Source: a virus. Taken from it: a stretch of 64,000 nt of DNA. A program made the translations under genes and the position numbers. How positions within the stretch are numbered: the stretch's first letter is position 1; each line of letters opens with the position of its first letter. Below, in pieces: positions 1 through 64,000 of the stretch. The notes beneath the pieces are model-generated. The model worked only from the letters and a program-made list of their open reading frames with translations. It ran no database searches and was not told the DNA's origin. The stretch spans positions 470 through 64,469 of the IMG/VR virus record IMGVR_UViG_3300030433_002667; one strand, written 5' to 3'.

Positions 1-2
1 GC

Positions 3-1262
3 CCAGCCAACGTCAAGTTCAATTGGAAGAATGAACTAAACAAATGGCTACCCAACGAAGATGTCCAAGTCATCAGCAAGGGGAAGGATGAGGTGAAGCA
101 TACTGACATCGTGGTCATCAACTACGACCTGATGCACAAGAAGCAAACGGAACTGATGTGCATAGCCCCACGTCTCGTGGTGCTTGATGAGGTCCACTAC
201 CTCAAGAACTCAGGGAGTAAGGACAAGCCAGTCAAGCGCACTGTTGCAACATTGACTGTAGCCAAATCTTCTCCGAAAGTCATCGCTTTGTCTGGGACTG
301 CAATTTCAAGCAGGCCCAAGGAATTCTTCAACACACTCAACCTGATGCGACCCGAACAGTTCTCTTCGTTCTGGAACTTCGCTCAGCGTTATTGCGACCC
401 GTGGCACAACGGTTGGTCATGGAACTTTGATGGGGCCAGCCATGTCAAGGAACTGAACGAGCGTACTCGTGACCTATGTATTCGTAGGCTCAAGAGCGAA
501 GTGCTTCCTGAACTGCCACCCAAGACTCGCTCTTTCCTCCCTATCCATTTGACTAAAAGCCAGCGAGAGGAATATGATTTATCTCAGGAGGAATGGGACC
601 GTCGCATCAATGACCACTACCTGAACTCAGAGCCATTGCCTCCGGGCATGATGCTCAACATGCTCAGTGACCTAAGGCACATCTGTGGTAGAACCAAGAT
701 ACCTTTTGCAACTGACTGGATAGCAGATTATCATCGACAGACTGGCAAGCCAATTGTAGTATTCGCTCATCATCGTGATGTAATTAGTGGCTTGGTCAAA
801 CAACTCAATGCTGTAAAGCAGTATCAAAGTATGAATGTAGACACCATTACTGGTAGCGTGTCTTCAAAGAACCGGCAGAACATTGTGGATAATTTCCAGA
901 AGGGTGAGATTGATGTGCTCATCTGTAATACTGTTGCTGCCAAAGAAGGTATCACACTCACTGCGGCTGACACCGTTCTCTTCATTGAAAGAGAGTGGGT
1001 CCCTACCGACGAGGAACAGGCAGAAGACCGTGTGTATCGTATCGGACAAGAGAGCCAGCACGTACACGCAGTGTATCTATCGATTGCTGGAACAGTTGAT
1101 GAACACTTTGACCGTGTGGTTGAGAGTAAGCGTCAGGTTGTCAAGGCTGTCCTTGACGGTGGGGACATGGAGCAGCGTAAGGGATTGGTCAGTGAACTGG
1201 TCAAGAAACTAAAGCAGGAGAGAGGATGGAAAATGGAGGTAAAGGATTATGCCAACGTATGA
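3..1262 (+). CDS. SNF2-family (HARP/SMARCAL1-like) helicase, 5'-truncated by the window
   Basis: Frame is open from base 3 (PANVKFNWKNELNKW, motif Ia). Walker B VVLDEVHYLKN, motif III LSGT, motif V/VI AAKEGITLT...QAEDRVYRIGQ. Walker A lies upstream of the window. Confidence 0.9.
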   Translation, partial: PANVKFNWKNELNKWLPNEDVQVISKGKDEVKHTDIVVINYDLMHKKQTELMCIAPRLVVLDEVHYLKNSGSKDKPVKRTVATLTVAKSSPKVIALSGTAISSRPKEFFNTLNLMRPEQFSSFWNFAQRYCDPWHNGWSWNFDGASHVKELNERTRDLCIRRLKSEVLPELPPKTRSFLPIHLTKSQREEYDLSQEEWDRRINDHYLNSEPLPPGMMLNMLSDLRHICGRTKIPFATDWIADYHRQTGKPIVVFAHHRDVISGLVKQLNAVKQYQSMNVDTITGSVSSKNRQNIVDNFQKGEIDVLICNTVAAKEGITLTAADTVLFIEREWVPTDEEQAEDRVYRIGQESQHVHAVYLSIAGTVDEHFDRVVESKRQVVKAVLDGGDMEQRKGLVSELVKKLKQERGWKMEVKDYANV

Positions 1263-1632
1263 AGGAATGAAGAAAGAGTTTGATGGTAGATGGGACTTGA
1301 CGAAGGCCGAACATATTCTGAAGCAAATGGATGAGATTCTAAGAATATATGATGGTCGGTTTGATGAAGAAGGATTTGAGCAGGTTTGCTTGAACTTCTT
1401 CAAAGATGTAGCGGAGGCTAACTTAGACCACGATACCTATGTATCGCATAAGAAAGGTACGTTTCCTAAGAGACCGGGTAAAGCAGGTATCTCTCATGTA
1501 GTATGGGAAGTGCTTGACCCTAAACCATTCGGGTCATTGCACGGGGTACAGAGGAAAGGTGTTGCTCAGCCTCTTGAGCCTGCTGGTCAAGAGCCTGACG
1601 AATTTCCTCTTGGGTCCAAGAGACAGGACTGA
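1249..1632 (+). CDS. Hypothetical protein (127 aa)
   Basis: Start overlaps the helicase stop, after GGAGGT. The 3' end overlaps the convergent kinase-like gene by 113 nt. No motif recognised. Confidence 0.55.
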   Translation: MPTYEGMKKEFDGRWDLTKAEHILKQMDEILRIYDGRFDEEGFEQVCLNFFKDVAEANLDHDTYVSHKKGTFPKRPGKAGISHVVWEVLDPKPFGSLHGVQRKGVAQPLEPAGQEPDEFPLGSKRQD

Positions 1633-2386
1633 GTTGCTGATACTGGTCAGCACTCTGATACCACGGTTCCATGACCTCCTGAATGTCAGCAGACTCTGTA
1701 GGAATCTCAGAGGCAACTCTACGAATCTGAGCAGGGTCGTGTCCTATTAGTCTAGGTGGTATTAGGCGAGCATGATAGGATTGTGGGTCAGCGAACATCG
1801 GGTCAATCATTCGTAAGTCAGTCTGGATACCTCTTCTACCTAACTCAGGTATCATCTGAGGTGGTACAAATCCTTTTTGTCCTTGTGCCATAGCCGCCCA
1901 GTTTTCAGGCTTAGCATCCCATAGTTTCATCGCTTGGGCCAGTGGATAGTGCTCATACAAATCCATGAGAATTTCTCTCCTCATTGGCTTGTTCTCTCTA
2001 CTGAATACACCCTCGCCTTGGATAGGTGTACCTCTCGCTTGAGTGGTGAACACTGGGAATGTTTGGTAAGGATTGTATTGTCGCATCTGCTCCCCACCTG
2101 TACCAACTTCCCACCCCTCTGGTAATTCATGAGCGCCGCCCGGTGCTCTTTCAAATTCTTCAGGGGCGACCAGTTCAGGATGTTCCTCCGCTAATCTACC
2201 GGCGAGTATATGACTGGCCACATTGAATGGCCCACCTACCTTGGTAACACGAGGAGGACCTGTACGAAAGTCTTCAGGCTCTTCTACAGCAGCACGCCAA
2301 GACCCATGTCCCAATATTTCATCAAGAGACTGGGGCATGTATGCAGCCTTGAGAAGCATCCATGCTTGCTCAAACGCTGCGGTCAT
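1520..2386 (-). CDS. Protein-kinase-like fold enzyme with N-terminal AW-x-x-LK leader
   Basis: Gly-loop LGHGSWR (res 25-31), beta3 Lys in RVTK49, catalytic loop D157AKPEN162, and metal-binding Asp in RMID195, in the correct order. Leader MTAAFEQAWMLLK-A. It is the only real minus-strand gene in the replication block. Confidence 0.65.
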   Translation of the reverse strand: MTAAFEQAWMLLKAAYMPQSLDEILGHGSWRAAVEEPEDFRTGPPRVTKVGGPFNVASHILAGRLAEEHPELVAPEEFERAPGGAHELPEGWEVGTGGEQMRQYNPYQTFPVFTTQARGTPIQGEGVFSRENKPMRREILMDLYEHYPLAQAMKLWDAKPENWAAMAQGQKGFVPPQMIPELGRRGIQTDLRMIDPMFADPQSYHARLIPPRLIGHDPAQIRRVASEIPTESADIQEVMEPWYQSADQYQQLSPVSWTQEEIRQALDQQAQEAEQHLSSVPRAMTRMV

Positions 2387-2443
2387 GGTGTTCGCAGAGC
2401 AAAGTCAGACTTAGACTTTTGCCGAAAACAAGCCACCAGATAC

Positions 2444-2467
2444 TTTTGCTTATAAATACCAAAGAGA
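2444..2467 (+). promoter_or_regulatory. TATA-containing 24-bp promoter motif, copy 1
   Basis: TTTTGCTTATAAATACCAAAGAGA in the divergent intergenic gap; 22/24 identical to the copy at 6801-6824. Confidence 0.7.
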
Positions 2468-2527
2468 AGTATTTCTCTGAGAATCGGAAACCAAAAGAAC
2501 CGATGAGATATAGGAGACACGAGAGAG

Positions 2528-4075
2528 ATGAACGATATTGTAGTAATTGGAAAAGTAACAGGCAGCACAGCGAACCTTGTAGAAGTGGAATACCCGTCGA
2601 TGGTAGGTGTGAATCACATCCGTATACCACGTACATTAGTGGGTCGCTTAGAGCGAATCAGCAACGGACGTGTTGCAGTGTTAGTGCGAACTGATGACAG
2701 TGCCCGTGGGCAAGAGATTGATGACATTCTAATCAATCAGCATGCGCCACTGCATGTCACTGATGAGCACATGAACATTGTAATGGCCATGGAGAACAAC
2801 GAGCCTATGCCGGGAGATAGTGCAGAGAATGATGACGAAGTACCCATGTGGTCTAACGAAGCATCGCTTTCCATCACTGTAGACGGAGTAGAAGCGGGAC
2901 CAGCAGGTCCATTCGACGATATGCTGTATGCAGGTGGTCGTAAGGAGAAGGCGAGTATTGATTGGGACTTTGACCCAGTCCGTAAGCCTGCCTTCGTTGT
3001 CCACGAGAGCAACGAGAACACCAGCATGGGTGCAACGGTGGCCCGTGTGAATGGTCCGTCAGGTGAACCTGCGGCGTATCACATATTCAATCCGCACTAT
3101 GCTGAAGAGAAGCGACCAGCAGGTGCTTACCTTGGTACATTCAGTGCATCCTACTACCCTATGCCTTACCGCAAGGGATTCGGCCCTGTCCTTGACTTGG
3201 CCGCCGAGAAGGGTTGGCCTGCTCAAGTGATTGCATGGGACGAAGGTAAGCGAGCAGCATGCTTCTGCGACGTAACTACCAGCGTTGATTGGGAAAGTGC
3301 AGGTAGGTCTCTTGGAGACAAGTGGCAACAACGTGGCTTTGTTAAGACAGGTGATTACCGAATTGGAATTGCAATTCACAACAGTTTGGATGGTTCTTCT
3401 GCATTCAAGGTTCAGGCAGTGGCTGAGCGCTTGGCATGTACGAATGGTATGGTCATGGGTGACCGTGCCACATTGGTTAACCTCAAGCACACAAAGGGTG
3501 TGCTGGGCAACTACGATTTCGATAGCCTTGCTGACAAAATCAGCGAGGTCATTCAGGCCGCAGCGGATGAGATTATCGTTGCGGAATCTATGCGTGGGAT
3601 TGAAGTGAACCGTGATACCTTTGAGAAACTCATGACCATTTGTGAGCGAAAGGGATTGATTACCAAGCCTACACTCAAGCGTGATGATGAAGGCAATGTG
3701 GTATCCATTAACCGTGGCCACATGTGGAGACTCATGGGACAAGGATGGACTAAGCCTTCTGAGTCTTGGGTCGCTGTCAGTGGTGAGGATAAGGGAACAC
3801 TATACCACGCTTACAATATCCTGACTGGTGCAATCACTCACAAGCCGACTTGGACTGATGGGACTGCTGTACTGAATGGTAGCACGATGAACTTCAATAC
3901 CTTCCATGACCGATTGCACACAGTGCACAAGGTTCTCGGAGATTTGACCAAGGATGTGTACAACAAACTAGATATGACCGAGACGCAGGACCTGCACACT
4001 ACCAAGAGCGCTTCTGCCAACATTCTGGCCGAGCGCCTTGCGAATGTCCCGATGTTTTCGGAGGTGCTGCACTGA
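2528..4075 (+). CDS. DUF932-family protein
   Basis: Motif IAIHNSLDGSSAF...ERLACTNGMV is typical of DUF932/DUF945 proteins of mobile elements. Preceded by a GGAG RBS. Confidence 0.7.
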   Translation: MNDIVVIGKVTGSTANLVEVEYPSMVGVNHIRIPRTLVGRLERISNGRVAVLVRTDDSARGQEIDDILINQHAPLHVTDEHMNIVMAMENNEPMPGDSAENDDEVPMWSNEASLSITVDGVEAGPAGPFDDMLYAGGRKEKASIDWDFDPVRKPAFVVHESNENTSMGATVARVNGPSGEPAAYHIFNPHYAEEKRPAGAYLGTFSASYYPMPYRKGFGPVLDLAAEKGWPAQVIAWDEGKRAACFCDVTTSVDWESAGRSLGDKWQQRGFVKTGDYRIGIAIHNSLDGSSAFKVQAVAERLACTNGMVMGDRATLVNLKHTKGVLGNYDFDSLADKISEVIQAAADEIIVAESMRGIEVNRDTFEKLMTICERKGLITKPTLKRDDEGNVVSINRGHMWRLMGQGWTKPSESWVAVSGEDKGTLYHAYNILTGAITHKPTWTDGTAVLNGSTMNFNTFHDRLHTVHKVLGDLTKDVYNKLDMTETQDLHTTKSASANILAERLANVPMFSEVLH

Positions 4076-4086
4076 GTAATGAGGTC

Positions 4087-4401
4087 ATGGAAGCCAAGGA
4101 TATTGACAAGGATGGCAACTGGACTTATTTAGGGCACACTGAGTCTCTGCTCGGAGCCACCCTTCCTGTCCCTAACAATGTTAGGAGGCAGGGGGGTGGC
4201 GATGAAGAGCAACAGGTCTTGATGCTCATTGATGCCAAACAGCATTTCAGTCAACATTGCCCTGAGTGCAAATCGGAATTACCTGATGATACGATTATTC
4301 TGATAATGCCTCATGCAAAGATGATGCCAGTTAAGTGTTGCAATTCAATTATATGGATGACAGATAGGAGAGGGAATTATGGAAGAACAGACTACACCTG
4401 A
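4087..4401 (+). CDS. Small Cys-containing (zinc-finger-like) protein
   Basis: CPEC...CC pattern; GAGGT RBS; co-directional within the operon. Confidence 0.6.
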   Translation: MEAKDIDKDGNWTYLGHTESLLGATLPVPNNVRRQGGGDEEQQVLMLIDAKQHFSQHCPECKSELPDDTIILIMPHAKMMPVKCCNSIIWMTDRRGNYGRTDYT

Positions 4402-5083
4402 GATAGAGATTAAGCAGATACTTGAGCGACTAAGAATGAACGGAATGTGGGAACCGGGAGGTCTAGGTCTCACGTATGTGAGGACTGGAGAGAAGAGCCT
4501 ACAGTTGATACAACAGCATAACAACCCGACGGCTGCGCAGGCCCGCATTAGGATGCGCCTGTTGCTCCAGAGTGTTGATTGGGAGATTGATGAGAGCGAA
4601 GTCAATCTCATTGATGTGCAACAATTGAGTCCTCAGGAACAACACATGCAGGAGATGATGATGCGACAGCAGGCGGCCCAGCAATGGCCATGCCCCAGTT
4701 GCGAAACTCCTTTGGCAGCATTCCCATTGGAAGATGGTAAATGGACCTTTGATGGTCAGGAAGAGATGCTGCTCCCTAATGGTGAAATAGAGAAGGTTGA
4801 ACAGTGGTCAGTTGTTATCGACTGCCCAGTGTGTGACACATCCGTTCCTATGGAACCATACGATTACGGCCTGCTTGCAGGAGATGATGTGATGTTGTCT
4901 TACAAATCAGACAAGGTTATCTTCACTGCACTGTCTCGCCCTGAAATCATTGGGATTATAGACGAGAAGAAGAGTGATGAGATTATTGTGACAGGGACAT
5001 TCTGTCCGTTTTATGGAACACTATTGCCACCACACGTGCGTGGAGCGGTAGTTCGATTTGAAGCGATAGGTGAGGAAGAGTGA
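4379..5083 (+). CDS. Zinc-ribbon-containing hypothetical protein
   Basis: CPSC...CPVC pair; GGAGAGGG RBS; 234 aa. Confidence 0.7.
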   Translation: MEEQTTPEIEIKQILERLRMNGMWEPGGLGLTYVRTGEKSLQLIQQHNNPTAAQARIRMRLLLQSVDWEIDESEVNLIDVQQLSPQEQHMQEMMMRQQAAQQWPCPSCETPLAAFPLEDGKWTFDGQEEMLLPNGEIEKVEQWSVVIDCPVCDTSVPMEPYDYGLLAGDDVMLSYKSDKVIFTALSRPEIIGIIDEKKSDEIIVTGTFCPFYGTLLPPHVRGAVVRFEAIGEEE

Positions 5084-5349
5084 GGGGATTCAACCAGACC
5101 ATCAAGTGGCGTGTCCCTGCTACCTCTTCCAAGTGGAAGGGTAAGGCAGAGGTCGTCATGAGTGTCGCTGACCCGATTGGTGAGAGACCTGCCCTAATCG
5201 ATATCCGAGTTAGACGCACATCAGAGCATCCGAATGGTGAGGGTTTCACGAGAGAGGGCGTGAGACTGAGTCAAGAAGATGCCAGTTCTTTGGTTAAAGC
5301 AATTGAACATGCCCTCACGGAACTGAGGGAAACAGATGTTACTGGCTGA
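5080..5349 (+). CDS. PC4/YdbC-like ssDNA-binding protein
   Basis: IDIRVR...G.GFTREGVRLS...L..A matches the PC4 pattern DIR...G..P.KKG(I/V).L; size 89 aa. Confidence 0.6.
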   Translation: MRGFNQTIKWRVPATSSKWKGKAEVVMSVADPIGERPALIDIRVRRTSEHPNGEGFTREGVRLSQEDASSLVKAIEHALTELRETDVTG

Positions 5350-6796
5350 GGCAGCAGACATCGCTGAAAATCTCAGGCGATTGCATAGGAAATACCTCGT
5401 GGATAGGGAGAATCGTTCTGCCTATTTCCGTGAAATACTTGACACTGTTAGGCAAGCGACACAGAATGCACAGGATGATTTGGAGGAATTGGTTGAGATT
5501 TTGTATCCACGCTACTCCAAGTACCAGCGACAGTTCAGTAGCATCAGAGAGATTCGTGATGACGCCTGTAAGAAACTGAGTATCTCCCCTCTCGTATGGG
5601 ACGAGGCATTGGCAGGCAAACCGATGGTTCCTCTGCTGGCTCTTGAGTCCCCTGAGTATGGGGGCGAGGGGATGACTGTCAAGGATGCGCTCAATCTCAT
5701 GGGCAGGATTCCAGACATAGGCTTCCTTGAAATTGCCAGCAAAATGAATGAGAAAGAAGCACTGTTGTTCTGGTCAAGGGCATTGGACGAGCGACCCATG
5801 ATGCCTATCGATAGATTCCTACAGGTTATTTCTTACCTGACTGACGGCAACGCTCAGAGCCTAACTGCTATCAGACGAATGCTTGAGACTATGCACCCCT
5901 CTGAAGTGATGGCCAAGTTGTTCGGTGAACAGATGGTGAACACGACTGTATCTACCCCTGTACAACCCGGTCAAGCGTTCAAGGGCCCAATCTATAGAGC
6001 GTGGAATAAGATGACCACACCGGGTGAAGTATACGCAGAGGTCATCAGTAAGCCTCGTCGTTATCTGCACATCACTGAGTTCCCGAAAGGGACATTCAAG
6101 GGCGTGCTATACAATAGAGATAGACAGGTGGTAGGTAAAGTAAGTAGTCTGCCATACACAGGTAGCGAGGCTATCTTTGAAGTAGAGGCAGACGCCAGTA
6201 AGTTACACTTTGTTACAGATATATTGGCACTCGGTGATGATTGGGATATTCACAAACTACCCTACGCTGACAGGGTAGCATATCTCAACCGTTTGGATTT
6301 CACTATCCCTGTCAAGACAGGAAAGTTCCTAGAGGCCTCCGTAGATTACAGCCATTTGCTTGAGACTCTGGAAGCACAAGAGAGACTCCGACTTACATCA
6401 CCGGGGCCCATGGTCGTTGGAGGCGATGGTGGCTGGTTGATTCTGAAAGACGCATTCCATATCCACCTGCTCGTGAGCGCCATCAAGAAAGACGATGAGT
6501 TCAATACTCACGTGCGCCTTGCTGCTATGGATGGGTACGAGATGTATGAGGTGGGCGAACTACAGGTTCCGCTCGGCCCCGCTCAACACATGCGACAGCG
6601 ACTTGCGCAACAGGGTCTGCTTGCAGGCCAGAACTGGTTACCTGCAGATGAGTACGGGCTTGTGGTTATGCTGGAGATAGGTGAGTTCAGCCTGAGCGAC
6701 CTATCTGTAAAGAGAGCCACGTTAGAGTACGTAGATGACAACATGGGATACAGTGATGTTTCTCAACTAACTGACCTCATCGAAATGGGGCACTGA
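5336..6796 (+). CDS. ATP-dependent DNA ligase-fold protein with degenerate catalytic motifs
   Basis: DBD-like N-terminus, then ligase-type motifs in order: I YAEVISKPRRYLH (ExKxDGxR expected), III IFEVE, IIIa HFVTDILAL followed by LPYADRVAYL, V WLILK, then an OB-like C-terminus. The adenylated Lys is replaced by Ile. Confidence 0.6.
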   Translation: MLLAEAADIAENLRRLHRKYLVDRENRSAYFREILDTVRQATQNAQDDLEELVEILYPRYSKYQRQFSSIREIRDDACKKLSISPLVWDEALAGKPMVPLLALESPEYGGEGMTVKDALNLMGRIPDIGFLEIASKMNEKEALLFWSRALDERPMMPIDRFLQVISYLTDGNAQSLTAIRRMLETMHPSEVMAKLFGEQMVNTTVSTPVQPGQAFKGPIYRAWNKMTTPGEVYAEVISKPRRYLHITEFPKGTFKGVLYNRDRQVVGKVSSLPYTGSEAIFEVEADASKLHFVTDILALGDDWDIHKLPYADRVAYLNRLDFTIPVKTGKFLEASVDYSHLLETLEAQERLRLTSPGPMVVGGDGGWLILKDAFHIHLLVSAIKKDDEFNTHVRLAAMDGYEMYEVGELQVPLGPAQHMRQRLAQQGLLAGQNWLPADEYGLVVMLEIGEFSLSDLSVKRATLEYVDDNMGYSDVSQLTDLIEMGH

Positions 6797-6800
6797 AGAC

Positions 6801-6824
6801 TTTTGGTTATAAATAACAAAGAGA
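6801..6824 (+). promoter_or_regulatory. TATA-containing 24-bp promoter motif, copy 2
   Basis: TTTTGGTTATAAATAACAAAGAGA between the ligase-like gene and RFC; near-identical to 2444-2467. Confidence 0.7.
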
Positions 6825-6835
6825 GAGGAGTTAAC

Positions 6836-7777
6836 ATGATTTACCGAGAAAAGTACCGACCCAACACTCTCACCGAACTGGTGGGATGTGATGAGTTCGT
6901 CGGTCATGCTCAGGGATGGACGCTGGATGAGTGTCCTCCTAATTTACTCTTCGTAGGCCCACCGGGTACAGGGAAGACCAGTGCAGCCAATGCACTTGCC
7001 CGTGATTTGATGGGTGAGTTCTTTGACCCTATCAACTACATCAAGTCCAATGCGAGCGATGATAGAGGCATCGACGCTGTAAGAGAACTCAAGCGAACCA
7101 GCAAGCAGAAGGGGATAGGTGTATCCCGACGTGTATTCGTATTGGATGAGGCTGACCAGTTCACATCTGCGGCGCAGAAGGCCCTACGTCAAGTCATGGA
7201 AGACAGTCATGGCACTGCAATCTTCATCCTGACAGCCAATGACATTGGCCCTATACACAGCGCAATCAGAGACAGGTGCATGACTTACACATTCAAGCCG
7301 CTGTCTAACACCGAGGCATACTCTCGGCTACATCACATTCTACAGGAAGAGGGGCTACCTAAACAATGGGCAGAGCACTTTGATGCACTGAACCAACTGT
7401 CCAGTGGTAGCCTAAGGAAATCGATAGATACGCTTGAGGCATTACCGAATACGGATGATGCTTTACTGGAGCACCTTAAGCGTGACACTGCGGCCCTAAA
7501 CAGGGCTGCACTAAACCTGATGGGTAGCGACTTCCCACAGGTGACTGCCCTGCTTACCATGGCATTGGAGTCAGGAAACAGTCGCCTTGGAGTTCTCAAG
7601 GGACTCCGTTATCGTGCCAAACCACTCATGGAGAGTGAAGATGATTGGCACAAATTCATGCTCACATACGGCGAGTTCGTCATGTTAGCCACGCAGTGGC
7701 CAGACGATGACTTGGCGTTTGTGGAATACTTTGTAGCAAAGTTGAAGAAAAATATGGAGGCAAAACCAAATGAGTGA
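6836..7777 (+). CDS. rfcS: Replication factor C small subunit (clamp loader)
   Basis: EKYRP, Walker A GPPGTGKT, NASDDRGID, Walker B LDEAD...AQKALR, SRC-like IRDRC. ATG 6836 follows GAGGAG; the track's upstream start at 6803 runs through the promoter motif. Confidence 0.9.
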   Translation: MIYREKYRPNTLTELVGCDEFVGHAQGWTLDECPPNLLFVGPPGTGKTSAANALARDLMGEFFDPINYIKSNASDDRGIDAVRELKRTSKQKGIGVSRRVFVLDEADQFTSAAQKALRQVMEDSHGTAIFILTANDIGPIHSAIRDRCMTYTFKPLSNTEAYSRLHHILQEEGLPKQWAEHFDALNQLSSGSLRKSIDTLEALPNTDDALLEHLKRDTAALNRAALNLMGSDFPQVTALLTMALESGNSRLGVLKGLRYRAKPLMESEDDWHKFMLTYGEFVMLATQWPDDDLAFVEYFVAKLKKNMEAKPNE

Positions 7778-9053
7778 AAATGAAGAAAATAGAAAATGGC
7801 CATCGGATGTGCTTGAGCGCCTACGAGGCTATGCAGAACGTACCGGTGTGCAAGTAGGAGAAGCGGCTAACGAGTTCAAGGCTTGGCTGAAGAACGAGTA
7901 TAGCGTAGATGACCCTCTTGCGGAGGATGAGTTCTACCTAAGTCAATGGTCAGAACAATTCGTGATTGAAACCCGTAATCTAGGGGGCAGTCGTTCCTCT
8001 GGACGTGAGACAACAGCGTATGTTGGTATGCTGCTCGGTATCGAAGATACCACGAGAGACCAGCGAGCAAACGCCAAGGAGGCGGCGCTGAATCTCTACA
8101 AGAGCAACCGAGACCGTGCGATTGACGAAGGTCATATCGGGATTGTCACAGCCAAGGAAGGCATGTGGTATGTCAACGGTAAGGTCACGAACGAACGTGT
8201 GGATGGTAGCAACCTTCCTTGGTTCGGATTTGAGCATGGGGATTCGATTCTCTGCTTACTTAACACCCGCAACGAGGGCAAGCCGATGGCTCCGACATCC
8301 GTCTCTCGTACTGCATACTTCCTCGGTTCAGAGGAAGGTAGCAACGATATCAAGCAGTGGCGCATTAACTTGAGCAACAAGTCCATGGATGCGGATTACC
8401 AATTCCATAAGGCTTGTCGCATCCAAGTCATCCCACCGAGCCAAGAGGGACGTGATACTCTCTACACCAACCGTGATTTCCACGAGACCATTGAGTACAC
8501 TGACAATTTCGTACCGGAGCATCTGCGAGCAGAACTGCGCCCGGAGCGATTCCTCGTCAATGACCAAATGCACAGCGAAGTTGTAGACCTCAGCGAATTA
8601 GCAGAGGTTCACACTGACCGCAAGGTGCAACTACCCAGCGGAGTCACGCTCAACCCGACAGTCATTGTCAAGGGATTCGTGAGCCTACTCAACAAGGAAC
8701 CAATGAACAGTGAATACGATGCGACAGGTCGCTCATACCGTATGAGCGTCACCAGTCTGGCACTACAGTCTCGCAATGGTCGAGACAGCATGCATTCATC
8801 CGTGACTGTTTGGATTCCGGGTCGTCTACATGATGAACACCATCCGTTTGAGTTCACTGATGATAACGGCAATCTCGTACCATATGCTGAGCGCACTCAG
8901 GTCATCCTGTTTGGTCGCTTGAAGATGCGACCTTACAACAATGAGATGCTACCGAGCATCGGACTGCTGGGAATCCATGTACCTTCTCGCACTGCCCGAC
9001 CGGGCGGTGGAGCAGGTACTCCTACCCTCAATCAATTCGGAGGTGACCAGTGA
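7770..9053 (+). CDS. Putative OB-fold ssDNA-binding / RPA-like protein
   Basis: Helical N-terminus, beta-rich body and Gly-rich tail, located between RFC and the recombination ATPase. Called mainly from context. Confidence 0.35.
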   Translation: MSENEENRKWPSDVLERLRGYAERTGVQVGEAANEFKAWLKNEYSVDDPLAEDEFYLSQWSEQFVIETRNLGGSRSSGRETTAYVGMLLGIEDTTRDQRANAKEAALNLYKSNRDRAIDEGHIGIVTAKEGMWYVNGKVTNERVDGSNLPWFGFEHGDSILCLLNTRNEGKPMAPTSVSRTAYFLGSEEGSNDIKQWRINLSNKSMDADYQFHKACRIQVIPPSQEGRDTLYTNRDFHETIEYTDNFVPEHLRAELRPERFLVNDQMHSEVVDLSELAEVHTDRKVQLPSGVTLNPTVIVKGFVSLLNKEPMNSEYDATGRSYRMSVTSLALQSRNGRDSMHSSVTVWIPGRLHDEHHPFEFTDDNGNLVPYAERTQVILFGRLKMRPYNNEMLPSIGLLGIHVPSRTARPGGGAGTPTLNQFGGDQ

Positions 9054-10069
9054 TGTCCGGTTGGGGAGCATTGTCTCAGCAGAACGAACAGCAAATCGAA
9101 ACTGCGGCTGAAGCGGAAGCGGATGCAATTGCTATCGATAAGGCGGCGGAAATGAAGACTGTGTCATCAGCGGAGTTCATTACTCGCTTCCCCGGCATCG
9201 CTGCAGAAATGGAATCTCAGGCAGTCGCCCCAGATATCCAGCCGAGTCACATCTTCTGTGGCATGGTCGGACACGAAGGCACTGGTAAGACAGGTTTGGT
9301 AATGGATGCACACATGCATCGCTACACCGATGGTGAAATGCTGTGGTCGATGGACTTCGACAATGGTGCAATGGCCTGTAAGCAGGCGCACTATCCGAAT
9401 GACCCACGTGTACGAGTATTCTCACCATGGGTCATGCAGGTAGAAGACCGCACTGCATACAACTACATCAGTACGTATCAGCGTATCATGGATATCGGTA
9501 AGTACGCTGTAGAGTATGCTGAGAATCAGAACAAGGAAGGCTTCACTGGGCCTCTGCTCAAGACATTCCTTGTGACTGCAGTTGACCAATTCGATAGTGT
9601 GTGTATCAACAACATGAAAATCTACGATTTGGAAATGGATGCCAAGGATGCTATCGAAGCGGCTGCGGCGAAGTTGAACCAAGAGATTGGTTGGAATTGG
9701 AACATCAGGTCTACCCGATTCAAGCAACTTACCCATATCTGCCAGCGCCTTAACTCGCTGGGCGTAGATGTCTATTGGGAGACCCACCTCAAGGAAGTCT
9801 CTGATACCAAGCGTGTCAGTTTTGACGGCTGGAAGTTTGCGTGGGAGAAGAATGCTACCAACGACCTGTTCCAAATCCTTTGGTGCAAGTCGAAGGTGAT
9901 GCGTAACAGCGATGGCTCACCTACAGGAGAGACTCGCTATTACGTGGACTTCTTCAAGCAGAAGACCAACTCTGACCTCAAGGGTCAGGAGAGAACATAC
10001 TTCGTGACTAAGAAGGGTGAGCCTGCTGTATGGCACGGTCTACCTGAGATGAGAGAGGGCATGCTTTGA
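9050..10069 (+). CDS. P-loop ATPase, AAA_24/Sak4-like recombination protein
   Basis: Walker A GHEGTGKT, then hydrophobic strand-DFDNG and a Walker-B-like VTAVDQFD; follows the SSB-like gene. Confidence 0.65.
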   Translation: MMSGWGALSQQNEQQIETAAEAEADAIAIDKAAEMKTVSSAEFITRFPGIAAEMESQAVAPDIQPSHIFCGMVGHEGTGKTGLVMDAHMHRYTDGEMLWSMDFDNGAMACKQAHYPNDPRVRVFSPWVMQVEDRTAYNYISTYQRIMDIGKYAVEYAENQNKEGFTGPLLKTFLVTAVDQFDSVCINNMKIYDLEMDAKDAIEAAAAKLNQEIGWNWNIRSTRFKQLTHICQRLNSLGVDVYWETHLKEVSDTKRVSFDGWKFAWEKNATNDLFQILWCKSKVMRNSDGSPTGETRYYVDFFKQKTNSDLKGQERTYFVTKKGEPAVWHGLPEMREGML

Positions 10070-10181
10070 TTTACACACATGGGGTTCTTGGTAAGGTAAT
10101 TGGGCACAACCTCTTCTAACGAAGGTTGTAGCACACTGACTCACCACGAGATGAGTCGTGCCCTTCCCCACCCGTGTAATC
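10068..10181 (+). ncRNA. Candidate structured RNA/ssDNA element (long basal stem plus three-way junction)
   Basis: Pairings read by eye: TTACAC 10071-76/GTGTAA 10174-79; TGGGG 10080-84/CCCCA 10166-70; GGGCAC 10102-07/GTGCCC 10158-63; AACC..TTC-TAAC-GAA-GGTT 10108-27; GACTCA 10138-43/TGAGTC 10152-57. It fills the largest gap inside the replication operon. Confidence 0.45.
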
Positions 10182-10194
10182 TGGAGATGATATT

Positions 10195-10956
10195 ATGGCT
10201 GAGTTCACAATAGGACATGACAACCTCAAGAACTTCTTGAGTAGTCTTGGTAAAGATTTGTCAGACATTGTTATCACACTTAGTGAAGATGGCATCACTG
10301 CTTCTGTCGGTAAAGACACTCACTACATCCGTCGTCAGATGGATTGCGGTGTCACGCAGACTGGTCGAATAGTCATCAGTGACCTCCCTAAGTTCAAATC
10401 GTTCTTGACCGCTATCAAAGGTGGGGACATAACTGTGACTCAATCAGGTAGGACTGGAACGCTTCATGTGGCTTGCGGTAAAGCAAGTCTGCAACTACCT
10501 ACTTCATCATATGTCCAATCTCAAGACAAGGTAGGACTGATGGAGCGACTCATTAAGCAGAGCGAAGATAACATGTGGCAGACTTGGCATCAGATGTCCC
10601 TTGACTACCATGCTAAGGTAGACAGTGAAGCACTGAAGCCTGCTGCGAAGTTCGGTAAGGTGCTGGGCGAGAAATACTCGTGCAAAACTGAGTTTGACCC
10701 GCAGGGACGTGAGTTCGTGATTCGTGGTGGAAAGGCATCGACGGGCAAGATGTTCGTCAAGGCTTCTCTAAATGACATCGATTCCCCTGAGATTCCAGCA
10801 AGGTCAGCATTCGACCGATGGCTACCGGAACTATTGAACAACTTGCCTAGTGGAGAGATGAACCTCTACACGGGAGATGAGACTGTCCTTGTTCTGGAGC
10901 AACCTGCTACCAAGTTCCTAATGGTGGTCATCGACCAAGAGTACGAGGAGGATTGA
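10195..10956 (+). CDS. pcn: PCNA-like DNA sliding clamp
   Basis: 253 aa; N-terminus F.I...LK.FL..L....SDIVITLSEDGI resembles PCNA; near RFC and PolB. Confidence 0.7.
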   Translation: MAEFTIGHDNLKNFLSSLGKDLSDIVITLSEDGITASVGKDTHYIRRQMDCGVTQTGRIVISDLPKFKSFLTAIKGGDITVTQSGRTGTLHVACGKASLQLPTSSYVQSQDKVGLMERLIKQSEDNMWQTWHQMSLDYHAKVDSEALKPAAKFGKVLGEKYSCKTEFDPQGREFVIRGGKASTGKMFVKASLNDIDSPEIPARSAFDRWLPELLNNLPSGEMNLYTGDETVLVLEQPATKFLMVVIDQEYEED

Positions 10957-11147
10957 ACATGACCAACTACATTCATGTAAATCACCGAAGGAGAGATGTC
11001 TGCTGGCTATGTGGGGGCACATTGATTTGGGGCGCAGACTTTAATCCAGAGGATTACGGCTACGAAGGAGACGGTATAGTGGCAACACTACACTGCGCAT
11101 CTTGCGGTGCAGATGTAACCTATGTACAGATACACGAGGAGGAGTAA
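10953..11147 (+). CDS. Small zinc-finger protein
   Basis: CWLC...CASC; translationally coupled on both sides. Confidence 0.7.
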   Translation: MNMTNYIHVNHRRRDVCWLCGGTLIWGADFNPEDYGYEGDGIVATLHCASCGADVTYVQIHEEE

Positions 11148-11149
11148 GT

Positions 11150-11563
11150 ATGCGCTTACTTAACTTATGTCCGCACGATGTTGACCTCGTAGTTGGGGGC
11201 GAACCTGTGAAAATTCCGAGGAGCGAATACACTGCCAGAGTGAAGCAGACAGTCAACGTCAATACTTTCATCGATTATGAGGGACATCGTATACCTGTTA
11301 GTTCTCATGAAGCACACGGGGTATACGTTGCTCACGAGTCAGGTAAGAAGCAGGACTGGTCGGACTTTGTCAATGAACATCCAGATACTGCTTTCATCGT
11401 TAGCATGATTGCGAGAGTATACATTGCGGAAGACATTGAGAATGTGTATACAATCTTAGGTAAGAAGAAAGGTTTGGTGCACGCAAATTTCTTAGCCACG
11501 AACAAAAACGAGCAAGGTCTCTTGGACACTCTAAAGAAAGGTGGGAAGGTGACATTAGGATGA
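11150..11563 (+). CDS. N-x-[TC]-P-H family small viral protein (possible Crn4-like ring nuclease)
   Basis: ATG 11150 after GGAGGAG. LLNLCPHDVDL...IPRSEYTARV...PDTAFIVS...NEQG matches the widespread phage NLTPH family. The Crn4 link is from memory and unverified. Confidence 0.45.
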   Translation: MRLLNLCPHDVDLVVGGEPVKIPRSEYTARVKQTVNVNTFIDYEGHRIPVSSHEAHGVYVAHESGKKQDWSDFVNEHPDTAFIVSMIARVYIAEDIENVYTILGKKKGLVHANFLATNKNEQGLLDTLKKGGKVTLG

Positions 11564-13923
11564 TTATCGATACATTCCGACCTGACCCCGAGGGCCCTGA
11601 CCACATCTACAAGAGGTGGCGTGACGCTGATGGCAACCTCATCGAAGAGGTCATCGAAGATTTCAAGCCATACTTTTGGATTCATGCAAGTACACCTACT
11701 CGCATCGTAAATCGCATCCTTGACCGCTACCCCGGCTCTTCTATAGATTGGTATGACAGAGCAGAAGCGCTGAGAACAGGAGATGAGTTGGTCAAGGTGT
11801 ATGCCTATAGAACGGGCGACGTAAGGGATATGGCTCGTGAGTTCGGTAGGACTTGGGAAGCAGACCTTAGCCTCACTGACAGATACCTCATCGATTCTAT
11901 AGATGAGATGCCTGAGTGGAAGCCACGTGTCTGGCACTTCGATTTAGAATGGGACCCGAAGACAGATGAGACCACGGTTATGGCTGTCATCGATTCCTAT
12001 AATAATCGTAAAATTTCCTTCTGTTGGGAGAAAGATAATCCCAGAGGATTGTACGACATGGACCATTCTATAGATGAGAGAGAGGTAGAGTACGAAGTCA
12101 AGGGCGTCCCTGTTAAGTTCACCTACGAGCGTCACATGTATGGCTCAGAAGCAGATATGCACGAAGCCTTTCTCCACTACTTAGATGAGTGCAACCCGGA
12201 TGTTTTCATTGCACACGCAATCATGTGGGCAGACCTTCCTCATCTTGTCAGGCGTTTGCCTGAGTTTAGGAGACTGAGCCCTCTCAACCGTGTACTAAGA
12301 CCACCTAGCAAGAGTGGTGCTCGTGGGTACGATTATGTCGCTCAACCTATCATGGGTAGACTTTGCTTTGATACAGCGGCCCCGCTGAGAAGCGGCTCTG
12401 GATTTGAGCGGGTATGGAAAGACAGTGGTCAGCCTCAACTCAAGAATCTCAAATTAGATACCATCGCAGAGACCCTTGGGTATGGTGGTAAGTTTGACAT
12501 GGATGTGTTCACTGGCTGGACAGAGCGCTTCGACGAATATGTCGATTACTGTATGCAAGATACTCTGCTACTCAAGCGCATCGATGAAGAGAATCACGTG
12601 CTGAACTTCTTCCTCAGCCTGCAAAGAATCACAGGCGTTTCCTTCCCATCCTGTCACAATGTGACAAGATTCGCACGAGGTCTACTCAGCCGTAGAACTC
12701 ACTGGAAAGCACCTACACGTTCTACTCAAGAGAAGCAAGATTACGAGGGTGCATTCATCCCACCACCTACTCCCGGACGATACGAAGGTGTAGCGTGTGT
12801 GGATTACAAGGGATTGTATCCGTCACTCATATTGTCGCATAATCTCTCATGGGAGACACGTGTTTCTTCCAGCCGAAAGAATGAGGAGAATGTCAGGGAA
12901 TTGCCCGACGGAACCTGTTGGCTACAAGGGGAGCCCGGTCTACTTCCTACAATCGTCACTGAGATGTTTGAACTCAGAGACAAATACAAACAGAACATGA
13001 AATCCGCCTCTTCGGAAACTGAGAGAAACGGATGGAATACTTTGCAATTAGCAGTGAAGCGTGTCATGGCTTCGTTCTACGGAATGACTGCCAGTGCACA
13101 CTGGGGTTGGTCCGATTTCGGTATCGCCAGTGCTATCACCGCCTGTGGAAGACAGGCTATCAAATTCCTAATGGAGGAATCTGAAGCACAGGGCTATAGT
13201 GCCCTGTATGGACATACAGATTCCGCATTCGTACAAGTGCCGTTTGAAGAGGCAACTGCATTAGCCAAGCATTTGACTGAGACTGTTCAGCGTGAGCACG
13301 AGGCGAGCCATCTCATCGTAGAGTTTGAGGCATACATGCCCTACTGGCTGGTCGCTGGTAAGAATCTCTACTACGGCATCTGCTCCTATCCTCCAGAAGA
13401 TGAGGGCAAGGTCAAGTCTGCTCGGTTTGGTAAAATCAGCACACTGGCTCCTATTTCTAAGAACTTGGAAAACGATGTTCTGAAGGCTGTATGCACGGGC
13501 GCTGATGAAGATGAAGTGACACAGATGGTCAGACCATTGGCTAAGCGAATCAAGCGAGGTGATGTGACGCTGAAGGAAATCAGCGGAACAACTCGTATTC
13601 AGAAGAAACTCAATGCCTACGCTGATAGTGTAGGTGTGCCCGGAGTCAAGGGCGCTCGCTACTACAACGAGCATCTCTCCAACGGCACAAAGTTCGATGA
13701 AGGAGACAGTGTAAACTGGGCCTACATCGACGGTGTCCCTGAGGGTCTACCTATGACTGACATCATTGCTTACAATGATGAGAAGGAATTAGAAGGATTC
13801 TCGTTGGATTATGACAAGATGGTTGAGAAGTTGGTTAAGGCCAAAGTCAAGAGTATTTACAATGCACTTGGTTGGAACTTAGAGTTCGCTACAGGTGCAG
13901 CAAGACCGAAGAGGTATTGGTGA
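11560..13923 (+). CDS. polB: Family B DNA polymerase
   Basis: ExoI FDLEWD, ExoIII YCMQD, motif A DYKGLYPS, motif B KRVMASFYG, motif C YGHTDS; 787 aa, no intein. Confidence 0.95.
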   Translation: MIIDTFRPDPEGPDHIYKRWRDADGNLIEEVIEDFKPYFWIHASTPTRIVNRILDRYPGSSIDWYDRAEALRTGDELVKVYAYRTGDVRDMAREFGRTWEADLSLTDRYLIDSIDEMPEWKPRVWHFDLEWDPKTDETTVMAVIDSYNNRKISFCWEKDNPRGLYDMDHSIDEREVEYEVKGVPVKFTYERHMYGSEADMHEAFLHYLDECNPDVFIAHAIMWADLPHLVRRLPEFRRLSPLNRVLRPPSKSGARGYDYVAQPIMGRLCFDTAAPLRSGSGFERVWKDSGQPQLKNLKLDTIAETLGYGGKFDMDVFTGWTERFDEYVDYCMQDTLLLKRIDEENHVLNFFLSLQRITGVSFPSCHNVTRFARGLLSRRTHWKAPTRSTQEKQDYEGAFIPPPTPGRYEGVACVDYKGLYPSLILSHNLSWETRVSSSRKNEENVRELPDGTCWLQGEPGLLPTIVTEMFELRDKYKQNMKSASSETERNGWNTLQLAVKRVMASFYGMTASAHWGWSDFGIASAITACGRQAIKFLMEESEAQGYSALYGHTDSAFVQVPFEEATALAKHLTETVQREHEASHLIVEFEAYMPYWLVAGKNLYYGICSYPPEDEGKVKSARFGKISTLAPISKNLENDVLKAVCTGADEDEVTQMVRPLAKRIKRGDVTLKEISGTTRIQKKLNAYADSVGVPGVKGARYYNEHLSNGTKFDEGDSVNWAYIDGVPEGLPMTDIIAYNDEKELEGFSLDYDKMVEKLVKAKVKSIYNALGWNLEFATGAARPKRYW

Positions 13924-13927
13924 TTAT

Positions 13928-14110
13928 ATGAGTAAGATAGAAGACGAAGTATGTAAGAAGATAAAGGCCCGCTCAGATGTGGGTAAGGAAAAGTATGGAG
14001 TGACCATGGAAGACGAAGTTCTGTCCATACGTGAGTGGCTTGTACACCTACAGGAAGAATTGATGGATGCAGCAGTGTATGTTGAAAAGTTATTGGGGAT
14101 GGTAGAATGA
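13928..14110 (+). CDS. Small all-alpha MazG-like nucleotide pyrophosphohydrolase
   Basis: R...G..KYG.T......WL.HLQEELMDAAVY pattern, common in marine viruses; ATG 13928. Confidence 0.6.
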   Translation: MSKIEDEVCKKIKARSDVGKEKYGVTMEDEVLSIREWLVHLQEELMDAAVYVEKLLGMVE

Positions 14111-15111
14111 GTAGAGATTTTGCAGCATACGCTAAGTCCACATATGGGTGGAAACCGGGACATGAAAAGCATCTAAGGATTACCAAGACTAGTCTGACAA
14201 GTGACTTCGATTTCTGCCCCAAGCAATACGAATACAAGCGGATTCATCGACTCCCTGAACCCACCACTGATGCGATGACTAAGGGAACCAATGTGCACGA
14301 TGCTGTAGAAGTGTACTACGATAACGTCATACCTTTAGTCAATCAGATTCACAAGTGTCTTGTCGAGGACCGAAGGACGGAAGCCATGGAACTGGCTCTC
14401 AGCGCTTTGCCTGAGCCAGAGGAGCCCTATGAACTGGGCGAGGAAGATGTATTGTTCAATCGAATCTCTTGGGACTTAGACAGACTATTGATTGAAGGGC
14501 CGGACAAGTATCTCCCCATCATCAATGAATTAGAACTTCATGTCTTTAGAGATGAGACCATTGAGTTCAATGGAGAGACCATCACCGTACCAGTGCATTA
14601 CGCTGGTATGATTGACCGGGGCTATCATACTGAGGAGAACTCAGTGGCCCTAATGGAATTGAAGACAGGTAAATGGGTTCAGACCAAGAAGGGAGACGAT
14701 TGGGAGGATTCCAAATTCAAATTACAATCAATGCGTACAGAGATGGCCTACTACAAGGACCTCCTTGAAATGGCTGACCACCCTTATGCAAACGTGACGC
14801 ATTGGGGATGGGTCTATCCAGCAGGTGGACTTGTAGAAGTAGAGGCTCTGAACAAATACGGATACGAACAGCGCTCTATCAATCGTATATTCTACGAACC
14901 CTGCACAGGGCGCACCAATACTACCTACAAGCGTAAACTAAGGCGCATGAAGGATGCACTACTCACTGCCTACCTCACGGAGGATTTCCCAACTAAGCCC
15001 AGTCAGGGTAAATGTGCATGGTGTTCTTTCAAGAGCATATGCCCAAGTTGGGATGGTAGTGATGACCCAGAAGAATACCTAAGAAATTACAAGACAGGTG
15101 AAGAAGAATGA
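14107..15111 (+). CDS. Cas4/AddB-like PD-(D/E)xK exonuclease with Fe-S staple
   Basis: N-terminal FCPKQY plus C-terminal CAWC.....C (4 Cys); GTNVH; GMIDRG...MELKTG; EMAYY. Confidence 0.85.
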   Translation: MSRDFAAYAKSTYGWKPGHEKHLRITKTSLTSDFDFCPKQYEYKRIHRLPEPTTDAMTKGTNVHDAVEVYYDNVIPLVNQIHKCLVEDRRTEAMELALSALPEPEEPYELGEEDVLFNRISWDLDRLLIEGPDKYLPIINELELHVFRDETIEFNGETITVPVHYAGMIDRGYHTEENSVALMELKTGKWVQTKKGDDWEDSKFKLQSMRTEMAYYKDLLEMADHPYANVTHWGWVYPAGGLVEVEALNKYGYEQRSINRIFYEPCTGRTNTTYKRKLRRMKDALLTAYLTEDFPTKPSQGKCAWCSFKSICPSWDGSDDPEEYLRNYKTGEEE

Positions 15112-15365
15112 ATAAGAACATGATTAGAAGAATAATAGAGACCCTGATGGAGCGTATTGTTGGGCGACCCGTGTCGCTAACATTCTCTCATTTGGGACAA
15201 GACCAAGACTATACAGTGGCTATACAAACTAGTCTCTATGAGTTTGATGAACAACAAGATGGTCCCATGGGCCCGATGTATTTGGCTATCAATATGAAGC
15301 ATCTACATGATGCTGATAGCATGTCATCTATTGTGAGGGAAATTGCTGAGAAATATGGAGCGTGA
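15108..15365 (+). CDS. Hypothetical protein (85 aa)
   Basis: ATGA/GTGA overlaps with both neighbours. Confidence 0.65.
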   Translation: MNKNMIRRIIETLMERIVGRPVSLTFSHLGQDQDYTVAIQTSLYEFDEQQDGPMGPMYLAINMKHLHDADSMSSIVREIAEKYGA

Positions 15366-16474
15366 AGGGCATGAAGATTGTGTTTGATTTTCCTAGGGAG
15401 GTGATGGAACTCTCTACGGAACAGGGGAAAGGCTTCAGGCGTTTAGTCAGAAGCAACCAAGAGTTGGAAAACTATTGGGCTGGGAAGAATGGTGTATCTA
15501 ATGCCTTCATGACAGTGTATGGTTACCGTGCCACCCAGCAGCCCTACAACAAAAGAGTAGACCTGATGACTCCTATCATCAGGCACTTCGTCCTTGACTT
15601 TGACCCGAAGAATTTCAGGCAACGTAATCGCCCAGAGGTCGATATTCAAGAAGCACTAAGTCAGACACTAAGGCTCCACTACCATCTACAAGAGAAGGAC
15701 ATATCTCATGCCATGTGGTATTCAGGCGGAGGGTTTCACGTGTGGGTCATGTTAGACAAGCCATATACACCCGGAAGCGGGCCACATCTGTCTGCAATCA
15801 AGGAAGCAGGTACTCAAGTCATCAATGACTGGGTCAAGGATTTAGATTTGTTTTGCTCAGACCCTGCTGTCCCATTCGATACCAGCGGAATGATTCGCAT
15901 TCCGAACTCATACAACGCCAAGCGTGGATTCTGGTCTGTTCCCCTGACATCTACTGACTTAGAGAGGGGTATGGAGCACATCATGGACAAGGCTTCTGAA
16001 TCAAAGCAGGGTATGGTATCTTATGGCTCAAAGGGTGTCACCTTGAATGTCAAGAAGCCCAGCGAAAGAAGTCAGATATTCAATGCAAAGACCGCACCTG
16101 TAGACTTACCCACCGTCAATATGGATGGCATCATCATATTGCCCTGCCTTAATGCAGCGGCATGCCAAATGGGTAGCAATCCCAGCCACGATGCACGAGT
16201 GCAGTTGGTCAAGTATCTATCAAAACGCCTGAGAAATTTCATTGATGTAGAGAGAATTCCAAAGGAAACTACTGACAAACATACCGAAACAATTGTAGAC
16301 TACATTCGTTCGCTGCAATGGGCAGATTTTGACGAAGGTGTGACTCGCTATCAAGTGGGCACTATCGTTAGGACTGAATATCCCCAGACATGCTCTATGC
16401 TCTGGAAGAAGGGTATGTGTCTCGGTAAGTGCCGATACTGGGATAAGACAGGAGCAATCGAGGAGGAAGAGTAA
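15362..16474 (+). CDS. priS: Archaeo-eukaryotic primase with fused PriL-like Cys domain
   Basis: AEP motifs FVLDFD, SGGGFHVW, DTSGMIRIPNSYN; C-terminal LPCL...PSHDAR...PQTC...CLGKC resembles the PriL Fe-S domain. Start may be ATG 15371. Confidence 0.8.
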   Translation: MKGMKIVFDFPREVMELSTEQGKGFRRLVRSNQELENYWAGKNGVSNAFMTVYGYRATQQPYNKRVDLMTPIIRHFVLDFDPKNFRQRNRPEVDIQEALSQTLRLHYHLQEKDISHAMWYSGGGFHVWVMLDKPYTPGSGPHLSAIKEAGTQVINDWVKDLDLFCSDPAVPFDTSGMIRIPNSYNAKRGFWSVPLTSTDLERGMEHIMDKASESKQGMVSYGSKGVTLNVKKPSERSQIFNAKTAPVDLPTVNMDGIIILPCLNAAACQMGSNPSHDARVQLVKYLSKRLRNFIDVERIPKETTDKHTETIVDYIRSLQWADFDEGVTRYQVGTIVRTEYPQTCSMLWKKGMCLGKCRYWDKTGAIEEEE

Positions 16475-16777
16475 ATGCCGAACAAGAATCCCTATACGAA
16501 GCATCTGAACTATCGCAATCGCATCAAGAGAGTGATGGAAGAAGAGGGTAGACCTATGACCACTGGTGAAATTATGGCAGCACTCAAGTGCCAGCCCCAG
16601 ATAACACTACCCAACAGATTCTACAAAAACAATCCCACTAAGTCAGAGTTGGCCAATATCCTCTACTCTTACAGCACATTTGAGAGATGTAATCACAATA
16701 CGGTTTCGACTAGTTTGCAGTCAAAGAATTACGCTTACGAAGTAGCCCTATGGCAATTAGTTCAGGAGGAAGAATGA
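16475..16777 (+). CDS. Putative winged-helix DNA-binding protein
   Basis: IKRVMEEEGRPMTTGEIMAAL, a wHTH-like start; 100 aa. Confidence 0.45.
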   Translation: MPNKNPYTKHLNYRNRIKRVMEEEGRPMTTGEIMAALKCQPQITLPNRFYKNNPTKSELANILYSYSTFERCNHNTVSTSLQSKNYAYEVALWQLVQEEE

Positions 16778-17508
16778 TGTCGACACCACCACTAATCATT
16801 GATACCAACGAGAGAGGGCCCCTCCATGATGCTATCATTAGGGCGGCTGAAAGACAAGGCTTCCCCATCAGAAAAGAACACCTACAAGGCATGGGTGATT
16901 ACAAGGCAGGTAATGCACACATTGAGTGCAAGAGCCTCTCAGATTTATTCCAGTCCAGTCACAGTGGACACCTCATGCGTCAGTTGGAAAACTTAGATGC
17001 TAACTGTGAAAGAGTGTTCTTAGTGGTGCATGGAGACATAGCGAAATATGTTTCCATGAGTAAGAGGCAAGGGCGCAACATTTCCTATTCCAAAGTAATG
17101 AACGAACTGTTAGGTACCTTTGCTAGAATTATGGCAGACTTTGATTGCCACATCTATAGAGCGAAGGACTGCAGCGAAGCCGCTATGTTCATTGCTAAAT
17201 TACACAGTAAACTCCACAAGCCTGCGAGCCGACATGGCGCAAGGGCAGTCACACGTGTCAGCACTAATGATGTCAGAGCCGACATGCTGATAGCCGTACC
17301 CGGTTTTGGACCGGATTTGGTCGAGCGGACCTTGGAAAAGTGCGGCTCCATTGAAGAAATGCTATTTCCAGAATCGCTCAAGCAAGTGAAAGGTATGGGT
17401 ACCACCTTGAGGAAAAGACTGCTTGAAGTCCTAACCTCAGAAGAACCTGTCAGAGTCCAAAAGACACACAAGAGAGGGAATAGAAATGATGGAACATCGA
17501 GCAGATAA
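16774..17508 (+). CDS. ERCC4 (XPF/Hef/Mus81-type) structure-specific nuclease with HhH motifs
   Basis: LIIDTNE, GDY, IECKSLSDLFQS and tandem HhH (VPGFG...VKGMG); ATG 16774 after GGAGG. Confidence 0.85.
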   Translation: MMSTPPLIIDTNERGPLHDAIIRAAERQGFPIRKEHLQGMGDYKAGNAHIECKSLSDLFQSSHSGHLMRQLENLDANCERVFLVVHGDIAKYVSMSKRQGRNISYSKVMNELLGTFARIMADFDCHIYRAKDCSEAAMFIAKLHSKLHKPASRHGARAVTRVSTNDVRADMLIAVPGFGPDLVERTLEKCGSIEEMLFPESLKQVKGMGTTLRKRLLEVLTSEEPVRVQKTHKRGNRNDGTSSR

Positions 17509-18901
17509 TTACGAATGCGTACACAAGTATCCTATCCTAAAGGGATACTTAGAGCACTACAATCAGGTTAGTAGGAACAATGAGATTCCGGGCCTGTTGT
17601 CGTTCTTCTTCGTACAGGGTCAGGCAGCCATACCATATGTGCGCATCCCTGTAGGGGCAAGTAATCTTGACCCACGTGTAAGCGTGTTCTGGATTCAGGA
17701 TACAAGAACAGGTAAGTCAGCAGCATATCAGGTGATTGAACGTGTTTTAGAAGAATCAGGTTTGAACAGTGTCGATTACAATTCAGGTAATGATGCTGCA
17801 TTGGTGGGTACACTTGTCCCTGACCCCGATGACCCTCAGAATGCAACCATTGTCAGAGAAGGTATACTTGCTGGCCGTAAAGGTCTGAACTTTGATGAAG
17901 GGAGCGTACTGCTAAAGACTGGTCAACACAATGAGAACACCACCCTATTCCTACAGAGTGCACTGAACTCTGCAGGAACTGGTAGAAACATGCTGGTTAA
18001 GCACATGGCTCGTGAGACATTTGAAATCAAATCTGAGGTGTCCCTATGGATTACCACTTACCCACCTAAGGGTATCAAAGAGCACGTTCTTGACAAGGGT
18101 ATCTTCCAGCGTGTCTTGACTTATTGGCGCAACTGGACTCTTGAGATGAAGCGTGAGATTGCGCACGAGTTGGCAGGAGCCGTTCACAATAAGCCCGACT
18201 ATACAGTTTCTTTCGACAAGGTTGTCGAGTATTTCGTTGACCTACAGAAGAACCTCAAGAATAGAGTCCTTCACTTAACGGGCCTATCGAATATGGAATG
18301 GGAAGATATGGCCAGAGATGACCAAGAGACAGTTGTGATGGGCATCATGAACTCCCTCTTCAATATCGACCAATCCTATATCCCAGCACTGATATCCGCA
18401 ATTGACGAATACTACCATCTCATTGAGAACATGGACCCTGAGAAGCAAGGTGTCTGTGCATCGTTCATCATGGGATTACAGAATTATACCAATGTCCTCG
18501 CTCATCACATGGCGATGATTGAAGGGACTTGGACAGTTCGTGGAGACCACGTAGACATGGCTAAGGAAATCCTCTATGACTTGTATCAGAATCTGATTCA
18601 CTGGCTTGAGTCCGAGGTCAAGGTTGGTCAACAAGGTAGTGAGAAGAAGGCTATGCAAGGCCTATGGAAGAGTGCCTATGACCGCTGTGAACGCTATGAC
18701 TTTGATGACAGGCGTGGTATCGGATGGGGTAAGAAGAGCGACATCATGAAGGCATTCGGTGAACTTGCTAACCTGAATAGCAAGAGTTCAATCAATTCCA
18801 AATACAACGATTTCGGAGCAAGGATGTTTGAAGAAACTCGTGAAGGAGTCCGTATATACATTCGACTGAGACCCGACCACCAAAGCAAAGGAGGGAAGTG
18901 A
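17486..18901 (+). CDS. Divergent AAA+ ATPase, probably MCM-like replicative helicase
   Basis: Walker-A-like QDTRTGKS, Walker B LNFDEG, Arg-finger-like GIFQR, C-terminal wHTH-like region; located next to the primase. Confidence 0.5.
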   Translation: MMEHRADNYECVHKYPILKGYLEHYNQVSRNNEIPGLLSFFFVQGQAAIPYVRIPVGASNLDPRVSVFWIQDTRTGKSAAYQVIERVLEESGLNSVDYNSGNDAALVGTLVPDPDDPQNATIVREGILAGRKGLNFDEGSVLLKTGQHNENTTLFLQSALNSAGTGRNMLVKHMARETFEIKSEVSLWITTYPPKGIKEHVLDKGIFQRVLTYWRNWTLEMKREIAHELAGAVHNKPDYTVSFDKVVEYFVDLQKNLKNRVLHLTGLSNMEWEDMARDDQETVVMGIMNSLFNIDQSYIPALISAIDEYYHLIENMDPEKQGVCASFIMGLQNYTNVLAHHMAMIEGTWTVRGDHVDMAKEILYDLYQNLIHWLESEVKVGQQGSEKKAMQGLWKSAYDRCERYDFDDRRGIGWGKKSDIMKAFGELANLNSKSSINSKYNDFGARMFEETREGVRIYIRLRPDHQSKGGK

Positions 18902-19044
18902 TGCAGGGTGTATGGAAAGTCTTTGAGTGCCAATTCTGTCACCACAGAATCATCAAGTACACGCAACGAGGAGTCATCAAATCCAACATTTGTGAAATCT
19001 GCGAAACACGTGCTAAATTCCATGTCGCCGAATACGTCTGTTGA
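18901..19044 (+). CDS. 47-aa zinc-ribbon microprotein (not in the ORF track)
   Basis: MQGVWKVFECQFCHHRIIKYTQRGVIKSNICEICETRAKFHVAEYVC; the start overlaps the helicase TGA and follows GGAGGG. Confidence 0.7.
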   Translation: MQGVWKVFECQFCHHRIIKYTQRGVIKSNICEICETRAKFHVAEYVC

Positions 19045-19165
19045 ATGTGTATTTTGTCAATCAATGATAGGAAGAGACATAGGAGGGTTCGTCGTGGGCA
19101 AGCGTGGTAAGAGGATAATTGCGATATGCGATTGGTGCAAAATGTGTGCGGAGGATAAGAAATGA
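19022..19165 (+). CDS. 47-aa zinc-finger microprotein (ClpX-ZBD-like Cys spacing)
   Basis: MSPNTSVECVFC...GGFVVG...ICDWC; this is the 3' part of track ORF 18908-19165 and is coupled to the next gene by ATGA. Confidence 0.55.
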   Translation: MSPNTSVECVFCQSMIGRDIGGFVVGKRGKRIIAICDWCKMCAEDKK

Positions 19166-19770
19166 CTAACATGCTTGCGCTTGATATTGAGACCGCCAAC
19201 TTCTCACATGAGATAGGCGGCTGGGGTCAGAACCATCTCTTTGAGCCGTCTGTAGTTGCGACTTGGGATGGTGACCAAGGGGTAGTATACTGTAATGAAA
19301 AGGTATCAAAGTACCTCCCGGAAGGCACTGTCATCAAGGCATTGCATCCCAAAACCATTGGTGATGACCTCGCAGAACATGTAGCGAAGGGAGGTATGGT
19401 ATTGGGTCACAATCTGAAAATGTTCGACCTACCTATCATCCGTGACGCACTTGACTGCTGGACAGCCAGAGACATTCTTTCCAAGGGAGATGAGCAGATA
19501 TTCGATACTTCTGCCCTCCTGAAAAATATAACCGGGCATGCGGTTCCATTGTCGGATGCATGCTATCACACTCTAAGTAAGGGTAAACTCATGCAGAGTC
19601 ATGATGCTCCCGTCGAATGGCGAAGAGGTAATTACAGCAAAGTGGCTGAGTATTGCCTCAAAGATGCGGAATTGGTTTATGAACTATGGCGTCACGGCGT
19701 AGATGAGGGTTTTGTGAAAGCAAGATGTAGAAACTCTGGCTTAGTCAAAGAATTTGAGGTGGACTGGTAA
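19162..19770 (+). CDS. DEDD / RNase H-like 3'-5' exonuclease
   Basis: LALDIET, GHNLKMFDLP, EYCLKDAEL. Confidence 0.85.
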   Translation: MTNMLALDIETANFSHEIGGWGQNHLFEPSVVATWDGDQGVVYCNEKVSKYLPEGTVIKALHPKTIGDDLAEHVAKGGMVLGHNLKMFDLPIIRDALDCWTARDILSKGDEQIFDTSALLKNITGHAVPLSDACYHTLSKGKLMQSHDAPVEWRRGNYSKVAEYCLKDAELVYELWRHGVDEGFVKARCRNSGLVKEFEVDW

Positions 19771-19800
19771 TGTCTACTTTAACCAAAGAGAGGGAACAAT

Positions 19801-21297
19801 ATGAACGATACCGAAGGAAGCATTAGTGCAGTAGTGCACAATATTAGAGCAGCAAAGCGAACCGTCAACACAGTGAAGACTACACTGGGTCCGATGGGAA
19901 TGGATAAAATGATGGTAGATGGTGGTGGCAATGTGATTGTCACCAACGATGGTGCCACCATTTTACAAGAATTAGACATAACCCACCCTGCGGCCAAAAT
20001 GTTGGTCGAGGCAGCAAACACTCAGGAGAGCATTTGCTATGATGGGACCACTAGTACAGTAGTGCTGGCAGGAGAGTTCCTCGGGAACAGTGAACTCCTG
20101 TTCAACAAGGGACTTCATGCAAATGTTGTCTGCAGGGGTTTCCGTAAGGCCAGTCGGTGGGCAACTGACCACTTGGATACATTGACCTTTGATTCTACAG
20201 AACATCTTCAACACGTAGCCAAGACTTCAATCACAGGGAAAGCGCTGGAATCCAGTATGGACCATGTCAGCCAACTCTGCGTAGATGCAGTAAAGAATGC
20301 TGAGGGTGATTACGAGCGTATACGTGTCCTCTGTCAGCCCGGAGGCTCACTGGATGATTCATCGTGCTTTAGTGGGGTAGTTTTGCACAAGGAGTTCATG
20401 TTGCCTGCTATGCCACTGGTTCCGCATGGGAAAGCACTCGTTATCAACACCGGTCTGAGTGACAGCAAATCGGATGACAATGTCCAACTGAATCTAGGCT
20501 CTGCTGCTGAATATCAACAATACAAGCGACAGACAGGTCGAGATAATTGGGTAGAGAAATCACAGGCAATCGCTTCACTTTTGCCAGAAGGTGGTGTTGT
20601 CTTCGTTAGGGACACCGTGAACGAAGTTGTCGCCGCTATGCTCACCAAGGCCAACATTAGCGTCGTTCATCGCCTACCTGAGAGCGATATTACTGCCCTG
20701 TGTAAACTACTCGGTACAACTGCCGCCCACAGCCCAGATGACCTATCCGAAGCCGTAGACTGCGATGTCGAATGCAAGACGATTGGAGACATGAAGTATG
20801 TTGTAGTCAAGGGAGAAGGCGAAGTTACCACTCTGATTCTCAGAGGTGCAACCAAGCAGACCCTTGATGAGACTGAGCGTGGATTTGAAGATGCACTCGG
20901 TGTAGTTTGTCTCGCCTATCAGAATGGTAAGGTAGTAGCAGGAGGAGGTAGCGCATACCTAAGCGCAGCACTACATCTGCGCTCTCGTGCAGCAGAGGCT
21001 GGCGGTCGTGAACAGATGGCCATCGATGCCTTCGCAGATGCATTAGAGGCTATTCCTGCTACCATTGCAGAGAATGCAGGGCACGACCCACTGGACACTG
21101 TACTAACTCTCAGGAATGAACATCAGCAGGGCAACAGTGACATGGGACCTGACATTGAGAATGGTGGAGCATGCTCCATGGTAGACTCGGATGTATGGGA
21201 ACCGTTGGAATTGGTCAAGCAGGCTATTCAATCCGCAGCAGAGGTCACTATCAGTATCCTACGCATTGATGACATTATTGGAAAGCGTGGTGAGTAG
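19801..21297 (+). CDS. ths: Group II chaperonin (thermosome-like)
   Basis: TTLGPMGMDKM, VTNDGATIL, DGTTS (as YDGTTS), RGAT...DETER..EDAL, final LRIDDII; lid-like segment present. Confidence 0.95.
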   Translation: MNDTEGSISAVVHNIRAAKRTVNTVKTTLGPMGMDKMMVDGGGNVIVTNDGATILQELDITHPAAKMLVEAANTQESICYDGTTSTVVLAGEFLGNSELLFNKGLHANVVCRGFRKASRWATDHLDTLTFDSTEHLQHVAKTSITGKALESSMDHVSQLCVDAVKNAEGDYERIRVLCQPGGSLDDSSCFSGVVLHKEFMLPAMPLVPHGKALVINTGLSDSKSDDNVQLNLGSAAEYQQYKRQTGRDNWVEKSQAIASLLPEGGVVFVRDTVNEVVAAMLTKANISVVHRLPESDITALCKLLGTTAAHSPDDLSEAVDCDVECKTIGDMKYVVVKGEGEVTTLILRGATKQTLDETERGFEDALGVVCLAYQNGKVVAGGGSAYLSAALHLRSRAAEAGGREQMAIDAFADALEAIPATIAENAGHDPLDTVLTLRNEHQQGNSDMGPDIENGGACSMVDSDVWEPLELVKQAIQSAAEVTISILRIDDIIGKRGE

Positions 21298-21426
21298 ATG
21301 GATTGTGACGTATGCGGTAGGGCTAATGCCGAAAGTGTAGGGCTAATGTGTGGAGAATATAGGGCATGCGTAATATGCATATCTTCTCTAGTAGCAGATG
21401 CAGTGTTAGCGAAAGAGCCTAACTAA
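21298..21426 (+). CDS. 42-aa zinc-finger microprotein (not in the ORF track)
   Basis: MDCDVCGRANAESVGLMCGEYRACVICISSLVADAVLAKEPN; ATG directly follows the chaperonin TAG. It is the last gene of the + block. Confidence 0.65.
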   Translation: MDCDVCGRANAESVGLMCGEYRACVICISSLVADAVLAKEPN

Positions 21427-21676
21427 GTTTCTCAGCCATTTGCCTGAGATAATGGGAAAGGCGGCCATTAGCCCTCTTAGATACAGGCGAACGCTTCCTT
21501 TTGCGCACACCTTTGAAGCCCAGTTGGCCATGGAATCGAAGGTATCCGCAGAAAGAGCATTCGTGTAGAACTGCGGGCTCTCCACTGATATAGCGACCTG
21601 ATATTGAGCGAGGTAGTGCAGTCTTACTACAGTTCTCACACTTCTGCTTGAGCATGTCGATGAGTCTACCCATCAA
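21419..21676 (-). CDS. Zinc-ribbon protein with basic tail
   Basis: CENC...CSFC plus RKRKR; last gene of the - block. Confidence 0.7.
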   Translation of the reverse strand: MMGRLIDMLKQKCENCSKTALPRSISGRYISGEPAVLHECSFCGYLRFHGQLGFKGVRKRKRSPVSKRANGRLSHYLRQMAEKLS

Positions 21677-22830
21677 CTCACCACATGCAAGTCCAACTTA
21701 TGCCAGTTGGTCCCATCATAGACGAATTTACCGTAATTGGTGATAGCGACGTTGACGTTGATACCAGCACTGTCGAAGTGGAGGGTATGGCCACCAGCCG
21801 GATGGTATACCTCTATGGTATGACCCGGTGGGAAATTACCACTGGGGTTGATGGTGCGAGCCGCATCAGTAGTCACTATCCATATATTGGCTTGGTCGAA
21901 GGTAAAGGTTAGATTACCTGTAGTAGTAATCACCTTGACTTCATCAATAAGTCGATAGGTGTGAGTATCAGGGGTACTATCCAAACTCTGAGGCACAGCA
22001 GCATATAGCATACCGTGAGCATCAGGAGTATGACTCATCCATAGCGCACTCATAGCAGTATCAGCGAAATTACCACTCTCAGGAGCGGCATACATGTTGT
22101 CTAAGTCAGTATGAGAATCCACTGCATTGGCCGGGTCTACGTTACCCACACCTCCCTTGGTTAACGGACTCATATACATGGGACTGGTTCTAACAAAAGT
22201 TCGCCTATCGTGAACAATTGGAGTGGTATTCAATGAGGTAGTGACAGTACCTGCCCCACCTGTCATCGTGTATCTGAGGACTGCTATAACAGTCGTTTGG
22301 TGAATGAGAGATGTCCCTGCACTTGGGTCAGAGAGGAAGACATTGGGGATGAGTGGTGTACCCAGTGAAGTCTCCTTCGGAGTCCCCATTTCGTACCTCA
22401 AGTGAGCCTCAGGGCTGCTACGAGAATCTAGGTAAACTACTACGTAAACATCACTGGTTGCTGCAGGAACAGCCGGTAGTTCGCCACTATGGTTAGCACC
22501 TGCTCCTGTAGTTCCTACAACGAAAGTCTCGTGACTACCGGGCCCTCCAGCGAATGTATAGAGCATACCATCAATGACACAATATCCACCATATACCTTG
22601 ATTTCTCCTTGAGAAGCGCCGACTTCTAAGAATCCCGGAGTCCCTACAGCCAGTGAATTTCTCAGGGAATCGCCTGAGGCTGTAGATTCAAGTCGGAAAA
22701 TACCGTTTCCGTGTATACCTTCGTAGAGATTGGTCAAACTGGGGCTACTTAGCCCATCACCGTCTCTTAATCCTTGGGCATTTGTTCCCATGGCCGTTGC
22801 GCTCGTATGTCCTGCTAATGGATTTGTCAT
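21673..22830 (-). CDS. Tail fibre / receptor-binding-like virion protein
   Basis: Gly/Thr-rich; N-terminal G...I.G segment like upper-baseplate domains; C-terminal beta domain ending FVYDGTNW; GAGGTGA RBS. Confidence 0.55.
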   Translation of the reverse strand: MTNPLAGHTSATAMGTNAQGLRDGDGLSSPSLTNLYEGIHGNGIFRLESTASGDSLRNSLAVGTPGFLEVGASQGEIKVYGGYCVIDGMLYTFAGGPGSHETFVVGTTGAGANHSGELPAVPAATSDVYVVVYLDSRSSPEAHLRYEMGTPKETSLGTPLIPNVFLSDPSAGTSLIHQTTVIAVLRYTMTGGAGTVTTSLNTTPIVHDRRTFVRTSPMYMSPLTKGGVGNVDPANAVDSHTDLDNMYAAPESGNFADTAMSALWMSHTPDAHGMLYAAVPQSLDSTPDTHTYRLIDEVKVITTTGNLTFTFDQANIWIVTTDAARTINPSGNFPPGHTIEVYHPAGGHTLHFDSAGINVNVAITNYGKFVYDGTNWHKLDLHVVS

Positions 22831-23183
22831 GCATTCACCTCAATTATTGTCGAAAAGTGGACTTCGTTGTTGGTAGTCTTGTTCAGAGAGTTGTATGTAT
22901 AGCGGAAAAATGTAGTTGTGTCAGTCGAATCGTTTGGATTCTTGTATTGGATAACGACCTCACGTAAAGGCTGCGTGAAGGATGTATCTAACGATAGTTG
23001 CGCTTCGACCAATAGGGAATTATCGTCCAATACTCTGACTTTGGGCGTGACTGTGATGGCCGGTTTACCAATTCCACCATCACTCTGTGTAGCGACTGTT
23101 CCGTCAAAGCCAAAGACAACTTCGTTGATACGACTCTTCAGCATATCGACCATATACCTCGTTCCTTCATTCAATAGTGGCAA
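22827..23183 (-). CDS. Small baseplate / tail-fibre attachment protein
   Basis: G.DGT.A...D.G, LREVVI and C-terminal beta strands resemble tail-fibre N-terminal adaptor modules; position fits. Confidence 0.45.
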   Translation of the reverse strand: MPLLNEGTRYMVDMLKSRINEVVFGFDGTVATQSDGGIGKPAITVTPKVRVLDDNSLLVEAQLSLDTSFTQPLREVVIQYKNPNDSTDTTTFFRYTYNSLNKTTNNEVHFSTIIEVNA

Positions 23184-23184
23184 A

Positions 23185-24837
23185 TCATCCTCTCCTGTTC
23201 CTCAAATACTTCCCTTGTGCGAATCCTAATTTCAGATGTGCGTTGTTCGCCTCTGGATAGGACGAAGTCGCCTGAATCTTCAACTCTTCGTTGTCCAAAA
23301 CTAGGTCATGGCTGGCTAATGTGATGGTCACGTTGGTAGGAGTTGAACTCTGAACATGTCCAATCTTACTACCATTAGAGCGGTAAACTTCTACTCCTGC
23401 AGTGAATACACTGTTGGCCGCTGTCCCATCCGTAGTAAACGAAGTAGTACCTACTGGATATCCACCAGCGTTGTTAATCAATACCCCTGTAGACCTAAGT
23501 CTCCTCGCTCCATTGATTTCGCTGCGAGCAACTTGACCAATGATTAGGCCTACGCCTCTATTCATGTTCTCACGGGTACTAATTGTCCAAGTTGATTTGA
23601 TATTGAAGCCAAATGATGTGCTGAACTCCTCTACAGAAAACTGTCTATTTCTCTCATATCCATCATCGAAACTTCCGCTGACATCAACCTCTTGGAACCT
23701 TTGAATTACATCTTCCAGAGTCGATTCGACACTATTGATATGCAAATCTGTACTTCTTGAGTTCAGGTCATATTTAGCACTCAGAATGACCTTGCGAGTA
23801 GTATCGTCCTTGGAAATGTAAGTGACAGCATCGCCCGGATGGATATGAGTTGCCGCCTTTACATCATTTAATCGCCTACTACCTACGGCATTCTTAGCCA
23901 TCGAAAGGACCTTTCTCCCTATCTGACGTGCACTGGCCTTAGTCACTGCCGTAGGGACATGGATGCCACCCGGTATCTCGTTTACTGATGTCGACTGCGC
24001 TCCTAAATCATCGACTTGGACCACATTGGCGTCATTGTTGGCTCTTGGTTTTCCTCTAACGACTACCCGGTTAGGTAAACTATCACTTTGGTCACTGTCG
24101 CTTCCTCCAGCCACTTGGCTATCAGTAATCATGTGCTCTCTGCGATACTGTCTCTGAGAGGAATAGTGTATATTCCCAAACTGGTCACCTTTGGTCAGAT
24201 GCGAATCATGCTTGGAAATGTATCGTAACGCACTAACTGCATCTACACCGTAGAAATCATGCGCAATAAAGGTAGAACTTGGAGTATTGATGACCACCCC
24301 ATTGATTGAACTGGTGGTAGCATTGAGAATTCTACTGGCCAAATCAGAAGTCCTTAGACCAACGCCTACCTTTTGCGAAATATGAACCGTTTTGTTGGTA
24401 AATCCAATCTGGGCCAGTTCTTTCCCTTTGATGTTCTCAATTCGATAGCGAGTTCCTTTACCCGCATCCTCAATCTTAGATGGAGCCAGTAGTTGACGGA
24501 TATCATCTGCACCTACGAATAGTGCAGGAAGAGTAGAAGCGGTACTGACCTTATCGTCAGAGGAATAGATGGCACCTTCGTATCGGTGGCCATCGCTTGG
24601 ATTGTGAAGCAAACGGACAGTATCCTCTTCTTCAATGAGACGATACTTGCGGTCATGGGTAGGGAGGAAATCGCTTTGTGTAGGTTTGTCTACTACGAAA
24701 CCACCTTGCTTTTTGGAATAAACACCGTGCCTTACAGCATTATCCACGAATCGAGGCTTACGTATCCTCTTCATAATTGGCGTCTGGGAAGCATCAAAGC
24801 GACCAGTTGCAAGATTCTTACCTAGTGCCATACTCAC
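23185..24837 (-). CDS. Baseplate hub / Tal-like protein
   Basis: DQFGNIHY, NRVVVRG and ARQIGRKVL resemble hub-fold segments; carries one copy of the shared DG...VYxSxG module near the C-terminus. Confidence 0.5.
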   Translation of the reverse strand: MSMALGKNLATGRFDASQTPIMKRIRKPRFVDNAVRHGVYSKKQGGFVVDKPTQSDFLPTHDRKYRLIEEEDTVRLLHNPSDGHRYEGAIYSSDDKVSTASTLPALFVGADDIRQLLAPSKIEDAGKGTRYRIENIKGKELAQIGFTNKTVHISQKVGVGLRTSDLASRILNATTSSINGVVINTPSSTFIAHDFYGVDAVSALRYISKHDSHLTKGDQFGNIHYSSQRQYRREHMITDSQVAGGSDSDQSDSLPNRVVVRGKPRANNDANVVQVDDLGAQSTSVNEIPGGIHVPTAVTKASARQIGRKVLSMAKNAVGSRRLNDVKAATHIHPGDAVTYISKDDTTRKVILSAKYDLNSRSTDLHINSVESTLEDVIQRFQEVDVSGSFDDGYERNRQFSVEEFSTSFGFNIKSTWTISTRENMNRGVGLIIGQVARSEINGARRLRSTGVLINNAGGYPVGTTSFTTDGTAANSVFTAGVEVYRSNGSKIGHVQSSTPTNVTITLASHDLVLDNEELKIQATSSYPEANNAHLKLGFAQGKYLRNRRG

Positions 24838-24840
24838 TCC

Positions 24841-25428
24841 TCAATCATTCACGAATGGGTCATCCCAAGGTTCCATTCCTAGTTCTTCTTCTTTCCAACG
24901 CCTGATTTGGTCATAACTCGGCATTTCATTTCTCGGTGGAATTATGCGTCCACCTGCCCATACGGTCGGTAGCCTTACCTGTCGCTCTTCAGGAATAGTT
25001 TCAGTAGTTCCAAAGGCTTCTAAATCAGGCGTTTCATCTTTACCAGTATAAGCACGACCAGCCGGACTATTTCCTGACCACCCTACATCCTCATAATCTC
25101 GTGAGATAGGCCCCCTTATACCTACTATGCGTCGAGGGCGACCGCCCCAATCACCAGCACCATACTTACTCCATTCCCTAGAAAGTCCCTCCGCTGCCGT
25201 TTGTGCATCAGGTCCACTCCACATCCATGTTAGTGCTCTAGGTGCGGAACGATGTATTTGTCTGAAATAACCACGGAGTTTTCTAGGCTCAATAGGTCCA
25301 CGAGGGTCATCAGCAGGTGCCGAGCGCCAAGCAGTAACCGGACCATGAGGACTAGGAAAATCAGGATGGAACTCACCAAGCGTAGTCTGACGCTTCAGTA
25401 TCATCCAAGCCTCATCCATCGGTGTCAT
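24841..25428 (-). CDS. Protein with AW-x-x-LK leader; possible ADP-ribosyltransferase fold
   Basis: Leader MTPMDEAWMILK-R (ATG 25428; track start GTG 25437). VTAWR...TWMWS+helix...IVGIRG...LEAF...IPEE follows the ART strand order. Inserted between tail genes. Confidence 0.4.
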   Translation of the reverse strand: MTPMDEAWMILKRQTTLGEFHPDFPSPHGPVTAWRSAPADDPRGPIEPRKLRGYFRQIHRSAPRALTWMWSGPDAQTAAEGLSREWSKYGAGDWGGRPRRIVGIRGPISRDYEDVGWSGNSPAGRAYTGKDETPDLEAFGTTETIPEERQVRLPTVWAGGRIIPPRNEMPSYDQIRRWKEEELGMEPWDDPFVND

Positions 25429-25433
25429 GCGCC

Positions 25434-28400
25434 TCACTCCCCACTATGGTCTCCGGTATTATAAGACGCATCCCCATCACTACCCTTCGGATGTAATGTT
25501 TGACTGTGCCTTGGTTGGACACTATAATCGCCTTCATCATCGATACCTGTGCGTCGACTGGCATCAGAACGGAAGTGCTCAAGTGTATTCTCACTCATGA
25601 CCATACGTGCTACTGGAGAGCGTATGTCAGTCTTATCATAGCCCGCCACATCTACGCCCTGAATCTTTGGTCCTTGGCTATTTGGTACTGTGACGCTACT
25701 GGTAGGGTCTAATGAGTAAACTGGAGCATATGGAGGTAAACTCGGAGTGCCTGTACGGGCACTTGGGACATCACTTACGAATAGCCCATATTTGCCACCA
25801 GCGCTCGCTCCGTAGAAGTTAGAAGTGGCTTGCGGGCCGATGACTGGGCTATGTGCACGGAACATCTGACTATGTTTGTAGTCAAGATTCTGAACTGGGC
25901 GATACAAGAATTGAATGATGCTATCATCGTAGTTGATATTTTGCTTAATTGGGTCATGGTTTGTATCTTGGTATGGGTTAGAAGGTGCCCAGCCATCGTA
26001 TTCAGTCGATAATCCATATTTGCTGGCCAAATAGCCCTCTACTTGCCTTTGCTCAAGGTCAGTGAGTTTCCTATTATATTGTATTATTTCCGCAATCTTA
26101 CCGTTCAAATAGTATGAGCCAACATGACCTACTCCAGTAGGGTCATCATCGGCTACCCAAAATGGACCTGTTGTAGAGGCGACACTGACTCCTCTTAAGA
26201 ACAAATCAAAGGTAGCGATACTGCCTACACCATCTCCACCGAATGTACGGGCAGTGACTATCTCAGGATAGCCGCCAACTGCGCTATTATTGGCAGACCA
26301 GACGCCTGTGTAAGTGGTGTCCGCACCACCTTGCCATCTCCATCTGTTATTGGAATCCATACGAATCCATAGAGAGTGCCCTGACCTTGTGACAGGGCTG
26401 TTGGAAAATGTTTCTACTACACCGTGAGCATTACCATCGTCAGTATCTGCCCAAGCCACTACGAACAAAGTAACATCATTAGTGTTGAGTCTTGCATCGA
26501 AGGGAAGGGTCAGTTTATCATTACCATCGCAATCTATAGCAGGCATATTATTGATAATTCCAGAAGATGCGATGTAAGAAGGCTGTGCAGAGGCAGTACC
26601 TTGAGTGAATTCAAAGTCAATTGGTCCACTACTCTTCCAAGAGGTAACCGCATCCCCATCCTCAAGGTCTAAGGCATCTGCCTTTAGCCACAATACCATA
26701 CCGCTTTCAGGTATTGCCTGACCCCATCCCTTCACATCTAATATTCCAGCGTGTTTACTCCATTCCATGACATAAGTTCCACCAAGTGCCCAGTTAGCAT
26801 GGGCGTTAGAGTGTCGCATAATCGCTGATTTCGGTTGAGCAGACCAATCTAAGTCAGTCATATCCAAATCCTTGAGAGTTCGGCTACCGATATCGTATGC
26901 TCCACGCATGTTCGTTCGCTGCCCGACCTCACGGTCAGTATGGAGGCTGGCGGCCTCAGTAGACATGACAACATATTCACGGGATTCGCCATCATTCAGT
27001 TCTGCAAGAGTATCTACATCCAATCCGATGCGCACATCATCTCGGGATACTGGCTCAGCACCTCTGTTATCGGCGTTCACAGTCTCAGTTGCTTCTCCAA
27101 CATTAGCCGTAGTCTTGAGTAAACCTTCTTCGCCATTCAGGTCAATGCGGTCGCTAATGCCTCTTTCGATTTCTCCATCCTGTAAGACCAAGTTACTAGG
27201 CCTGACTAACCCTTGGCCAAATGATGGTTCAGATGTACTATGGGATAAGACAAGTCCAGTGGCATCATGGTTCTCACTAACAGCCATGAGTAGACTTTCA
27301 TTGAATACAGTCGGCCAGCGACATCCTCTACCGTCACCACGGTCTCCTACTCTCAGAGCGCTGGCTGGATTGAACCAATCGGCTATATTCATGTTAGGAG
27401 TACCATTGTTCATATCATTGAGATTACCACTATAGCGGTCAAGCCCATCTCCTCCAAAGAGGTCATGGGCGGCTGGTCGATGAGTAATGTTGGTGTCAGC
27501 ATAGGCATCTTCGGGGTCCCAAGATGGTCGAATACCGAATCCACGTACAGGGAAACGCCTGACATCTTCTCCACGAGTATTGCCCCACCAATCGACTAGG
27601 TAATATCGGTGAGCAAGAGCCAATTCCTCTACACCCTTACCAGCATCGTCACCCGGATACAGTCGCTTGGTTGTGCTCGCATTGCGCAGAGTACGTATTG
27701 CGCAGCCGTAAGGTGCAGTCATTCTGCGCCCATCACTATAGCGAACTTGTCGTCCAATTTGGTCTTGGTTCAGTAGTGAAGAAATCTGAGTAATGCGCTC
27801 AAGGATACCCACATACATTGCGTCGAAATCAACATCAGCCTGTCCTAAATCTGCACCTACGTAATCCCAGCCATTTGTCTTAGAATCGTGCTGAATAAGT
27901 GGACCGTGATAATACCCTAATAACGCATTACTGTTGGCTACCTCAAGCCATCCACGTACATATGGGGACCAGCGAGGCCTGTTGTAGGCTTGGCGAACGG
28001 CCATGCGATATCCGAAACATCGGTTTTTATCAGAGGCGAGTGCAAGAGTAGCAATGCCTGTCGAATCTTGATAGGTTTCGCAATCCATACCATAGGTATC
28101 GCTGCCCCAACCAATCAGTGCATTTCCATAAGATTCTAATCGACTAACCGCACCGCCACCGTGGCTTCCACCCGGCCAGAATCCAGCGAAATTGTACTTA
28201 TTTGCACCAATTGTCCCACCTTGATGAGAAAGATTAGCATCCGCATCTATGTCGGCTGCACTATGTGCTGTTCCACTTGGTGTTAATCCTGCACCACCCG
28301 GAGGAACAACCCACTTCATGGCCAAGCCGAATGGGCCTTTACTCGCTACATAGTTGAAATCCTGATAGTGAATAGTTTCAAAGTGTTCAGGGATATGGTT

Positions 28401-31400
28401 GTATCCTTTCTGGTCCACTGGTGTATCAGCCACTCCAGTTGCGTCATAGAATGGCCTACTGGCATCATCGCTATACCAAGTGAATGGCCGACCGAGGTTC
28501 GGATGCCACATACATAGGAATGCATCAGGAGTATGTAGGCTGTTTGTATCCCTAGTACCGTGAGCAAGTTGCGGTAAAGTGCGTGTAGCGACGCTTGTGG
28601 CTGAATCTTCGTAAACTGAATCTGCTGGATGTGTGTCATACGGACGAGATAATCTAAGTACGTCACCTGCTGAAATCTTCCCCCAGAACGAGGCGTCAGC
28701 AGTCACTGTCGAGAACGTCGTACTGACGCCAAGTGTAGCGTGCGCTAATGTTCCTGTCCGATTTGCATAAGTAGCGGTGTATCTTACGCCACCTTCCTCT
28801 AATTCTAAGACTTCACCATAGTAAGGTACGACTGGGAATAAGTCGTTGTTGTCTACAGTAATGGTCTGAGCACCGCTATCCGCTGAAATCACTACACATG
28901 TTGGATTTAGACTCCTAATTCGCTTGTGTGGCTCATATAGGTCAAGGAATGTTGTAGGATAGCCTGCGAGGGTTAGTTGAGCGCCGACAGAACCGTAAGA
29001 TGCTCGGCAGAATTCGTAATAATTGTCAGGCTTATGCCATTCCAAGTGCCTCCACTTTTGGGCGGCAGCAGAAGTGGCACCATCTTTGTGCAATATGCCC
29101 CACCAAGGGATATTGATAGTGTATCCGGGAGTTGCACTACTGAACATACCCGGTCTGTATGGTAGACTGCGGCGAGTAAAGGAAGGACTGCTTGTCTCCT
29201 GCACTCCTAGTGGATTGTAAAGGGCCAATGGTGGCAGATTGGTAAACTGACTGCCTGCATCTGGCTCAATATCCAATATGACTTCGTTGATAATGACCTC
29301 ACAGCCACGTACATCGGCCATCATTGCTTCTGCAAGAATCAAGGTGTATGCACCATTTGTACCTGCATCCTCCTCAATTGCAATTACAGTATTGACTTGC
29401 TGACCAGTCAATTCAGCCACCTTAGTACCTGCCTCTGATGGAGCCTTTAGTGCATCACTGTGATTTAGATGGAATCCTTTGAGTTGTTGTTTGAATACAT
29501 TCGGCTGAATGATAATCTGATAAGCACCGACTTCAAGCGGGTCAGGGAAATGGCGATTAAGTGTGTATGAGGCAGCCGCCTCCAACACCAAACTGTGCCC
29601 TCCTTCAGAGTTAGTGCCTCCAGCGACACCTACGCTGGCTGCGATTCCATAGCCTTCGTATTTGACCTTAGTCTCAGTCATTAGGGTGAATGCACCACCA
29701 TGTACATCACTTGGCCCATAAGTTGCAGTTGGTGTAGAGAACCAAATGAATGGGTCTCTTAGTGATTCATGTGTATCCGCAGTTGCCTCTTCAGTTAGGC
29801 GTGTACTTTCTAAAATTCCCTTCAGAGATTCATTACTTGGCCCATAATTTGCGCTTCGACAAGCATGGTGTAAGTCATACATTCTCTGATATGCAGGGTG
29901 AGCATAATGACCCGGCATAAGTGCCATGGTCGGCGTAACATAGTGGTGCCCCATCCTCGGAATTGGCATAGGTGTCATCTTTGGTTTGGTTATCTTATTG
30001 AATGGACTAGAAGGAATTACCATATCACCTTCAGTAGGTGGCAAAGTGTTGAAAACATCAAACCAATCTATTCGCTTCATATCTGGGCTGGCACCGGAAT
30101 ATTCGCTGTGGTCACGCAATCGGCGTGCCGCAAAGAATCTCGTAGAACCGGCTGGCATGTAGTAAGAAGGTACAACTTTGAGTCCTGTTTTGCCGCTGAT
30201 AAAAGACTTGAAATCGGGTGATACGACTACGTTAGTGAATTTATTTGTACCCGTACCAGTATACGATGCCAATACACCTTTGTTTGTAGTAGGGTCATAT
30301 ACTCTTAGGAAATAGCGACCTCCGCTCTGTTCACTGGTATCTAACCAAGTAGCGGCTTCAGGTGTAGTCGTGACATCAATTTCATTGTTGGCTTCGTCAT
30401 AAGCGCTAAATGATAATTCATCGACATCATAACGATGAGTCATACTTATGCCCATACGGGTAACATGGAAGAACAGGCTTCTGTCATGAGGTTCGTAGGC
30501 TGTTTGTAAAGGAGCATCATCAGTGTGGTCCTCCCACCCTTGGTTGGTAGAAGATGGGAAATTCAATCGTGATTTACTAGTCGCAGTGGATATGTCTACA
30601 GCGTCTTGGCTTAAGTGCTCCCAGCCATTATCTTCCCAAGTGGGCCAAAGGCGAGGTCCCGGAGATTTATTTGAGAACATATCTTTGACATTCTGAACGG
30701 GCTGAGCAGGGTGCTGTAGGCCACCAGAGCCGATGGTTTCGTTCTGATAAGCCTGAATCCTATCGAATCCTGACCTAACGACGATGTTGCCGGGAATCTC
30801 ATCGGGATTCGGCAATCTGATTTTCAAGTTAGGGTGTACACCTGCGCCAGCGAGAGCAGGCGCAAGGCCTTCGACTTCTCGGTCACTGATATGACGGAAA
30901 TCCATGATGACAGTACCTAGTGGACTACCACCCTCAAGGCGGTGTTCTTGACCAGTGTCGTCAACGACCTGAAGACTCTTAAATTGCTGGTCTTCGTTCG
31001 GAATCATCAATGCGTTACGAACCTCTAAAGGATGTTGTTCAGCCAATTGAGGGTGGCCCAATTCTTGGGCTTGGATAATCGGGAACATGGCTGCATTAGT
31101 TGTCTCAAAGGAGAATCTGACATTTCCAAGAACCTTTTCTCCCACAGTCTTGTAATTGACCCCATCCTTACGCTTGACCCAAGGTACCATACCAAGTCCA
31201 CGAGCATTGACGGCAGGCATCGTTAATCCACCGCCATCCATCCTCTTCCAAACCACGTGTTCTGCTGAGAAATTACGAGCAGCGGTACGTCTGTTGTAAA
31301 ATCCGAACAATCCGGGATGAGGATATTCAGTGCTGGCTCCATTGATATCTAAATGGTCATCTTCTCCCTTGATACCTATGCATTCGGTCAGATACGCATT

Positions 31401-34400
31401 GATAGATTCGTGGTTGTTTGAGCCCTTCTGTACAGATTCATCCCAGAATAAATCACCAGTCGGATGTAAGCAAGATGTAGCCTGTACCATATCCCCGCTC
31501 TGAATTGCTCTGTGCCATTGTGCATCAGTTGGGGCTGAGCCAGATACTGGATAATCATCAGGCTCAGTAGGTAGATTGAACAAACTGTGCATCTGTGCTT
31601 CTACATGAGGACCAGCCGTAGCCGGACCTACATATCTACTCTTGTTGTGAATCTTATTGGTATCCCAAGTAATTGTTCCAGCACTGGCCGGGTCTTGCTG
31701 TTGCTTTGCTAGAAGATAATCACCCATAGCGATGATTCCATCTCGGTCAGTTTTAGCAATTAGAGGTAATTCACTTTCATGAGTAATAGCAACCAGATGT
31801 CTTGAAGACATACTGTTCACACAGTAATCAGCGAAGTTATTGACGAACGTACCTTCAGATGTAGGTTGAGGAGGAGTGGCTGCAAAGCAACTTTCCGCTG
31901 CACCATATGGACTAAATCCAAGGAAAGGATGCCAAGCACCAAGGCCAGCAGGGCTATTGTTTGGCCCGGTCTCTGTAGTCTCGTAAGAATTGAGGTAAGA
32001 ATACGCTTCTCCAGCCCAACCAACAGCGCCTATGGGCTTTGTTCGGTCAACTGCATCAATATAGCCACTAAAGTGAACTTGACACATATGGTCTCTTACT
32101 CCGGGTGCGAGAGAGTTGTTATGCCTGTGCACCCCGGCTTTGGACCAAACGTAGATTTTGAGGTCGGGTGCGGGTCCCGGAATCAATGGTATAGGGACAC
32201 GACCTGCTGGGTCAACTGGGTCGGAAGTAGAAATAATTGGATTTACTGCCAATGTAAATGTATCTACCCCGTTATGGTCAATGTAAGCCGAATAGCCTAC
32301 AGTCGCTGCCCCATCACTTAGCCTTAACCAACCATATTTCGGAATATTATTCAAGCCGGGGCCGCCGGTTACTGTAATGGTTGCAGCGGTTGGACCTACT
32401 GGGTCATGAGGTGTACCTCCACCATAATCAAATTGTACCCAGCCATAGCGGTCTTGCTTGTGTGCATTTTGCATGGACGGCATAAATGTTCCACCAATAG
32501 CCTTGAGTGGGTCTTTACCGGGGAATGTGTTAATTGATGCCGCAAGAATTGTACCTAGTTCCTCTGCATTCTGAACACGAGTCGCATCCACAATAACGAC
32601 ATTTTCTGAAAATGCGGTCGCTTGGGCAGTAGGGTCTCCGCCAAATGCAGCCAAGTAGGCCTGTGCTAACACACCGCAAGGTCTGAATGCAGAAACATTG
32701 TGCTGAACACCACTACCTGTAGCGAGTTTGTCTGAAGAAGGACCAGCAGGGTTCTTGAGGACGTGATTATCAAGGAAATGGCCACCGGGATGATATCCGC
32801 CATCCATGTGCCAAACAATACTTGACATTCTGGTTTTAGGATGGGCTGCAGAGGCAACTGCTCCTCCATTGACATCAGCGAATGGGAAATTAAATGGATG
32901 AGCCTGTGGGGGTAAGGTCATTGTAGTAGCGTGGTTAGAACCTTCAAAGTAGAAGGCATCGTTATACAATTGTGAGTAATTGTGTGCAGTGGAAGACTTT
33001 GTGTTAGGGAATCCCTTTGTAGGTTGCCAATTCATAACGTGATTAAAGCCCCTTAAATTATTGCGTTGGAAAAACGTAGTCAAAGGTAAATGTGCAGACT
33101 CACTACTAAGTTGATTGAATCCACTATGTCCCGCTGAATTACCATTCGCCAATTGATTGGGCAAAAATGTATCTCGTCCAACAACCCCGCCTATGTAGAT
33201 TGGAACTGCACTGTATCCGTTACCTGTAGTTACGATATTGCTACCTTGTGGCTCTGTCACAGACTTATTGTGAGGGAAGGCCTGCCCCGGACCAAATATC
33301 ATGTAAGTGGTACTGTCAGTAGTTTCTCCTGTAGCACTATAGCGGGCATGTGGATGAGCGAATCGTAATACGACTGGGCTCGGCATGTTTGGATGAATAG
33401 TATTGGTCCCATCAGTGTACACCATACCTGTAGATTTGGTATTGGTCTCCTTTGCCATATCGAAGGGTAAAATACCATCTTGATTGAACATAGGTGGATT
33501 ACTTTCTCCACGATGTTGGTCAAGGTAAGGGGTTCCGGGGAACATGGCTAACATTGCGTTGGTATCTACCAGTGCGTAAGAGCCAGCGAGTTCTCCGACA
33601 TTCTGGAAACCTGCAGAACCAGTTGGTCCACTGGAATAAGGATGAGTATAGAAGTCTGCATAATCGTTCTGAGTACCGTCATTGATATCCATAACGGCTC
33701 CTGAAAATCCTCCACCAAAGTATAGTGGGACCCAGTGGTCAGGACTATCACGAGCACCACGGAAGTAAAGGAAAGGGCTGGAATTTTTACTACCAGCCCT
33801 ACGAATGCCACAAATTTCTTTGGCCCTTGGACTACCACCATCTCTGATGAAAACCTCATGATGGTGAAGAATACCATTATGGAAATTCACAGAACAGCCA
33901 TCATCGACATCATAGTTTAGTTCCCTTTCAGGACCTACTGAAGCACTAGGCTTACTTCTAACCTTACCATACTCTTGGCTACCCCACCAAAGGGTCACCG
34001 GATTGCCCCAACTGTTAGCATCATCACAGGCCGGTTTGCATAGTAAGAATATGTTCTCTCCTACTGGTAATCTCATTCGGTTGGAATGTACATGCGAAGG
34101 CTCAATCATCGGGCTATCCACTCTTGGAATAATGTGGTCTCCAGCCACATCAGTGAAGTTCTCCCCTCTCAGATTTCTTTGCCAAACTGTTGTATCGACA
34201 AGATTGTTTTGTGTATCCACTAAAACCGGCGTTGCTGTGTTAGCATTGGTTCCACGGTATTTGGTCGTAATGTGAAGAACTGTTTTTGGAATATAGCCAA
34301 TATCAAGCCTAGTCCCATTGTCCTTGTCACTATCTGACAGTCCACCAGTATGCTTTGAGACAACGATGGCATCGGTACTGGCTCCATCTAATAGTCCCCA

Positions 34401-37400
34401 ATCTTTGGTGCGACTGACATCAAACAATTTGCTGAGAGGTAATTTTGTTTCATTCCGAGGAATCACACGAATGGCTCCTGCATCAACACCCCATTCGCCC
34501 AGTGTTCTACCATCAGGTGCAAACATTTCTCTGCAATCGAAACTAGTGGCATCGATATCACTGGGACTAACATCACCCATTTTCATAGCAAACTCTACTG
34601 CAGCAGCAATAACTTCGTCAGTCAGAACACTGGTAAAGTTGATTCTTGGGCTCAAATACCAATCACCGTCTGTAAAATCGCCTGCTCCTCCAACCACTCC
34701 GAAGAATTTGTGAGGGCCTGTATTATCATTATGCGTCCGACTAGTGTAAGAAAAGGTTAGTCCCTGATGGTGATTGGCTGTTGTACCATGCAAAGATAAT
34801 TGGAAAGTTCCACTTTCAGGGAATCCAAGATAGCCCAAGACATCAGGATGACTGAGGTGTCCACCAGAATCATATGGGTCATCAAGAACCAAGGTCATTG
34901 TACCACTGGCTAATGTCGTAGCCGCAGCCACTCCTACAGCAGGGCTTGGATAATTGTTCCATAAATTACCCTTGAACTTGATTTCATCTCCACCAGTTTT
35001 CTGACCGCATACTTCGCCGACGCCGACCATATGTCGACCGATTGTAAATCCACCTTGTCCTACATCCCTGTCATCAAAATGGATGAGAACTTCATCGTCA
35101 AGAGTAGGTGGTAAGGAAGTCAGGTCATTCGCAAACCTCTGACCGAACTGGCGATAAATGAAGCGAATGGTATGACTTTTACCAAGATGGTCAACGAATC
35201 GTAGACCGTAAAGGTTTGAATCTCCGATATTTTCATTCTTCATGTCTTCATCTGGGATGTATCCGTTGGAAGAGCCAGTTTTGATAGACATGCCCACCAT
35301 AGTGTCGTCTATGTTACTCGGTTTCCCATAAACTGCGAAGTATCTGTCATTTTGTCCATCTCTTCCAAAGCCCCACTTACCGGCTTCAGGACACCATCCG
35401 GGTATACCTGCTTGAGTCAAGCCCCCGAAATTGATTCTGGCTTTGGCAGGAGTTCCTATACGCAATCCATCAATGAGTGTCGAAGATGGACTCTTTGTCT
35501 CAAGTGACTCTGCGAGTAAAGTATTCGCATTGCGGCCCGATAACATTTCTGCATTTGCGGTAGATATAACTGTACTACCGCCCGCTTCATTTGCCCCCAT
35601 ATTGAGATTATTTTTGGTGATATCAGACACTTCTTCAGGAGGGAGGAATTCCTTGAGAGTAGTAATTGGTGCGAAAGGTCTACCGAAGCGGTTAATCGGC
35701 ATAGGGGCCGGGTGCATATTTTCTCCAGTCATTTCGTCAGGCTGACACCAATAGTTGCGGAATCTACCACCGTGACCAATGAGATATTCTGGCTGATAAG
35801 GTGTCTGTGCACGACTATTATCCATCCAAAGACAGAAATTTCTGCCTCCAGCGCCGGGAACAGTAGAGTGAATTACGATTGAATATCCTCCTTCGACAAC
35901 TCTACCTATGTGAGCACGAACATAACCCATGTGACTACCACGGTCATGACTAGCAAATGCCTTCTCTACATCCCAAAACGGAGCAGGGTCGTGTGTAGAG
36001 CCAGTCGTTGCGAAATCAGCATGCTGGTGGCTGGCGGCAGGGTCAGTATTACCACTGTAATCGCTACCCTTCGGCCCCGGCGAACTCAAATCGAATTTCT
36101 CACTTTCACCAAGGAATTGGTCTGCTGGTCTACGAGCATGGGTTCGACCATTCTTGGCTGCAGCCTGATTGATTAGGCGTACTACTTCTATAGCAGCAGA
36201 TTGAATATCATCCACACCATCACGTAATTTCACTTCACCCAAATCAATAGTTAGCCTCCTAACGAAATCCATCTGAGTCCAGTGGTCAAGGTGTTGTAAG
36301 CGACTTTCTTCGTGACCTGATAAGTCCAAGGACTTACTACGAATACCTTTCATAGCAAGGAAAGCAGGGATGCACCTTGTGCCATCAGGTGTATCGAAGA
36401 ACGTAGAGATTTCTCTTAATGAAGGCTCAATATCAGCATGCATTGCACTGGACTCAGATATATCCGTAACAGCGTCGTTTGTACGAGGTAATTGACCACT
36501 TTTGCCTACCTTACCTACATTAACCCTATGTGTTGATAATCCACCAGCCGTTTGAGCCACGGCTATATGCCTATGTACATAACTGGCTTCTATGAAATCA
36601 GATTGCTCTGTAGATTGTAGTATTTTACTTTGAGAAGGGAAACCTGCGGCTACATCAAGATGAGACCCCGAATCAGCATCATTATTGTCAATCAATCCGG
36701 TTGTAACCGTCTGCTTTGTTCCAATTGATGCGGCGGCTGGACTAGATTGAACCTGCATCCATAAATCTTGGAATGCAATAAATTCACGGTCATGAGCCAC
36801 ATCGTATAGAAGCACACGTGTAAAGTCCTCAGTTGATTGATATGGGTCAATATAGGCGACAGTCGGTGCGGTATCAAGAGGTAACCCAAGTGCATCGTAA
36901 TTCATCAAGACTGTTTTGTTAATGTGCTGGACTAAATTCTGAGCCGTTTCTATACAAGTATTTCCGATGAGGAAGTTTTCCATCGGAATACTATCTCTTG
37001 GGGCTGCATTAAACGAACCTTGCCCACCGTTAAATCCAGTCCAAACCTCTGCTTCATTGAGAGTTCCTCTTGATTTACAGAATAGTCCCTCAATAGCATG
37101 AGGGTTGGTATAATGCATATTCATCCATACAGTGTCTCCGTTACGCAGCCCTCCGGGAGCATACGGGTGAGCCCATGCTCTATTCAAGAATCCATCTATG
37201 ATTTTCGGATATATTGGGGCTGTCGGGTCTGTATGGAAATCCTCAACTAAAATTTCGTCACCGATTGGTGGGTTGAAGCCAGCGTCGGGAGAAAGAATAT
37301 TCAGAGTATTATTTCCACGACTACTGTAGTAAGCATAGTGTTTGGTTCCTGCTGCATCTGTCCAACTAATTCGGATATGGTATCCGACCTCAGGAGCATA

Positions 37401-40400
37401 CTCTGGGAATAAACTGGCATCATCCATGATAAGAGTCGTGACAGGAGTAGTTGGATGAGTAGGAGTTCTTCCGATAATCTTGGCTTTTGGTCGCTTACTC
37501 TTGATTCTTGGAAGATGAGGGTTACTGCGAGGGCCCGCACGGAACTCAATCGCACTGACATATTGTTTCAGTCCGTAATCGACATTCCCACCTTGGGTCA
37601 TGACATTAGAGCGGTCGTAGTAAAATGAGCGCCTTGCCTCATAACCTGCACTAATCTGCTGAGGATTATCAGCAATTCCTGTGTAATTCATATCTTGGTA
37701 GCCGGGGGCAGGAGTAATGTGCGCCCCTAATTTCAAATCTCTCAGGAAATTTACACTGGTTGACCAAGTGTCACCTGCAGAACCGGCTATGGTTAGGTAA
37801 TGGTCAGTGGTATCCCGTGCATTGTAAATGCACCACTCTCCAGTGGAAAGGAAGGCCCTTCTAAATCTTAGAGAGCCATCAATTCCTGCTACTGCAATAG
37901 GTGCAGCGGTAGGTATAGGGAAAATTCTAGCATCTTCTACATAAACTCGCAGATTAGAGGAATCAAAGTCTCTGGTAACCTTTGTTCCTAAACGATGTTC
38001 ATTATTACTGATAGCATAGGAAAATGGACCGAATAGTTCTGGGTCAGCGGGATTAACTGCATCAAATCTTCTACCAACGGGGTTGGGGTTCCAACTGTGG
38101 GCTGTGTGAGTACAGTCAATGTGAAGTTTCATTGCATTGTCTGGTCCAACAAAGTCTCCGAATATCTGCTCATGGAAAAGTGGAATCTCAACCAAAGCAC
38201 GGGTACTAGCGTACTGTGTTCCTAATTGGTAATCGTGCTGAACAGTGTCCAGAGTTTGGAATAGTCGGTCATTGATGGTCGTTCCATCATTGCACATCGT
38301 CTCTTCACCGAACTTATCGTCGACATGAAGTATACTACCTTTGTCAATTCCAGTAGCCGTCTTCCAATCAGCGAATGAATCAGATTCGCTACCATCCCCC
38401 AAGACGAATGTTCCAGTTCCCATGTGTCCTGTGCCTCCAGCGAATGTAAATGTCGTACCATCCTTTGAGACATAGGTCGCACTGGCAAATCGATTAGGTT
38501 CATCTTCAGACAACTTGGGCAGTTGCAGATAGACTTGACCTTGACTTGCGAAAGGATACGTGCCCCAAGATTGTAAGTCAGTGGCCCTATTGTTTAGTGG
38601 TAATACAGTGAGTGTTGTCGCCCCTGTTTCCTTGATAACTGCCTGTCCGTCACGGCGAGTATTCCACGCCAATCGAGCCGTTGGGCTTGGGTCCCAAGTT
38701 TCCTTGGTGTTAATCGCACCCTGTCCGGGACCGCCCAGTGTCATAGTAACAACAGGCGCACCCGGCATAATTTCCTTGACAATGTGAGAATCTGAAGCGC
38801 CGTCACCCTTGACATATACACTAGAAGAGGAGATGTCGCTCAATAGACCATGTGCCAATAACACTGAGTTCCCATTTCCATCGTCGCTAAAGGAAAGTAC
38901 CCGACCTTGAGACATCAGGTATTCGACCGTAATTTCGCTGGCACTCTCTGAGCCTGCAATCATACGAGATAACTGATTGAATCTCCTTCTATCAGTAGGG
39001 TGGACAACCAACTTGACTCTATCTCCTGTGACAATGTGCTCAACAATATCAAGCATTTCGTTAACAGCAGTAGATTGGTTCGGTGTCCCCTTCCCTTTCG
39101 TTATACTAACATCATATAGTTCATCATTATCAACGACATCTGCTGTCGTACCGGCACTAAATATACTGAATTTCGCATTAGTACCTCCTGCATTTACGGT
39201 AACAATATCCCCAGCGGTATATCCAGTACCAGCGGCATTCACAGTTATGCTCGTAATGACCCCGCCAGATGCTACGATATCCACAGTTAAACCAGCCCCA
39301 GTTCCGCCAGTTGTAGCGACACCAGTAGCCGTGGTATATCCAGTTCCTCCTGAAATTTGACTAATGGTTGTATCAAGGGTCAAGGTTGTAGTGGTGACTG
39401 CAGTAAGGATTCCTAATTGTGTTCCATCGGACTTGTATACAGTATCGCCTACTTGGAATACCGTAGTGGCATCTACTCCATCTACAGTCAGCGCAGTTTG
39501 CGTACCGGATGCGTATCCTGAAATGCTGTTGATGTATAATCCAATGCGCCTTCGTTGACCATCCAGATATTTCTGCCGTGTAAGTGTAGCCACTGTTTCT
39601 AAGTTATCCAAGTTATTGCGGTTACGAGAAATCAGCAGTTTATGGAATTTAGAAGAACGGCTGGATAACTCACTTTGTGCGACCTTGATTTTCTGAGGGG
39701 TGGTCTGTGGTTTATCGGTAGAATGTAAAGGTAGATAATTGGCAGGGCATAGTGAGAAATCTAACTTATTCTCCGCTACTGTCCCTTCAGACGAATCGCC
39801 TTCCAAATGACCCTCTTTGAATGGGAACATGTTTGGCATATCAAACTCAATGATACCTCCGGGGGCATGCAAAGTCAGCGGATTGCTTTTCATTTCTGAA
39901 TGAAGTAAATCGATGATTCTCGTCGAGCCTGTAAGAATGGTACTGACTTTCGGTAGGGTCTTTTCAACCAATATCTTCGGAGATGCGTGTGCTCTGATTA
40001 AGGTGGTTCCTACAAGTGCTTTTGCTTGGAAAGCAGCATCAGTGGCTGCACTAAAGGTAATGGTGTTGGCTGAGTGAGAAATTTTACCTGTTATGGAACC
40101 TGTACCATCCTTAGCAGGAACTCGGTCGACCATAAGGTGAGCGGCTTCCAAAACATGTCCATCTGGCCCAAATGCCTTGACACTCTCTAAAGTGACGACT
40201 GTGGAGGTAACGCTGGTAATACGAGCAGTAGCAACCGTATCAAACTGCGAGCCGAATCTATCCACGGCGTTGTAGTGAATCTGAAGGAATGGAGCATAGC
40301 CATAATCACTCAGTGCCGGTAAGCCAAGGATTGCAATGCGACTTTCATCAGAAGGAATGAGAGCACGAGCATCGTCAGACGTTGTCTCACTAGTTATGGA

Positions 40401-42134
40401 ACGTAGTAAAAATGGCTCAGGGTTAAACTCATTTCCACCAAGTGCGAGTATATCTCTTTGGGCATCGTCAATTCCCGCCATACCATTTTCAACTACAATG
40501 TTGACATTCTCAGAGGAATGGATACGAGAGACCGTAATCGGGGAATGACTGTCGTAGGAAGAAATGATACTGTTGGTCGGAACCACGCTCTTGACATCAG
40601 AAAATTGTGAAGGGAATGTAGCCGTAATGGTATCAGAAGAAGCATCTAACTTCTTCTCTACTTCGTGATGTGCAGTAGGTGGCAACTTACCCATAAATGG
40701 GTGACTCTTTACATGATTGAGAGTATGACGACCAGAATGACCAATGACAAAGTTAGCACCCATGTTTGTTGTAGATGCAGAGAAAGGATTGTAGCCATTA
40801 GCGTCAATTGCCATTGACAAAGAGAACATCATGCCATGAAGACCAAATGGACCTTCGTCAATGATGACTTGACCTTGCCTTTGGGAAAACTGAGTTCCAC
40901 TACCATGAGGCTGGAAATCATTCCCATTCCCACCGTCTACGACACAGTCGCCTGTAATGATAACCATTCGACCAGCATCATGATTCATCAATAATCCTCG
41001 TCGACCATTGGTAGGGTTTGCACTGAAGTCCAGATGAATAGATTCTACAGTAATTGTACCTGCACTTGAATCAATGGCCATTAGGCGAAGCCTTTCTGGC
41101 GCTTTTGCCGAAGGCTTTCCGGTATCAGGGTTATACCCCAGTGGATTGATGAGGATATTGTAAGGAACCTTAGGGATATTGACATCACTGGATGTACCAG
41201 CGCCGTAGACTGATACTTTGTAAGAGCCTTGATTTGAACCGCTTGAAGCGGCTGACCAAGGACTAGCGGTAAAGTCAAGAGCAGTCAATCCACTTTGACC
41301 TGTAAATTCGTCAATGAGTTTCTGAGCGGCAGTTGCTCCAATGGTAATGGTGGAATTGGCACTTGTTGATGCAGTTAACGAAGGGGTGGTGGTGATGATG
41401 TTGACCGGCTCAATCGGCTCTTCAAATCGCCATAATGCTAGTGTATCGTCTCCTTTTACAGGTGCGTAGGGCTGCCTACCAGAATTTTTCTCCCCACGTG
41501 ACCAATGGATAGATTCGATGATTCCACGATAATCACCACCCCGACCTCCAAGATAGATGTGGTTACTCTGAGGAACAACTTGGAAATCTTCATCAAAGGT
41601 CTTAGATGCTACCAAATCTCCGTTGATATGCATACTCAATGCTCGTCGGTTAAACGTAACCGTTACGTTGAGTAGTTCCCTATTACCATCGTTAAATCCT
41701 GTGGCATCATTAAGTGTAGCATCACTACCACTGTAAGAATGGTGCACATTGGATGGGTTGGGGAAAAGGGCCCCATTCCAATAAGCAAGAGTACCGTTCG
41801 CATTGCTGACAGGGGTAGCAGAAGAAATAGTAAACACGCTGTCTCTTCCAGAAGCCGCATTTCGCAATCTAATTTCAAATGCTGCCGGAGCAGGACTGCC
41901 GGGGCTACCTACAGTTAATCGCATGACGTTTTCCTGCTCAAAGACGACGCCACCACAATCAGGGATAATCCAAGACTCTAATGTAAATGACGAAAGTGCC
42001 TTTGGCATAAGCGGGCGCTCTGTGTTACGTGTGCCGTGTAAATTTTTGTCACCAATAGGTACCAGAACGCTATCGCTAATTCCATTGAATTGGAGAGCGT
42101 ATCCGGGATTTACTATCAGGCTCATATCAGACAC
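25434..42134 (-). CDS. Giant (5566 aa) virion tail/adhesin protein with N- and C-terminal LamG-like domains
   Basis: Uninterrupted 16.7-kb ORF. N-terminal ALQFNG...FTLESWI...LWRFEE and C-terminal LWLKAD...IAEII.YNR.L...QVEGYL LamG-type domains, with many degenerate beta modules between. Located within the tail module. Confidence 0.75.
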   Translation of the reverse strand: MSDMSLIVNPGYALQFNGISDSVLVPIGDKNLHGTRNTERPLMPKALSSFTLESWIIPDCGGVVFEQENVMRLTVGSPGSPAPAAFEIRLRNAASGRDSVFTISSATPVSNANGTLAYWNGALFPNPSNVHHSYSGSDATLNDATGFNDGNRELLNVTVTFNRRALSMHINGDLVASKTFDEDFQVVPQSNHIYLGGRGGDYRGIIESIHWSRGEKNSGRQPYAPVKGDDTLALWRFEEPIEPVNIITTTPSLTASTSANSTITIGATAAQKLIDEFTGQSGLTALDFTASPWSAASSGSNQGSYKVSVYGAGTSSDVNIPKVPYNILINPLGYNPDTGKPSAKAPERLRLMAIDSSAGTITVESIHLDFSANPTNGRRGLLMNHDAGRMVIITGDCVVDGGNGNDFQPHGSGTQFSQRQGQVIIDEGPFGLHGMMFSLSMAIDANGYNPFSASTTNMGANFVIGHSGRHTLNHVKSHPFMGKLPPTAHHEVEKKLDASSDTITATFPSQFSDVKSVVPTNSIISSYDSHSPITVSRIHSSENVNIVVENGMAGIDDAQRDILALGGNEFNPEPFLLRSITSETTSDDARALIPSDESRIAILGLPALSDYGYAPFLQIHYNAVDRFGSQFDTVATARITSVTSTVVTLESVKAFGPDGHVLEAAHLMVDRVPAKDGTGSITGKISHSANTITFSAATDAAFQAKALVGTTLIRAHASPKILVEKTLPKVSTILTGSTRIIDLLHSEMKSNPLTLHAPGGIIEFDMPNMFPFKEGHLEGDSSEGTVAENKLDFSLCPANYLPLHSTDKPQTTPQKIKVAQSELSSRSSKFHKLLISRNRNNLDNLETVATLTRQKYLDGQRRRIGLYINSISGYASGTQTALTVDGVDATTVFQVGDTVYKSDGTQLGILTAVTTTTLTLDTTISQISGGTGYTTATGVATTGGTGAGLTVDIVASGGVITSITVNAAGTGYTAGDIVTVNAGGTNAKFSIFSAGTTADVVDNDELYDVSITKGKGTPNQSTAVNEMLDIVEHIVTGDRVKLVVHPTDRRRFNQLSRMIAGSESASEITVEYLMSQGRVLSFSDDGNGNSVLLAHGLLSDISSSSVYVKGDGASDSHIVKEIMPGAPVVTMTLGGPGQGAINTKETWDPSPTARLAWNTRRDGQAVIKETGATTLTVLPLNNRATDLQSWGTYPFASQGQVYLQLPKLSEDEPNRFASATYVSKDGTTFTFAGGTGHMGTGTFVLGDGSESDSFADWKTATGIDKGSILHVDDKFGEETMCNDGTTINDRLFQTLDTVQHDYQLGTQYASTRALVEIPLFHEQIFGDFVGPDNAMKLHIDCTHTAHSWNPNPVGRRFDAVNPADPELFGPFSYAISNNEHRLGTKVTRDFDSSNLRVYVEDARIFPIPTAAPIAVAGIDGSLRFRRAFLSTGEWCIYNARDTTDHYLTIAGSAGDTWSTSVNFLRDLKLGAHITPAPGYQDMNYTGIADNPQQISAGYEARRSFYYDRSNVMTQGGNVDYGLKQYVSAIEFRAGPRSNPHLPRIKSKRPKAKIIGRTPTHPTTPVTTLIMDDASLFPEYAPEVGYHIRISWTDAAGTKHYAYYSSRGNNTLNILSPDAGFNPPIGDEILVEDFHTDPTAPIYPKIIDGFLNRAWAHPYAPGGLRNGDTVWMNMHYTNPHAIEGLFCKSRGTLNEAEVWTGFNGGQGSFNAAPRDSIPMENFLIGNTCIETAQNLVQHINKTVLMNYDALGLPLDTAPTVAYIDPYQSTEDFTRVLLYDVAHDREFIAFQDLWMQVQSSPAAASIGTKQTVTTGLIDNNDADSGSHLDVAAGFPSQSKILQSTEQSDFIEASYVHRHIAVAQTAGGLSTHRVNVGKVGKSGQLPRTNDAVTDISESSAMHADIEPSLREISTFFDTPDGTRCIPAFLAMKGIRSKSLDLSGHEESRLQHLDHWTQMDFVRRLTIDLGEVKLRDGVDDIQSAAIEVVRLINQAAAKNGRTHARRPADQFLGESEKFDLSSPGPKGSDYSGNTDPAASHQHADFATTGSTHDPAPFWDVEKAFASHDRGSHMGYVRAHIGRVVEGGYSIVIHSTVPGAGGRNFCLWMDNSRAQTPYQPEYLIGHGGRFRNYWCQPDEMTGENMHPAPMPINRFGRPFAPITTLKEFLPPEEVSDITKNNLNMGANEAGGSTVISTANAEMLSGRNANTLLAESLETKSPSSTLIDGLRIGTPAKARINFGGLTQAGIPGWCPEAGKWGFGRDGQNDRYFAVYGKPSNIDDTMVGMSIKTGSSNGYIPDEDMKNENIGDSNLYGLRFVDHLGKSHTIRFIYRQFGQRFANDLTSLPPTLDDEVLIHFDDRDVGQGGFTIGRHMVGVGEVCGQKTGGDEIKFKGNLWNNYPSPAVGVAAATTLASGTMTLVLDDPYDSGGHLSHPDVLGYLGFPESGTFQLSLHGTTANHHQGLTFSYTSRTHNDNTGPHKFFGVVGGAGDFTDGDWYLSPRINFTSVLTDEVIAAAVEFAMKMGDVSPSDIDATSFDCREMFAPDGRTLGEWGVDAGAIRVIPRNETKLPLSKLFDVSRTKDWGLLDGASTDAIVVSKHTGGLSDSDKDNGTRLDIGYIPKTVLHITTKYRGTNANTATPVLVDTQNNLVDTTVWQRNLRGENFTDVAGDHIIPRVDSPMIEPSHVHSNRMRLPVGENIFLLCKPACDDANSWGNPVTLWWGSQEYGKVRSKPSASVGPERELNYDVDDGCSVNFHNGILHHHEVFIRDGGSPRAKEICGIRRAGSKNSSPFLYFRGARDSPDHWVPLYFGGGFSGAVMDINDGTQNDYADFYTHPYSSGPTGSAGFQNVGELAGSYALVDTNAMLAMFPGTPYLDQHRGESNPPMFNQDGILPFDMAKETNTKSTGMVYTDGTNTIHPNMPSPVVLRFAHPHARYSATGETTDSTTYMIFGPGQAFPHNKSVTEPQGSNIVTTGNGYSAVPIYIGGVVGRDTFLPNQLANGNSAGHSGFNQLSSESAHLPLTTFFQRNNLRGFNHVMNWQPTKGFPNTKSSTAHNYSQLYNDAFYFEGSNHATTMTLPPQAHPFNFPFADVNGGAVASAAHPKTRMSSIVWHMDGGYHPGGHFLDNHVLKNPAGPSSDKLATGSGVQHNVSAFRPCGVLAQAYLAAFGGDPTAQATAFSENVVIVDATRVQNAEELGTILAASINTFPGKDPLKAIGGTFMPSMQNAHKQDRYGWVQFDYGGGTPHDPVGPTAATITVTGGPGLNNIPKYGWLRLSDGAATVGYSAYIDHNGVDTFTLAVNPIISTSDPVDPAGRVPIPLIPGPAPDLKIYVWSKAGVHRHNNSLAPGVRDHMCQVHFSGYIDAVDRTKPIGAVGWAGEAYSYLNSYETTETGPNNSPAGLGAWHPFLGFSPYGAAESCFAATPPQPTSEGTFVNNFADYCVNSMSSRHLVAITHESELPLIAKTDRDGIIAMGDYLLAKQQQDPASAGTITWDTNKIHNKSRYVGPATAGPHVEAQMHSLFNLPTEPDDYPVSGSAPTDAQWHRAIQSGDMVQATSCLHPTGDLFWDESVQKGSNNHESINAYLTECIGIKGEDDHLDINGASTEYPHPGLFGFYNRRTAARNFSAEHVVWKRMDGGGLTMPAVNARGLGMVPWVKRKDGVNYKTVGEKVLGNVRFSFETTNAAMFPIIQAQELGHPQLAEQHPLEVRNALMIPNEDQQFKSLQVVDDTGQEHRLEGGSPLGTVIMDFRHISDREVEGLAPALAGAGVHPNLKIRLPNPDEIPGNIVVRSGFDRIQAYQNETIGSGGLQHPAQPVQNVKDMFSNKSPGPRLWPTWEDNGWEHLSQDAVDISTATSKSRLNFPSSTNQGWEDHTDDAPLQTAYEPHDRSLFFHVTRMGISMTHRYDVDELSFSAYDEANNEIDVTTTPEAATWLDTSEQSGGRYFLRVYDPTTNKGVLASYTGTGTNKFTNVVVSPDFKSFISGKTGLKVVPSYYMPAGSTRFFAARRLRDHSEYSGASPDMKRIDWFDVFNTLPPTEGDMVIPSSPFNKITKPKMTPMPIPRMGHHYVTPTMALMPGHYAHPAYQRMYDLHHACRSANYGPSNESLKGILESTRLTEEATADTHESLRDPFIWFSTPTATYGPSDVHGGAFTLMTETKVKYEGYGIAASVGVAGGTNSEGGHSLVLEAAASYTLNRHFPDPLEVGAYQIIIQPNVFKQQLKGFHLNHSDALKAPSEAGTKVAELTGQQVNTVIAIEEDAGTNGAYTLILAEAMMADVRGCEVIINEVILDIEPDAGSQFTNLPPLALYNPLGVQETSSPSFTRRSLPYRPGMFSSATPGYTINIPWWGILHKDGATSAAAQKWRHLEWHKPDNYYEFCRASYGSVGAQLTLAGYPTTFLDLYEPHKRIRSLNPTCVVISADSGAQTITVDNNDLFPVVPYYGEVLELEEGGVRYTATYANRTGTLAHATLGVSTTFSTVTADASFWGKISAGDVLRLSRPYDTHPADSVYEDSATSVATRTLPQLAHGTRDTNSLHTPDAFLCMWHPNLGRPFTWYSDDASRPFYDATGVADTPVDQKGYNHIPEHFETIHYQDFNYVASKGPFGLAMKWVVPPGGAGLTPSGTAHSAADIDADANLSHQGGTIGANKYNFAGFWPGGSHGGGAVSRLESYGNALIGWGSDTYGMDCETYQDSTGIATLALASDKNRCFGYRMAVRQAYNRPRWSPYVRGWLEVANSNALLGYYHGPLIQHDSKTNGWDYVGADLGQADVDFDAMYVGILERITQISSLLNQDQIGRQVRYSDGRRMTAPYGCAIRTLRNASTTKRLYPGDDAGKGVEELALAHRYYLVDWWGNTRGEDVRRFPVRGFGIRPSWDPEDAYADTNITHRPAAHDLFGGDGLDRYSGNLNDMNNGTPNMNIADWFNPASALRVGDRGDGRGCRWPTVFNESLLMAVSENHDATGLVLSHSTSEPSFGQGLVRPSNLVLQDGEIERGISDRIDLNGEEGLLKTTANVGEATETVNADNRGAEPVSRDDVRIGLDVDTLAELNDGESREYVVMSTEAASLHTDREVGQRTNMRGAYDIGSRTLKDLDMTDLDWSAQPKSAIMRHSNAHANWALGGTYVMEWSKHAGILDVKGWGQAIPESGMVLWLKADALDLEDGDAVTSWKSSGPIDFEFTQGTASAQPSYIASSGIINNMPAIDCDGNDKLTLPFDARLNTNDVTLFVVAWADTDDGNAHGVVETFSNSPVTRSGHSLWIRMDSNNRWRWQGGADTTYTGVWSANNSAVGGYPEIVTARTFGGDGVGSIATFDLFLRGVSVASTTGPFWVADDDPTGVGHVGSYYLNGKIAEIIQYNRKLTDLEQRQVEGYLASKYGLSTEYDGWAPSNPYQDTNHDPIKQNINYDDSIIQFLYRPVQNLDYKHSQMFRAHSPVIGPQATSNFYGASAGGKYGLFVSDVPSARTGTPSLPPYAPVYSLDPTSSVTVPNSQGPKIQGVDVAGYDKTDIRSPVARMVMSENTLEHFRSDASRRTGIDDEGDYSVQPRHSQTLHPKGSDGDASYNTGDHSGE

Positions 42135-44097
42135 CTACCACGAAGTCGGAGGCAACCAACTTCAAATTGAATGCGTAATATTGATGCCCAGCATCATACC
42201 GCACATGAAGTTTTTCAGGTATAATCCGTATACCGCCGTCATTACCATGACCATCAGTCGTCAAGGTAACCCACAAATCCGTCATGACATTCTTTGCCCA
42301 GCCACCAACTGACCTAACTGCATCAATAATTTCTCCAGAAAGTAATTTACCGAAGAAACTTTCAAGAGAATCGCCTTGGATTTCTCCACCGGTATCTGAT
42401 TTGTTTAAACTAAGGTTCTCAAAGGTGTGTGAAGCGGATAATGTGTTGGCCTTTGCACCTTTACTATCGATATCAATTTCACCAAATGTCAAGAAAAAGT
42501 TCCTAGCAACCCCTGTTACGCCAGAACTGGTGATTAAACTGTCATATGGGATTTGTATTCCACGAATAACGGATTCCGAATCTGCTGCAGAATCAGCCAT
42601 TAGCCCCATGATATCTTGTACTCTATCTCCAGCACTTTTCTGAGCGTTAACTTTGACCTTACTGTTTGCAATCGCAGCAGCCCTTATGTCGAATAGTTCA
42701 ATTAGTTTGGTGGAAAATGGAGAATAGTCTTTGATAACAACATCAGGCACATAAGTTTGCTCAATGACAAGCATAGCGCCAGACCTAGTGACATTGAAAG
42801 CAGCAGGTAAATTGGTTCCTCCATTAGGTTCAAGTGGATTAGTTGAGATTGTCACTGCACCTGTCAATTTGAATGCATCTTCAACACGTTCTGCAAGTTT
42901 AGCAGCAGGGTTATCTGCATCGTATATACCCTTGATAGGAATGTCTATTGCTGCATCATAGTCTATGCCATCTGCGCCTCCGGATGAATTCGTTGAGTTT
43001 CGATTGGCGATTCGATAAATGAATGGTGGGTCAGTGTAAGGGTTATCGGCGTCAAAATAAAACCTGATTCCTTGATGGCCGCCAGTAGTTGACCTACCGA
43101 TTCCACCATCCAGTGGGTATGTTTGTCCCAAAGCACTCCGATTAGGTTGCTCTACCCAATAAGACGGACTAAACTTGAGGAAGATTCCGGGTTTTCCGAG
43201 CACCTCTTCCAATGGAGGGACTGCACCATAGTGAATTGTCTCTCCATCCTTTAGTGGAACTGCATTGCCTGCCGACAAATGTATCTTATTGTCCGTATTT
43301 GTCGCAACACCTACGGTTGACGTAACTATCCCAATTTCTTGCCCAAATCTGTTAAATATTCTTGCTCTGCGCTGAAGTTCTTCCCCAGCACCTATGTCGT
43401 TCCCAATAGGTGCTGTAAAGGTTATCGTATTCGCAGTAGTGCTCTGAACACGACCTATAGAGTCCCCTGCTTCATTGGTAATGACCATGTTCTCAAGAAA
43501 TACACTCGCTACATCTACTCTGCCACTTTCTATTCTTCCAGCACTAATTTCCTCATCAGTAAATTCTACACTAATTGTATCAGTTGCCCCAGCAGTATAA
43601 GCCGAAGTCGTCTTCCACAAAGTATCCACTAATGCATTGTTAAAGTTAAGGCCGAGGTTGAAAGTTCCGGGAGCAATGCCGTTTGCATTTCCACGAACAT
43701 TGATAATGGTGGCCTCTCCTTCTTCGTAATCTCGCTTAACGATGAACTGTTTACTTTCAAAAGGAGTACCATTCCCATCCAATGCCTGACGTGGTAAATT
43801 CTCATAGTCTGCTGCATTTATCGGTAAGACTCTTGTAAAGTCAATGATATTGGCAGCCTTAGATTCTAATTCCGCTGCCGCCCCTGCAAGTGGGGCCACA
43901 TCATCTTCAATAATTCCTGAAATCTCAATCTCAACACGAGGAATATTGGTATCTACAGCAAAACGCTTCATATCTCCGGTGAAGGGCGTTGGGAATGTAC
44001 TGACGTTTCTATCCACTGACACGTCAAATGACTGAGCCTTCAATTCAATTTGACTGGCTCCAGTTTGGCCAATGTTAAGTCTGATAGGAATAGCCAT
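42127..44097 (-). CDS. Distal-tail (Dit)-like protein, paralog 2, with inserted beta modules
   Basis: Shares N-terminal, SAGD.VQDI, IxGIQIPY.SLIT, RNFF and C-terminal F.LK.VA.D motifs with the 863-aa neighbour; lies just after the TMP-like gene region. Confidence 0.5.
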   Translation of the reverse strand: MAIPIRLNIGQTGASQIELKAQSFDVSVDRNVSTFPTPFTGDMKRFAVDTNIPRVEIEISGIIEDDVAPLAGAAAELESKAANIIDFTRVLPINAADYENLPRQALDGNGTPFESKQFIVKRDYEEGEATIINVRGNANGIAPGTFNLGLNFNNALVDTLWKTTSAYTAGATDTISVEFTDEEISAGRIESGRVDVASVFLENMVITNEAGDSIGRVQSTTANTITFTAPIGNDIGAGEELQRRARIFNRFGQEIGIVTSTVGVATNTDNKIHLSAGNAVPLKDGETIHYGAVPPLEEVLGKPGIFLKFSPSYWVEQPNRSALGQTYPLDGGIGRSTTGGHQGIRFYFDADNPYTDPPFIYRIANRNSTNSSGGADGIDYDAAIDIPIKGIYDADNPAAKLAERVEDAFKLTGAVTISTNPLEPNGGTNLPAAFNVTRSGAMLVIEQTYVPDVVIKDYSPFSTKLIELFDIRAAAIANSKVKVNAQKSAGDRVQDIMGLMADSAADSESVIRGIQIPYDSLITSSGVTGVARNFFLTFGEIDIDSKGAKANTLSASHTFENLSLNKSDTGGEIQGDSLESFFGKLLSGEIIDAVRSVGGWAKNVMTDLWVTLTTDGHGNDGGIRIIPEKLHVRYDAGHQYYAFNLKLVASDFVVGV

Positions 44098-44106
44098 ACT
44101 TTCACC

Positions 44107-46698
44107 TCATAGAATAACGTCAGCGGCCACGAACTTGAGACTAAATTCGTAAGCCTTCATTTCAGCATCTCTGCGCACATTAAAGTCTGTCACCAATCCA
44201 CTAATCCCATTTTTGTAATGGCCTTGGCTGGGGAATGAAAAGCCCTGACTTGCGTGAACATCATTGATATCAGAAAGTTTAGAGAAAGTGCCCCCTTGGT
44301 TGGTTATGAAAAAGTTCCGTTGGGCAACTTCTGTATCCAAATTAGACATACCTTTGGTAATGAGAGAGTTGTAAGGGATTTGTATACCCTTGATATAATC
44401 GCCCCTTCCGGTATCAGAATAGAGTGTCTGTTGAACTTTCTCAGCAATATCTACAATGAATTCTTCGACGCTACCAGTTACGTCCGAGATGGTCTCAAAA
44501 TTCTGGCTGTTGCCCAAAATGCCCAGTATATCCTGTACTTTGTCTCCGGCACTCATGACCTTCTTGCCACTTCTGCCACCAGAAAATCCTTCAATGACAG
44601 GCATTTGCCCTACGCCCAAATTGGTGTTTATCGAATCGGATAGTTGTCCCAATGAGGATTGGTACTTTTGTGTGATTATCAATCTTGATTGGTGACCGTT
44701 AGAAGATTCAGTACGAGATACGGAAAACAAATTGTCCATGGTTGTATTACCTTCAGCATCAATTGGTCTATCGCCTACACTGATAGATGGACTAGTAAGC
44801 GCCTTTTCCAACATAAAGGCGAGGAACTCATCCGTTCGGGTGATATCTGCACCATGAATAGAAGTTCTGGCCGTTCCATCCTCAAAGTTAGGGAACTCTG
44901 GGCCAACGGCTTTGTCTGGAGAAGCAAACTCATCATAAGTATCTGCATGCTTGATTGGAATAATAAGTGTAGGATATTGACCAGAGGCAAACAAATTCCC
45001 ACTCAGTGAAACCGGCGCTAACCAAACTTCGTCACCATTTTGCGGTGACGCAGATAATACATCAAAGCGATAATCGACAGTTACGCTCGCACCGCTAACT
45101 GCAGTCACTTGACCAATTTGGGTTGTGAAGTAGCCGGGATTTCCGTAAGCCCTGAATTCTTCAGTGGTCGGATTGCGGAAAATAAGTTCATATGCCCCTG
45201 TACTTTGTGACAATTCTATCCATTCTCTTAAATCCCCATCAACGTCAATGACTCCACCCGTGACGTTCGTAACCAATATTCCGGTATTACGAGGACGATT
45301 TAGATAGCCGTATGGCTCTTGCTTAGAGCCTGCTCTGGTTTTGTCGAATCCGACAGCAATGTGCTTATGTTCATAACTGTAAGAAATCCCGCTGTAAGTA
45401 TGACTACCGGGTAAGTTAACATTGTATTTCCGACTTAGATATCCTTCTACTTGATGAACTTCTGATGAAGTAAGGACTCTGTTGTAAACAAGAATTTCTG
45501 CAACTCCCCCGACCAAATAATCACTTGATGATATTCTATCCCGCCCTATAGTAAATGCAGCCGTGCCAGATGGAGTAATATCTATACCACTCCTTGTAGT
45601 TATATCGTGTCCATTTCTACGTAAGTTGAGTGAATCTGTCTGAGCGTCAGCATCAGTGTCCTCAAACTTCATGACATGGATATTTGCACCATTGGCACCT
45701 GCATTAACAGCCTGTAGGGCCGCACCGCTAGTTGTATCACCCCACTCAGTTTTCTGCTTATATGCACCACTGTAAGTGAAAAGTAGAGCATATCCTTCAT
45801 TGGTTGCATCTTGGCTACTGATGACGTATCCGTCAGGGGTTTGGTGGGTCGTCGATACAGTGAACACGGTGAACTCTTCAGAATTAAGAAATGGACTATG
45901 AGGTATTTCTAGGTAATCATCCCCATAGAAACGGATGTAAGGCTGCCCTCCCATTCCACCCATCAACCATCTTGGTTTACTTGCAGCAACTGTTTGTACC
46001 GCATCTCTACCATTTCCACTAAAGTCTTTCCATGCCCCTCCACCACCCAGTGCGGTATCACCTATGGGGATACCATGCTTATCAGGCCACTCATTAGTGG
46101 GGAACATCGCATCGGCTTTCAACCAGAGTTGAAGTCCAGTTTTGACAGGATTGTCAAGGCGAGCAGCAGCCTCTACCCAATATGCAATTGGTAGTTCCAA
46201 GAATTTCTTGTGCCAATTGTCAATGATTCGGTTACCAAGGTCGTTCGGTGAATATACGGGACCGCCAAAACTACCTCCTAAGCCACCGCTATTGGTTCCA
46301 CCTAATCCACTAATCCCCCCTGCATCAAGTCCAAATCCACCACCAGTAGGTGCGCCATTAAAATTTGAGCCGACTGGGCCAGTTAAGCCACCTTGTCCGC
46401 CTGAACTTCCTATAGGTTGACCCCAACTGACAATTTGCTGAGGTTGGAAAAGGTCGATTGTAGCAACAGCGGAAGAAGTTTCTTCTTGGCCATCATCATC
46501 TGTGAAGACGCCCTGTACTTCAAACGCCAAAGCGGCTTGGTTCAAATCCACTGACATTTTCCTCGCATCAAAGAATGGAATTGCGAAATTGGACTGCTGT
46601 CGCTCAACAACCATATCTATGCTAGTCGCATCTAAGGAGATAGTGTCACCATTCTCTTTCACGAGACGGATAGGGACTCTCTCTCCTTCATCGACCAT
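44107..46698 (-). CDS. Distal-tail (Dit)-like protein, paralog 1, with inserted LamG domain
   Basis: Paralog motifs as above; LamG insert from LWLKADA to VEGYLSRKY (about 46130-45420); immediately downstream of the TMP-like gene. Confidence 0.5.
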   Translation of the reverse strand: MVDEGERVPIRLVKENGDTISLDATSIDMVVERQQSNFAIPFFDARKMSVDLNQAALAFEVQGVFTDDDGQEETSSAVATIDLFQPQQIVSWGQPIGSSGGQGGLTGPVGSNFNGAPTGGGFGLDAGGISGLGGTNSGGLGGSFGGPVYSPNDLGNRIIDNWHKKFLELPIAYWVEAAARLDNPVKTGLQLWLKADAMFPTNEWPDKHGIPIGDTALGGGGAWKDFSGNGRDAVQTVAASKPRWLMGGMGGQPYIRFYGDDYLEIPHSPFLNSEEFTVFTVSTTHQTPDGYVISSQDATNEGYALLFTYSGAYKQKTEWGDTTSGAALQAVNAGANGANIHVMKFEDTDADAQTDSLNLRRNGHDITTRSGIDITPSGTAAFTIGRDRISSSDYLVGGVAEILVYNRVLTSSEVHQVEGYLSRKYNVNLPGSHTYSGISYSYEHKHIAVGFDKTRAGSKQEPYGYLNRPRNTGILVTNVTGGVIDVDGDLREWIELSQSTGAYELIFRNPTTEEFRAYGNPGYFTTQIGQVTAVSGASVTVDYRFDVLSASPQNGDEVWLAPVSLSGNLFASGQYPTLIIPIKHADTYDEFASPDKAVGPEFPNFEDGTARTSIHGADITRTDEFLAFMLEKALTSPSISVGDRPIDAEGNTTMDNLFSVSRTESSNGHQSRLIITQKYQSSLGQLSDSINTNLGVGQMPVIEGFSGGRSGKKVMSAGDKVQDILGILGNSQNFETISDVTGSVEEFIVDIAEKVQQTLYSDTGRGDYIKGIQIPYNSLITKGMSNLDTEVAQRNFFITNQGGTFSKLSDINDVHASQGFSFPSQGHYKNGISGLVTDFNVRRDAEMKAYEFSLKFVAADVIL

Positions 46699-46700
46699 AA

Positions 46701-47180
46701 TTAGCCACTCCTACTAAACCCACTGTTGGTTAGTGGGCCTCCAATCTTGGTTCTCAATTCTTTAGTGACCATGGCGCTAATTTCATTGGCTAACTTGCGC
46801 TTGTCAGTCCTGTCAGTGACTCCACTAACATCAATCCTAAGATTTACCGTAACATTGCCGGGTGCTTCTGTTTCTATAGGGGCTGCCCTTCGCTCGTCTA
46901 CTCGCTGAGCCGTAGGACTTTGGCTACGGGTCTTGGTCTTCTCAAGCCCCGTCTGTACTTCCTTGATTGAGTCTTCCATTTGCTTGAAAGGCTCGGCTGC
47001 GCCCATCTGCCTAAGTGATTCTCTCAGGTCAGTAGTATGAGTCTTGGTCATAGCCATAGAGGCTGTGAACTTGTCCATTGTCTGCTGAAGAGCCTTCATA
47101 CTTTGCTGAGATTCCTCTGCATAGCGCTTGAAGTTCTCCATTGCTTCTACGCTCTTTGGGTCTATATTTCCGTCTACCAT
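46701..47180 (-). CDS. Very short tape-measure-like protein (159 aa)
   Basis: Sits in the TMP position (after G/GT, before Dit-like genes). Helical Q/M/A-rich N-half; TMP-like C-terminus NVTVNLRIDVSG...RKLANEI...V.KEL. Confidence 0.5.
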   Translation of the reverse strand: MVDGNIDPKSVEAMENFKRYAEESQQSMKALQQTMDKFTASMAMTKTHTTDLRESLRQMGAAEPFKQMEDSIKEVQTGLEKTKTRSQSPTAQRVDERRAAPIETEAPGNVTVNLRIDVSGVTDRTDKRKLANEISAMVTKELRTKIGGPLTNSGFSRSG

Positions 47181-47389
47181 TCGGTTCCCTCCAGTGGTGG
47201 CACAGAGTCATAGCCCAAGTAGACTGCGCCTTCAGCCGCCTGTTCTTCCCCTAACATAGCCTGTGCCCAGTAGAGTAATTGCTTCGCATCATTTACAGAC
47301 AATTCCCTCACTTCCTTTAATCCCATATTGTAATGTGTCATCAGTAAATATTCCATTCCTTCTTGTTGTAGGCGAAGCCGTTCACTCAC
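47174..47389 (-). CDS. Tail assembly chaperone, T segment (likely expressed as a GT fusion)
   Basis: The -1 frame is open from the slippery site at 47443 into this ORF (GFSGGEVGLIKQFIHGRSV-SERLRLQQEG). Confidence 0.65.
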   Translation of the reverse strand: MSERLRLQQEGMEYLLMTHYNMGLKEVRELSVNDAKQLLYWAQAMLGEEQAAEGAVYLGYDSVPPLEGTEW

Positions 47390-47724
47390 TGACCTCCCGT
47401 GGATGAACTGCTTGATGAGTCCGACTTCGCCTCCCGAAAAACCAACCAGTCCATTACTTGACTTGGTTCAGGTAAAAGTGCACTTAATTTAGCCCCATCT
47501 TGGGGAGATAAATCATCTATGTCTATTTCTATAGAACGACCGTCTGGGTCTGAATAATGCAACCAATGTGAAAAGGCATGTCTCCAGTAATCGGAAAAAT
47601 CTAGGCTACCGTGCATCATCAGTGGGGCAACTGCCTGAATATGATAAAACGTCAATCGTCTATTACTGACTAACACTGGCTTACCGTTTATTGTGACTTT
47701 ATTCTTCTTCTTCTCCTGCGACAT
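47386..47724 (-). CDS. Tail assembly chaperone G
   Basis: Follows the tail tube gene; ends in low-complexity REAKSDSSSSSSTGGQ just after a slippery site. Confidence 0.7.
   Translation of the reverse strand: MSQEKKKNKVTINGKPVLVSNRRLTFYHIQAVAPLMMHGSLDFSDYWRHAFSHWLHYSDPDGRSIEIDIDDLSPQDGAKLSALLPEPSQVMDWLVFREAKSDSSSSSSTGGQ
47436..47443 (-). promoter_or_regulatory. Putative -1 programmed ribosomal frameshift site G GTT TTT C
   Basis: Located at codons 95-96 of G; a -1 shift joins the downstream T ORF exactly in frame. Confidence 0.6.
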
Positions 47725-47929
47725 ACTTACTCACGTCCTCGTCGGATGCAGCCGAATCATCGGGGGCATCCTCCAGTGCAAGGTGGGCGAACGGGTCATC
47801 GCTGGCTCTCCCTGCTTCTGGGTCGAAGAGGTTGTCTCCACCCTCTTCCTCTTCATCATTGACATCTACTGTAATCAATCCACCCGAAGGGTGTAGGGAA
47901 CGGTAGGTTTTCATTGGCATGATTCTCAA
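47699..47929 (-). CDS. Small highly acidic protein
   Basis: D/E-rich 76-aa ORF filling the gap between the tail tube and G genes. Confidence 0.5.
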   Translation of the reverse strand: MRIMPMKTYRSLHPSGGLITVDVNDEEEEGGDNLFDPEAGRASDDPFAHLALEDAPDDSAASDEDVSKYVAGEEEE

Positions 47930-50055
47930 CTCTGATACATTGCGTCTTCACTAATAACTTTGACATTCTGAGGCTGTAGCATAATCTTGGTATGCAACAG
48001 ACCTTTGTCATCAGGGACAGGAATAGGACAATCGATGATATAATAATCATCCATAATGATTCTTAGACTGGGAGTGGTATACATAGTATTACCATCATTG
48101 TTTACAGGTTTGGTAAAGTTTAGGACAATTGCTCCATCTCCAGCCGCCTCACCGACCGTTCCACTGTTTAGAGCATGCGTCCTCAATCTATGGAATAGGG
48201 TAGCATCTGTAAGGGCAAGGTCAATTTCTAACTCAAATTCTTCACGGCCCTCACGAATAATACTCGCATTGCGAGTGCCCCCATAAGGTACTTGCTTGAG
48301 GCTTAAACCAGTATCCGAATCAACAGATTCTGCTACAGGGTTGCTCTGTATTGTATGGAATAGTTCTACGCCGGTTTTACCACGCAATTCAAATCCAGAG
48401 ATGAGTCCAAGAGTATTACCGAACGCTTCGACGGACCCATTGTAGAACATGAAGGGCTTCTCTTCGCCCGGAGCAATACCAGCGATTTTCCGATTCTTTG
48501 CAGTATCAGCAGTGTTCTGGAACATGCGGTGAGCAGTATATCGGTCACCTCTCTTTGTAGGGTCAGCGGCAGATTCCAATCTACCTGTATCAGTATAGCA
48601 GGACAATGCATCGAAAATGCACCTATACTTAAGTTCAGCATCTAATGTACTGGAAATTTCCCATTCTGCTACCTTGCAACCCCTGAAGATGCGAGTCAGT
48701 TGCTTGGAATCGCCTTCTGCTCCCGGCGCAATAACAGATTCTCCTGTCGCATTGTAAGAGCCCACATCTTGTGTTCTGATACTATGCTCCATTGAAAAAC
48801 TAGGAATGGTATCTGCTGAGAAAATGAGGCGGTGAACATGATTACGGATAGTACGATTCGCTTTAATTTCAGGACTGCCATCTGTATCATCAGCAGCATA
48901 GTGTCGAAGTTCAAGTGCAGCAGTTCCATCGCTCGCACTGTGAGCATATTGCCACGGTCCATCGATGTAAATTCGGAAGTGATTACCAGTGGTTAATTTC
49001 TCAATGGCTGTGATTCGACGAACTTCACTGGTCTCTGTCCATTCAAAGTGATTTGAATCTCCACCTAATGTTGAGGTTGTCCCGGTCGGATTGTATGGCC
49101 AGAAATCAGTACCACTACCCTTAGAAGGAGCCTTATACTGAACTGTAGGGATTTGGCTGGTATCCGTAACGAGTAGATAATCACCTATTGCAGCATCAGT
49201 AGAGGAGCCAAATCTAATTGACCCTATGAGGGAACTATTCACGTCAATGTAGGTTTGACCCGGCTTAACGTCAGCCACTATAGTAGGTACAGTAGCACCA
49301 TGTTGTTTATCCCCGCACTTAAACCGATTTACAGTCTCTCGACCAAGAGAATAGTATAGCCACCTAGGATTATGCAGTGGCATCTCAAGTGAGCCACCCA
49401 TGTGATGCACCTTACCTGTTTGTTGAATACCGGCTTGGCGACCCATACCTATGACGTGATATCGATGAATGTCGACCTTCGTATCAGGCAGTGTCATGAA
49501 ACTAGCAAGTCCTACGAACTGGTCAAGTAGACTAACCTCTTTGGAAGACTTCGCATCTTCGTGCATAGCAAACGAAGTACCACTCTGTAATGTAGGCATA
49601 CCAGTAGAATGAATGAATAGCGAATCTCCAGTTCCACTTGAAAGAGAAGTAGTCGTCTTGAAAGCCGGTACGATTTTGACAAGGGTTGCTTGAGTTCCGT
49701 CACTGTTGTCTTCTAAAGTGTGGTCTACAATCGTATAAACACGGTTATTCAAGGGCTTGTAATAGAATGCATCGAAGGCATTAGCGCTGTTTGCAGCAGA
49801 ATGGAATGTTAATTTTTGACCAATTAGCATACCAAGAGGAACCTTGAGGATAGGTTTGTTATTCTCAAAGATACTGTTGTCAACGGCATTTGTTAAACCA
49901 GCGCTACTGAACTCAATGGTCGTGTAATCACGAGAGCCATCAGTTGTAATGGCTTTGAACTTGTATGGCTCATGGCTTTGGATATAGATACCAGTTTCAT
50001 GTCCCATCGTGACCTCAGAGACATCTCCTTTGTAATGTGCACCAAAACCTCCCAT
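47926..50055 (-). CDS. Major tail tube protein with inserted domains
   Basis: Tube-like motifs SFSMEHS, RIFRGCKVAEWEIS, FMFYNG and EGREEFELEIDL; 709 aa implies large insertions. GAGGTGA RBS. No sheath gene in the tail module, so probably non-contractile. Confidence 0.7.
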   Translation of the reverse strand: MGGFGAHYKGDVSEVTMGHETGIYIQSHEPYKFKAITTDGSRDYTTIEFSSAGLTNAVDNSIFENNKPILKVPLGMLIGQKLTFHSAANSANAFDAFYYKPLNNRVYTIVDHTLEDNSDGTQATLVKIVPAFKTTTSLSSGTGDSLFIHSTGMPTLQSGTSFAMHEDAKSSKEVSLLDQFVGLASFMTLPDTKVDIHRYHVIGMGRQAGIQQTGKVHHMGGSLEMPLHNPRWLYYSLGRETVNRFKCGDKQHGATVPTIVADVKPGQTYIDVNSSLIGSIRFGSSTDAAIGDYLLVTDTSQIPTVQYKAPSKGSGTDFWPYNPTGTTSTLGGDSNHFEWTETSEVRRITAIEKLTTGNHFRIYIDGPWQYAHSASDGTAALELRHYAADDTDGSPEIKANRTIRNHVHRLIFSADTIPSFSMEHSIRTQDVGSYNATGESVIAPGAEGDSKQLTRIFRGCKVAEWEISSTLDAELKYRCIFDALSCYTDTGRLESAADPTKRGDRYTAHRMFQNTADTAKNRKIAGIAPGEEKPFMFYNGSVEAFGNTLGLISGFELRGKTGVELFHTIQSNPVAESVDSDTGLSLKQVPYGGTRNASIIREGREEFELEIDLALTDATLFHRLRTHALNSGTVGEAAGDGAIVLNFTKPVNNDGNTMYTTPSLRIIMDDYYIIDCPIPVPDDKGLLHTKIMLQPQNVKVISEDAMYQS

Positions 50056-50064
50056 CTAATCACC

Positions 50065-50511
50065 TCACGGAATGGCCTCTGCCAATATCACTACCTCTAC
50101 TTGGAAGGTGTGGCGAAACAACTTCTTGGTTCTGTCGCTCAAATCAGTCCGAGTCTTGAGAATCATACGGTCAAAGTTAGCACCATCACCTTTCCTCTGA
50201 GTATGAATGAGCCTCCTCATTTCATCCTCCATTTTCCGCAATCTGGAACGACCACGGGTTGTTCGCATATCTACTGTGATATTAACACGAGTAGTCACGA
50301 AATTGTAAAACAAATCTGGCACTTCTTCATTCAGTGCTGTCTCATAGCATAGTACGTAATCGTGGCGCTGTAAATCCAAGCGCTTACCACGCTCTGGCCC
50401 CTCACTAGCAATGTCAATGATGACGGGCTTGATATTATCAGAGTTAGCCCGATTCCATGTTTTGAGAACATCAATGACGGTCTCAAGAGGCTCTTTCCAA
50501 TCTGCCGTCAT
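50065..50511 (-). CDS. Tail terminator / completion protein
   Basis: ATG 50511 overlaps the adaptor stop (ATGA). alpha-beta pattern with VNITVDMRT...R..KM.DE..R.I; canonical position before the tube gene. Confidence 0.6.
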   Translation of the reverse strand: MTADWKEPLETVIDVLKTWNRANSDNIKPVIIDIASEGPERGKRLDLQRHDYVLCYETALNEEVPDLFYNFVTTRVNITVDMRTTRGRSRLRKMEDEMRRLIHTQRKGDGANFDRMILKTRTDLSDRTKKLFRHTFQVEVVILAEAIP

Positions 50512-52493
50512 GCAAACACCACTATCTCCTTGTAGCGACTCAGAATTTCCATTGCTTCCTTGCGCCAAAGTTGAATCTTAGAGCCCAAGTCTACATTCTG
50601 TGTCCCTTCAGGGATAAGGACAGAGCGGTCATCTGACATGAGAAGTTCGGAGCAAACTAACTTGGTCGCAGCCTCCTCAATGGCTTTCTCCAAATAGCGC
50701 TCTCCATAAATGTAGGATGCCTTGACAGCATTCCACTCAAAGAATGGATATGAATTGTTGAAGTAGATAATCCCCATCTCAGCATCCAGCCACCAATCTT
50801 TGAGGCGCTGCTTATCACCAGATGTTCCAGAAATAAACCCAAGGTCAGGGTTAAGCCTCTTCTGAGTAATAGTCGTTCCAATCTTTGCAGCACCACTTGT
50901 ACCACCAAGTTGTAATCTCAAATCATTGGCTATGTCAGTAAAGCCACTTATCACTCCAGTAGTGACAGCGGTAGGAACTCCAAGAATCGGCGTCACAGTA
51001 TCGTCCGCACCTTCTCCTATAAGGTGAGTCGTGGTGTCTTCTACCACACTTGAATAATATGCAACTCTAGTGGATTCCCCATTGGCGATGGTGACCAATC
51101 CTCCGTTTTTACTGAGGTTGTCTACTTCGGTCGAAAGAATAACGACCTGTGTTGTATCAGCCGCTTTAGTTGGCTTAGCAGTGTAAATGTATTCGTTATC
51201 AACAAGAGGAACTTTGATTCCCCCGTCGTTTGCAACTCTAACGCTATTTATGCCGACAGCAGTGACGATGCCGATGACAGTGCCCTTCGCATTGTAAATC
51301 GTATCTCCATCTGAGATTGAGTCACGGGCATCACCACCATCTGTATCCATATTTAGTGCGTAACCTTTGGCATAACCGTTAGCGAAGTTAATCTGAACTA
51401 CAGTCTTGTGGTGCTGACTAGTTGCGGTGTGGCTACTGGTGTGACTGATACTTAGGTTAGTTTCATCACTTGCTGCTATAGATGCAGTCTTACCCCCACC
51501 TGCAGGGCGCATACTTGTGATTTTCAAAACGCCGCTACCGTAATCTGAATTGGCAGTAGCAAGGAACTCATGGTGTACAGAGACTTGCTGGGTTCCAGTA
51601 GATGTCTCCAGAGTTAAACCAGAGAAATCGATGGCTGACTTATTGACTCGGTCTTCTTTATTGATGAGGTCGGCTAAATTCTGTGCACTGGTCACTACAT
51701 CATAACTTGCTCTCCATTGATTAGATGCAGTGCCCACAGTGAGGGAAGCCGGTGTAGTTCCTTCTCCGGGGTGAATGTAAAGGGAATCTCCTGATAATTT
51801 AGCGTAGTCTACTACTTCCACTCTGGCCTCTGCGCCAGCCAGTTCTCTGTAATTATCACCTTGCCAAAGTTCAATGCGGAGCATTTGCTGGACATTGCGG
51901 TATAGTAGAGGAGTTGTCCCTACGTAATCAGTATAGTATCGGCGACGATAAGGCTTGTAAGTATCGAAGTTGATGTATTCCGCAACGCATAGATAAGGTC
52001 TCCAAGCATTGTGAGTCCAGTTATCGATACGGTCTTGGATGCGACGAATGTGAGTATTCACGATATCCTTTGTTACACCACGGCTCTTACCATTAGTGAA
52101 CACCGATTTATTCTGAATCTCTGTGTTCGCAGCAGTAGTATAACTGGCAAAGGCATCGTTTTCACCTGCAGCCCCCGCATCCAAAGTGACGGGTAACTTG
52201 ACATACTTTGTTCCAGTTACATCTTCTACTACAGGTGCACCGATGGTAAAGGTCTCTCCAAGAGGATAAAGGTCACTAATGGCGAGAATTGTATCCCCGC
52301 TTTCAAAACCATGCTCTCTCAAATCAGTCCCTGTAATGTAGAAGCCGGTGGCTGAAGCATCGGCAGCAGCGAGCACAGGCTCTCCCGGCGCAATGCCCAG
52401 CAGTTCTCCCACCTTGTCAGCCGTTGTATACACAATGGCTTCAGGGTTAAGGGGTCTTGTTTCAGCCTCGCCGGGTGAGAATACTACTGGCAT
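50508..52493 (-). CDS. Head-tail adaptor (gp6/gp15-like) with large insertions
   Basis: YTTADKV.ELLG, I.RIQDRID.W...AW, W.LDAEMGII.F, VKASYIYG and IEEAATKL adaptor-type segments, separated by beta inserts. Confidence 0.6.
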   Translation of the reverse strand: MPVVFSPGEAETRPLNPEAIVYTTADKVGELLGIAPGEPVLAAADASATGFYITGTDLREHGFESGDTILAISDLYPLGETFTIGAPVVEDVTGTKYVKLPVTLDAGAAGENDAFASYTTAANTEIQNKSVFTNGKSRGVTKDIVNTHIRRIQDRIDNWTHNAWRPYLCVAEYINFDTYKPYRRRYYTDYVGTTPLLYRNVQQMLRIELWQGDNYRELAGAEARVEVVDYAKLSGDSLYIHPGEGTTPASLTVGTASNQWRASYDVVTSAQNLADLINKEDRVNKSAIDFSGLTLETSTGTQQVSVHHEFLATANSDYGSGVLKITSMRPAGGGKTASIAASDETNLSISHTSSHTATSQHHKTVVQINFANGYAKGYALNMDTDGGDARDSISDGDTIYNAKGTVIGIVTAVGINSVRVANDGGIKVPLVDNEYIYTAKPTKAADTTQVVILSTEVDNLSKNGGLVTIANGESTRVAYYSSVVEDTTTHLIGEGADDTVTPILGVPTAVTTGVISGFTDIANDLRLQLGGTSGAAKIGTTITQKRLNPDLGFISGTSGDKQRLKDWWLDAEMGIIYFNNSYPFFEWNAVKASYIYGERYLEKAIEEAATKLVCSELLMSDDRSVLIPEGTQNVDLGSKIQLWRKEAMEILSRYKEIVVFA

Positions 52494-52529
52494 GTTCCAT
52501 TCCCCTCACCCGAGCCATACCATGTGCCT

Positions 52530-52901
52530 TCAATAACCCTGTCGCCACATCAATGACTTGATACTCTTCAATAGTTGATTTCCAAGAGACTTCTCAAGTA
52601 GATGAGGATAGTTAATTGATACATCCATTGGGTGCATATATTCCCCTGTTTCTGGATTCATCCGAGCACCTTCATCATACATCATTTGTGCTATCTCTTC
52701 GTCAGTTCTGTTCTGGATTGCATTTGGAAGGTCTTTCCTTCTTCTTAGATTGATGTTGCGCACATGCTCAGTAATCCCAACCATCTGATTCTTATCTCGC
52801 TCTGTTTGTTCAACACTAGATGTAGGGCCTTGTTCAGCCTCATTGGTCTCTTGTCCAGTGGTTGTATGTTCTTCATCGTAATGGTCAGGCATGATTAGCA
52901 C
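52530..52901 (-). CDS. Hypothetical protein with C-terminal Lys-Ser cluster
   Basis: 123 aa; ends LLEKS-LGNQLLKS-IKS. Confidence 0.55.
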   Translation of the reverse strand: MLIMPDHYDEEHTTTGQETNEAEQGPTSSVEQTERDKNQMVGITEHVRNINLRRRKDLPNAIQNRTDEEIAQMMYDEGARMNPETGEYMHPMDVSINYPHLLEKSLGNQLLKSIKSLMWRQGY

Positions 52902-53188
52902 TCCTTTGTTCCTAAATTAAAATCGACTTTATGTCCGCAAGTTCTACACTGGTCAACCCAACAGAAGTACAACATGCCGCATTTCTGACATCGGGTACCA
53001 GACCCGATGTTTAGCACGTCGCCTGCTGACTTGGTGCGATTCCGCTGCTTTAGCGTCACTCCCTCTAAGGGATTGTCATCGTTGGACCTAACCGATGCGC
53101 CATAAGATTCATTGAGGCGGATGCCCCTCTTCTGTAAGCGCTCGATATCTTTCAGCCCTAGACTGCCGTATGATTCCATCAGACTCAC
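52895..53188 (-). CDS. Zinc-ribbon protein
   Basis: CQKC.......CRTC at the C-terminus. Confidence 0.75.
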   Translation of the reverse strand: MSLMESYGSLGLKDIERLQKRGIRLNESYGASVRSNDDNPLEGVTLKQRNRTKSAGDVLNIGSGTRCQKCGMLYFCWVDQCRTCGHKVDFNLGTKEC

Positions 53189-53194
53189 TCAACC

Positions 53195-53368
53195 TCAGGA
53201 GGTAACCACTACCACATAGAGATTGCCCAGCATGAGGTAAGAGGTAATACCCACTACAGTCTTGCCGGTAGTATAGTCATCAAGAACCTTCTGCACGCCG
53301 TCTGCAACGGCTGCACCTGTCTCTGTCGCATTAGGTGGTCCAAATTCAAAGACCTTGGTATCACTCAT
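53195..53368 (-). CDS. 57-aa small protein (not in the ORF track)
   Basis: MSDTKVFEFGPPNATETGAAVADGVQKVLDDYTTGKTVVGITSYLMLGNLYVVVVTS; fills the gap between head-module genes. Confidence 0.65.
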   Translation of the reverse strand: MSDTKVFEFGPPNATETGAAVADGVQKVLDDYTTGKTVVGITSYLMLGNLYVVVVTS

Positions 53369-53384
53369 GGGGACTCAACCCCAA

Positions 53385-53651
53385 TCATGCACGGACGCCG
53401 AATGCGAACCATTTCCCAGCAGCGTCAGGCGCTGTGAGAACTGTCATAGTTGTTCCGACAATAACTTGACCGTTATCGCCCGGACCTGCAGCCGCTTGGT
53501 CAGAGAACAGGCCTGCGCCTAGAATTGTTCGTAGTCCTGCGATTTCAACGTCGCCGCCGGTATCGCCATCAGTGCTGGTGAATGTTCCAAATACCATTGC
53601 TAAGTTTCCTAATGCAGTTGGTCTCTCGTCTTGTGTATATGTAAATGCCAT
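53385..53651 (-). CDS. Small head-associated (decoration-like) protein
   Basis: Gly/Thr/Ala-rich all-beta composition; GGAG RBS; downstream of the capsid gene. Confidence 0.5.
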   Translation of the reverse strand: MAFTYTQDERPTALGNLAMVFGTFTSTDGDTGGDVEIAGLRTILGAGLFSDQAAAGPGDNGQVIVGTTMTVLTAPDAAGKWFAFGVRA

Positions 53652-53653
53652 AA

Positions 53654-54100
53654 TTATTCATCTCCTAATTCAATTGTGTTAACTTCCTCTGTTTCTACAG
53701 GTGCTGGTTCTTCAACGACCGGTTCCTCAACCACCGGCTCTTCGACCGCAGGCTCTTCAGCCACGGGTTCTGGAGCCGGTGGATTGAGGGTTTGTTCGAC
53801 TAGGCCCAACAGTTTCCCTTTGGTGGTGTATCCGCTGAAGGAAGTGCCTTTGGCTTTAAGCCATGCACCGATGTCCTTCTTGGTCCATCCGCTGTCAGGG
53901 ATTCCGTCGTTGCCTGCGTCTGTGGTCACTCCTTCGTCACCTTCTATTGTGAAGATTGCACTTGGGAGTGCGTGTCGCCATTGATTCATCCATGCCTGAG
54001 AAACCTCCATTGGGACACCCCTGACCATCTCCGCCGGACTATCAGGCCGACGGCGATAGTGGAATGGTCCCACGTAGGTTACTTGAGGCAAGTTAAACAC
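53654..54100 (-). CDS. HeH/LEM-like small DNA-binding protein with acidic Pro/Glu tail
   Basis: WTKKDIGAWLKAKG......TKGKLL.LV helix-extension-helix pattern; EP(V/A)(V/A)E repeats. Confidence 0.55.
   Translation of the reverse strand: MFNLPQVTYVGPFHYRRRPDSPAEMVRGVPMEVSQAWMNQWRHALPSAIFTIEGDEGVTTDAGNDGIPDSGWTKKDIGAWLKAKGTSFSGYTTKGKLLGLVEQTLNPPAPEPVAEEPAVEEPVVEEPVVEEPAPVETEEVNTIELGDE
53706..53765. repeat. Four imperfect 15-bp tandem repeats (in-frame EP-x-x-E units)
   Basis: ggttcttcaacgacc / ggttcctcaaccacc / ggctcttcgaccgca / ggctcttcagccacg. Confidence 0.8.
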
Positions 54101-54101
54101 C

Positions 54102-54539
54102 TCAGTAGTACAGCATCATCACTTGCAGAACTGCGGCTGCTGTTCCACCAGTTGATGTAGCGGTAATGGTTACTTCCTTCAAGTCGTCGCTGTCAGAGTC
54201 TGCTCCAACTGAACTTGCTGCGAGTACCAAATCAGAGGTACCTGCAGTGCCAGTTGTCTGAGTTCCGAACAAGGCGTAAACGCCGTTCAAGTCGCCGCCT
54301 TCAAGGACTGCGACTGCACTGTTTCCAGCCTGTGTCATCTGTAGTAGCGCCATCTTAGGTGCTGCGTCATATCCAGTTGCTGCATCAGTTTGTGATGCTG
54401 CAAATGCATCGATGTTACCGGGGTAAGTTCCACCACGTGCTAGCCACTCGGTTGTATCTTGTGACCCTGCTCGTAGTTCCCATGCCCCAAGGACAACGGT
54501 TGTTCCTGTCGTGTTAGTCTTAACTGTTAGATTCTTCAT
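54102..54539 (-). CDS. Capsid decoration/cement-like protein
   Basis: Directly after the capsid gene with a very strong AAGGAGG RBS; Thr/Ala/Gly-rich beta composition. Confidence 0.5.
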   Translation of the reverse strand: MKNLTVKTNTTGTTVVLGAWELRAGSQDTTEWLARGGTYPGNIDAFAASQTDAATGYDAAPKMALLQMTQAGNSAVAVLEGGDLNGVYALFGTQTTGTAGTSDLVLAASSVGADSDSDDLKEVTITATSTGGTAAAVLQVMMLYY

Positions 54540-54571
54540 ATTATATTCCTCCTTGTATCTCCATTATGTCC

Positions 54572-55669
54572 TCACTGTAGGTCTCGGATTGAACCCTGAC
54601 CTCCAAAGAAAGTAGTCCAAACTTCACCCATTGTTCGGTAAAGTCCTTCCTGACCTAGACGGTTGATAGCGAACGGGTCGCCGGTCTCGATACCAGACTC
54701 AAAGTATTGAGTAGGCTTAGCGGTCGAGAAGTATAGGTAGTCTGTGTCCATCATGTAAACACGGCTGATTGTGTCGCTTGCCATCTCCTTGGTTGGGATG
54801 ATTGGGACACCGTTGTAAGTTGCCACAATGAATCCTGCTTCGACACCGGGTACACCCTTAACGCCGTTGTAGGTTGGGACAACACGCTTCTCTTCCATGA
54901 ATCGCTGTTGGCTCTGTAGTAGTTGCTGGATGCGCATTAGTGTGTCATATCCAGTTAGCATAACCTTAGGATTACCACCACGGACCCAAATCTTCTGGAA
55001 TAGGTCGTCAAGGTGTTCTAGTGAAAGGTTGCGGTCAGTTCCGCTGTTCTCGTTGTGCTCGGCTTTGGACCATGTGTTGCCACTGCGGTCAATGCTGTAG
55101 ATGTCGTCAGTAGCAGCAGTCTGTCCAGTGGTGATTCGGTCAAGAGACTCGATATCGTTACCAGCGACGGTTAGCCTGTCAGTTGTCAACATCTTGTTGA
55201 CGTGCTCTGCGTGGTGCTTACCCATCTCTTCCTTCAAGACAGAGCGGATGTCGCCTAGGCCGTCATCCTTGTCGTTAAGGAAGATAGCAACTTCGCTCAT
55301 GTCGAATGAGTGAGCGACTGTCTTAGGCTTTGCAGCCACGTGTAGGAAGGTAGGCTTGGTGGTCTCCGGTAGTGTACCGTTCTCAGCAATTCCACCGCCC
55401 TTCACGAATGAAGGCTTAGCGGTGACTACTCGCCATCCACTGCGGTCCCATGGCTTCTTAGGTAGAATGGAGAATGCGTTGAATTCTTGGTTCAACTGGC
55501 TCCAGACTTTGCGGCCATAAATTGCTTGGTATGTTCCTGCTGTTGTGCTTAGTAGTGGTGCGTCTGCTTTCAAAAGTTCTGAACCAGAGTAGGAGTATCC
55601 CATACTTTGTCCAGCACCGTAGTAGTAGCGCTCCATGTCGTTAACTGTTCTCATATAGTTTCGTGCCAT
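54572..55669 (-). CDS. Major capsid protein (HK97 fold)
   Basis: Directly downstream of the protease/scaffold gene; 365 aa; AAGGAGG RBS. HK97-type segments (KPKTVAHSFDMSE, KVMLTG...IQQLL, YNGVPII, VYMMDTDYL). Putative maturation site ELLK34-A. Confidence 0.85.
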   Translation of the reverse strand: MARNYMRTVNDMERYYYGAGQSMGYSYSGSELLKADAPLLSTTAGTYQAIYGRKVWSQLNQEFNAFSILPKKPWDRSGWRVVTAKPSFVKGGGIAENGTLPETTKPTFLHVAAKPKTVAHSFDMSEVAIFLNDKDDGLGDIRSVLKEEMGKHHAEHVNKMLTTDRLTVAGNDIESLDRITTGQTAATDDIYSIDRSGNTWSKAEHNENSGTDRNLSLEHLDDLFQKIWVRGGNPKVMLTGYDTLMRIQQLLQSQQRFMEEKRVVPTYNGVKGVPGVEAGFIVATYNGVPIIPTKEMASDTISRVYMMDTDYLYFSTAKPTQYFESGIETGDPFAINRLGQEGLYRTMGEVWTTFFGGQGSIRDLQ

Positions 55670-55681
55670 TCATATTCCTCC

Positions 55682-57058
55682 TTAATTCCAAACACTCCCA
55701 GCGAGACGATGTACGTCATCCCAGTTCATGTTAGCGAGTTCCTCTGTTGAAGGAATCTCAATGGTGGAAGCGTCGTGTGCTTTGCGAATCTCGCTGCTTG
55801 ATGCAGGAGTTGCGTTAGCAATGTTGTCAATGCGCTCACTGAGGTCAGAGAGTGCTTTCTCAATGTTAGATAGAGGTTCACGAGCGTCGAATGCGGAAGC
55901 AGCACGTGCTTCGCTCTCTGCGCTCAATTCCTTCTGTAGGCGGTCTGCGAACACATCGTTGAGGTTAGTCTTGAACTGCTGCTCTAAGGCTGCAGCCTTG
56001 TAGACCTCATAAGCAGCCTCGATATCTGATGCCGAGACTTCGTCTGGGTGCAGGTATCCCTTTGCTACTTTACCGCTGTTCAATTTACCGACTGCGCCTG
56101 TGGACGGGGAACCGCCTTCAGTTGCTCGGCCCTTGACTTGACCACTGATTGCAGATTCATCAATCTGTTCAGGTGTGCTTCCAAGGTTCGCTTTATTCAA
56201 ATCATCAAAGTGAGCACGTGCGCCAGTGATGTCCACACCTTGAGATTTCAAAGTGTTCTCCATCCAGTTCAGGTATTCACTACTGATGACATCACTATAT
56301 TCTGTGTCATTCTTCTTCATTTCAGGTTCCTCCTCAGGTTTATCTTCTGGGCAGTCTTCATCCTCTTCCTTATCGTCCATCACAGGAAGTTCTTTCTCAA
56401 CTGGAGGCTCTTCTGCAGCCTTTTCCATTGCGTCCATTCTTCCATTCAAGCGGTCCAGAACAGTGGATAGTTCTGCCAATGCATCTGTTTCGTTTGTCAT
56501 ATTTGTGTCCTCCTTCAAGATTCTGAAGGTTGCTTCAGGGTTGATACCCTTTTCGCAGATAGTAACCTCATGCAACTCCAGTTTGGAAATCTCGGTATAA
56601 TCACCGTGCTGAGCATCACTCTTACGCATGCGCTTGAATGCTTGCCCTCCAATACTGAAGCCACGGAGGGCTCCTTTGCGAATTTCATTGGCCACTTCAC
56701 GGGCCTTTTCGATGTCATCCCTTAGTTGGATAACAACGAACATGCCAGCGTCATCGACGCCGGATTTCCATACACGACCATCAGAGTCAGTGTACGAAGG
56801 AATAACACTACCAACCTGAATGTTGGAGTGTGCGAGTTGTACGTTGCGGAATCCTTCAGCCTTCATGAAGTCGCCGAATGCATCCTTTAGTGCTGCACGT
56901 GTAATGAGGTCGCCTTGTTTGTCTACCATCTCTACAGATGCGTATCCTGCGATAACAAGGTCATTATCTGCTTTCACAATACTGATGCTTCCGCCGTGAT
57001 TGACGGGGGAAGTTCGTAGTGAGGCAGCAGAAGCCATTGCTCTATAGACGACATTCAT
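55682..57058 (-). CDS. Prohead maturation protease (XkdF/HK97-like) fused to C-terminal scaffold
   Basis: VIAGYASVEMVDKQGD, NVQLAH, GFSIGG, EVTICEKGINP, then an acidic coiled-coil scaffold. Start may be ATG 57037. Confidence 0.85.
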   Translation of the reverse strand: MNVVYRAMASAASLRTSPVNHGGSISIVKADNDLVIAGYASVEMVDKQGDLITRAALKDAFGDFMKAEGFRNVQLAHSNIQVGSVIPSYTDSDGRVWKSGVDDAGMFVVIQLRDDIEKAREVANEIRKGALRGFSIGGQAFKRMRKSDAQHGDYTEISKLELHEVTICEKGINPEATFRILKEDTNMTNETDALAELSTVLDRLNGRMDAMEKAAEEPPVEKELPVMDDKEEDEDCPEDKPEEEPEMKKNDTEYSDVISSEYLNWMENTLKSQGVDITGARAHFDDLNKANLGSTPEQIDESAISGQVKGRATEGGSPSTGAVGKLNSGKVAKGYLHPDEVSASDIEAAYEVYKAAALEQQFKTNLNDVFADRLQKELSAESEARAASAFDAREPLSNIEKALSDLSERIDNIANATPASSSEIRKAHDASTIEIPSTEELANMNWDDVHRLAGSVWN

Positions 57059-57060
57059 AC

Positions 57061-57067
57061 TATTTAA
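57061..57067 (-). promoter_or_regulatory. TATA box (TTAAATA) for the protease-capsid transcript
   Basis: Lies 24-30 nt upstream of ATG 57037, consistent with a leaderless archaeal transcript. Confidence 0.5.
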
Positions 57068-60000
57068 TCAAGTATGGATGACAGCCGAGTCTTCTGTGAT
57101 TTCAAGTTCACCCTCTTCGATGGGGATAACCATGTGCTTAGGTGGCTTTGCGTCCTCCGTTCCCGGCTCTATAGTTGAGTCCTCTCCGGGGCGCTTTCGG
57201 TTGTCAAAGTCAGGCATTGTCTTTTCATCGTGGAGATTGGTCGGACCCATGGGAGATTCGTTCGGAGTAGCATAGTCTATACCCAGACCCTTGGCTCCTG
57301 AACTGGATACACCAACAAGTCCAACCCCACTCTTAACCATTCTATCAAGAAGTTCCAAGCCTTTCACTAGAACTTTCCTTTTCTCATTCTTGTCCCACCA
57401 ATCAGTATCTTTGACTCTCTTAGGCTCAATCAAAGGTTCAGCATCGCCTTCTGATTCGTGAACTTCTTCCTTTTCAGCAACATCCAATCCAGCCTTGAGC
57501 ATAGCACCGGCCACTGGTGACCAGTATTGTCTCTGACTCTCAGACAAACGGATGAGATAATGAGAAGAGGCCAGCGGACTATGCACAGTCCAGTTTTGAC
57601 CACGTTGTGTACATTTGTATACAACATCGCCTTGAGGCATCGTGATTCGGATTCCACTCGGTGCTCTATAGACTTCACAAAGCCACTGCTCATCTTCAGA
57701 TTTAGCGAGGATTCCTAAAGTCTCTTGGCTGACCAATCCCTCACCTTCAGCCTCACCTTCTATATCCGAACCGCTGACATTGTAGAGTTTCTGCCCACTG
57801 CTGGTTTCTGATTCGCCAACATTCGTAACATTCACACGCACATGGTCTCCTTCGTTGTATTTCTCAGGACTATCAAATGCAGCACCCATGTCCATGTAAG
57901 TATGTCCTTTCATTTCTACAGCACGAGAGCCAAGTTCTTCTTCCTGAGTAATTGGACCTGTACCTAACCGGTATGTGTAGGGCCCGTTGCCTCTGCGTTC
58001 CAAAACAATCAGAACAACATCACTGCCCGGACTGAGCAGAACCCACTTCGGATGCCTCATTTCACCGACCATGTAAGTAGACTTAGCATCACGTAGTAGT
58101 AGTCGATTGTCCTCTTCCTGTAAATCTTCTATAGTCAGTTCAAGGCCTGCATCATCAGTAAGCCTCGTATCACTGGCACTAGGAACATGGATATTTTCAA
58201 TTCCTTCCATGCCACCTCTCAGAACTTTCATCCTCTCGCTAAGTGGAACGTCATGCACTTCCTTTTCAGAAAACTCAATGACATCGAAAATATAGTATCC
58301 ATCTTCAGTCTTGATAACATCTACATGGAAGTCTTCATCAGAAACCTTCTGGAAATTCTCTTTGTCTTCCTTATTGAGTTTGAATGAAGGGGAAGTTACG
58401 TCCTCACCTTCCTTCTTGACAAAGCCTCGCTCACCTTCAGGTAGGACTGAAACTATCCAATCGCCTGTAAATCCACGAAGGTGCTCAAGGTCATCCAGTT
58501 CAAAGATGCGATGCATCGGTTGCAATAGAGGGATGTCTTTGCCCAATTCCTTCCTAATAATGTCAGGATTGGTCAATGCGGCTAAGTTCATTTCAGATTT
58601 AGCGACACTGGTATTTTCTCTATTCCTCGGATAGGGTTCACCTTCAGTAACTTGGAACTGAGGGCCTTGTCGAGCAAGAGAAAAGAGTCTTTGTGCTTCT
58701 TGTCCATGGAGAATACTCTTCAGTTCTTCAGGGGCAACCGCATCATAAAATCCTTGTAAAGGTTGAACGAGATTCATGTCAAACCCTTCAGGCATGTGGA
58801 AAATCGAAATCGTTCCATCTGGTTCAATGTTATAATCAAAGGTAGGATTTACTTCGACTTGGTCACCTAACTCATGATTGAATCCATCAGAATTGTAAAG
58901 ACTGTGTACAGAATAAGAATTTGGACCAAAGCGGTCCACTGGAACTTTACCTAAGCCTAAATATTCGGCTTCTACTTCACCTACAGTATGTGGCTCAATG
59001 GCCGGGTCACTCATCAAAATAGAATTGAGATTCTGTAAAGTTCGATGAGCATGTGATTGTTTCTGAGCCCTCTTCCCTTGTTTCTTACCAGCCCTTGAAG
59101 GAGTGATGGAGATTTCTTCTTGCCTTGGGTCAGCATTATGAGCAGTATGCCAATGCAGTCCCAAATCTTGCATTTGTTCTCCTACACCCACTTTGCCAGT
59201 TCTACCTCGACCACCAAGCCTTGGGTCATATGCTGATAACTCTGTATTGGCAGCACGTGCTGCATTAAGGAGAGATTCATTTCTATCTGGCTTATTGGTC
59301 GCTAAATCCAAAGCCTGCTGACGAAGGTCTCCTGAAAACTCACCATAGTGCTCTCCTTCAGAAAATGCCTGTGCTAAAGTCATGATTGGGAACTTAACAG
59401 AGGCATCCTGTCTTTCGATTGCCATTTGCTTTACTCTGTCTAACAAAGCATCAATTGTCATCTGAACATGGGGCTCTGAATAATCAAGTCCCAGCATATC
59501 TGCAACATCTTCCGCAGAATCTTGAATACCGATAGAATTGGGTGATTGGTGGACAAGTTGTTTCATCTGACTTGCTCTATCTCCACTGGCCATTTCTCTA
59601 ACTTGACTATGTCTTCCTACACCTTTTGTATGTATACCATGAGTTTCGTGCGGTGCAATATTCAGGAAATCGTTGGCCATGCGAGCCAGTTGCCGAATAT
59701 TAGCATCAATTACTTCTGGGGGAAGACTAGGGTCAAATTGACCGGGGAACTGTGATTCAACTACATTTTTCATCATAGGTCCGGCTTGAGTAATGGCAGC
59801 AGCATCCGCTGCCAATTTATCATTTACAGTATCATCTTGTATGTTTCTATGTATAATCTGGGAACCTGCTCCTGCACGACGAGTTAAGTCATCATGTTCA
59901 AGTTCAGCCAACTGGTCTTCAAGTTCCTTGGCCCAGTGCAAGAGATGTTCTGCATGCTTTTCATTTTCTGGAGATTCGGCCAAACCTTCAAACTGCATTT

Positions 60001-62563
60001 GTATATCTAGTAATTCATTCATGAGTTCTTGATACACTCCTTCATCCGGCCTCTCTTCTTCACGTTCATGCTTGAGATTATGAATTTGGTCTGCTTCCGG
60101 TACAGTTAGATTACCTTGGGCATCTGTATGGTTGATATCTTGAATACCACTACCCGGAGATAAAACAGGACGAGCAAAATGCAATTTGCTTCCAATATTA
60201 TGGAAGTGATGCGCCATTTTTCTTCGCCCTCTTTCCCAATTAAACACTCCTCCTTTACCCTTGAATGGATTATCCACAGGCAATGTACCTGCAGTATATC
60301 CTTCTAAACTGTACAAATGATGCTGTGCGGCTTTCTCATCTTCTGCGAAGTTATCATAGTGACCCTTGTTGGCCTCATTATGAAAAGGAGCATGCACGCT
60401 GGAACTGTGCCTTTCTGTAGTGCGCCTTGAACCTCTTCCCGAATGCCACACATTATGTGGGTGCAAATTAGATTCCGCATCATGGATAGCCCCTCTGTCA
60501 ACATCAGTATACACTCTATCGTATACTTTCCCTCCCCTTCCTCTGACCTTCTTGGCGACAGTGGTCAATTCGTGCTCTGGTTGACCAAATGGAGCAAGCA
60601 TAGATTGCATACCGCTGTTCAATGTTTCACCAGTAGAATCTCTTTGGTGCCTAAGAGCAATTGTATTGGTTAAAGGATTCTTTGCAAAGAACAGGCTATG
60701 CTCATTACCAAAATCATCAGTCGTAATACGCTGAGCCGCCTCTCTCTGTGCCTTCTCTCGCTCTTCCTTCATCCTCTTTTCTTCTGGAGTTCTGGCCACT
60801 TGTTCAAAGGCTCGGGCATAAGGGTCAGGTTCATCTTCCGGTATTTGCGTTTCCATACCGGTAAGTAATTGATTTTCTCCAAACAGCAAACTGTGTGCAT
60901 GAAGAAGGTCAAACAAAGCATTAGGTGGCTTACCCATACCACCTCTACCAAGGAAAGGTCTCTGCCAATGCGTAGACAATGTGTCATGTTCAATGTTACC
61001 ATCCTTTCCTGTGGTCAACTCTGCGGGCCAGTGGTCTGGGTCAAGGTAAGTCCCATAATGCCAATGACCAGCCTCCCTCGCCAACCTGCCCGCATTTCTC
61101 TGCTTGCCCAAAATCGATAACTTATCGAAAATCTTCTTCACTTCATCCATCGTAAATGGATTTTGACTTGCGTCCCACTCTTCCCCATAGAAACCATGTT
61201 CTCCGTCTGCATAAAATTCTCCAGTCTTAGGGTCTATGTTCAACAAAGCCATGAGTGCATTCCTACGAATACCATTGACCTTAGAATCCTTACGGTGGAA
61301 TCCAATTTTACCATCTTGAATATATGGTAGGCCTTCAATAGGCTCTCCCCTCATGGATTCCATAAAGCGGATAGCACGGTCATATCCTCCGGGAACGGCA
61401 TCAAAGGCATTTAGATTCATATACATACTAGGAGTTTCAGTTTCACTAATCGGCTTAGGTTTGAACTTAATGGGTTCACCGGGCATATGTGGAGCACGCA
61501 CCCAGTGATTATACATGCCTGAAAATCGCTGTTGGAAATTACGCTTCACACGAGGAACTGAAATAGTCCCATCTCCAATCGTCCCATGATATTCTTTATT
61601 CCCAGCACCATGTTTACGCAGATGTTCGTATACAGCGTGTCGTTGGTCAGCGTCTAACCATTCCAACCCAAGCATATAATCAAGCATACCTAGTCCCTTA
61701 GGAATACCATTTTCATTAACTTCAGGCGACATCCAGTTATCCATAGCATCATCCATGTGCATTTGGCGCAACACGTGGTCTATCTCATCACGACTCTTCC
61801 CTTCAAGTTGTGACTCAATGTTACGAACAAGCACATCGTTGCCATTTTTCCACCGAAGGTAGTTCTGTTCGTATAGGTCATGATTAGTCATGTCCAATTG
61901 ACCATAGTGGTTGGGTCTTCTCAGGAAGTGATATTCTGGACGGTCAAGGCTACCGTAATGGTCTTCCCAAGCCATTTCCTTATTGCCGTCAATTTGACTT
62001 CTTGACTGGGCTTCCGGTGATTCTGCCAAATAGAAATCACGCAACAGCCTCAATTTTTCTGGAGCATGGCCAGTCTGTGCGTTCCGATAAAGCGGATTAA
62101 ATCTATGGTCGAAATAATTGTGGTCTTTGTAAGGGTCACTGCGAGCATCACCTTGTGCCATATTGACCTGTCTTCCAACAAGAGATTGGTCAAACCTTGG
62201 CGGAATGACTCTTTCGGAATCATATGCTCCGCCTAGTAATTCTTGCCCAGAATAATGGTCATAAGCGGCTGTTACTCCCCCTCCTTCTGAATCAGAAGCG
62301 GCTCCAGCCCCAGCACCACCTTCTGTCGAAAAATCCTCTGTCCCAGAATAATCTTGGAATTGCCAGTCTTCTTCTTTCAAGACAGAGTAGAACATCTTGA
62401 TGAGTGATTCGTCATCTACACTAAGAGTATAGCCTCTGCGCTCAGCATTAACTGCTGACAAATAGAAATCTGCCCCAGCATCAGCCTTACCGATACCATC
62501 GACTAAGGCATATAGGAATGTCTTACGGTTTCGGTCAAGAGTGTCTAATGGACCTTCTCTCAT
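57068..62563 (-). CDS. 1831-aa head-module protein with a degenerate ATP-dependent ligase domain near the C-terminus
   Basis: At about 58600-57700: WIVSVLPEGER (motif I without Lys), YIFDVI...VPLSERM (IIIa), LLLRDAKSTY..GEMRHPKWVLL (IV/V), then an OB-like fold. Immediately upstream of the protease gene. Confidence 0.65.
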   Translation of the reverse strand: MREGPLDTLDRNRKTFLYALVDGIGKADAGADFYLSAVNAERRGYTLSVDDESLIKMFYSVLKEEDWQFQDYSGTEDFSTEGGAGAGAASDSEGGGVTAAYDHYSGQELLGGAYDSERVIPPRFDQSLVGRQVNMAQGDARSDPYKDHNYFDHRFNPLYRNAQTGHAPEKLRLLRDFYLAESPEAQSRSQIDGNKEMAWEDHYGSLDRPEYHFLRRPNHYGQLDMTNHDLYEQNYLRWKNGNDVLVRNIESQLEGKSRDEIDHVLRQMHMDDAMDNWMSPEVNENGIPKGLGMLDYMLGLEWLDADQRHAVYEHLRKHGAGNKEYHGTIGDGTISVPRVKRNFQQRFSGMYNHWVRAPHMPGEPIKFKPKPISETETPSMYMNLNAFDAVPGGYDRAIRFMESMRGEPIEGLPYIQDGKIGFHRKDSKVNGIRRNALMALLNIDPKTGEFYADGEHGFYGEEWDASQNPFTMDEVKKIFDKLSILGKQRNAGRLAREAGHWHYGTYLDPDHWPAELTTGKDGNIEHDTLSTHWQRPFLGRGGMGKPPNALFDLLHAHSLLFGENQLLTGMETQIPEDEPDPYARAFEQVARTPEEKRMKEEREKAQREAAQRITTDDFGNEHSLFFAKNPLTNTIALRHQRDSTGETLNSGMQSMLAPFGQPEHELTTVAKKVRGRGGKVYDRVYTDVDRGAIHDAESNLHPHNVWHSGRGSRRTTERHSSSVHAPFHNEANKGHYDNFAEDEKAAQHHLYSLEGYTAGTLPVDNPFKGKGGVFNWERGRRKMAHHFHNIGSKLHFARPVLSPGSGIQDINHTDAQGNLTVPEADQIHNLKHEREEERPDEGVYQELMNELLDIQMQFEGLAESPENEKHAEHLLHWAKELEDQLAELEHDDLTRRAGAGSQIIHRNIQDDTVNDKLAADAAAITQAGPMMKNVVESQFPGQFDPSLPPEVIDANIRQLARMANDFLNIAPHETHGIHTKGVGRHSQVREMASGDRASQMKQLVHQSPNSIGIQDSAEDVADMLGLDYSEPHVQMTIDALLDRVKQMAIERQDASVKFPIMTLAQAFSEGEHYGEFSGDLRQQALDLATNKPDRNESLLNAARAANTELSAYDPRLGGRGRTGKVGVGEQMQDLGLHWHTAHNADPRQEEISITPSRAGKKQGKRAQKQSHAHRTLQNLNSILMSDPAIEPHTVGEVEAEYLGLGKVPVDRFGPNSYSVHSLYNSDGFNHELGDQVEVNPTFDYNIEPDGTISIFHMPEGFDMNLVQPLQGFYDAVAPEELKSILHGQEAQRLFSLARQGPQFQVTEGEPYPRNRENTSVAKSEMNLAALTNPDIIRKELGKDIPLLQPMHRIFELDDLEHLRGFTGDWIVSVLPEGERGFVKKEGEDVTSPSFKLNKEDKENFQKVSDEDFHVDVIKTEDGYYIFDVIEFSEKEVHDVPLSERMKVLRGGMEGIENIHVPSASDTRLTDDAGLELTIEDLQEEDNRLLLRDAKSTYMVGEMRHPKWVLLSPGSDVVLIVLERRGNGPYTYRLGTGPITQEEELGSRAVEMKGHTYMDMGAAFDSPEKYNEGDHVRVNVTNVGESETSSGQKLYNVSGSDIEGEAEGEGLVSQETLGILAKSEDEQWLCEVYRAPSGIRITMPQGDVVYKCTQRGQNWTVHSPLASSHYLIRLSESQRQYWSPVAGAMLKAGLDVAEKEEVHESEGDAEPLIEPKRVKDTDWWDKNEKRKVLVKGLELLDRMVKSGVGLVGVSSSGAKGLGIDYATPNESPMGPTNLHDEKTMPDFDNRKRPGEDSTIEPGTEDAKPPKHMVIPIEEGELEITEDSAVIHT

Positions 62564-62580
62564 CCTTCACCACCCGCCGT

Positions 62581-63012
62581 TCACTCCAGACGGCGGGCAA
62601 GGCTCTCTATAGACTTCTTGAGGTCTTGAATAGCCATTCGCTCCTCAGAGCCACCGAGCGATTTCATGACAGGGCCAGAGCCACCAGCGTCATTAAGGTG
62701 AGATTCCAAAGTGCTCATTGCAGTCGGATAGTGTGGGTTCTTGTCTAAGACGTTGCTCTTCTCAGAAATCGCACCCTTGTTCTTTACATCCTCTACTTCA
62801 GGGACTACGTTGTTGGTCCAATAGTGTGCTGCTTGAACATTGTCTTTGCCACCAGATTGAGTCATAAATCGTTCTTGTCCAACCTTTGAGCCTTCTTTCT
62901 GTGTATAGTCAGGAACGGCTTTAGCAAGACGCTCTTCAAGTTCATTTGCCTCTTTGATAAGGCGTTCTACTTCTTCACTACGGGGCTCAAAACGTGGCTT
63001 CATCCAATTCAC
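62581..63012 (-). CDS. Head-module protein with terminal coiled coils
   Basis: Heptad-like ends; internal LAK-A and VMK-S sites. Confidence 0.55.
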   Translation of the reverse strand: MNWMKPRFEPRSEEVERLIKEANELEERLAKAVPDYTQKEGSKVGQERFMTQSGGKDNVQAAHYWTNNVVPEVEDVKNKGAISEKSNVLDKNPHYPTAMSTLESHLNDAGGSGPVMKSLGGSEERMAIQDLKKSIESLARRLE

Positions 63013-63380
63013 TCCATACCAGTCTGGTTGCCGATAGCACCTACGCTCTTGGCTTGGTCAGCCAATGCGTGGATGTCAGACCAATCCATTGTGTGGAAAT
63101 CGGCATTGGTCTGAGGGACACGAATCTCTTGGCCATCTTCTCCTTTGAGAAGGAAGTCATCTCCTTCTCCACGGAAAACATCTGGCAAGATATCTTCAGG
63201 GGCTTGGCTTCTTGCAGAAACAAAACCTGCCTTGCGCAATAAAGCCGCAGGATTATCCATCATGCGCTTCAATTGTTCATTCTCGGCTTTCAGCAATTGG
63301 AGATTACTATCCATATTCTCCATTTTGCTAATCAAAGCACCCATAAGGCGCTCAGCGACATTTTCCCTCTCATCGCTCAT
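63009..63380 (-). CDS. Accessory scaffold-like protein
   Basis: N-terminal coiled coil; C-terminal IRVP..NADFHTMDWSDIHALA matches the scaffold end IEIP.TEELANMNWDDVHRLA; GAGGTGA RBS. Confidence 0.55.
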   Translation of the reverse strand: MSDERENVAERLMGALISKMENMDSNLQLLKAENEQLKRMMDNPAALLRKAGFVSARSQAPEDILPDVFRGEGDDFLLKGEDGQEIRVPQTNADFHTMDWSDIHALADQAKSVGAIGNQTGME

Positions 63381-63389
63381 TCAATCACC

Positions 63390-63725
63390 TCAAAGTGTTC
63401 GGTTGCTCTGTGGTCGCATGATGCTGCCGATACGATTTGTACGAATGGTACCCGGAAGGACATCAGTTGAAGCAGGGTGAATCTTCTCAACCTGATTGAA
63501 CTTCATAACCGGGACACCACCAGCAAATCGGTCGTTAACTCCAGAAATCGCTTCACTCTTCATAACTGCACTCTCGACATCAGTCGAAAGATAGTCCGCA
63601 TACTTGATAATTTCATTGATGTGGTTGCGAGCAGCAAAGCCATCGTTATCTTCCAAAGCCTTGTAAAATGCATCAACATGTGTGCGCATCTTCCTAGCCA
63701 TAGGGTCCAATTTCTTCAGGTCCAT
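63390..63725 (-). CDS. Head-module hypothetical protein
   Basis: Likely start ATG 63725 (MDLKKLDP), with a TATA-like box upstream; helical N-half, VMK-S site. Confidence 0.6.
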   Translation of the reverse strand: MDLKKLDPMARKMRTHVDAFYKALEDNDGFAARNHINEIIKYADYLSTDVESAVMKSEAISGVNDRFAGGVPVMKFNQVEKIHPASTDVLPGTIRTNRIGSIMRPQSNRTL

Positions 63726-63747
63726 GCAAAGCCCACCACATACCAAG

Positions 63748-63756
63748 ACTTTAACC
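63748..63756 (-). promoter_or_regulatory. TATA-like box GGTTAAAGT
   Basis: Lies 23-31 nt upstream of ATG 63725. Confidence 0.4.
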
Positions 63757-63760
63757 TTCC

Positions 63761-64000
63761 TCAAGCACCCTTGAACTGCCTCGCATCTAAAATGCCTTGA
63801 GAAGCCTGCTGAACAGGGCCCGGTGGCATGCCTCTTTGTTGAACGCTGGAGACCGGTGAGCCCGCTCCCATCGATGTTCTATTCTGAGGGCTCGCTGGGC
63901 CTCTTGGAGTGCGGATTCCCATCCCCTCTCCACCCGGCTGAGGCATGCCCATCTGAGCCTGCCTTGCCATTTGGGCTGCACCCTGTGGACTAATGTTGCG
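63761..64000 (-). CDS. C-terminal low-complexity tail of an upstream gene, probably the portal (5'-truncated)
   Basis: Frame is open to the window edge (RNISPQGAAQMARQ...). Q/G/P/M-rich tail; position at the front of the head module. Confidence 0.4.
   Translation of the reverse strand, partial: RNISPQGAAQMARQAQMGMPQPGGEGMGIRTPRGPASPQNRTSMGAGSPVSSVQQRGMPPGPVQQASQGILDARQFKGA

What the first reader, a model, noticed from the sequence alone, without database searches (positions are those of the whole stretch)
1520..2386. Unannotated protein-kinase-fold enzyme behind the leader, in antisense within the replication block
Seen: LGHGSWR (Gly loop), VTK49, D157AKPEN162 and MID195 occur in the order and spacing of a kinase core. 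The alphaC Glu is not obvious (N55-V-A-S). The gene is in a divergent arrangement with the DUF932 gene. Inference: a viral Ser/Thr or small-molecule kinase used for host takeover or anti-defence, comparable to the T7 gp0.7 kinase but possibly virion-delivered.
Basis: partly seen in the sequence, partly recalled or inferred. Interest (0 to 1): 0.7.

Follow-up and report, generated by a model that had tools for sequence, protein, structure and literature searches.

The report
Orphan protein kinase of marine archaeal viruses
A conserved, backwards-facing gene in a marine archaeal virus (magrovirus-like) encodes a very divergent but apparently active protein kinase, distantly like the phage T7 kinase; no kinase is mentioned in the three magrovirus papers I could search.

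Summary
ORF 1520-2386 (-) is a real, selected gene of 288 aa. Across a 17-member family with 33% mean column identity, five of the eight invariant residues are those motif residues: G28, K49, D157, N162 and D195. K159 is kept in 16 of 17.

The N-lobe aligns weakly with T7 gp0.7 (hhalign E about 4e-4). The family also has the T7-kinase hallmark "DP" in place of DFG, but an ePK-type DxKPxN catalytic loop.

The host virus looks like a group-A magrovirus: thermosome, RFC, PolB nearest to haloviruses, SNF2 helicase. The gene keeps the same slot and inverted orientation in relatives down to 23% identity.

Its N-terminal helix (AFEQAWxLLK) is shared with a polymorphic family of small proteins, some ART-like, encoded next to the giant virion protein.

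Best reading: an active Ser/Thr(/Tyr) protein kinase used for host takeover or anti-defence. Virion delivery is possible but not shown.

The parts
1520..2386 (-). Kinase gene, 288 aa (P0001), stop codon included
   Evidence: ORF list and translation. Third-position bias of substitutions, 20/10/59. Homologues. AF2 model with pLDDT 84.
2348..2386 (-). N-terminal helix or 'leader', residues 1-13 (MTAAFEQAWMLLK)
   Evidence: W9, L12 and K13 are present in all 15 family members that have an N-terminus. The motif [DE][EQ]AW.[LI]LK occurs only twice in the six-frame translation of the contig, both times at an N-terminus. It is predicted as helix 3-14 with low pLDDT. It aligns with T7 gp0.7 residues 52-62.
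2294..2314 (-). Gly-rich loop, L25-GHGSW-R31, between strands beta1 (24-27) and beta2 (31-35)
   Evidence: G28 is invariant and G26 is kept in 15 of 17. Strand positions come from the model. The segment aligns with T7 gp0.7 L73-GNGHFSAA; per PMC13645617, G76F is a catalytically dead T7K mutant.
2240..2242 (-). K49, the beta3 (VAIK-type) lysine, in V-T-K-V-G
   Evidence: Invariant in 17 of 17 and lies in strand 46-51. It aligns with K93 of T7 gp0.7 (V-I-K-V-G).
1901..1918 (-). Catalytic loop D157-A-K159-P-E-N162
   Evidence: D157 and N162 are invariant; K159 is kept in 16 of 17. The loop follows strand 155-157. The extended hhalign alignment pairs D157/N162 with T7 D195/N200.
1793..1804 (-). 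Metal-binding motif D195-P-M-F (the DFG equivalent, of 'DPx' type)
   Evidence: D195 is invariant, P196 is kept in 15 of 17 and F198 in 15 of 17. It follows strand 191-193. DPV is reported as the hallmark of T7K homologues.
2387..2527 (.). Divergent intergenic region shared with the DUF932 gene. It contains a conserved TATA-like element (2449-2457) and a conserved GGAAACCA block (2486-2493).
   Evidence: Alignment of five upstream regions from relatives. No sigma-70-like site was found.
1249..1632 (+). Convergent neighbour gene (127 aa) whose last 113 nt overlap the 3' end of the kinase gene
   Evidence: Its core is conserved in relatives; the overlapping 35-aa tail exists only in this clade. 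The overlap shows 4 differences in 113 nt, against 85 in 754 nt elsewhere in the gene.
2528..4075 (+). DUF932-family gene, the conserved divergent partner
   Evidence: Pfam PF06067, E 9e-10. The same neighbour is present in 13 of the 14 related kinase loci examined: L001-L008 and L010-L012 adjacent, L015 with two small genes in between; L016 runs out before that side.
24841..25428 (-). Second gene with the same N-terminal motif (MTPMDEAWMILK...), directly downstream of the 5566-aa ORF
   Evidence: Translation. Its family has 44 clusters that share about 32 N-terminal residues and have variable C-termini. The position is conserved, and doubled in L013.

Best explanation
The gene encodes a catalytically competent, highly divergent protein-kinase-like enzyme. 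It is most probably a Ser/Thr (possibly dual-specificity) protein kinase of a group-A-type magrovirus, a virus of marine Poseidoniales archaea.

Shown by computation:
- The gene is real and conserved.
- The fold is kinase-like, with elements in this order: beta1, Gly loop, beta2, beta3 carrying K49, helix C carrying E67, beta4-5, helix E, catalytic loop D157-x-K159-x-x-N162, a variable insert, then D195-P196.
- These residues are the invariant core of the family.

Inferred mechanism:
- K49 and the Gly loop hold ATP, and N162 and D195 bind Mg2+.
- D157 is the catalytic base, and K159 contacts the gamma-phosphate as in Hanks-type Ser/Thr kinases.
- The Pro after D195 replaces the DFG Phe, as in T7 kinase homologues. 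There it is proposed to lock the enzyme in an always-on state.
- No regulatory domain and no activation-loop or APE region is evident.

The gene is transcribed from its own promoter, in the conserved divergent gap shared with the DUF932 gene. This makes it independent of the replication operon around it.

Inferred role: it phosphorylates host proteins, and perhaps viral ones, early in infection to take over or disarm the cell. This would be analogous to T7 gp0.7.
For: Reality of the gene:
- Codon-position bias and homologues.
- Synteny and inverted orientation are kept down to 23-30% identity.

Fold:
- The AF2 model has pLDDT 84 and pTM 0.84.
- The Foldseek PDB top 50 are all protein kinases, with E about 1e-4 and probability 0.99.
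- BFVD and the ESM Atlas also return kinases, including T7-like phage kinases.
- The language-model search gives, as nearest named clusters, T7 kinase, YrbL, OspG and Kinase-PolyVal, all kinase-like families.

Residues:
- The invariant columns are the catalytic set.
- Spacings are kinase-like: G-to-K 16-21, K-to-D 95-124, D-to-N 5, N-to-D 14-33.

Link to T7:
- hhalign against the T7 gp0.7 family gives E 3.7e-4 to 6.9e-4. It aligns the pre-beta1 helix, the Gly loop and V-x-K-V-G, and when extended pairs the catalytic D and N.
- The DP motif is present in 15 of 17 members, matching the DPV hallmark of T7K homologues.

Precedent for function: T7K is a hyper-promiscuous kinase that disarms defence systems (PMC13645617).

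Host assignment:
- Thermosome alpha subunit, E 1.5e-126, and RFC small subunit.
- PolB is nearest to haloarchaeal tailed viruses, at 24-26% identity.
- The gene set matches the magrovirus description, in which SNF2 helicase and thermosome mark group A (PMC5434244).
Against: - No sequence model of any kinase family matches: Pfam at E up to 1 for all 17 members, PHROGs including phrog_2828, NCBIfam, and PDB sequences.
- The alignment behind the model is shallow (17 sequences).
- I could not inspect coordinates, so the geometry of the active site is not verified.
- The alphaC Glu is not universal (11 of 17).
- The HRD His-Arg, the APE motif and the alphaF Asp are absent.
- The T7 link has hhalign probability of only 27-36%, and confident alignment covers only about 41 columns.
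- The C-terminal 85 residues are acidic (pI about 5), unlike T7K's basic DNA-binding domain.
- Activity, substrates and timing of expression are entirely untested.
Confidence: 0.65

Rival explanations
1. Same enzyme, different delivery. The N-terminal helix is a capsid-targeting or processing tag, the kinase is made late, packed into the head or tail and injected with the DNA. This would resemble T4 Alt and the internal proteins, or the kinase domains of polyvalent proteins.
For: - The 8-residue motif [DE][EQ]AW.[LI]LK occurs only twice in the contig, both times at residues about 5-13 of a protein. I estimate about 0.002 chance hits.
- The second carrier belongs to a family of 44 clusters with an almost invariant 32-aa N-terminus and unrelated C-termini. 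Some give sub-threshold PARP or ART-PolyVal hits.
- Those genes sit directly after the giant virion ORF, sometimes two in tandem.
- The kinase gene lies on the same strand as the structural genes.
- The virus has an S78 prohead protease.
- Precedents for injected ARTs and kinases are described in PMC5512222.
Against: - The same helix aligns with an internal segment (residues 52-62) of T7 gp0.7. That is an early, non-packaged protein, so the helix may simply be part of this kinase lineage's N-lobe.
- Only 13 residues are shared with the other family, not its full 32-aa module.
- No shared promoter element with structural genes was found.
- The gene lies 19 kb from the structural module.
- No proteomic data are available, and the cleavage site is a guess.
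Confidence: 0.25
2. A kinase-fold enzyme with a non-protein or non-kinase chemistry. Examples would be a small-molecule or nucleotide kinase (APH/choline-kinase-like), or an AMPylating or otherwise atypical transferase.
For: - The top ESM Atlas structural row is an APH-family cluster (TM 0.34).
- Several of the best full-length PDB matches are atypical kinases: CotH, HipA and the MavQ lipid kinase.
- HRD, APE and a recognisable activation segment are absent.
Against: - The catalytic loop is D-x-K-P-E-N, with Lys at D+2 in 16 of 17 members. By the established Hanks classification this marks Ser/Thr protein kinases. APH and ChoK enzymes have HxDxxxxN without this Lys.
- All top Foldseek hits are protein kinases.
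- The nearest sequence-level relative is T7 gp0.7.
Confidence: 0.12
3. A regulator of the virus's own replication. The kinase would phosphorylate viral replication proteins, for example the DUF932 protein with which it is always divergently paired, rather than host targets.
For: - The divergent pairing with the DUF932 gene and the placement inside the replication block are conserved across the lineage.
- One distant relative carries a weak tyrosine-phosphatase-like gene in the same block.
- T7K also phosphorylates phage proteins.
Against: - Gene adjacency alone is weak evidence.
- In L015 two small genes separate the kinase gene from the DUF932 gene.
- There is no co-variation or binding evidence.
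- This reading does not exclude host targets.
Confidence: 0.15
4. A pseudokinase or scaffold that keeps the fold but has no catalysis, or a fold assignment that is an artefact of a shallow alignment.
For: - There are no HMM hits.
- The alphaC Glu is variable.
Against: - Pseudokinases typically lose K, D or N. Here exactly these are the invariant residues across 23-92% identity.
- Five searches with different methods or libraries (four on the one predicted model, one on the sequence alone) converge on kinases.
Confidence: 0.05

Closest known systems
Phage T7 gp0.7 protein kinase (T7K; PHROG 2828 / Pfam PF27024) and homologues such as JSS1_004
   Same: - It is a stand-alone viral kinase with no regulatory domain.
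- The N-lobe sequence pattern is shared: helix, then L-G-x-G-x-[FW]-x-x-A, then V-x-K-V-G (hhalign E about 4e-4).
- The D-to-N spacing in the catalytic loop is 5.
- 'D-P' replaces D-F-G.
- Both lack HRD.
- T7K's shown role is host takeover and broad anti-defence (PMC13645617).
   Different: - There is no hit to phrog_2828.
- The catalytic loop is D-A-K-P-E-N (ePK Ser/Thr type), against D-M-H-S-G-N in T7.
- A 14-33-residue insert lies between N162 and D195.
- No Ser follows DPx (T7K S216 is the inhibitory autophosphorylation site).
- The C-terminus is acidic rather than a basic DNA-binding shut-off domain.
- The host is archaeal.
- The gene is inverted inside the replication block, not at the early genome end.
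Kinase-PolyVal domain (Pfam PF18762) of polyvalent proteins of phages and conjugative elements (Iyer et al. 2017, PMC5512222)
   Same: - It is a strongly reduced or altered protein-kinase core that keeps the ATP-binding and phosphotransfer residues.
[quoted passage not shown]
- There is an insert within the catalytic region.
- It belongs to mobile elements and is predicted to act on host proteins.
- It is among the nearest named clusters in the language-model search.
   Different: - There is no HMM hit for any family member, assuming PF18762 is in the Pfam copy used.
- The protein stands alone at 288 aa and is not a domain of a giant multidomain protein. An exhaustive search found no longer fused forms: hits are 91-311 aa.
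- It comes from archaeal viruses, not Bacteroidota or Verrucomicrobiota phages.
Minimal bacterial effector and atypical kinases (OspG/NleH, YrbL, CtkA, HipA, CotH)
   Different: - Sequence identity in the structural alignments is only 5-12%.
- HipA's N-terminal domain and its D-D-H-x-K-N loop are absent.
- These similarities are at the fold level only.
T4 capsid-targeting sequence on internal proteins IPI-III and Alt (for the leader only; recalled from established T4 literature, with Alt as described in PMC5512222)
   Same: A short, nearly identical N-terminal peptide is shared by otherwise unrelated small proteins of one virus. One set of these is ART-like.
   Different: Packaging and cleavage are not shown here. 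The kinase shares only 13 residues with the other family, and the same helix has a counterpart inside T7 gp0.7.

Membership tests
Protein-kinase-like (PKL) fold superfamily | Bilobal fold: a beta-rich N-lobe with helix C, and a helical C-lobe | tested here: met
Protein-kinase-like (PKL) fold superfamily | Gly-rich loop and beta3 Lys | tested here: met
   G26 is kept in 15 of 17; G28 and K49 in 17 of 17. They lie in the b1-b2 loop and in strand 46-51.
Protein-kinase-like (PKL) fold superfamily | Helix-C Glu pairing with the beta3 Lys | tested here: inconclusive
   E67 lies at K49+18 inside helix 56-68, but is Glu in only 11 of 17 members. Model coordinates could not be inspected.
Protein-kinase-like (PKL) fold superfamily | Catalytic loop D-x-x-x-x-N and a downstream metal-binding Asp | tested here: met
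   D157, N162 and D195 are invariant.
Hanks-type eukaryote-like Ser/Thr kinases (Pfam PF00069) | Match to the Pkinase profile | tested here: not met
   None of the 17 members gives a hit at E up to 1. A profile search of PDB sequences found no kinase.
Hanks-type eukaryote-like Ser/Thr kinases (Pfam PF00069) | H-R-D-L-K-P-E-N catalytic loop with Lys at D+2 | tested here: inconclusive
   D-x-K-P-E-N is present (K in 16 of 17), but the H-R before the Asp is absent.
Hanks-type eukaryote-like Ser/Thr kinases (Pfam PF00069) | D-F-G, the A-P-E activation segment and the alphaF Asp | tested here: not met
   D-P-M-F stands in place of DFG. There is no APE at the usual distance. A conserved [FY]-x-E-P-W at residues 238-242 is of unknown meaning.
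T7 kinase family (PHROG 2828 / Pfam PF27024) | Match to the family profile | tested here: not met
   There is no PHROG hit at E up to 0.1. PF27024 is not in the Pfam copy used, because T7 gp0.7 itself gets no family. hhalign against a 17-sequence gp0.7 alignment gives only E 3.7e-4 to 6.9e-4 and probability 27-36%.
T7 kinase family (PHROG 2828 / Pfam PF27024) | D-P-V/x motif in place of D-F-G | tested here: met
   D195-P196 is present in 15 of 17 members. T7 has D213-P-V.
T7 kinase family (PHROG 2828 / Pfam PF27024) | Conserved Ser right after DPV (the inhibitory autophosphorylation site) and a C-terminal DNA-binding shut-off domain | tested here: not met
   The sequence is D-P-M-F-A, with no Ser. 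The C-terminal 85 residues have pI about 5. The paper notes that distant homologues also lack the shut-off domain.
Kinase-PolyVal (Pfam PF18762) | Profile match, and occurrence inside a polyvalent multidomain protein | tested here: not met
   There is no Pfam hit. All 14 detectable relatives are 91-311 aa.
Kinase-PolyVal (Pfam PF18762) | Conserved Gln in the last N-lobe strand, and an insert in the catalytic region | tested here: met
   Q116 is invariant in strand 112-117. The insert between N162 and D195 is 14-33 residues. The features are as listed in PMC5512222.
Magroviruses (order Magrovirales), group A | Archaeal-type replisome genes, PolB nearest to haloviruses, thermosome and SNF2 helicase | tested here: met
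   The description is in PMC5434244. No phylogeny was built, so the group assignment is provisional.

The most novel reading that the evidence does not exclude
Magroviruses carry a set of stand-alone effectors marked by a common N-terminal helix (xxAWx[LI]LK). The set would comprise this T7K-like, always-on kinase and a polymorphic family of ART-like and unknown enzymes. These are loaded into the virion through that tag and injected with the DNA. This would be the first injected-effector system, and the first virus-encoded protein kinase, described for viruses of archaea. It would also be a single-protein counterpart of bacterial-phage polyvalent proteins.
Probability: 0.2. Interest if true: 0.8.

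Novelty: new variant of a known kind. Interest (0 to 1): 0.62.

Why it matters
Viral protein kinases have recently been shown to be broad anti-defence weapons. T7K phosphorylates nearly the whole proteome and disarms DNA-linked defence systems, and its homologues were reported almost only in phages (PMC13645617).

A conserved kinase with the same unusual DP active-site motif in abundant viruses of uncultured marine archaea would extend this strategy to the archaeal virosphere. It would also give a testable handle on how magroviruses take over Poseidoniales, for which no host-takeover function is known. The three magrovirus papers searched never mention a kinase.

The family is invisible to Pfam, PHROGs and NCBIfam, so it is currently annotated as hypothetical wherever it occurs.

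The shared N-terminal tag links it to a polymorphic cassette family. That family may be of independent interest for effector delivery.

Tried and rejected
Searches that gave nothing for the kinase:
- Pfam, PHROGs, NCBIfam and PADLOC HMM scans of the protein, and Pfam for all 17 family members: no kinase family.
- phmmer and profile hmmsearch against PDB sequences: only chance hits, mL41, optineurin and ArgRS.
- megablast and tblastn against 50,697 phage records: no match.
- Earlier findings of this scan, searched by sequence and by words: nothing.

Other steps that led nowhere:
- A spurious antisense ORF was considered and rejected on codon-position bias and deep conservation.
- The sigma-70 promoter and terminator scan found no promoter. 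It is also not appropriate for an archaeal host.
- The conserved upstream blocks (TGGTTTCC, ATTTATAAG) were searched for elsewhere in the window, to link the gene to a promoter class. There was no enrichment.
- hhalign of the kinase family against P0022 showed no homology beyond the leader. BLASTP found a second weak patch (R-x-I-P-P-R ... Q-I-R-R ... M-E-P-W, E 0.11), which I left unexplained.
- hhalign in global mode against the T7 family failed.
- The AF2 model of P0022, meant to test the ART reading, had pLDDT 41 and was unusable, so no fold search was made.
- Ser/Thr/Tyr content, suggested by the T7K paper: replication block 15.1%, structural block 18.6%, kinase 11.1%. The direction fits the paper's idea, but tail proteins are normally rich in Ser/Thr/Tyr, so the result is uninformative.
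- No complex prediction was run. No binding partner is claimed, and an enzyme-substrate pair is a poor use of that job.
Full report
**1. The observation**

The minus-strand ORF 2386-1520 translates to 288 residues (P0001). The catalytic-loop codons are at nt 1901-1918 and were read directly.

The gene is real.
- A 92%-identical homologue differs at codon positions 1/2/3 by 20/10/59 substitutions.
- Full-length homologues occur in Tara and other marine assemblies on contigs of up to about 100 kb.
- An exhaustive HMMER scan of 1.84 billion representatives found only 14 at E below 1e-3. All are 91-311 aa, so the family is small and has no fused forms.

**2. The motifs are not chance**

I aligned 17 members (A2; 23-92% identity to the query, mean column identity 33%).
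- Only eight columns are invariant: G28, K49, G51, Q116, P121, D157, N162 and D195.
- K159 is kept in 16 of 17, and G26 and P196 in 15 of 17.
- Five of the eight invariant residues (G28, K49, D157, N162, D195), with near-invariant K159, are the ATP-binding and phosphotransfer set of a protein kinase.
- The spacings are kinase-like: G-to-K 16-21, K-to-D 95-124, D-to-N 5, N-to-D 14-33.
E67 lies 18 residues after K49, the PKA spacing, but is Glu in only 11 of 17.

**3. Fold**

AlphaFold2 on A2 gave pLDDT 84 and pTM 0.84. The canonical elements appear in the canonical order:
- strands 24-27 and 31-35 flanking the Gly loop
- strand 46-51 carrying K49
- helix 56-68
- strand 112-117 ending in Q116
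- helix 133-146
- strand 155-157 leading into the catalytic loop
- strand 191-193 leading into D195

The structure searches agree.
- The top 50 Foldseek hits against the PDB are all protein kinases (ULK1, ERK2, Aurora A, DAPK1, PknB; E about 1e-4, probability 0.99).
- An unbiased VIA-align search of 48,161 chains gave kinase-fold proteins in 48 of the top 50: HipA 6.9, CotH 6.6, CtkA 6.4, actin-fragmin kinase 6.1, HipT, Rio2, NleH. The two exceptions were SAICAR synthetases.
- BFVD returned giant-virus and phage kinases, including T7-like ones.
- The ESM Atlas returned APH, Pkinase, HipA_2 and YrbL clusters.
- A language-model feature search named four nearest annotated clusters, all kinase families: T7 kinase, YrbL, OspG and Kinase-PolyVal.

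**4. Closest relative**

hhalign of A2 against T7 gp0.7 alone, and against a 17-sequence gp0.7 alignment (A4), gave E 1.7e-3 and 3.7e-4 to 6.9e-4. Probability was 16-36%.
- The alignment pairs AFEQAWxLLK ... L-G-x-G-x-W/F-x-A-A ... V-T-K-V-G with T7's LEHQDWWTTLK ... L-G-N-G-H-F-S-A-A ... V-I-K-V-G.
- The extended alignment also pairs D157/N162 with T7 D195/N200.
- T7 has I-T-D213-P-V; the family here has [IM]-D-P-[MQ]-F.

A 2026 study reports that a D-P-V/x motif in place of D-F-G is the hallmark of T7K homologues and may lock them in an active state. It also reports that T7K is a hyper-promiscuous dual-specificity kinase that disarms defence systems, and that its homologues occur almost only in phages (PMC13645617).

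The present family differs in several ways:
- It has an ePK-type D-x-K-P-E-N loop.
- It has an insert before the DP motif.
- It has no Ser after DPx.
- Its C-terminus is acidic rather than a basic DNA-binding domain.
- It does not hit phrog_2828.

It also shows two features listed for Kinase-PolyVal domains, a conserved Gln in the last N-lobe strand and a catalytic-region insert (PMC5512222). It does not match that Pfam model.

**5. Genomic setting**

The window carries these genes:
- an SNF2 helicase
- a DUF932 protein
- an RFC-type clamp loader
- a PolB whose best cultured matches are haloarchaeal tailed viruses (24-26% identity)
- a thermosome alpha-like chaperonin (E 1.5e-126)
- an S78 prohead protease
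- an HK97-type capsid protein
- a 5566-aa ORF

This matches the published description of magroviruses, where thermosome and SNF2 helicase mark group A (PMC5434244). Those viruses are assigned to marine group II archaea (Poseidoniales).

The kinase gene is the only long minus-strand gene inside the plus-strand replication block. In all 14 related kinase loci whose neighbours are in view (all but the 1.6-kb L009), down to 23-30% identity, it faces against its neighbours, and wherever both sides are in view it lies between the SNF2 helicase and DUF932 genes (L015 ends before any helicase, L016 before DUF932).

The 141-nt divergent gap contains a conserved TATA-like element (2449-2457) and a conserved GGAAACCA block. 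This is consistent with independent, archaeal-type transcription. I could not tell whether expression is early or late, and no shared promoter motif was found.

The last 113 nt overlap a convergent 127-aa gene. That gene's overlapping tail is specific to this clade.

**6. The 'leader'**

Residues 1-13 form a low-confidence helix. W9, L12 and K13 are present in every member that has an N-terminus.

The motif [DE][EQ]AW.[LI]LK occurs only twice in the six-frame translation of the 69.6-kb contig, both times at residues about 5-13 of a protein. The second carrier (24841-25428, minus strand) lies directly after the giant ORF.
- Its family has 44 clusters that share an almost invariant 32-residue N-terminus and have unrelated C-termini.
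- In a relative, two such genes sit in tandem.
- Three members give sub-threshold PARP or ART-PolyVal hits.

This resembles a polymorphic effector cassette and the T4 capsid-targeting-sequence principle. That is the basis for the 'virion-delivered' idea.

Against it, the same helix aligns with an internal part of the non-packaged T7 kinase. It may therefore be a structural element of this kinase lineage that was copied onto the cassette family, or the reverse. An AF2 model of the second protein was unusable (pLDDT 41). I give virion delivery about 25%.

**7. Verdict**

The kinase-fold reading is supported, and the T7 comparison is strengthened at the sequence-motif level. Function and delivery remain inference.

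The most likely mechanism is ATP-dependent, probably constitutive, Ser/Thr(/Tyr) phosphorylation of host and possibly viral proteins by an enzyme made from its own promoter.

It is a new, unannotated variant of viral protein kinases. As far as three magrovirus papers (no mention of a kinase) and one general literature search show, nothing comparable has been noted for archaeal viruses.

Noticed in passing
window 24841-25428 (-); L013:6387-6995 and L013:7001-7558: This is a polymorphic family of 44 clusters of small proteins. They share a near-invariant 32-aa N-terminus (MTPMDEAWMILKRQTTLGEFHPDFPSPYGPV) and have unrelated C-termini. The genes lie directly after the giant virion ORF, sometimes two in tandem. 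Three members give sub-threshold PARP or ART-PolyVal hits. The AF2 model of the window's copy failed (pLDDT 41).
   Followed up: partly
protein P0054 (328 aa; no locus fetched): This single protein has two internal copies of the leader-like motif (PIDIAFRLLK and PMDIAMRLLKRQTTLGEF...), placed behind a basic N-terminal segment. It looks like a fusion or polyprotein of cassette units, and could bear on whether the motif marks processing sites.
   Followed up: no
window 57068-62563 (-): This 1831-aa ORF lies just upstream of the S78 prohead protease, where a portal gene would be expected. It has no PHROG hit and a sub-threshold ATP-dependent DNA ligase domain at residues 1404-1507. That recalls the 'ligase embedded in the structural module' reported for magroviruses, and suggests a large multidomain virion protein.
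   Followed up: no
L005:4448-7528 (and L006-L008), against window 3-1262 and L001:8076-10067: The SNF2 helicase is 1026 aa with a LAGLIDADG_3 domain in some relatives, but 663 aa in others. This is probably an intein or homing-endonuclease insertion.
   Followed up: no
window 1520-1632 (both strands): There is a 113-nt convergent overlap between the kinase 3' end and the tail of the 127-aa gene at 1249-1632. The tail is absent in distant relatives. The overlap is about three times less divergent than the rest of the kinase gene (4 of 113 against 85 of 754).
   Followed up: partly
L016:7385-7834: A distant relative that carries the kinase also encodes a 149-aa protein with a weak Y_phosphatase3 hit in the same replication block. 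This may be a kinase/phosphatase pair.
   Followed up: no
BFVD hits (A0A6J5S481, 1201 aa, 'portal protein'; A0A516M4V9_2; A0A6J5NE85): The kinase model matches parts of several very long proteins from uncultured tailed phages, one of them annotated as an HK97-type portal. This hints that portal-fused, and hence virion-borne, kinase domains exist elsewhere.
   Followed up: no
P0001 residues 206-242 against P0022 residues 163-191: A second weak similarity patch lies outside the leader: R-x-I-P-P-R ... Q-I-R-R ... M-E-P-W, 14 of 37 identical, E 0.11 for the single comparison. E-P-W is also conserved across the kinase family (P241 in 16 of 17). It is unexplained.
   Followed up: no
window 2449-2457 and 2486-2493: A TATA-like element (TTTATAA) and a GGAAACCA block are conserved in the divergent kinase/DUF932 intergenic region across relatives with about 30% protein identity. 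They are likely archaeal promoter or leader elements. Neither recurs significantly elsewhere in the window.
   Followed up: partly

Follow-up and report, generated by a model that had tools for sequence, protein, structure and literature searches.

Few archaeal viruses of the surface ocean are as abundant as the magroviruses, which have been described as having a nearly complete replisome, including an ATP-dependent ligase, with little need of host factors (PMC5434244, PMC10768690). A 64,000-nucleotide stretch of viral DNA (IMG/VR record IMGVR_UViG_3300030433_002667; hereafter the window), which carries the group A magrovirus hallmarks of an SNF2 helicase and a thermosome, raises the question of whether the ligase-like gene in such a replication block can join DNA and, if not, for what it is kept. 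The gene, referred to here as the pseudoligase, lies among the following ORFs.

5080..5349, + strand: small conserved ORF, 89 aa, pI 8.4, with a 14 nt overlap with the pseudoligase start
5336..6796, + strand: pseudoligase ORF, 486 aa plus stop
6803..7777, + strand: RFC-like clamp-loader AAA+ ATPase (AAA, 1.4e-15; DNA_pol3_delta2, 1.4e-13)
10195..10956, + strand: probable sliding clamp, 253 aa, from its ESM Atlas neighbour cluster
11560..13923, + strand: family B DNA polymerase (DNA_pol_B, 7e-34)

The pseudoligase starts with an ATG that has GAGGG just before it, and this start was confirmed by the conservation of the N-terminus MLLAEAA among the homologs. The clamp-loader gene begins 6 nt downstream, and two more RFC-like proteins are encoded at 7770-9053 and 9050-10069. 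The clamp candidate has an ESM Atlas neighbour cluster that includes gp45-slide_C, at a score of 0.94, which is no more than a lead; according to Philosof 2017 (PMC5434244), a clamp is encoded by all magroviruses. The gene order, in which the pseudoligase immediately precedes the genes for the clamp loader, the clamp, and PolB, was identical in 54 of 54 loci, and the same order was observed in a branch that is only 23% identical. The 89-aa ORF was located upstream of the pseudoligase in every locus. The magrovirus "ATP-dependent DNA ligase" of Philosof 2017 (PMC5434244) is probably this gene family, because the window shows the group A hallmarks and five near-complete relatives have no other ligase-like gene in the replicative block. 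That paper counts the gene as a ligase toward the nearly complete replisome and makes no mention of a loss of catalytic residues.

No Pfam family matched the pseudoligase at E<=10, so that PF01068, PF04675, and PF04679 were all absent above the gathering score. Searches of NCBIfam and PHROGs with the protein and its family yielded no ligase family and nothing significant, phmmer and profile searches of the PDB yielded no ligase and nothing significant, and no match was obtained by tblastn in the phage GenBank collection. A faint PF01068 hint (E 0.1) was detected in one of ten distant relatives. The AlphaFold2 model of the protein had a pLDDT of 86.2, and when it was compared with the PDB by Foldseek, the top 49 matches were all ATP-dependent DNA ligases (best E 2.2e-15). 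VIA-align gave a Z of 16.3 across residues 1-486 of the model, a Z of 15.6 (rmsd 2.6 A, 160 residues) for the nucleotidyltransferase (NTase) domain alone against that of LigIIIa, and a Z of 16.0 for NTase plus OB against LigD. ESM Atlas neighbours were ligase clusters only, which served as a lead. Among the sequence-based methods, the relationship was picked up by profile-profile alignment alone: two hhalign runs against genuine ligases gave E values of 4e-5 to 7e-5 at a moderate probability of 63-70%, and the alignment was collinear across 446 columns. The modelled fold is the three-domain DBD-NTase-OB fold of ATP-dependent ligases; the model together with the Foldseek and VIA matches bears out the sequence-only reading, which had taken the ORF for a full-length ligase homolog of this layout. 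The parts of the protein are as follows.

5336..5929, + strand: alpha-helical DNA-binding-domain-like domain, aa 1-198
5636..5650, + strand: near-invariant L-A-x-E-S motif, aa 101-105
5951..6493, + strand: nucleotidyltransferase-like domain, aa 206-386
6494..6793, + strand: OB-fold-like domain, strongly acidic, aa 387-486
6746..6787, + strand: C-terminal helix, G471-x-S-D474-x-S-Q477-L-T-D480-L-I-E-M

Residues 1-198 were all-helical in the AlphaFold2 model and were matched to ligase DBDs by both hhalign and VIA, and the conserved EAxLFWxRA motif of this domain aligns with the EAkYivR helix of ligases. The L-A-x-E-S motif, of which L101, E104, and S105 were each present in all 47 close viral genes, stands in the hhalign register where archaeal ligases have the KKQxSLF / QKSFF PCNA-binding loop; QKSFF is the PCNA contact in the P. 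furiosus ligase (PMC13136779), and the Q..FF of that loop is absent from the aligned segment. Relative to genuine ligases, the NTase domain lacks about 50 aa and the OB domain about 38 aa. The C-terminal helix block is the most conserved part of the whole superfamily, with G471, D474, and Q477 invariant also among relatives of 19-30% identity, and hhalign aligns it with the PEDATT...EMY tail of ligases. Two candidate clamp-binding motifs were considered and rejected: the SQLTDLIE tail as a PIP box, which has an Asp at hydrophobic position 4 and corresponds to the ligase C-terminal helix, and EAxLFW as a PIP-like motif, which matches the conserved ligase DBD helix.

The motif I Lys of DNA ligases is the nucleophile for adenylylation, and the RxDK of motif VI is needed for adenylylation by ATP. 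The residues corresponding to the catalytic motifs were mapped by hhalign of the pseudoligase family against 21 genuine archaeal ligases; column counts refer to the 47 close viral genes, and a broad alignment comprised 36 sequences down to 19% identity.

6038..6070, + strand: motif I remnant, E235-V-I-S-K-P-R-R-Y-L-H245
6179..6187, + strand: motif III remnant, E282-V-E284, Glu retained
6215..6220, + strand: motif IIIa, T294-D295
6380..6397, + strand: motif IV remnant, E349-R-L-R-L-T354
6434..6448, + strand: motif V remnant, W367-L-I-L-K371
6734..6745, + strand: motif VI position, D467-D468-N469-M470 replacing R-x-D-K

Two hhalign runs agreed in aligning the motif I Lys to V236 or to a gap and R241 onto the motif I Arg. 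V236 was found in 47/47, and whatever the register, the motif I Lys position is hydrophobic in all members. R241 and H245 were likewise found in all 47, and only the Arg of KxDGxR is retained, the Asp position being S, K, R, or T and the Gly position G, H, N, Y, A, or K. The sequence-only reading had described EVISKPRR as a motif I devoid of the catalytic Lys; its reading of the residues (E235-V-I-S-K239-P-R241-R242) stands, and its register is one off, the Lys falling on V236 or a gap and not on I237. The nearby Lys of VISK, named there as a possible adenylation site, fails at the sequence level, with K239 in only three of the 47 homologs. E282 and E284 are invariant (47/47 each), whereas the position of the adenine-stacking Phe is T in 38, N in 5, and S in 4 of the 47, next to an invariant D295 (47/47). 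R261 was present in 41/47. The Glu/Lys pattern of motif IV had been called eroded; its Glu is kept (E349, 42/47), and its Lys, at T354, has given way to T, V, S, or I, with K in 4/47. R350 and R352 are new invariant arginines beside this motif. In motif V the ligase GW is retained, the first Lys position is I or V, and the second is K, D, or Q. The replacement of the motif VI RxDK, noted earlier within YVDDN, was confirmed, the 47 genes reading D467-D468-[N/T/D]-[L/M]. When the AMP contacts listed for the T. gammatolerans ligase (PMC13136779) were transferred, E235, R241, and E284 were kept, R261 was kept in 41/47, and E349 was mostly kept, while the motif I Lys corresponded to V236 or a gap, the Phe to T294, and the motif IV Lys to T354. 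The only invariant lysines among the 47 genes are K116 (DBD) and K268, neither of which is retained in the wider family, and Lys reaches 60% in no column of the 36-sequence alignment. As judged by these alignment registers, which assign the former AMP pocket from sequence, the adenylylation nucleophile and most of the nucleotide-contacting residues are absent from the pseudoligase. The loss is more than chance, because it is fixed in the 47 viral genes and in the relatives of 19-30% identity.

Compared with the archaeal and eukaryotic ligases (Lig1, LigIV, P. furiosus/Thermococcus Lig; PF04675-PF01068-PF04679), the pseudoligase shares the domain order and fold and keeps the motif I Arg, the motif III and IV Glu, the ERR Arg, the motif V GW, and the C-terminal helix, whereas it is without the motif I Lys, the IIIa Phe, the motif IV Lys, the motif V lysines, and RxDK. 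It also differs in its shorter NTase and OB domains, its acidic rather than basic OB domain, and LAxES in place of QKSFF.

In addition to 59 close homologs, the family has about 20 distant members, and all 47 of the extracted and aligned genes were intact full-length ORFs. The median dN/dS was 0.047 over 86 pairs, with values of 0.035, 0.046, and 0.038 for the DBD, NTase, and OB domains, respectively. Purifying selection acts strongly on all three domains, and the gene is not decaying. The alignment of homologs that the sequence-only reading had proposed as a check thus returned a Lys loss fixed across the family and a gene under purifying selection (dN/dS about 0.05). With the catalytic residues gone family-wide and the gene kept by selection, the protein fits the criteria of a pseudoenzyme.

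We also asked which enzyme could perform the joining. Apart from one module in a giant ORF, the five near-complete relatives contain no other ligase in the replicative block or elsewhere, and six-frame searches with PF01068, PF01653, and PF09414 detected no intact ligase in the window's genome or the near-complete relatives; the window's genome is 65% complete, and the absence of a second ligase rests on those relatives. The one exception is located inside a structural ORF of ~1800 aa and is also without KxDG; its structure model is poor (pLDDT 50), and its fold matches are only indicative. A search of the viral contigs with an alignment of genuine ligases, aimed at group B magroviruses that might have a true ligase at this position, recovered just three viruses, all of them unrelated and with true ligases of small size. 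In the host order, the NAD-dependent LigA is present in 150 of 151 genomes, an ATP-dependent ligase in 0 of 151, and the pseudoligase family in 0 of 151, the viral positive control being detected in 5/5. Since the residues for DNA joining are lost, these viruses are probably without a working ligase and must borrow that of the host. If both the ligase of the replicative block and the second module are dead, the last step of lagging-strand synthesis depends on the host NAD-dependent ligase, and this reliance, if true, would be a concrete host dependency.

On balance, we favour, at slightly better than even chances, the joint reading that the ancestor of the protein was an ATP-dependent DNA ligase of three domains, whose fold has been kept and whose ligation chemistry has gone, and that this conserved pseudoligase has an adaptor function in the replisome that involves no catalysis and may consist in passing nicks on to host LigA. 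We infer the adaptor role, and any partner in it, from synteny and conservation. Joint action with the clamp, as suggested by the sequence-only reading, has the invariant synteny with the clamp-loader, clamp, and PolB genes in its favour; the QKSFF loop is not kept, and a clamp contact, if there is one, may be of a different kind. The helical domain and the NTase remnant would recognise a DNA nick, a 5'-phosphate, or a primer-template junction by means of R241, R261, E284, and E349 together with the new arginines R350 and R352. The acidic OB domain and the invariant GxSDxxQLTDLIE tail would dock a protein partner, for which the clamp loader, the clamp, the polymerase, and host LigA are candidates, and the host NAD-dependent ligase would then seal the Okazaki-fragment nicks of the viral replisome. 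In its most specific form, this reading makes the pseudoligase the subunit that recognises nicks and hands them off in a hybrid Okazaki-maturation machine, where a virus-encoded replisome of archaeal type (PolB, clamp, RFC) would recruit the NAD-dependent, bacterial-type LigA of the host by way of a dead ATP-ligase body. This form is tentative and may well be wrong; if true, it would be the first example in nature of a fossil ligase that has evolved to serve specifically as the adaptor to a ligase from a different family.

Two known systems resemble this arrangement in part. Jumbo phages of subgroup 2.1, which have no known ligase, encode the DBD of a ligase as a protein of its own, and this has been proposed to recruit a host ligase (Iyer et al. 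2021, PMC7824862). By description, the two cases are similar in that viruses without a known ligase retain part of an ATP-dependent one that has no catalytic role; they differ in that the phage protein is the helical DBD only, in bacterial hosts, whereas here the whole three-domain body, with a dead active site, is found in viruses of archaeal hosts. Likewise, catalytically dead Lig4 acts as a scaffold in NHEJ while Lig3 seals (PMC11754673, PMC9638927), so that inactive DNA ligase IV (K273 mutants; PMC9638927, PMC10858965, PMC11754673) is also a structural ligase body without catalysis. Those proteins are engineered point mutants, whereas the inactivation of the pseudoligase is natural, ancient, multi-motif, and lineage-fixed.

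The protein could instead be no more than a scaffold for other proteins, or an accessory subunit in the viral clamp loader or polymerase holoenzyme, without nick contact and with a fold that is architectural only, which we regard as unlikely. The position directly upstream of the RFC-like ATPase in every genome, where the two genes are probably co-transcribed, would suit such a subunit, as would an OB domain that is very acidic and poor in Lys and Arg, and a top-conserved block that is a C-terminal helix, a typical docking element. However, the pocket residues R241, R261, E284, and E349 and the arginines R350 and R352 are conserved beyond the needs of a bare scaffold, and the DBD-like domain retains the ligase signature helix.

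Less probable still is a protein that shields viral nicks or ends from host nucleases or repair, or that blocks replication or repair in the host as a dominant-negative ligase mimic, an idea that goes back to the sequence-only reading. Dead enzymes often act so when they still bind their substrate, and DNA binding may persist in what is left of the DBD and NTase domains. However, the host order offers no ATP-dependent ligase to mimic, LigA being the ligase found there, and the decoy of the host ligase suggested by the sequence-only reading is accordingly unlikely. Moreover, the gene lies in the core replication operon rather than among early or anti-host genes, and its place in the operon has not changed since these viruses diverged deep in their history. 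The OB domain has a net charge of -11, a pI of 4.3, and a K+R content of 6.3%, compared with +1 and 15.9% in genuine ligases; because of this acidity, encirclement of DNA in the manner of ligases, which had also been put forward, is doubtful, and a tight encirclement of the nick is unlikely.

An active ligase or nucleotidyltransferase that works through a relocated nucleophile, such as K268 or Lys 238/239 of the loop, or with an uncommon cofactor, is very improbable: the magrovirus papers do list an ATP-dependent DNA ligase for the group, catalytic residues are described in PMC10211241 as sometimes migrating in pseudoenzymes, K268 is present in 47/47 of the close viral set, and these viruses are without another ligase, but the NTase domain has no conserved Lys in the wider family, K238 or K239 occurs in only 16/47 viral genes, the losses extend beyond the nucleophile to the adenine-stacking Phe, the lysines of motifs IV and V, and the whole of motif VI, and the very divergent genuine viral ligases from the same contig collection all retain KxDGxR.

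The literature searched yielded no account of a full-length pseudoligase that is natural, ancient, and strongly conserved. If dead, the protein would offer a clean system for studying the non-catalytic functions of the ligase body. For annotation, "DNA ligase" calls based on fold or HHpred need a check of the motif I Lys.

The pseudoligase gene proposed by the sequence-only reading corresponded exactly to a single ORF (5336-6796, + strand, 486 aa), whose ATG was preceded by GAGGG and whose N-terminus, MLLAEAA, was common to all close homologs. The window, part of an IMG/VR contig of 69.6 kb with a completeness estimate of 65%, is from a magrovirus; it carries genes for a family B polymerase (PolB), an RFC-like ATPase, a PD-(D/E)XK nuclease, ERCC4, an SNF2 helicase, and a thermosome subunit, and the last two are hallmarks of group A (Philosof et al. 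2017, PMC5434244). The pseudoligase family comprised 59 proteins from marine metagenomes (40-98% identity, almost all of them close to 485 aa in length), and about 20 further full-length relatives, at 19-32% identity, were found when 1.8 billion cluster representatives were searched exhaustively with HMMER.

Pfam gave no family for the pseudoligase even at E<=10, PHROGs gave no match, no NCBIfam ligase family was matched, and neither the single protein nor the family profile retrieved a ligase or any significant match from the PDB sequences. The protein was modelled with AlphaFold2 on the basis of 36 aligned sequences (mean pLDDT 86.2); the model began with a helical domain (residues 1-198), followed, after a short linker of low confidence, by two beta-rich domains. 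When this model was compared with the PDB by Foldseek, the top 49 matches were ATP-dependent DNA ligases only (best E 2.2e-15, probability 1.00), including human LigIV, Lig1, and LigIII and the enzymes of Thermococcus, Pyrococcus, Archaeoglobus, and Sulfolobus, with alignments extending across all three domains. VIA-align gave Z 16.3 for residues 1-486, Z 15.6 for the nucleotidyltransferase-like (NTase) domain alone against LigIIIa (rmsd 2.6 A, 160 residues), and Z 16.0 for NTase plus OB domains against LigD. The ESM Atlas neighbours were all ligase clusters, with scores of 0.88-0.90 that serve as leads only. Because the model, Foldseek, and VIA-align all gave a three-domain ligase, the proposed layout of DNA-binding-like domain (DBD), NTase, and OB domain is confirmed by a confidently predicted, not an experimental, structure.

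The active site was mapped against 21 genuine ATP-dependent ligases from Thermoplasmatota genomes, all of which have KYDGxR. Alignment of the ligase and pseudoligase family profiles by hhalign was collinear over 446 columns with moderate probability (E 6.8e-5, 63%), and a second run with a different ligase subset, also moderate (E 4.2e-5, 70%), gave an identical motif I register. Column states were counted over 47 viral genes (the window and 46 loci).

Table. Ligase motif positions, their counterparts in the pseudoligase, and states among the 47 viral genes.
Motif I Glu: E235; E 34, D 13
Motif I Lys (nucleophile): V236 or a one-residue gap; V 47/47
Motif I Asp-Gly: S238-K239; variable
Motif I Arg: R241; 47/47
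His following motif I: H245; 47/47
Motif III Glu: E284; 47/47
Motif IIIa Phe-Asp: T294-D295; T/N/S at 294, D 47/47
Motif IV EGxxxK: E349 ... T354; E 42/47, Lys position T/V/S/I/K/L
Motif V WxKxK: W367, I369, K371; 369 V/I, 371 K 26, D 11, Q 10
Motif VI RxDK: D467-D468-N469-M470; D467 47/47

The secondary structure of the model (strand 232-237, three-residue loop, strand 241-248) agreed with the hhalign register, and these strands form the predicted motif I hairpin, whose loop lacks one residue relative to ligases. The register of the sequence-only reading, which puts the Lys on I237, was one residue off, but the nucleophile position was hydrophobic in every member in every register. The replacement of RxDK in motif VI was borne out, and the supposed erosion of motif IV applied to the Lys position, which is mostly replaced, and not to the Glu, which is mostly kept. 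Compared with the AMP contacts of the Thermococcus gammatolerans ligase (E258, K260, R265, R280, E310, F350, E409, and K414; PMC13136779), the pseudoligase has kept the acidic residues and arginines and has lost every lysine and the stacking Phe.

The loss of the motif I Lys is thus fixed in all 47 viral genes. The nearby K239, which might have served as a substitute nucleophile, failed at the sequence level, being present in 3 of the 47 genes (G14 H12 N9 Y4 A4 K3 S1); Lys occurred at position 238 in 13. The only lysines invariant among the 47 were K116 in the DBD and K268, neither of which is conserved in the wider family, and the 36-sequence alignment, reaching down to 19% identity, had no column with Lys at >=60%. 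Its nine invariant columns were W146, R313, R352, G366, D399, G400, G471, D474, and Q477. As a positive control, three unrelated, very divergent viral ligases of the same collection all kept KxDGxR and were picked up by the ligase HMM, which did not detect the pseudoligase family. Purifying selection on the gene was evident from a median dN/dS of 0.047 (range 0.012-0.102; Nei-Gojobori, 86 pairs, 0.05 < dS < 1.5) and was found in every domain (DBD 0.035, NTase 0.046, OB 0.038).

All 54 informative loci shared the gene order pseudoligase, RFC-like ATPase, two ORFs, an ORF of about 250 aa, PolB, PD-(D/E)XK nuclease, and a primase-like ORF. The ORF of about 250 aa is probably the sliding clamp, which has been reported in magroviruses (Philosof 2017, PMC5434244). 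Since the order was preserved even in a branch with a member just 23% identical to the pseudoligase, the gene is an ancient core part of the replication module. A decaying gene was ruled out by this order together with the low median dN/dS.

A six-frame PF01068 search of the window genome and five relatives (91-100% complete) gave one other signal only, located in a structural-module ORF of 1800-1944 aa; it was borderline (22-26 bits) and limited to motifs III-V. Searches of these viruses for NAD-dependent ligase (PF01653) and RNA ligase (PF09414) were negative. In the window this ORF is:
57068-62563, - strand, structural-module ORF of 1831 aa, with a second ligase-like NTase-OB module at about 57521-58705 (PF01068 18-26 bits; also in loci L057-L061)
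The second module had KxDG nowhere; in six genomes the expected place of motif I was occupied by V-S-x-[LMYF]-P-[EK]-G-[EP]-R. Profile alignment with genuine ligases covered only motifs IIIa-V, with Arg/Asp at the motif IV Glu/Lys positions and Leu/Ser for the motif V lysines. Its AlphaFold2 model was poor (pLDDT 50), yet matched ligase NTase-OB modules by Foldseek at E 6.5e-9, which is no more than indicative. Group A has been reported to have two ligases, in the replicative and the structural block respectively (Philosof et al., PMC5434244). These are probably the two degenerate modules described here, and judging from the sequences the lineage seems to be without any intact ligase. That a replicative-block gene of group A is related to ligases was probably recognized in 2017. 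Its nature as a natural, ancient pseudoligase under strong selection, in a lineage apparently without an intact ligase, seems to be new; we found no description of such a protein in the literature searched.

The viral thermosome gene pointed to Poseidoniales (MGII) metagenome-assembled genomes (MAGs). NAD-dependent LigA was found in 150 of 151 Poseidoniales genomes (G007 and G073-G216 among them) and an ATP-dependent ligase in none; across the phylum, 44 of 61 genomes carry one. Bacterial-type LigA thus appears to be the sole ligase available during infection, and the suggestion that the pseudoligase is a decoy of the host ligase was the least consistent with these data. The pseudoligase family was absent from the 151 genomes, and the same search found it in 5/5 viral genomes, indicating that it is virus-restricted and not copied from a host gene. 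The closest cellular-database match to the viral thermosome (82% identity) lay on L062, a 9.6-kb contig (NZQM01000180.1) from a MAG that bears the bacterial name Parvibaculum sp.; misbinning of a magrovirus contig is the most likely explanation.

The OB domain had a net charge of -11, pI 4.3, and 6.3% K+R, versus +1, 8.0, and 15.9% in genuine ligases, and was about 38 residues shorter than theirs, which argues against a ligase-style three-domain grip around DNA. The NTase remnant retained R241, R261, E284, and E349 and has gained invariant R350 and R352, and the strongest conservation in the superfamily was a C-terminal helix, G-x-S-D-x-x-Q-x-x-D. Any role beyond "non-catalytic" is inferred; these features are best read as those of a replisome adaptor without catalytic activity. 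In this reading a nick, 5'-phosphate, or junction would be sensed by the helical domain together with the pocket remnant, a partner protein would bind to the acidic OB domain and tail, and sealing would be left to host LigA. Its plausibility is raised by two precedents. In end joining, catalytically dead Lig4 gives structural support while Lig3 seals (PMC9638927, PMC10858965, PMC11754673); and jumbo phages that lack a ligase have retained a ligase DBD as a separate protein, proposed by Iyer et al. to recruit host ligase (PMC7824862). A role purely as a protein scaffold for the clamp loader, in keeping with the neighbouring RFC-like ATPase and the acidic OB domain, is less likely, since a bare scaffold would not need all the retained pocket arginines and glutamates. 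A nick or end shield or inhibitor, which may bind DNA through the DBD and NTase remnants, is improbable, given the acidic OB domain, the position in the core replication block, and a host order that has no ATP-dependent ligase. An unorthodox active ligase, for which the invariance of K268 among the 47 viral genes speaks, is the least probable, every AMP-contacting lysine being lost.

A small basic ORF (5080-5349, + strand, 89 aa, pI 8.4), without a family match, shares 14 nt with the start of the pseudoligase gene and may encode a partner protein. Such an ORF lay upstream of the pseudoligase in 50 of the 54 loci, adjacent in about half, and in the distant branch L108 a 124-aa ORF occupied the slot. 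Between the pseudoligase and RFC-like ATPase genes, loci L033-L043, L047, L049, and L051-L054, from several lineages, had 0.7-1.4 kb of extra DNA, the distance being 2130-2910 nt versus the usual 1500 or so. Further into the window, 15362-16474 (+) and 17486-18901 (+) gave weak NCBIfam hints of PriL/PriS primase subunits (E 0.005-0.02) and an RFC large subunit (E 0.006), which would fit a putative primase and a second protein of clamp-loader type in the replication module.

Follow-up and report, generated by a model that had tools for sequence, protein, structure and literature searches.

The closest known case to the locus analysed here is RcGTA of Rhodobacter capsulatus, whose ruler g11 (Rcc01694) is made of a 113-residue helix, 83 further residues and a 20-residue helix, and fills five tube hexamers and one Dit hexamer (PMC7296036). 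The authors of that study propose that short rulers and needles are related (PMC7296036). The classical protein ruler is gpH of lambda, acting with gpG and gpGT (Katsura 1987, as cited in PMC9022992). In the podovirus P22, the gp26 needle is a short rod-like plug in the tail channel.

Magroviruses, a widespread marine lineage, are viruses of Marine Group II (MGII) archaea. According to published descriptions, those of group A (Apasviridae) possess thermosomes and a very large LamG-like protein. For the Aoguangviridae, the absence of a tail sheath has been published, and magrovirus tails are regarded in the literature as non-contractile. The taxonomy profiles of magroviruses give the tail as 'helical tail' and nothing more, and no discussion of the length of a magrovirus tape-measure protein was found in the searchable literature.

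Here, I describe a tail locus in which the place of the tape-measure gene is taken by an open reading frame (ORF) of only 159 amino acids (aa). As in RcGTA, the putative ruler is very short, would belong to a non-contractile tail of siphovirus type, and is predicted to have a long N-terminal helix and a short C-terminal one, separated by a non-helical stretch; the two are likened by layout, not by sequence. However, at 134-163 aa (in some members as much as 195) and with ~76 helical residues, the magrovirus family is shorter still than the RcGTA ruler (~216 aa, with a 113-residue helix). Its hosts are archaea, and its tail proteins greatly exceed those of RcGTA in size, with 709 aa in the tube protein, 863 and 656 aa in the Dit-like pair and 5566 aa in the presumed tip protein. 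With lambda, the locus has in common the gene order of tube, G/GT with a -1 frameshift, ruler and distal tail genes, the assembly logic being assumed to be the same; gpH, on the other hand, counts 853 aa for a tail of ~135-150 nm, and the ruler proposed here is at most one fifth as long and without sequence similarity to it. P22, in contrast, is without a tube protein, G/GT chaperones and Dit, and the magrovirus locus has a tube protein, a G/GT-type pair and Dit-like proteins.

The tail module and its gene order

The window, i.e. the whole stretch of DNA that was analysed (64,000 nucleotides), corresponds to bases 470-64469 of the 69.6-kb IMG/VR record IMGVR_UViG_3300030433_002667, for which CheckV gives a completeness of 65%; the terminase, the portal and small ORFs are found in the 5.6 kb of the record beyond the window. 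All the structural genes lie on the minus strand of the window, and its gene set fits the published descriptions of magroviruses. The features of the tail module are collected in Table 1. Their order (tube, G and -1 frame T, slot ORF, Dit-like pair, giant protein) is the same in 12 relatives and in a complete genome (G001, the contig behind L011) of 109,462 bp, which is rated 100% complete, is syntenic with the record and encodes a slot protein of 140 aa. An earlier note on this DNA, made from the sequence of the window alone, had read this order as canonical for long-tailed viruses; the reading held both in the window and in the 12 relatives, given the tube family, the -1 overlap and the tube-fold proteins downstream.

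Table 1. Features of the tail module in window coordinates, listed in minus-strand order
Feature	Position	Strand	Basis or remark
Conserved neck-region protein, 661 aa	50508..52493	-	C-terminal part matches phrog_17057
Conserved 148/167-aa protein; candidate neck or tail-terminator protein	50065..50568	-	Directly upstream of the tube gene; candidate by position only
Major tail (tube) protein, 709 aa	47926..50055	-	PF18906 family matches, strong conservation; Phage_tube_2-like part ~448-651, extra domains in the N-terminal half
Small, very acidic ORF, 76 aa, TTG start	47699..47929	-	Kept at this position in relatives (67-79 aa), between tube and chaperone genes; overlaps the start of the G-like ORF
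Tail assembly chaperone, G-like ORF, 112 aa	47386..47724	-	Position and conserved -1 overlap; homologues beside short tape-measure genes in L018 and L019
Candidate slippery site, G GTT TTT C, then GGG	47436..47443	-	TTTTTCGGGA kept in the near clade
T-like extension, -1 frame, open from 47467; listed ORF of 71 aa (47174-47389)	47174..47467	-	Comparison across relatives; ends at the tape-measure start
Putative miniature tape-measure protein, 159 aa	46701..47180	-	Slot, C-terminal homology, AF2 model, conservation across clusters
Dit-like protein 1, 863 aa	44107..46698	-	Tube-fold core of N-terminal ~65 and C-terminal ~170 aa; large insertion with a Laminin_G_3 domain
Dit-like protein 2, 656 aa	42127..44097	-	Paralogue of the 863-aa protein
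Presumed tail-tip or fibre protein, 5566 aa	25434..42134	-	N-terminal ~630 aa conserved in the long-ruler clade

The assignment of a tube gene upstream of the slot, also made in the earlier note, is supported by family membership. PF18906 (Phage_tube_2) matches six of the 12 members of the tube family, with a best E value of 3.3e-9, and Phage_tube_2 is present in ~15% of the members of the ESM-Atlas clusters nearest to the 709-aa protein. The protein of the window itself matches PF18906 at E 6.3e-5 and 17.4 bits, below the Pfam cut-off of 27 bits, and a PDB sequence-profile search with the tube family returned nothing significant. As to a sheath, the families PF04984 and PF17482 gave no match at E<=1 in the record or in the complete 109-kb relative, by family models that could miss a divergent sheath; this accords with what has been published on the Aoguangviridae and on magrovirus tails.

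Upstream of the tube gene, the ORF of 167 aa opens with a TTG, yet nine out of nine relatives align with it from Met20. Its real product is probably a protein of 148 aa starting at about position 50511, in which case the overlap of 61 nt with the 661-aa gene is gone. Pfam searches of this family gave nothing usable (one member matches Tail_completion_gp17 at E 0.23), nor did a PDB profile search with the 148-aa protein return anything significant. Next to these neck genes, a 123-aa ORF (52530-52901, minus strand) shares its C-terminal tail (LLKSIK..WRQGY; E 6e-7) with a protein of 1307 aa found in the same slot of the complete relative (L028 348-4268, minus strand), the difference in length being ten-fold.

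A conserved short gene in the tape-measure slot

The slot ORF starts with an ATG (within ...GAATGGTAG) that overlaps the upstream -1-frame ORF by 7 nt, and its stop lies 2 nt before the start of the 863-aa gene. A comparison of the locus across magroviruses, which the earlier note had proposed, returned 16 viral contigs, and a slot ORF of 139-163 aa (59-71% identity) with intact neighbours on both sides is present in 12 of them. A search of 5.8 billion proteins with the 159-aa protein yielded 119 matching clusters, nearly all of 134-163 aa and with a query coverage of 99-100%; they come from Tara, JGI, ENA and Logan assemblies, some of the contigs being 90-104 kb long. In pairwise codon comparisons of the slot gene, synonymous sites are saturated, dN ranges from 0.03 to 0.32 and dN/dS, where computable, from 0.02 to 0.11. 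When the putative ruler and the tube protein were compared by tblastn with 50,697 GenBank phage records, no match was obtained, and hence no annotated relative.

Taken at face value, the unusual shortness of the ORF might suggest a truncated or mis-assembled piece of a longer tape-measure gene, and nothing further speaks for it. This can be dismissed with near certainty: the 119 clusters are independent, of the same length and covered in full, many of them on long contigs from different projects, the flanking genes abut the ORF without gaps or frame breaks, and the slot gene is under strong purifying selection. Assembly truncation is thus excluded by the recurrence of the short form in 12 contigs and 119 clusters and by the low dN/dS. 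The earlier note had stated that the tape-measure slot holds only a 159-aa protein, and that an assembly-truncated fragment would undo its inference; the ORF proves to be real and its short form conserved in relatives, and the fragment is contradicted by relatives, clusters and selection alike.

Members of the family carry disparate public names, namely 'ppGpp synthetase', 'MlaD subunit', 'response regulator' and 'glycine/serine hydroxymethyltransferase', while two members are named 'predicted phage tail protein'. Apart from the latter, these names look spurious.

What links the short protein to tape-measure proteins is its C-terminus. In four more distant contigs of related marine viruses (L014-L017), the slot is occupied by proteins of 432-451 aa, and only the last ~60 residues of these align with the 159-aa protein. 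The long proteins match the tape-measure families phrog_1535 (E 1.9e-22), phrog_58 (1.5e-11) and phrog_15478 (3.6e-9), as well as ~15 further PHROGs, and are by sequence unambiguous tape-measure proteins. An hhalign comparison of 14 short with 12 long forms gave a probability of 98.5% and an E value of 3.4e-15 over the last 49 columns only, corresponding to residues 107-155 of the window protein, a conserved C-terminal domain with the motif IDVSGVTDRTDK... The TMP-like C-terminus described in the earlier note is therefore supported, over these columns, by way of long forms which themselves match tape-measure PHROGs.

The similarity ends there. The N-terminal ~105 residues of the short form have no detectable relationship to the long forms in the profile-profile comparison, so that the short form is not a simple internal deletion of the long one. 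The long forms comprise ~350 residues of hydrophobic, aromatic-periodic helical repeats and a GGIVNxPTLAxIGEAGPEAVVPL motif, both of which are missing from the 159-aa protein. Searched directly against PHROGs, the 159-aa protein has its best tape-measure matches at E 0.016-0.15; it was missed by the phrog_15478 and phrog_58 searches, and its Pfam matches are chance helical ones below cut-off. A PDB sequence-profile search with the alignment of short and long forms gave nothing significant, and one with the long forms alone gave only a weak match (E 0.021), in which the GGIV motif aligns with a tape-measure chain of lambda type.

The family reaches well beyond these contigs. A profile search of 1.8 billion representative proteins returned 646 matches. 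In these, the C-terminal domain forms the extreme end of proteins that measure 139-600 aa, and many have 250-450 aa. Proteins of the short form, which bear the N-terminal motif MVDxxIDPRSVEAM, fall into at least seven clusters at 50% identity (145-195 aa); where they differ in length, it is mostly the linker and the second helix that account for it. For the most divergent short forms (P0042 and P0007), the genomic context comes from contigs of 4.4 and 1.6 kb.

Between the short and the long clade, identity amounts to 58-72% for the 661-aa neck protein, 63% for the 148/167-aa protein, 35-40% for the tube and 33% for the N-terminus of the giant protein. Since the viruses with the long form share the neck and tube proteins, the length of the ruler differs about three-fold between related viruses.

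Neighbouring tail proteins and the search for another ruler

Tail assembly chaperones G and GT serve the ruler during tube polymerisation. To judge by sequence, the chaperone layout of the window is the G/GT arrangement of lambda: the -1 frame runs on past the stop of G as far as the slot-gene start, both in the window and in 12 of 12 relatives, and TTTTTCGGGA within the overlap is kept by the near clade. The G/GT pair placed before the slot ORF in the earlier note has thereby found comparative support. Window-type chaperones, both G and T parts, are recognisable only beside short rulers (L018 and L019); in the long-ruler clade there is no recognisable similarity to them, despite neck proteins that are 58-72% identical. 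It follows that the N-terminus of the ruler and the chaperones vary together, as expected for mutually binding proteins, and an exchange of both together seems to have taken place. Between its tube and chaperone genes, the long-ruler clade has a protein of 145-154 aa in which a SAP domain is present (PF02037, E 1.6e-12; L017 5782-6225, plus strand).

Downstream of the slot, the 863- and 656-aa proteins have in common their N-terminal ~65 and C-terminal ~170 residues and carry different insertions. The smallest homologue (404 aa, from L017) was modelled with a mean pLDDT of 44.5, the beta core formed by the N- and C-terminal parts being better predicted; because of this low confidence, the fold is assigned from the core alone. 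In a structural comparison, the top 50 matches of the model are all proteins of the tail-tube fold (Z 9.7-5.9), including the baseplate tube initiators of Milano, Mu, Bas63 and pyocin R2, the Dit proteins of 80alpha, p2, SPP1 and T5, lambda gpM, and Hcp; with the tail of the archaeal virus HFTV1, the rmsd is 2.8 A over 122 residues. That the two proteins are Dit-like is supported by fold and position, a fold which does not separate Dit from other tube-fold baseplate proteins, and it is at this level that the Dit-like pair of the earlier note is upheld through paralogy and a tube-fold core.

All the short-ruler genomes seen, L018 among them, have two copies of the Dit-like gene (~850 and ~650 aa, differing in their insertions), whereas the long-ruler clade has a single one (404-458 aa). 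Shortening of the ruler and duplication of the Dit-like gene thus go together. As for the giant protein, the complete relative has two neighbouring ORFs, of 1652 and 3702 aa, in place of its single gene (G001 53598-69607).

With a slot protein so short, the ruler function might have moved to another gene, be it a segment of the 5566-aa or of a 1831-aa protein or a gene in the 35% of the genome that the record lacks, and the tail might then be long. The incompleteness of the record and the presence of very large proteins of unassigned role leave room for such a transfer, as does, in the clade with a 139-aa slot protein, the occurrence upstream of the neck genes of the 1307-aa protein, which is highly charged and may be helical. 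Tape-measure PHROGs, however, found no match in either half of the 5566-aa protein, in the 1831-aa protein or in four downstream ORFs, and phrog_1535 and PF10145 none across the record. Likewise, phrog_1535, phrog_58 and phrog_15478 had no match in the complete 109,462-bp relative, but they do detect the ruler of 450 aa in G004, the positive control; the seven large ORFs of the complete relative that have no counterpart in the record did not match tape-measure families either. These results refer to one 65%-complete record and one complete relative, and to family HMMs, by which divergent rulers can be missed. The 1307-aa protein of G001, with its proline repeats (PEMPPQ-type), was also weighed as a ruler and rejected, since its gene is not part of the tail module, it matches no tape-measure family, and the window has only an ORF of 123 aa in its stead. 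Moreover, the syntenic slot is filled by a conserved gene that has the C-terminal domain of a ruler. On these grounds, a relocated ruler appears quite improbable. The earlier note had named a long tape-measure protein elsewhere in the complete genome as evidence against its inference, and in the complete 109-kb relative the family searches found none.

The main alternative is that the 159-aa protein derives from a ruler and no longer measures, having retained just the C-terminal anchor with a short helical stalk and acting instead as a tail-tip plug, a needle or an assembly initiator, like P22 gp26; the tube, perhaps of one or two rings or of a fixed number of them, would then be set by the tube, Dit-like or terminator proteins. 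Along this line, only the C-terminal domain is in common with true tape-measure proteins, the N-terminal part being a different sequence without periodic aromatic repeats, and the restriction of the Dit-like duplication to short-form genomes suggests a remodelled distal tail. Needle-like features have also been noted in the short RcGTA ruler by its authors (PMC7296036). Such a loss of the measuring function is unlikely, though, in view of the dedicated G/GT pair and conserved frameshift signal, which have been retained and co-occur with the short form. In addition, the length classes (134-142, 159-163 and up to 195 aa) differ mainly in helix 2 and the linker, as would be expected if length still matters.

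The predicted tail and its significance

The preferred reading is that the 159-aa ORF encodes a genuine tail tape-measure protein, extremely shortened, which gives rise to a tail of few rings; I regard this as probable, and infer the ruler function, oligomeric state and tail length from the evidence above and the estimates below. AF2, run on an alignment of 14 sequences, predicts helices at residues 8-60 and 63-83, a disordered and variable linker at 84-120 and a helix at 124-146, with a mean pLDDT of 60, which rises to 82-86 at residues 11-40 and is lower in the rest. The protein has no hydrophobic segment. The prediction of a homotrimer from three copies scored 0.00, i.e. it gave no answer and has no weight either way.

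The rise of a helix is 1.5 A per residue, and in lambda a ruler of 853 aa goes with 32 rings. The 76 helical residues of the rod would accordingly span ~11 nm, and the whole 159-aa protein, if it were all helix, at most 24 nm. Scaled to RcGTA (216 aa for six rings, i.e. 36 aa per ring), the protein would account for ~4 rings, and scaled to lambda for ~6, in both cases with the Dit-like ring or rings included. The rod being very short, the tube would have only a few rings; the tail may be expected to comprise roughly 3-6 rings and to measure about 15-25 nm. This predicts a tail shorter than any ruler-built tail that was found described in the literature, and relatives with rulers of 432-451 aa would have tails about three times longer.

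By analogy with lambda, assembly would begin with the docking of the C-terminal domain (~107-155) in an initiator complex that the Dit-like pair, with its tube fold, would form together with the giant tip protein. The G/GT chaperones, made via the -1 frameshift, would coat the N-terminal helical rod (~8-83), around which the 709-aa tube protein would polymerise up to the end of the rod, and a terminator would cap the tube. The resulting virion would be a non-contractile, stubby-tailed particle with a very large distal complex. The earlier note had left two inferences side by side, a stubby tail and a relocated ruler: the former is now the better supported, no second ruler having been found, the latter is weakened, and the length of the tail stands as a prediction.

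A further proposal, which I hold with slightly less confidence than doubt, concerns the lineage as a whole. Group-A-like magroviruses may represent a morphotype intermediate between sipho- and podoviruses, with a ruler- and chaperone-templated tail of ~2-4 rings that is capped by two stacked or mixed rings of the duplicated Dit-like proteins and by the 5566-aa tip; related lineages would have switched between rulers of ~140 and ~450 aa by swapping the N-terminus of the ruler together with the chaperones.

To sum up, a ruler of 134-163 aa predicts a concrete and falsifiable shape, namely a very short non-contractile tail with a bulky tip, for an abundant group that has been neither cultured nor imaged, and this prediction can guide the identification of magroviruses in cryo-ET of seawater or of MGII enrichments. 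The lineage also offers a natural series of rulers (~135, 160, 195 and 430-450 aa long) in viruses whose neck and tube are otherwise conserved, useful for approaching the minimum length of a ruler-templated tail and the relation of sipho- to podovirus-like tails. Group-A-like magroviruses rank with the most abundant viruses in ocean surface waters. If the intermediate morphotype is true, marine EM counts would record their virions as short-tailed or even as non-tailed, and their protein rulers would be the shortest known.
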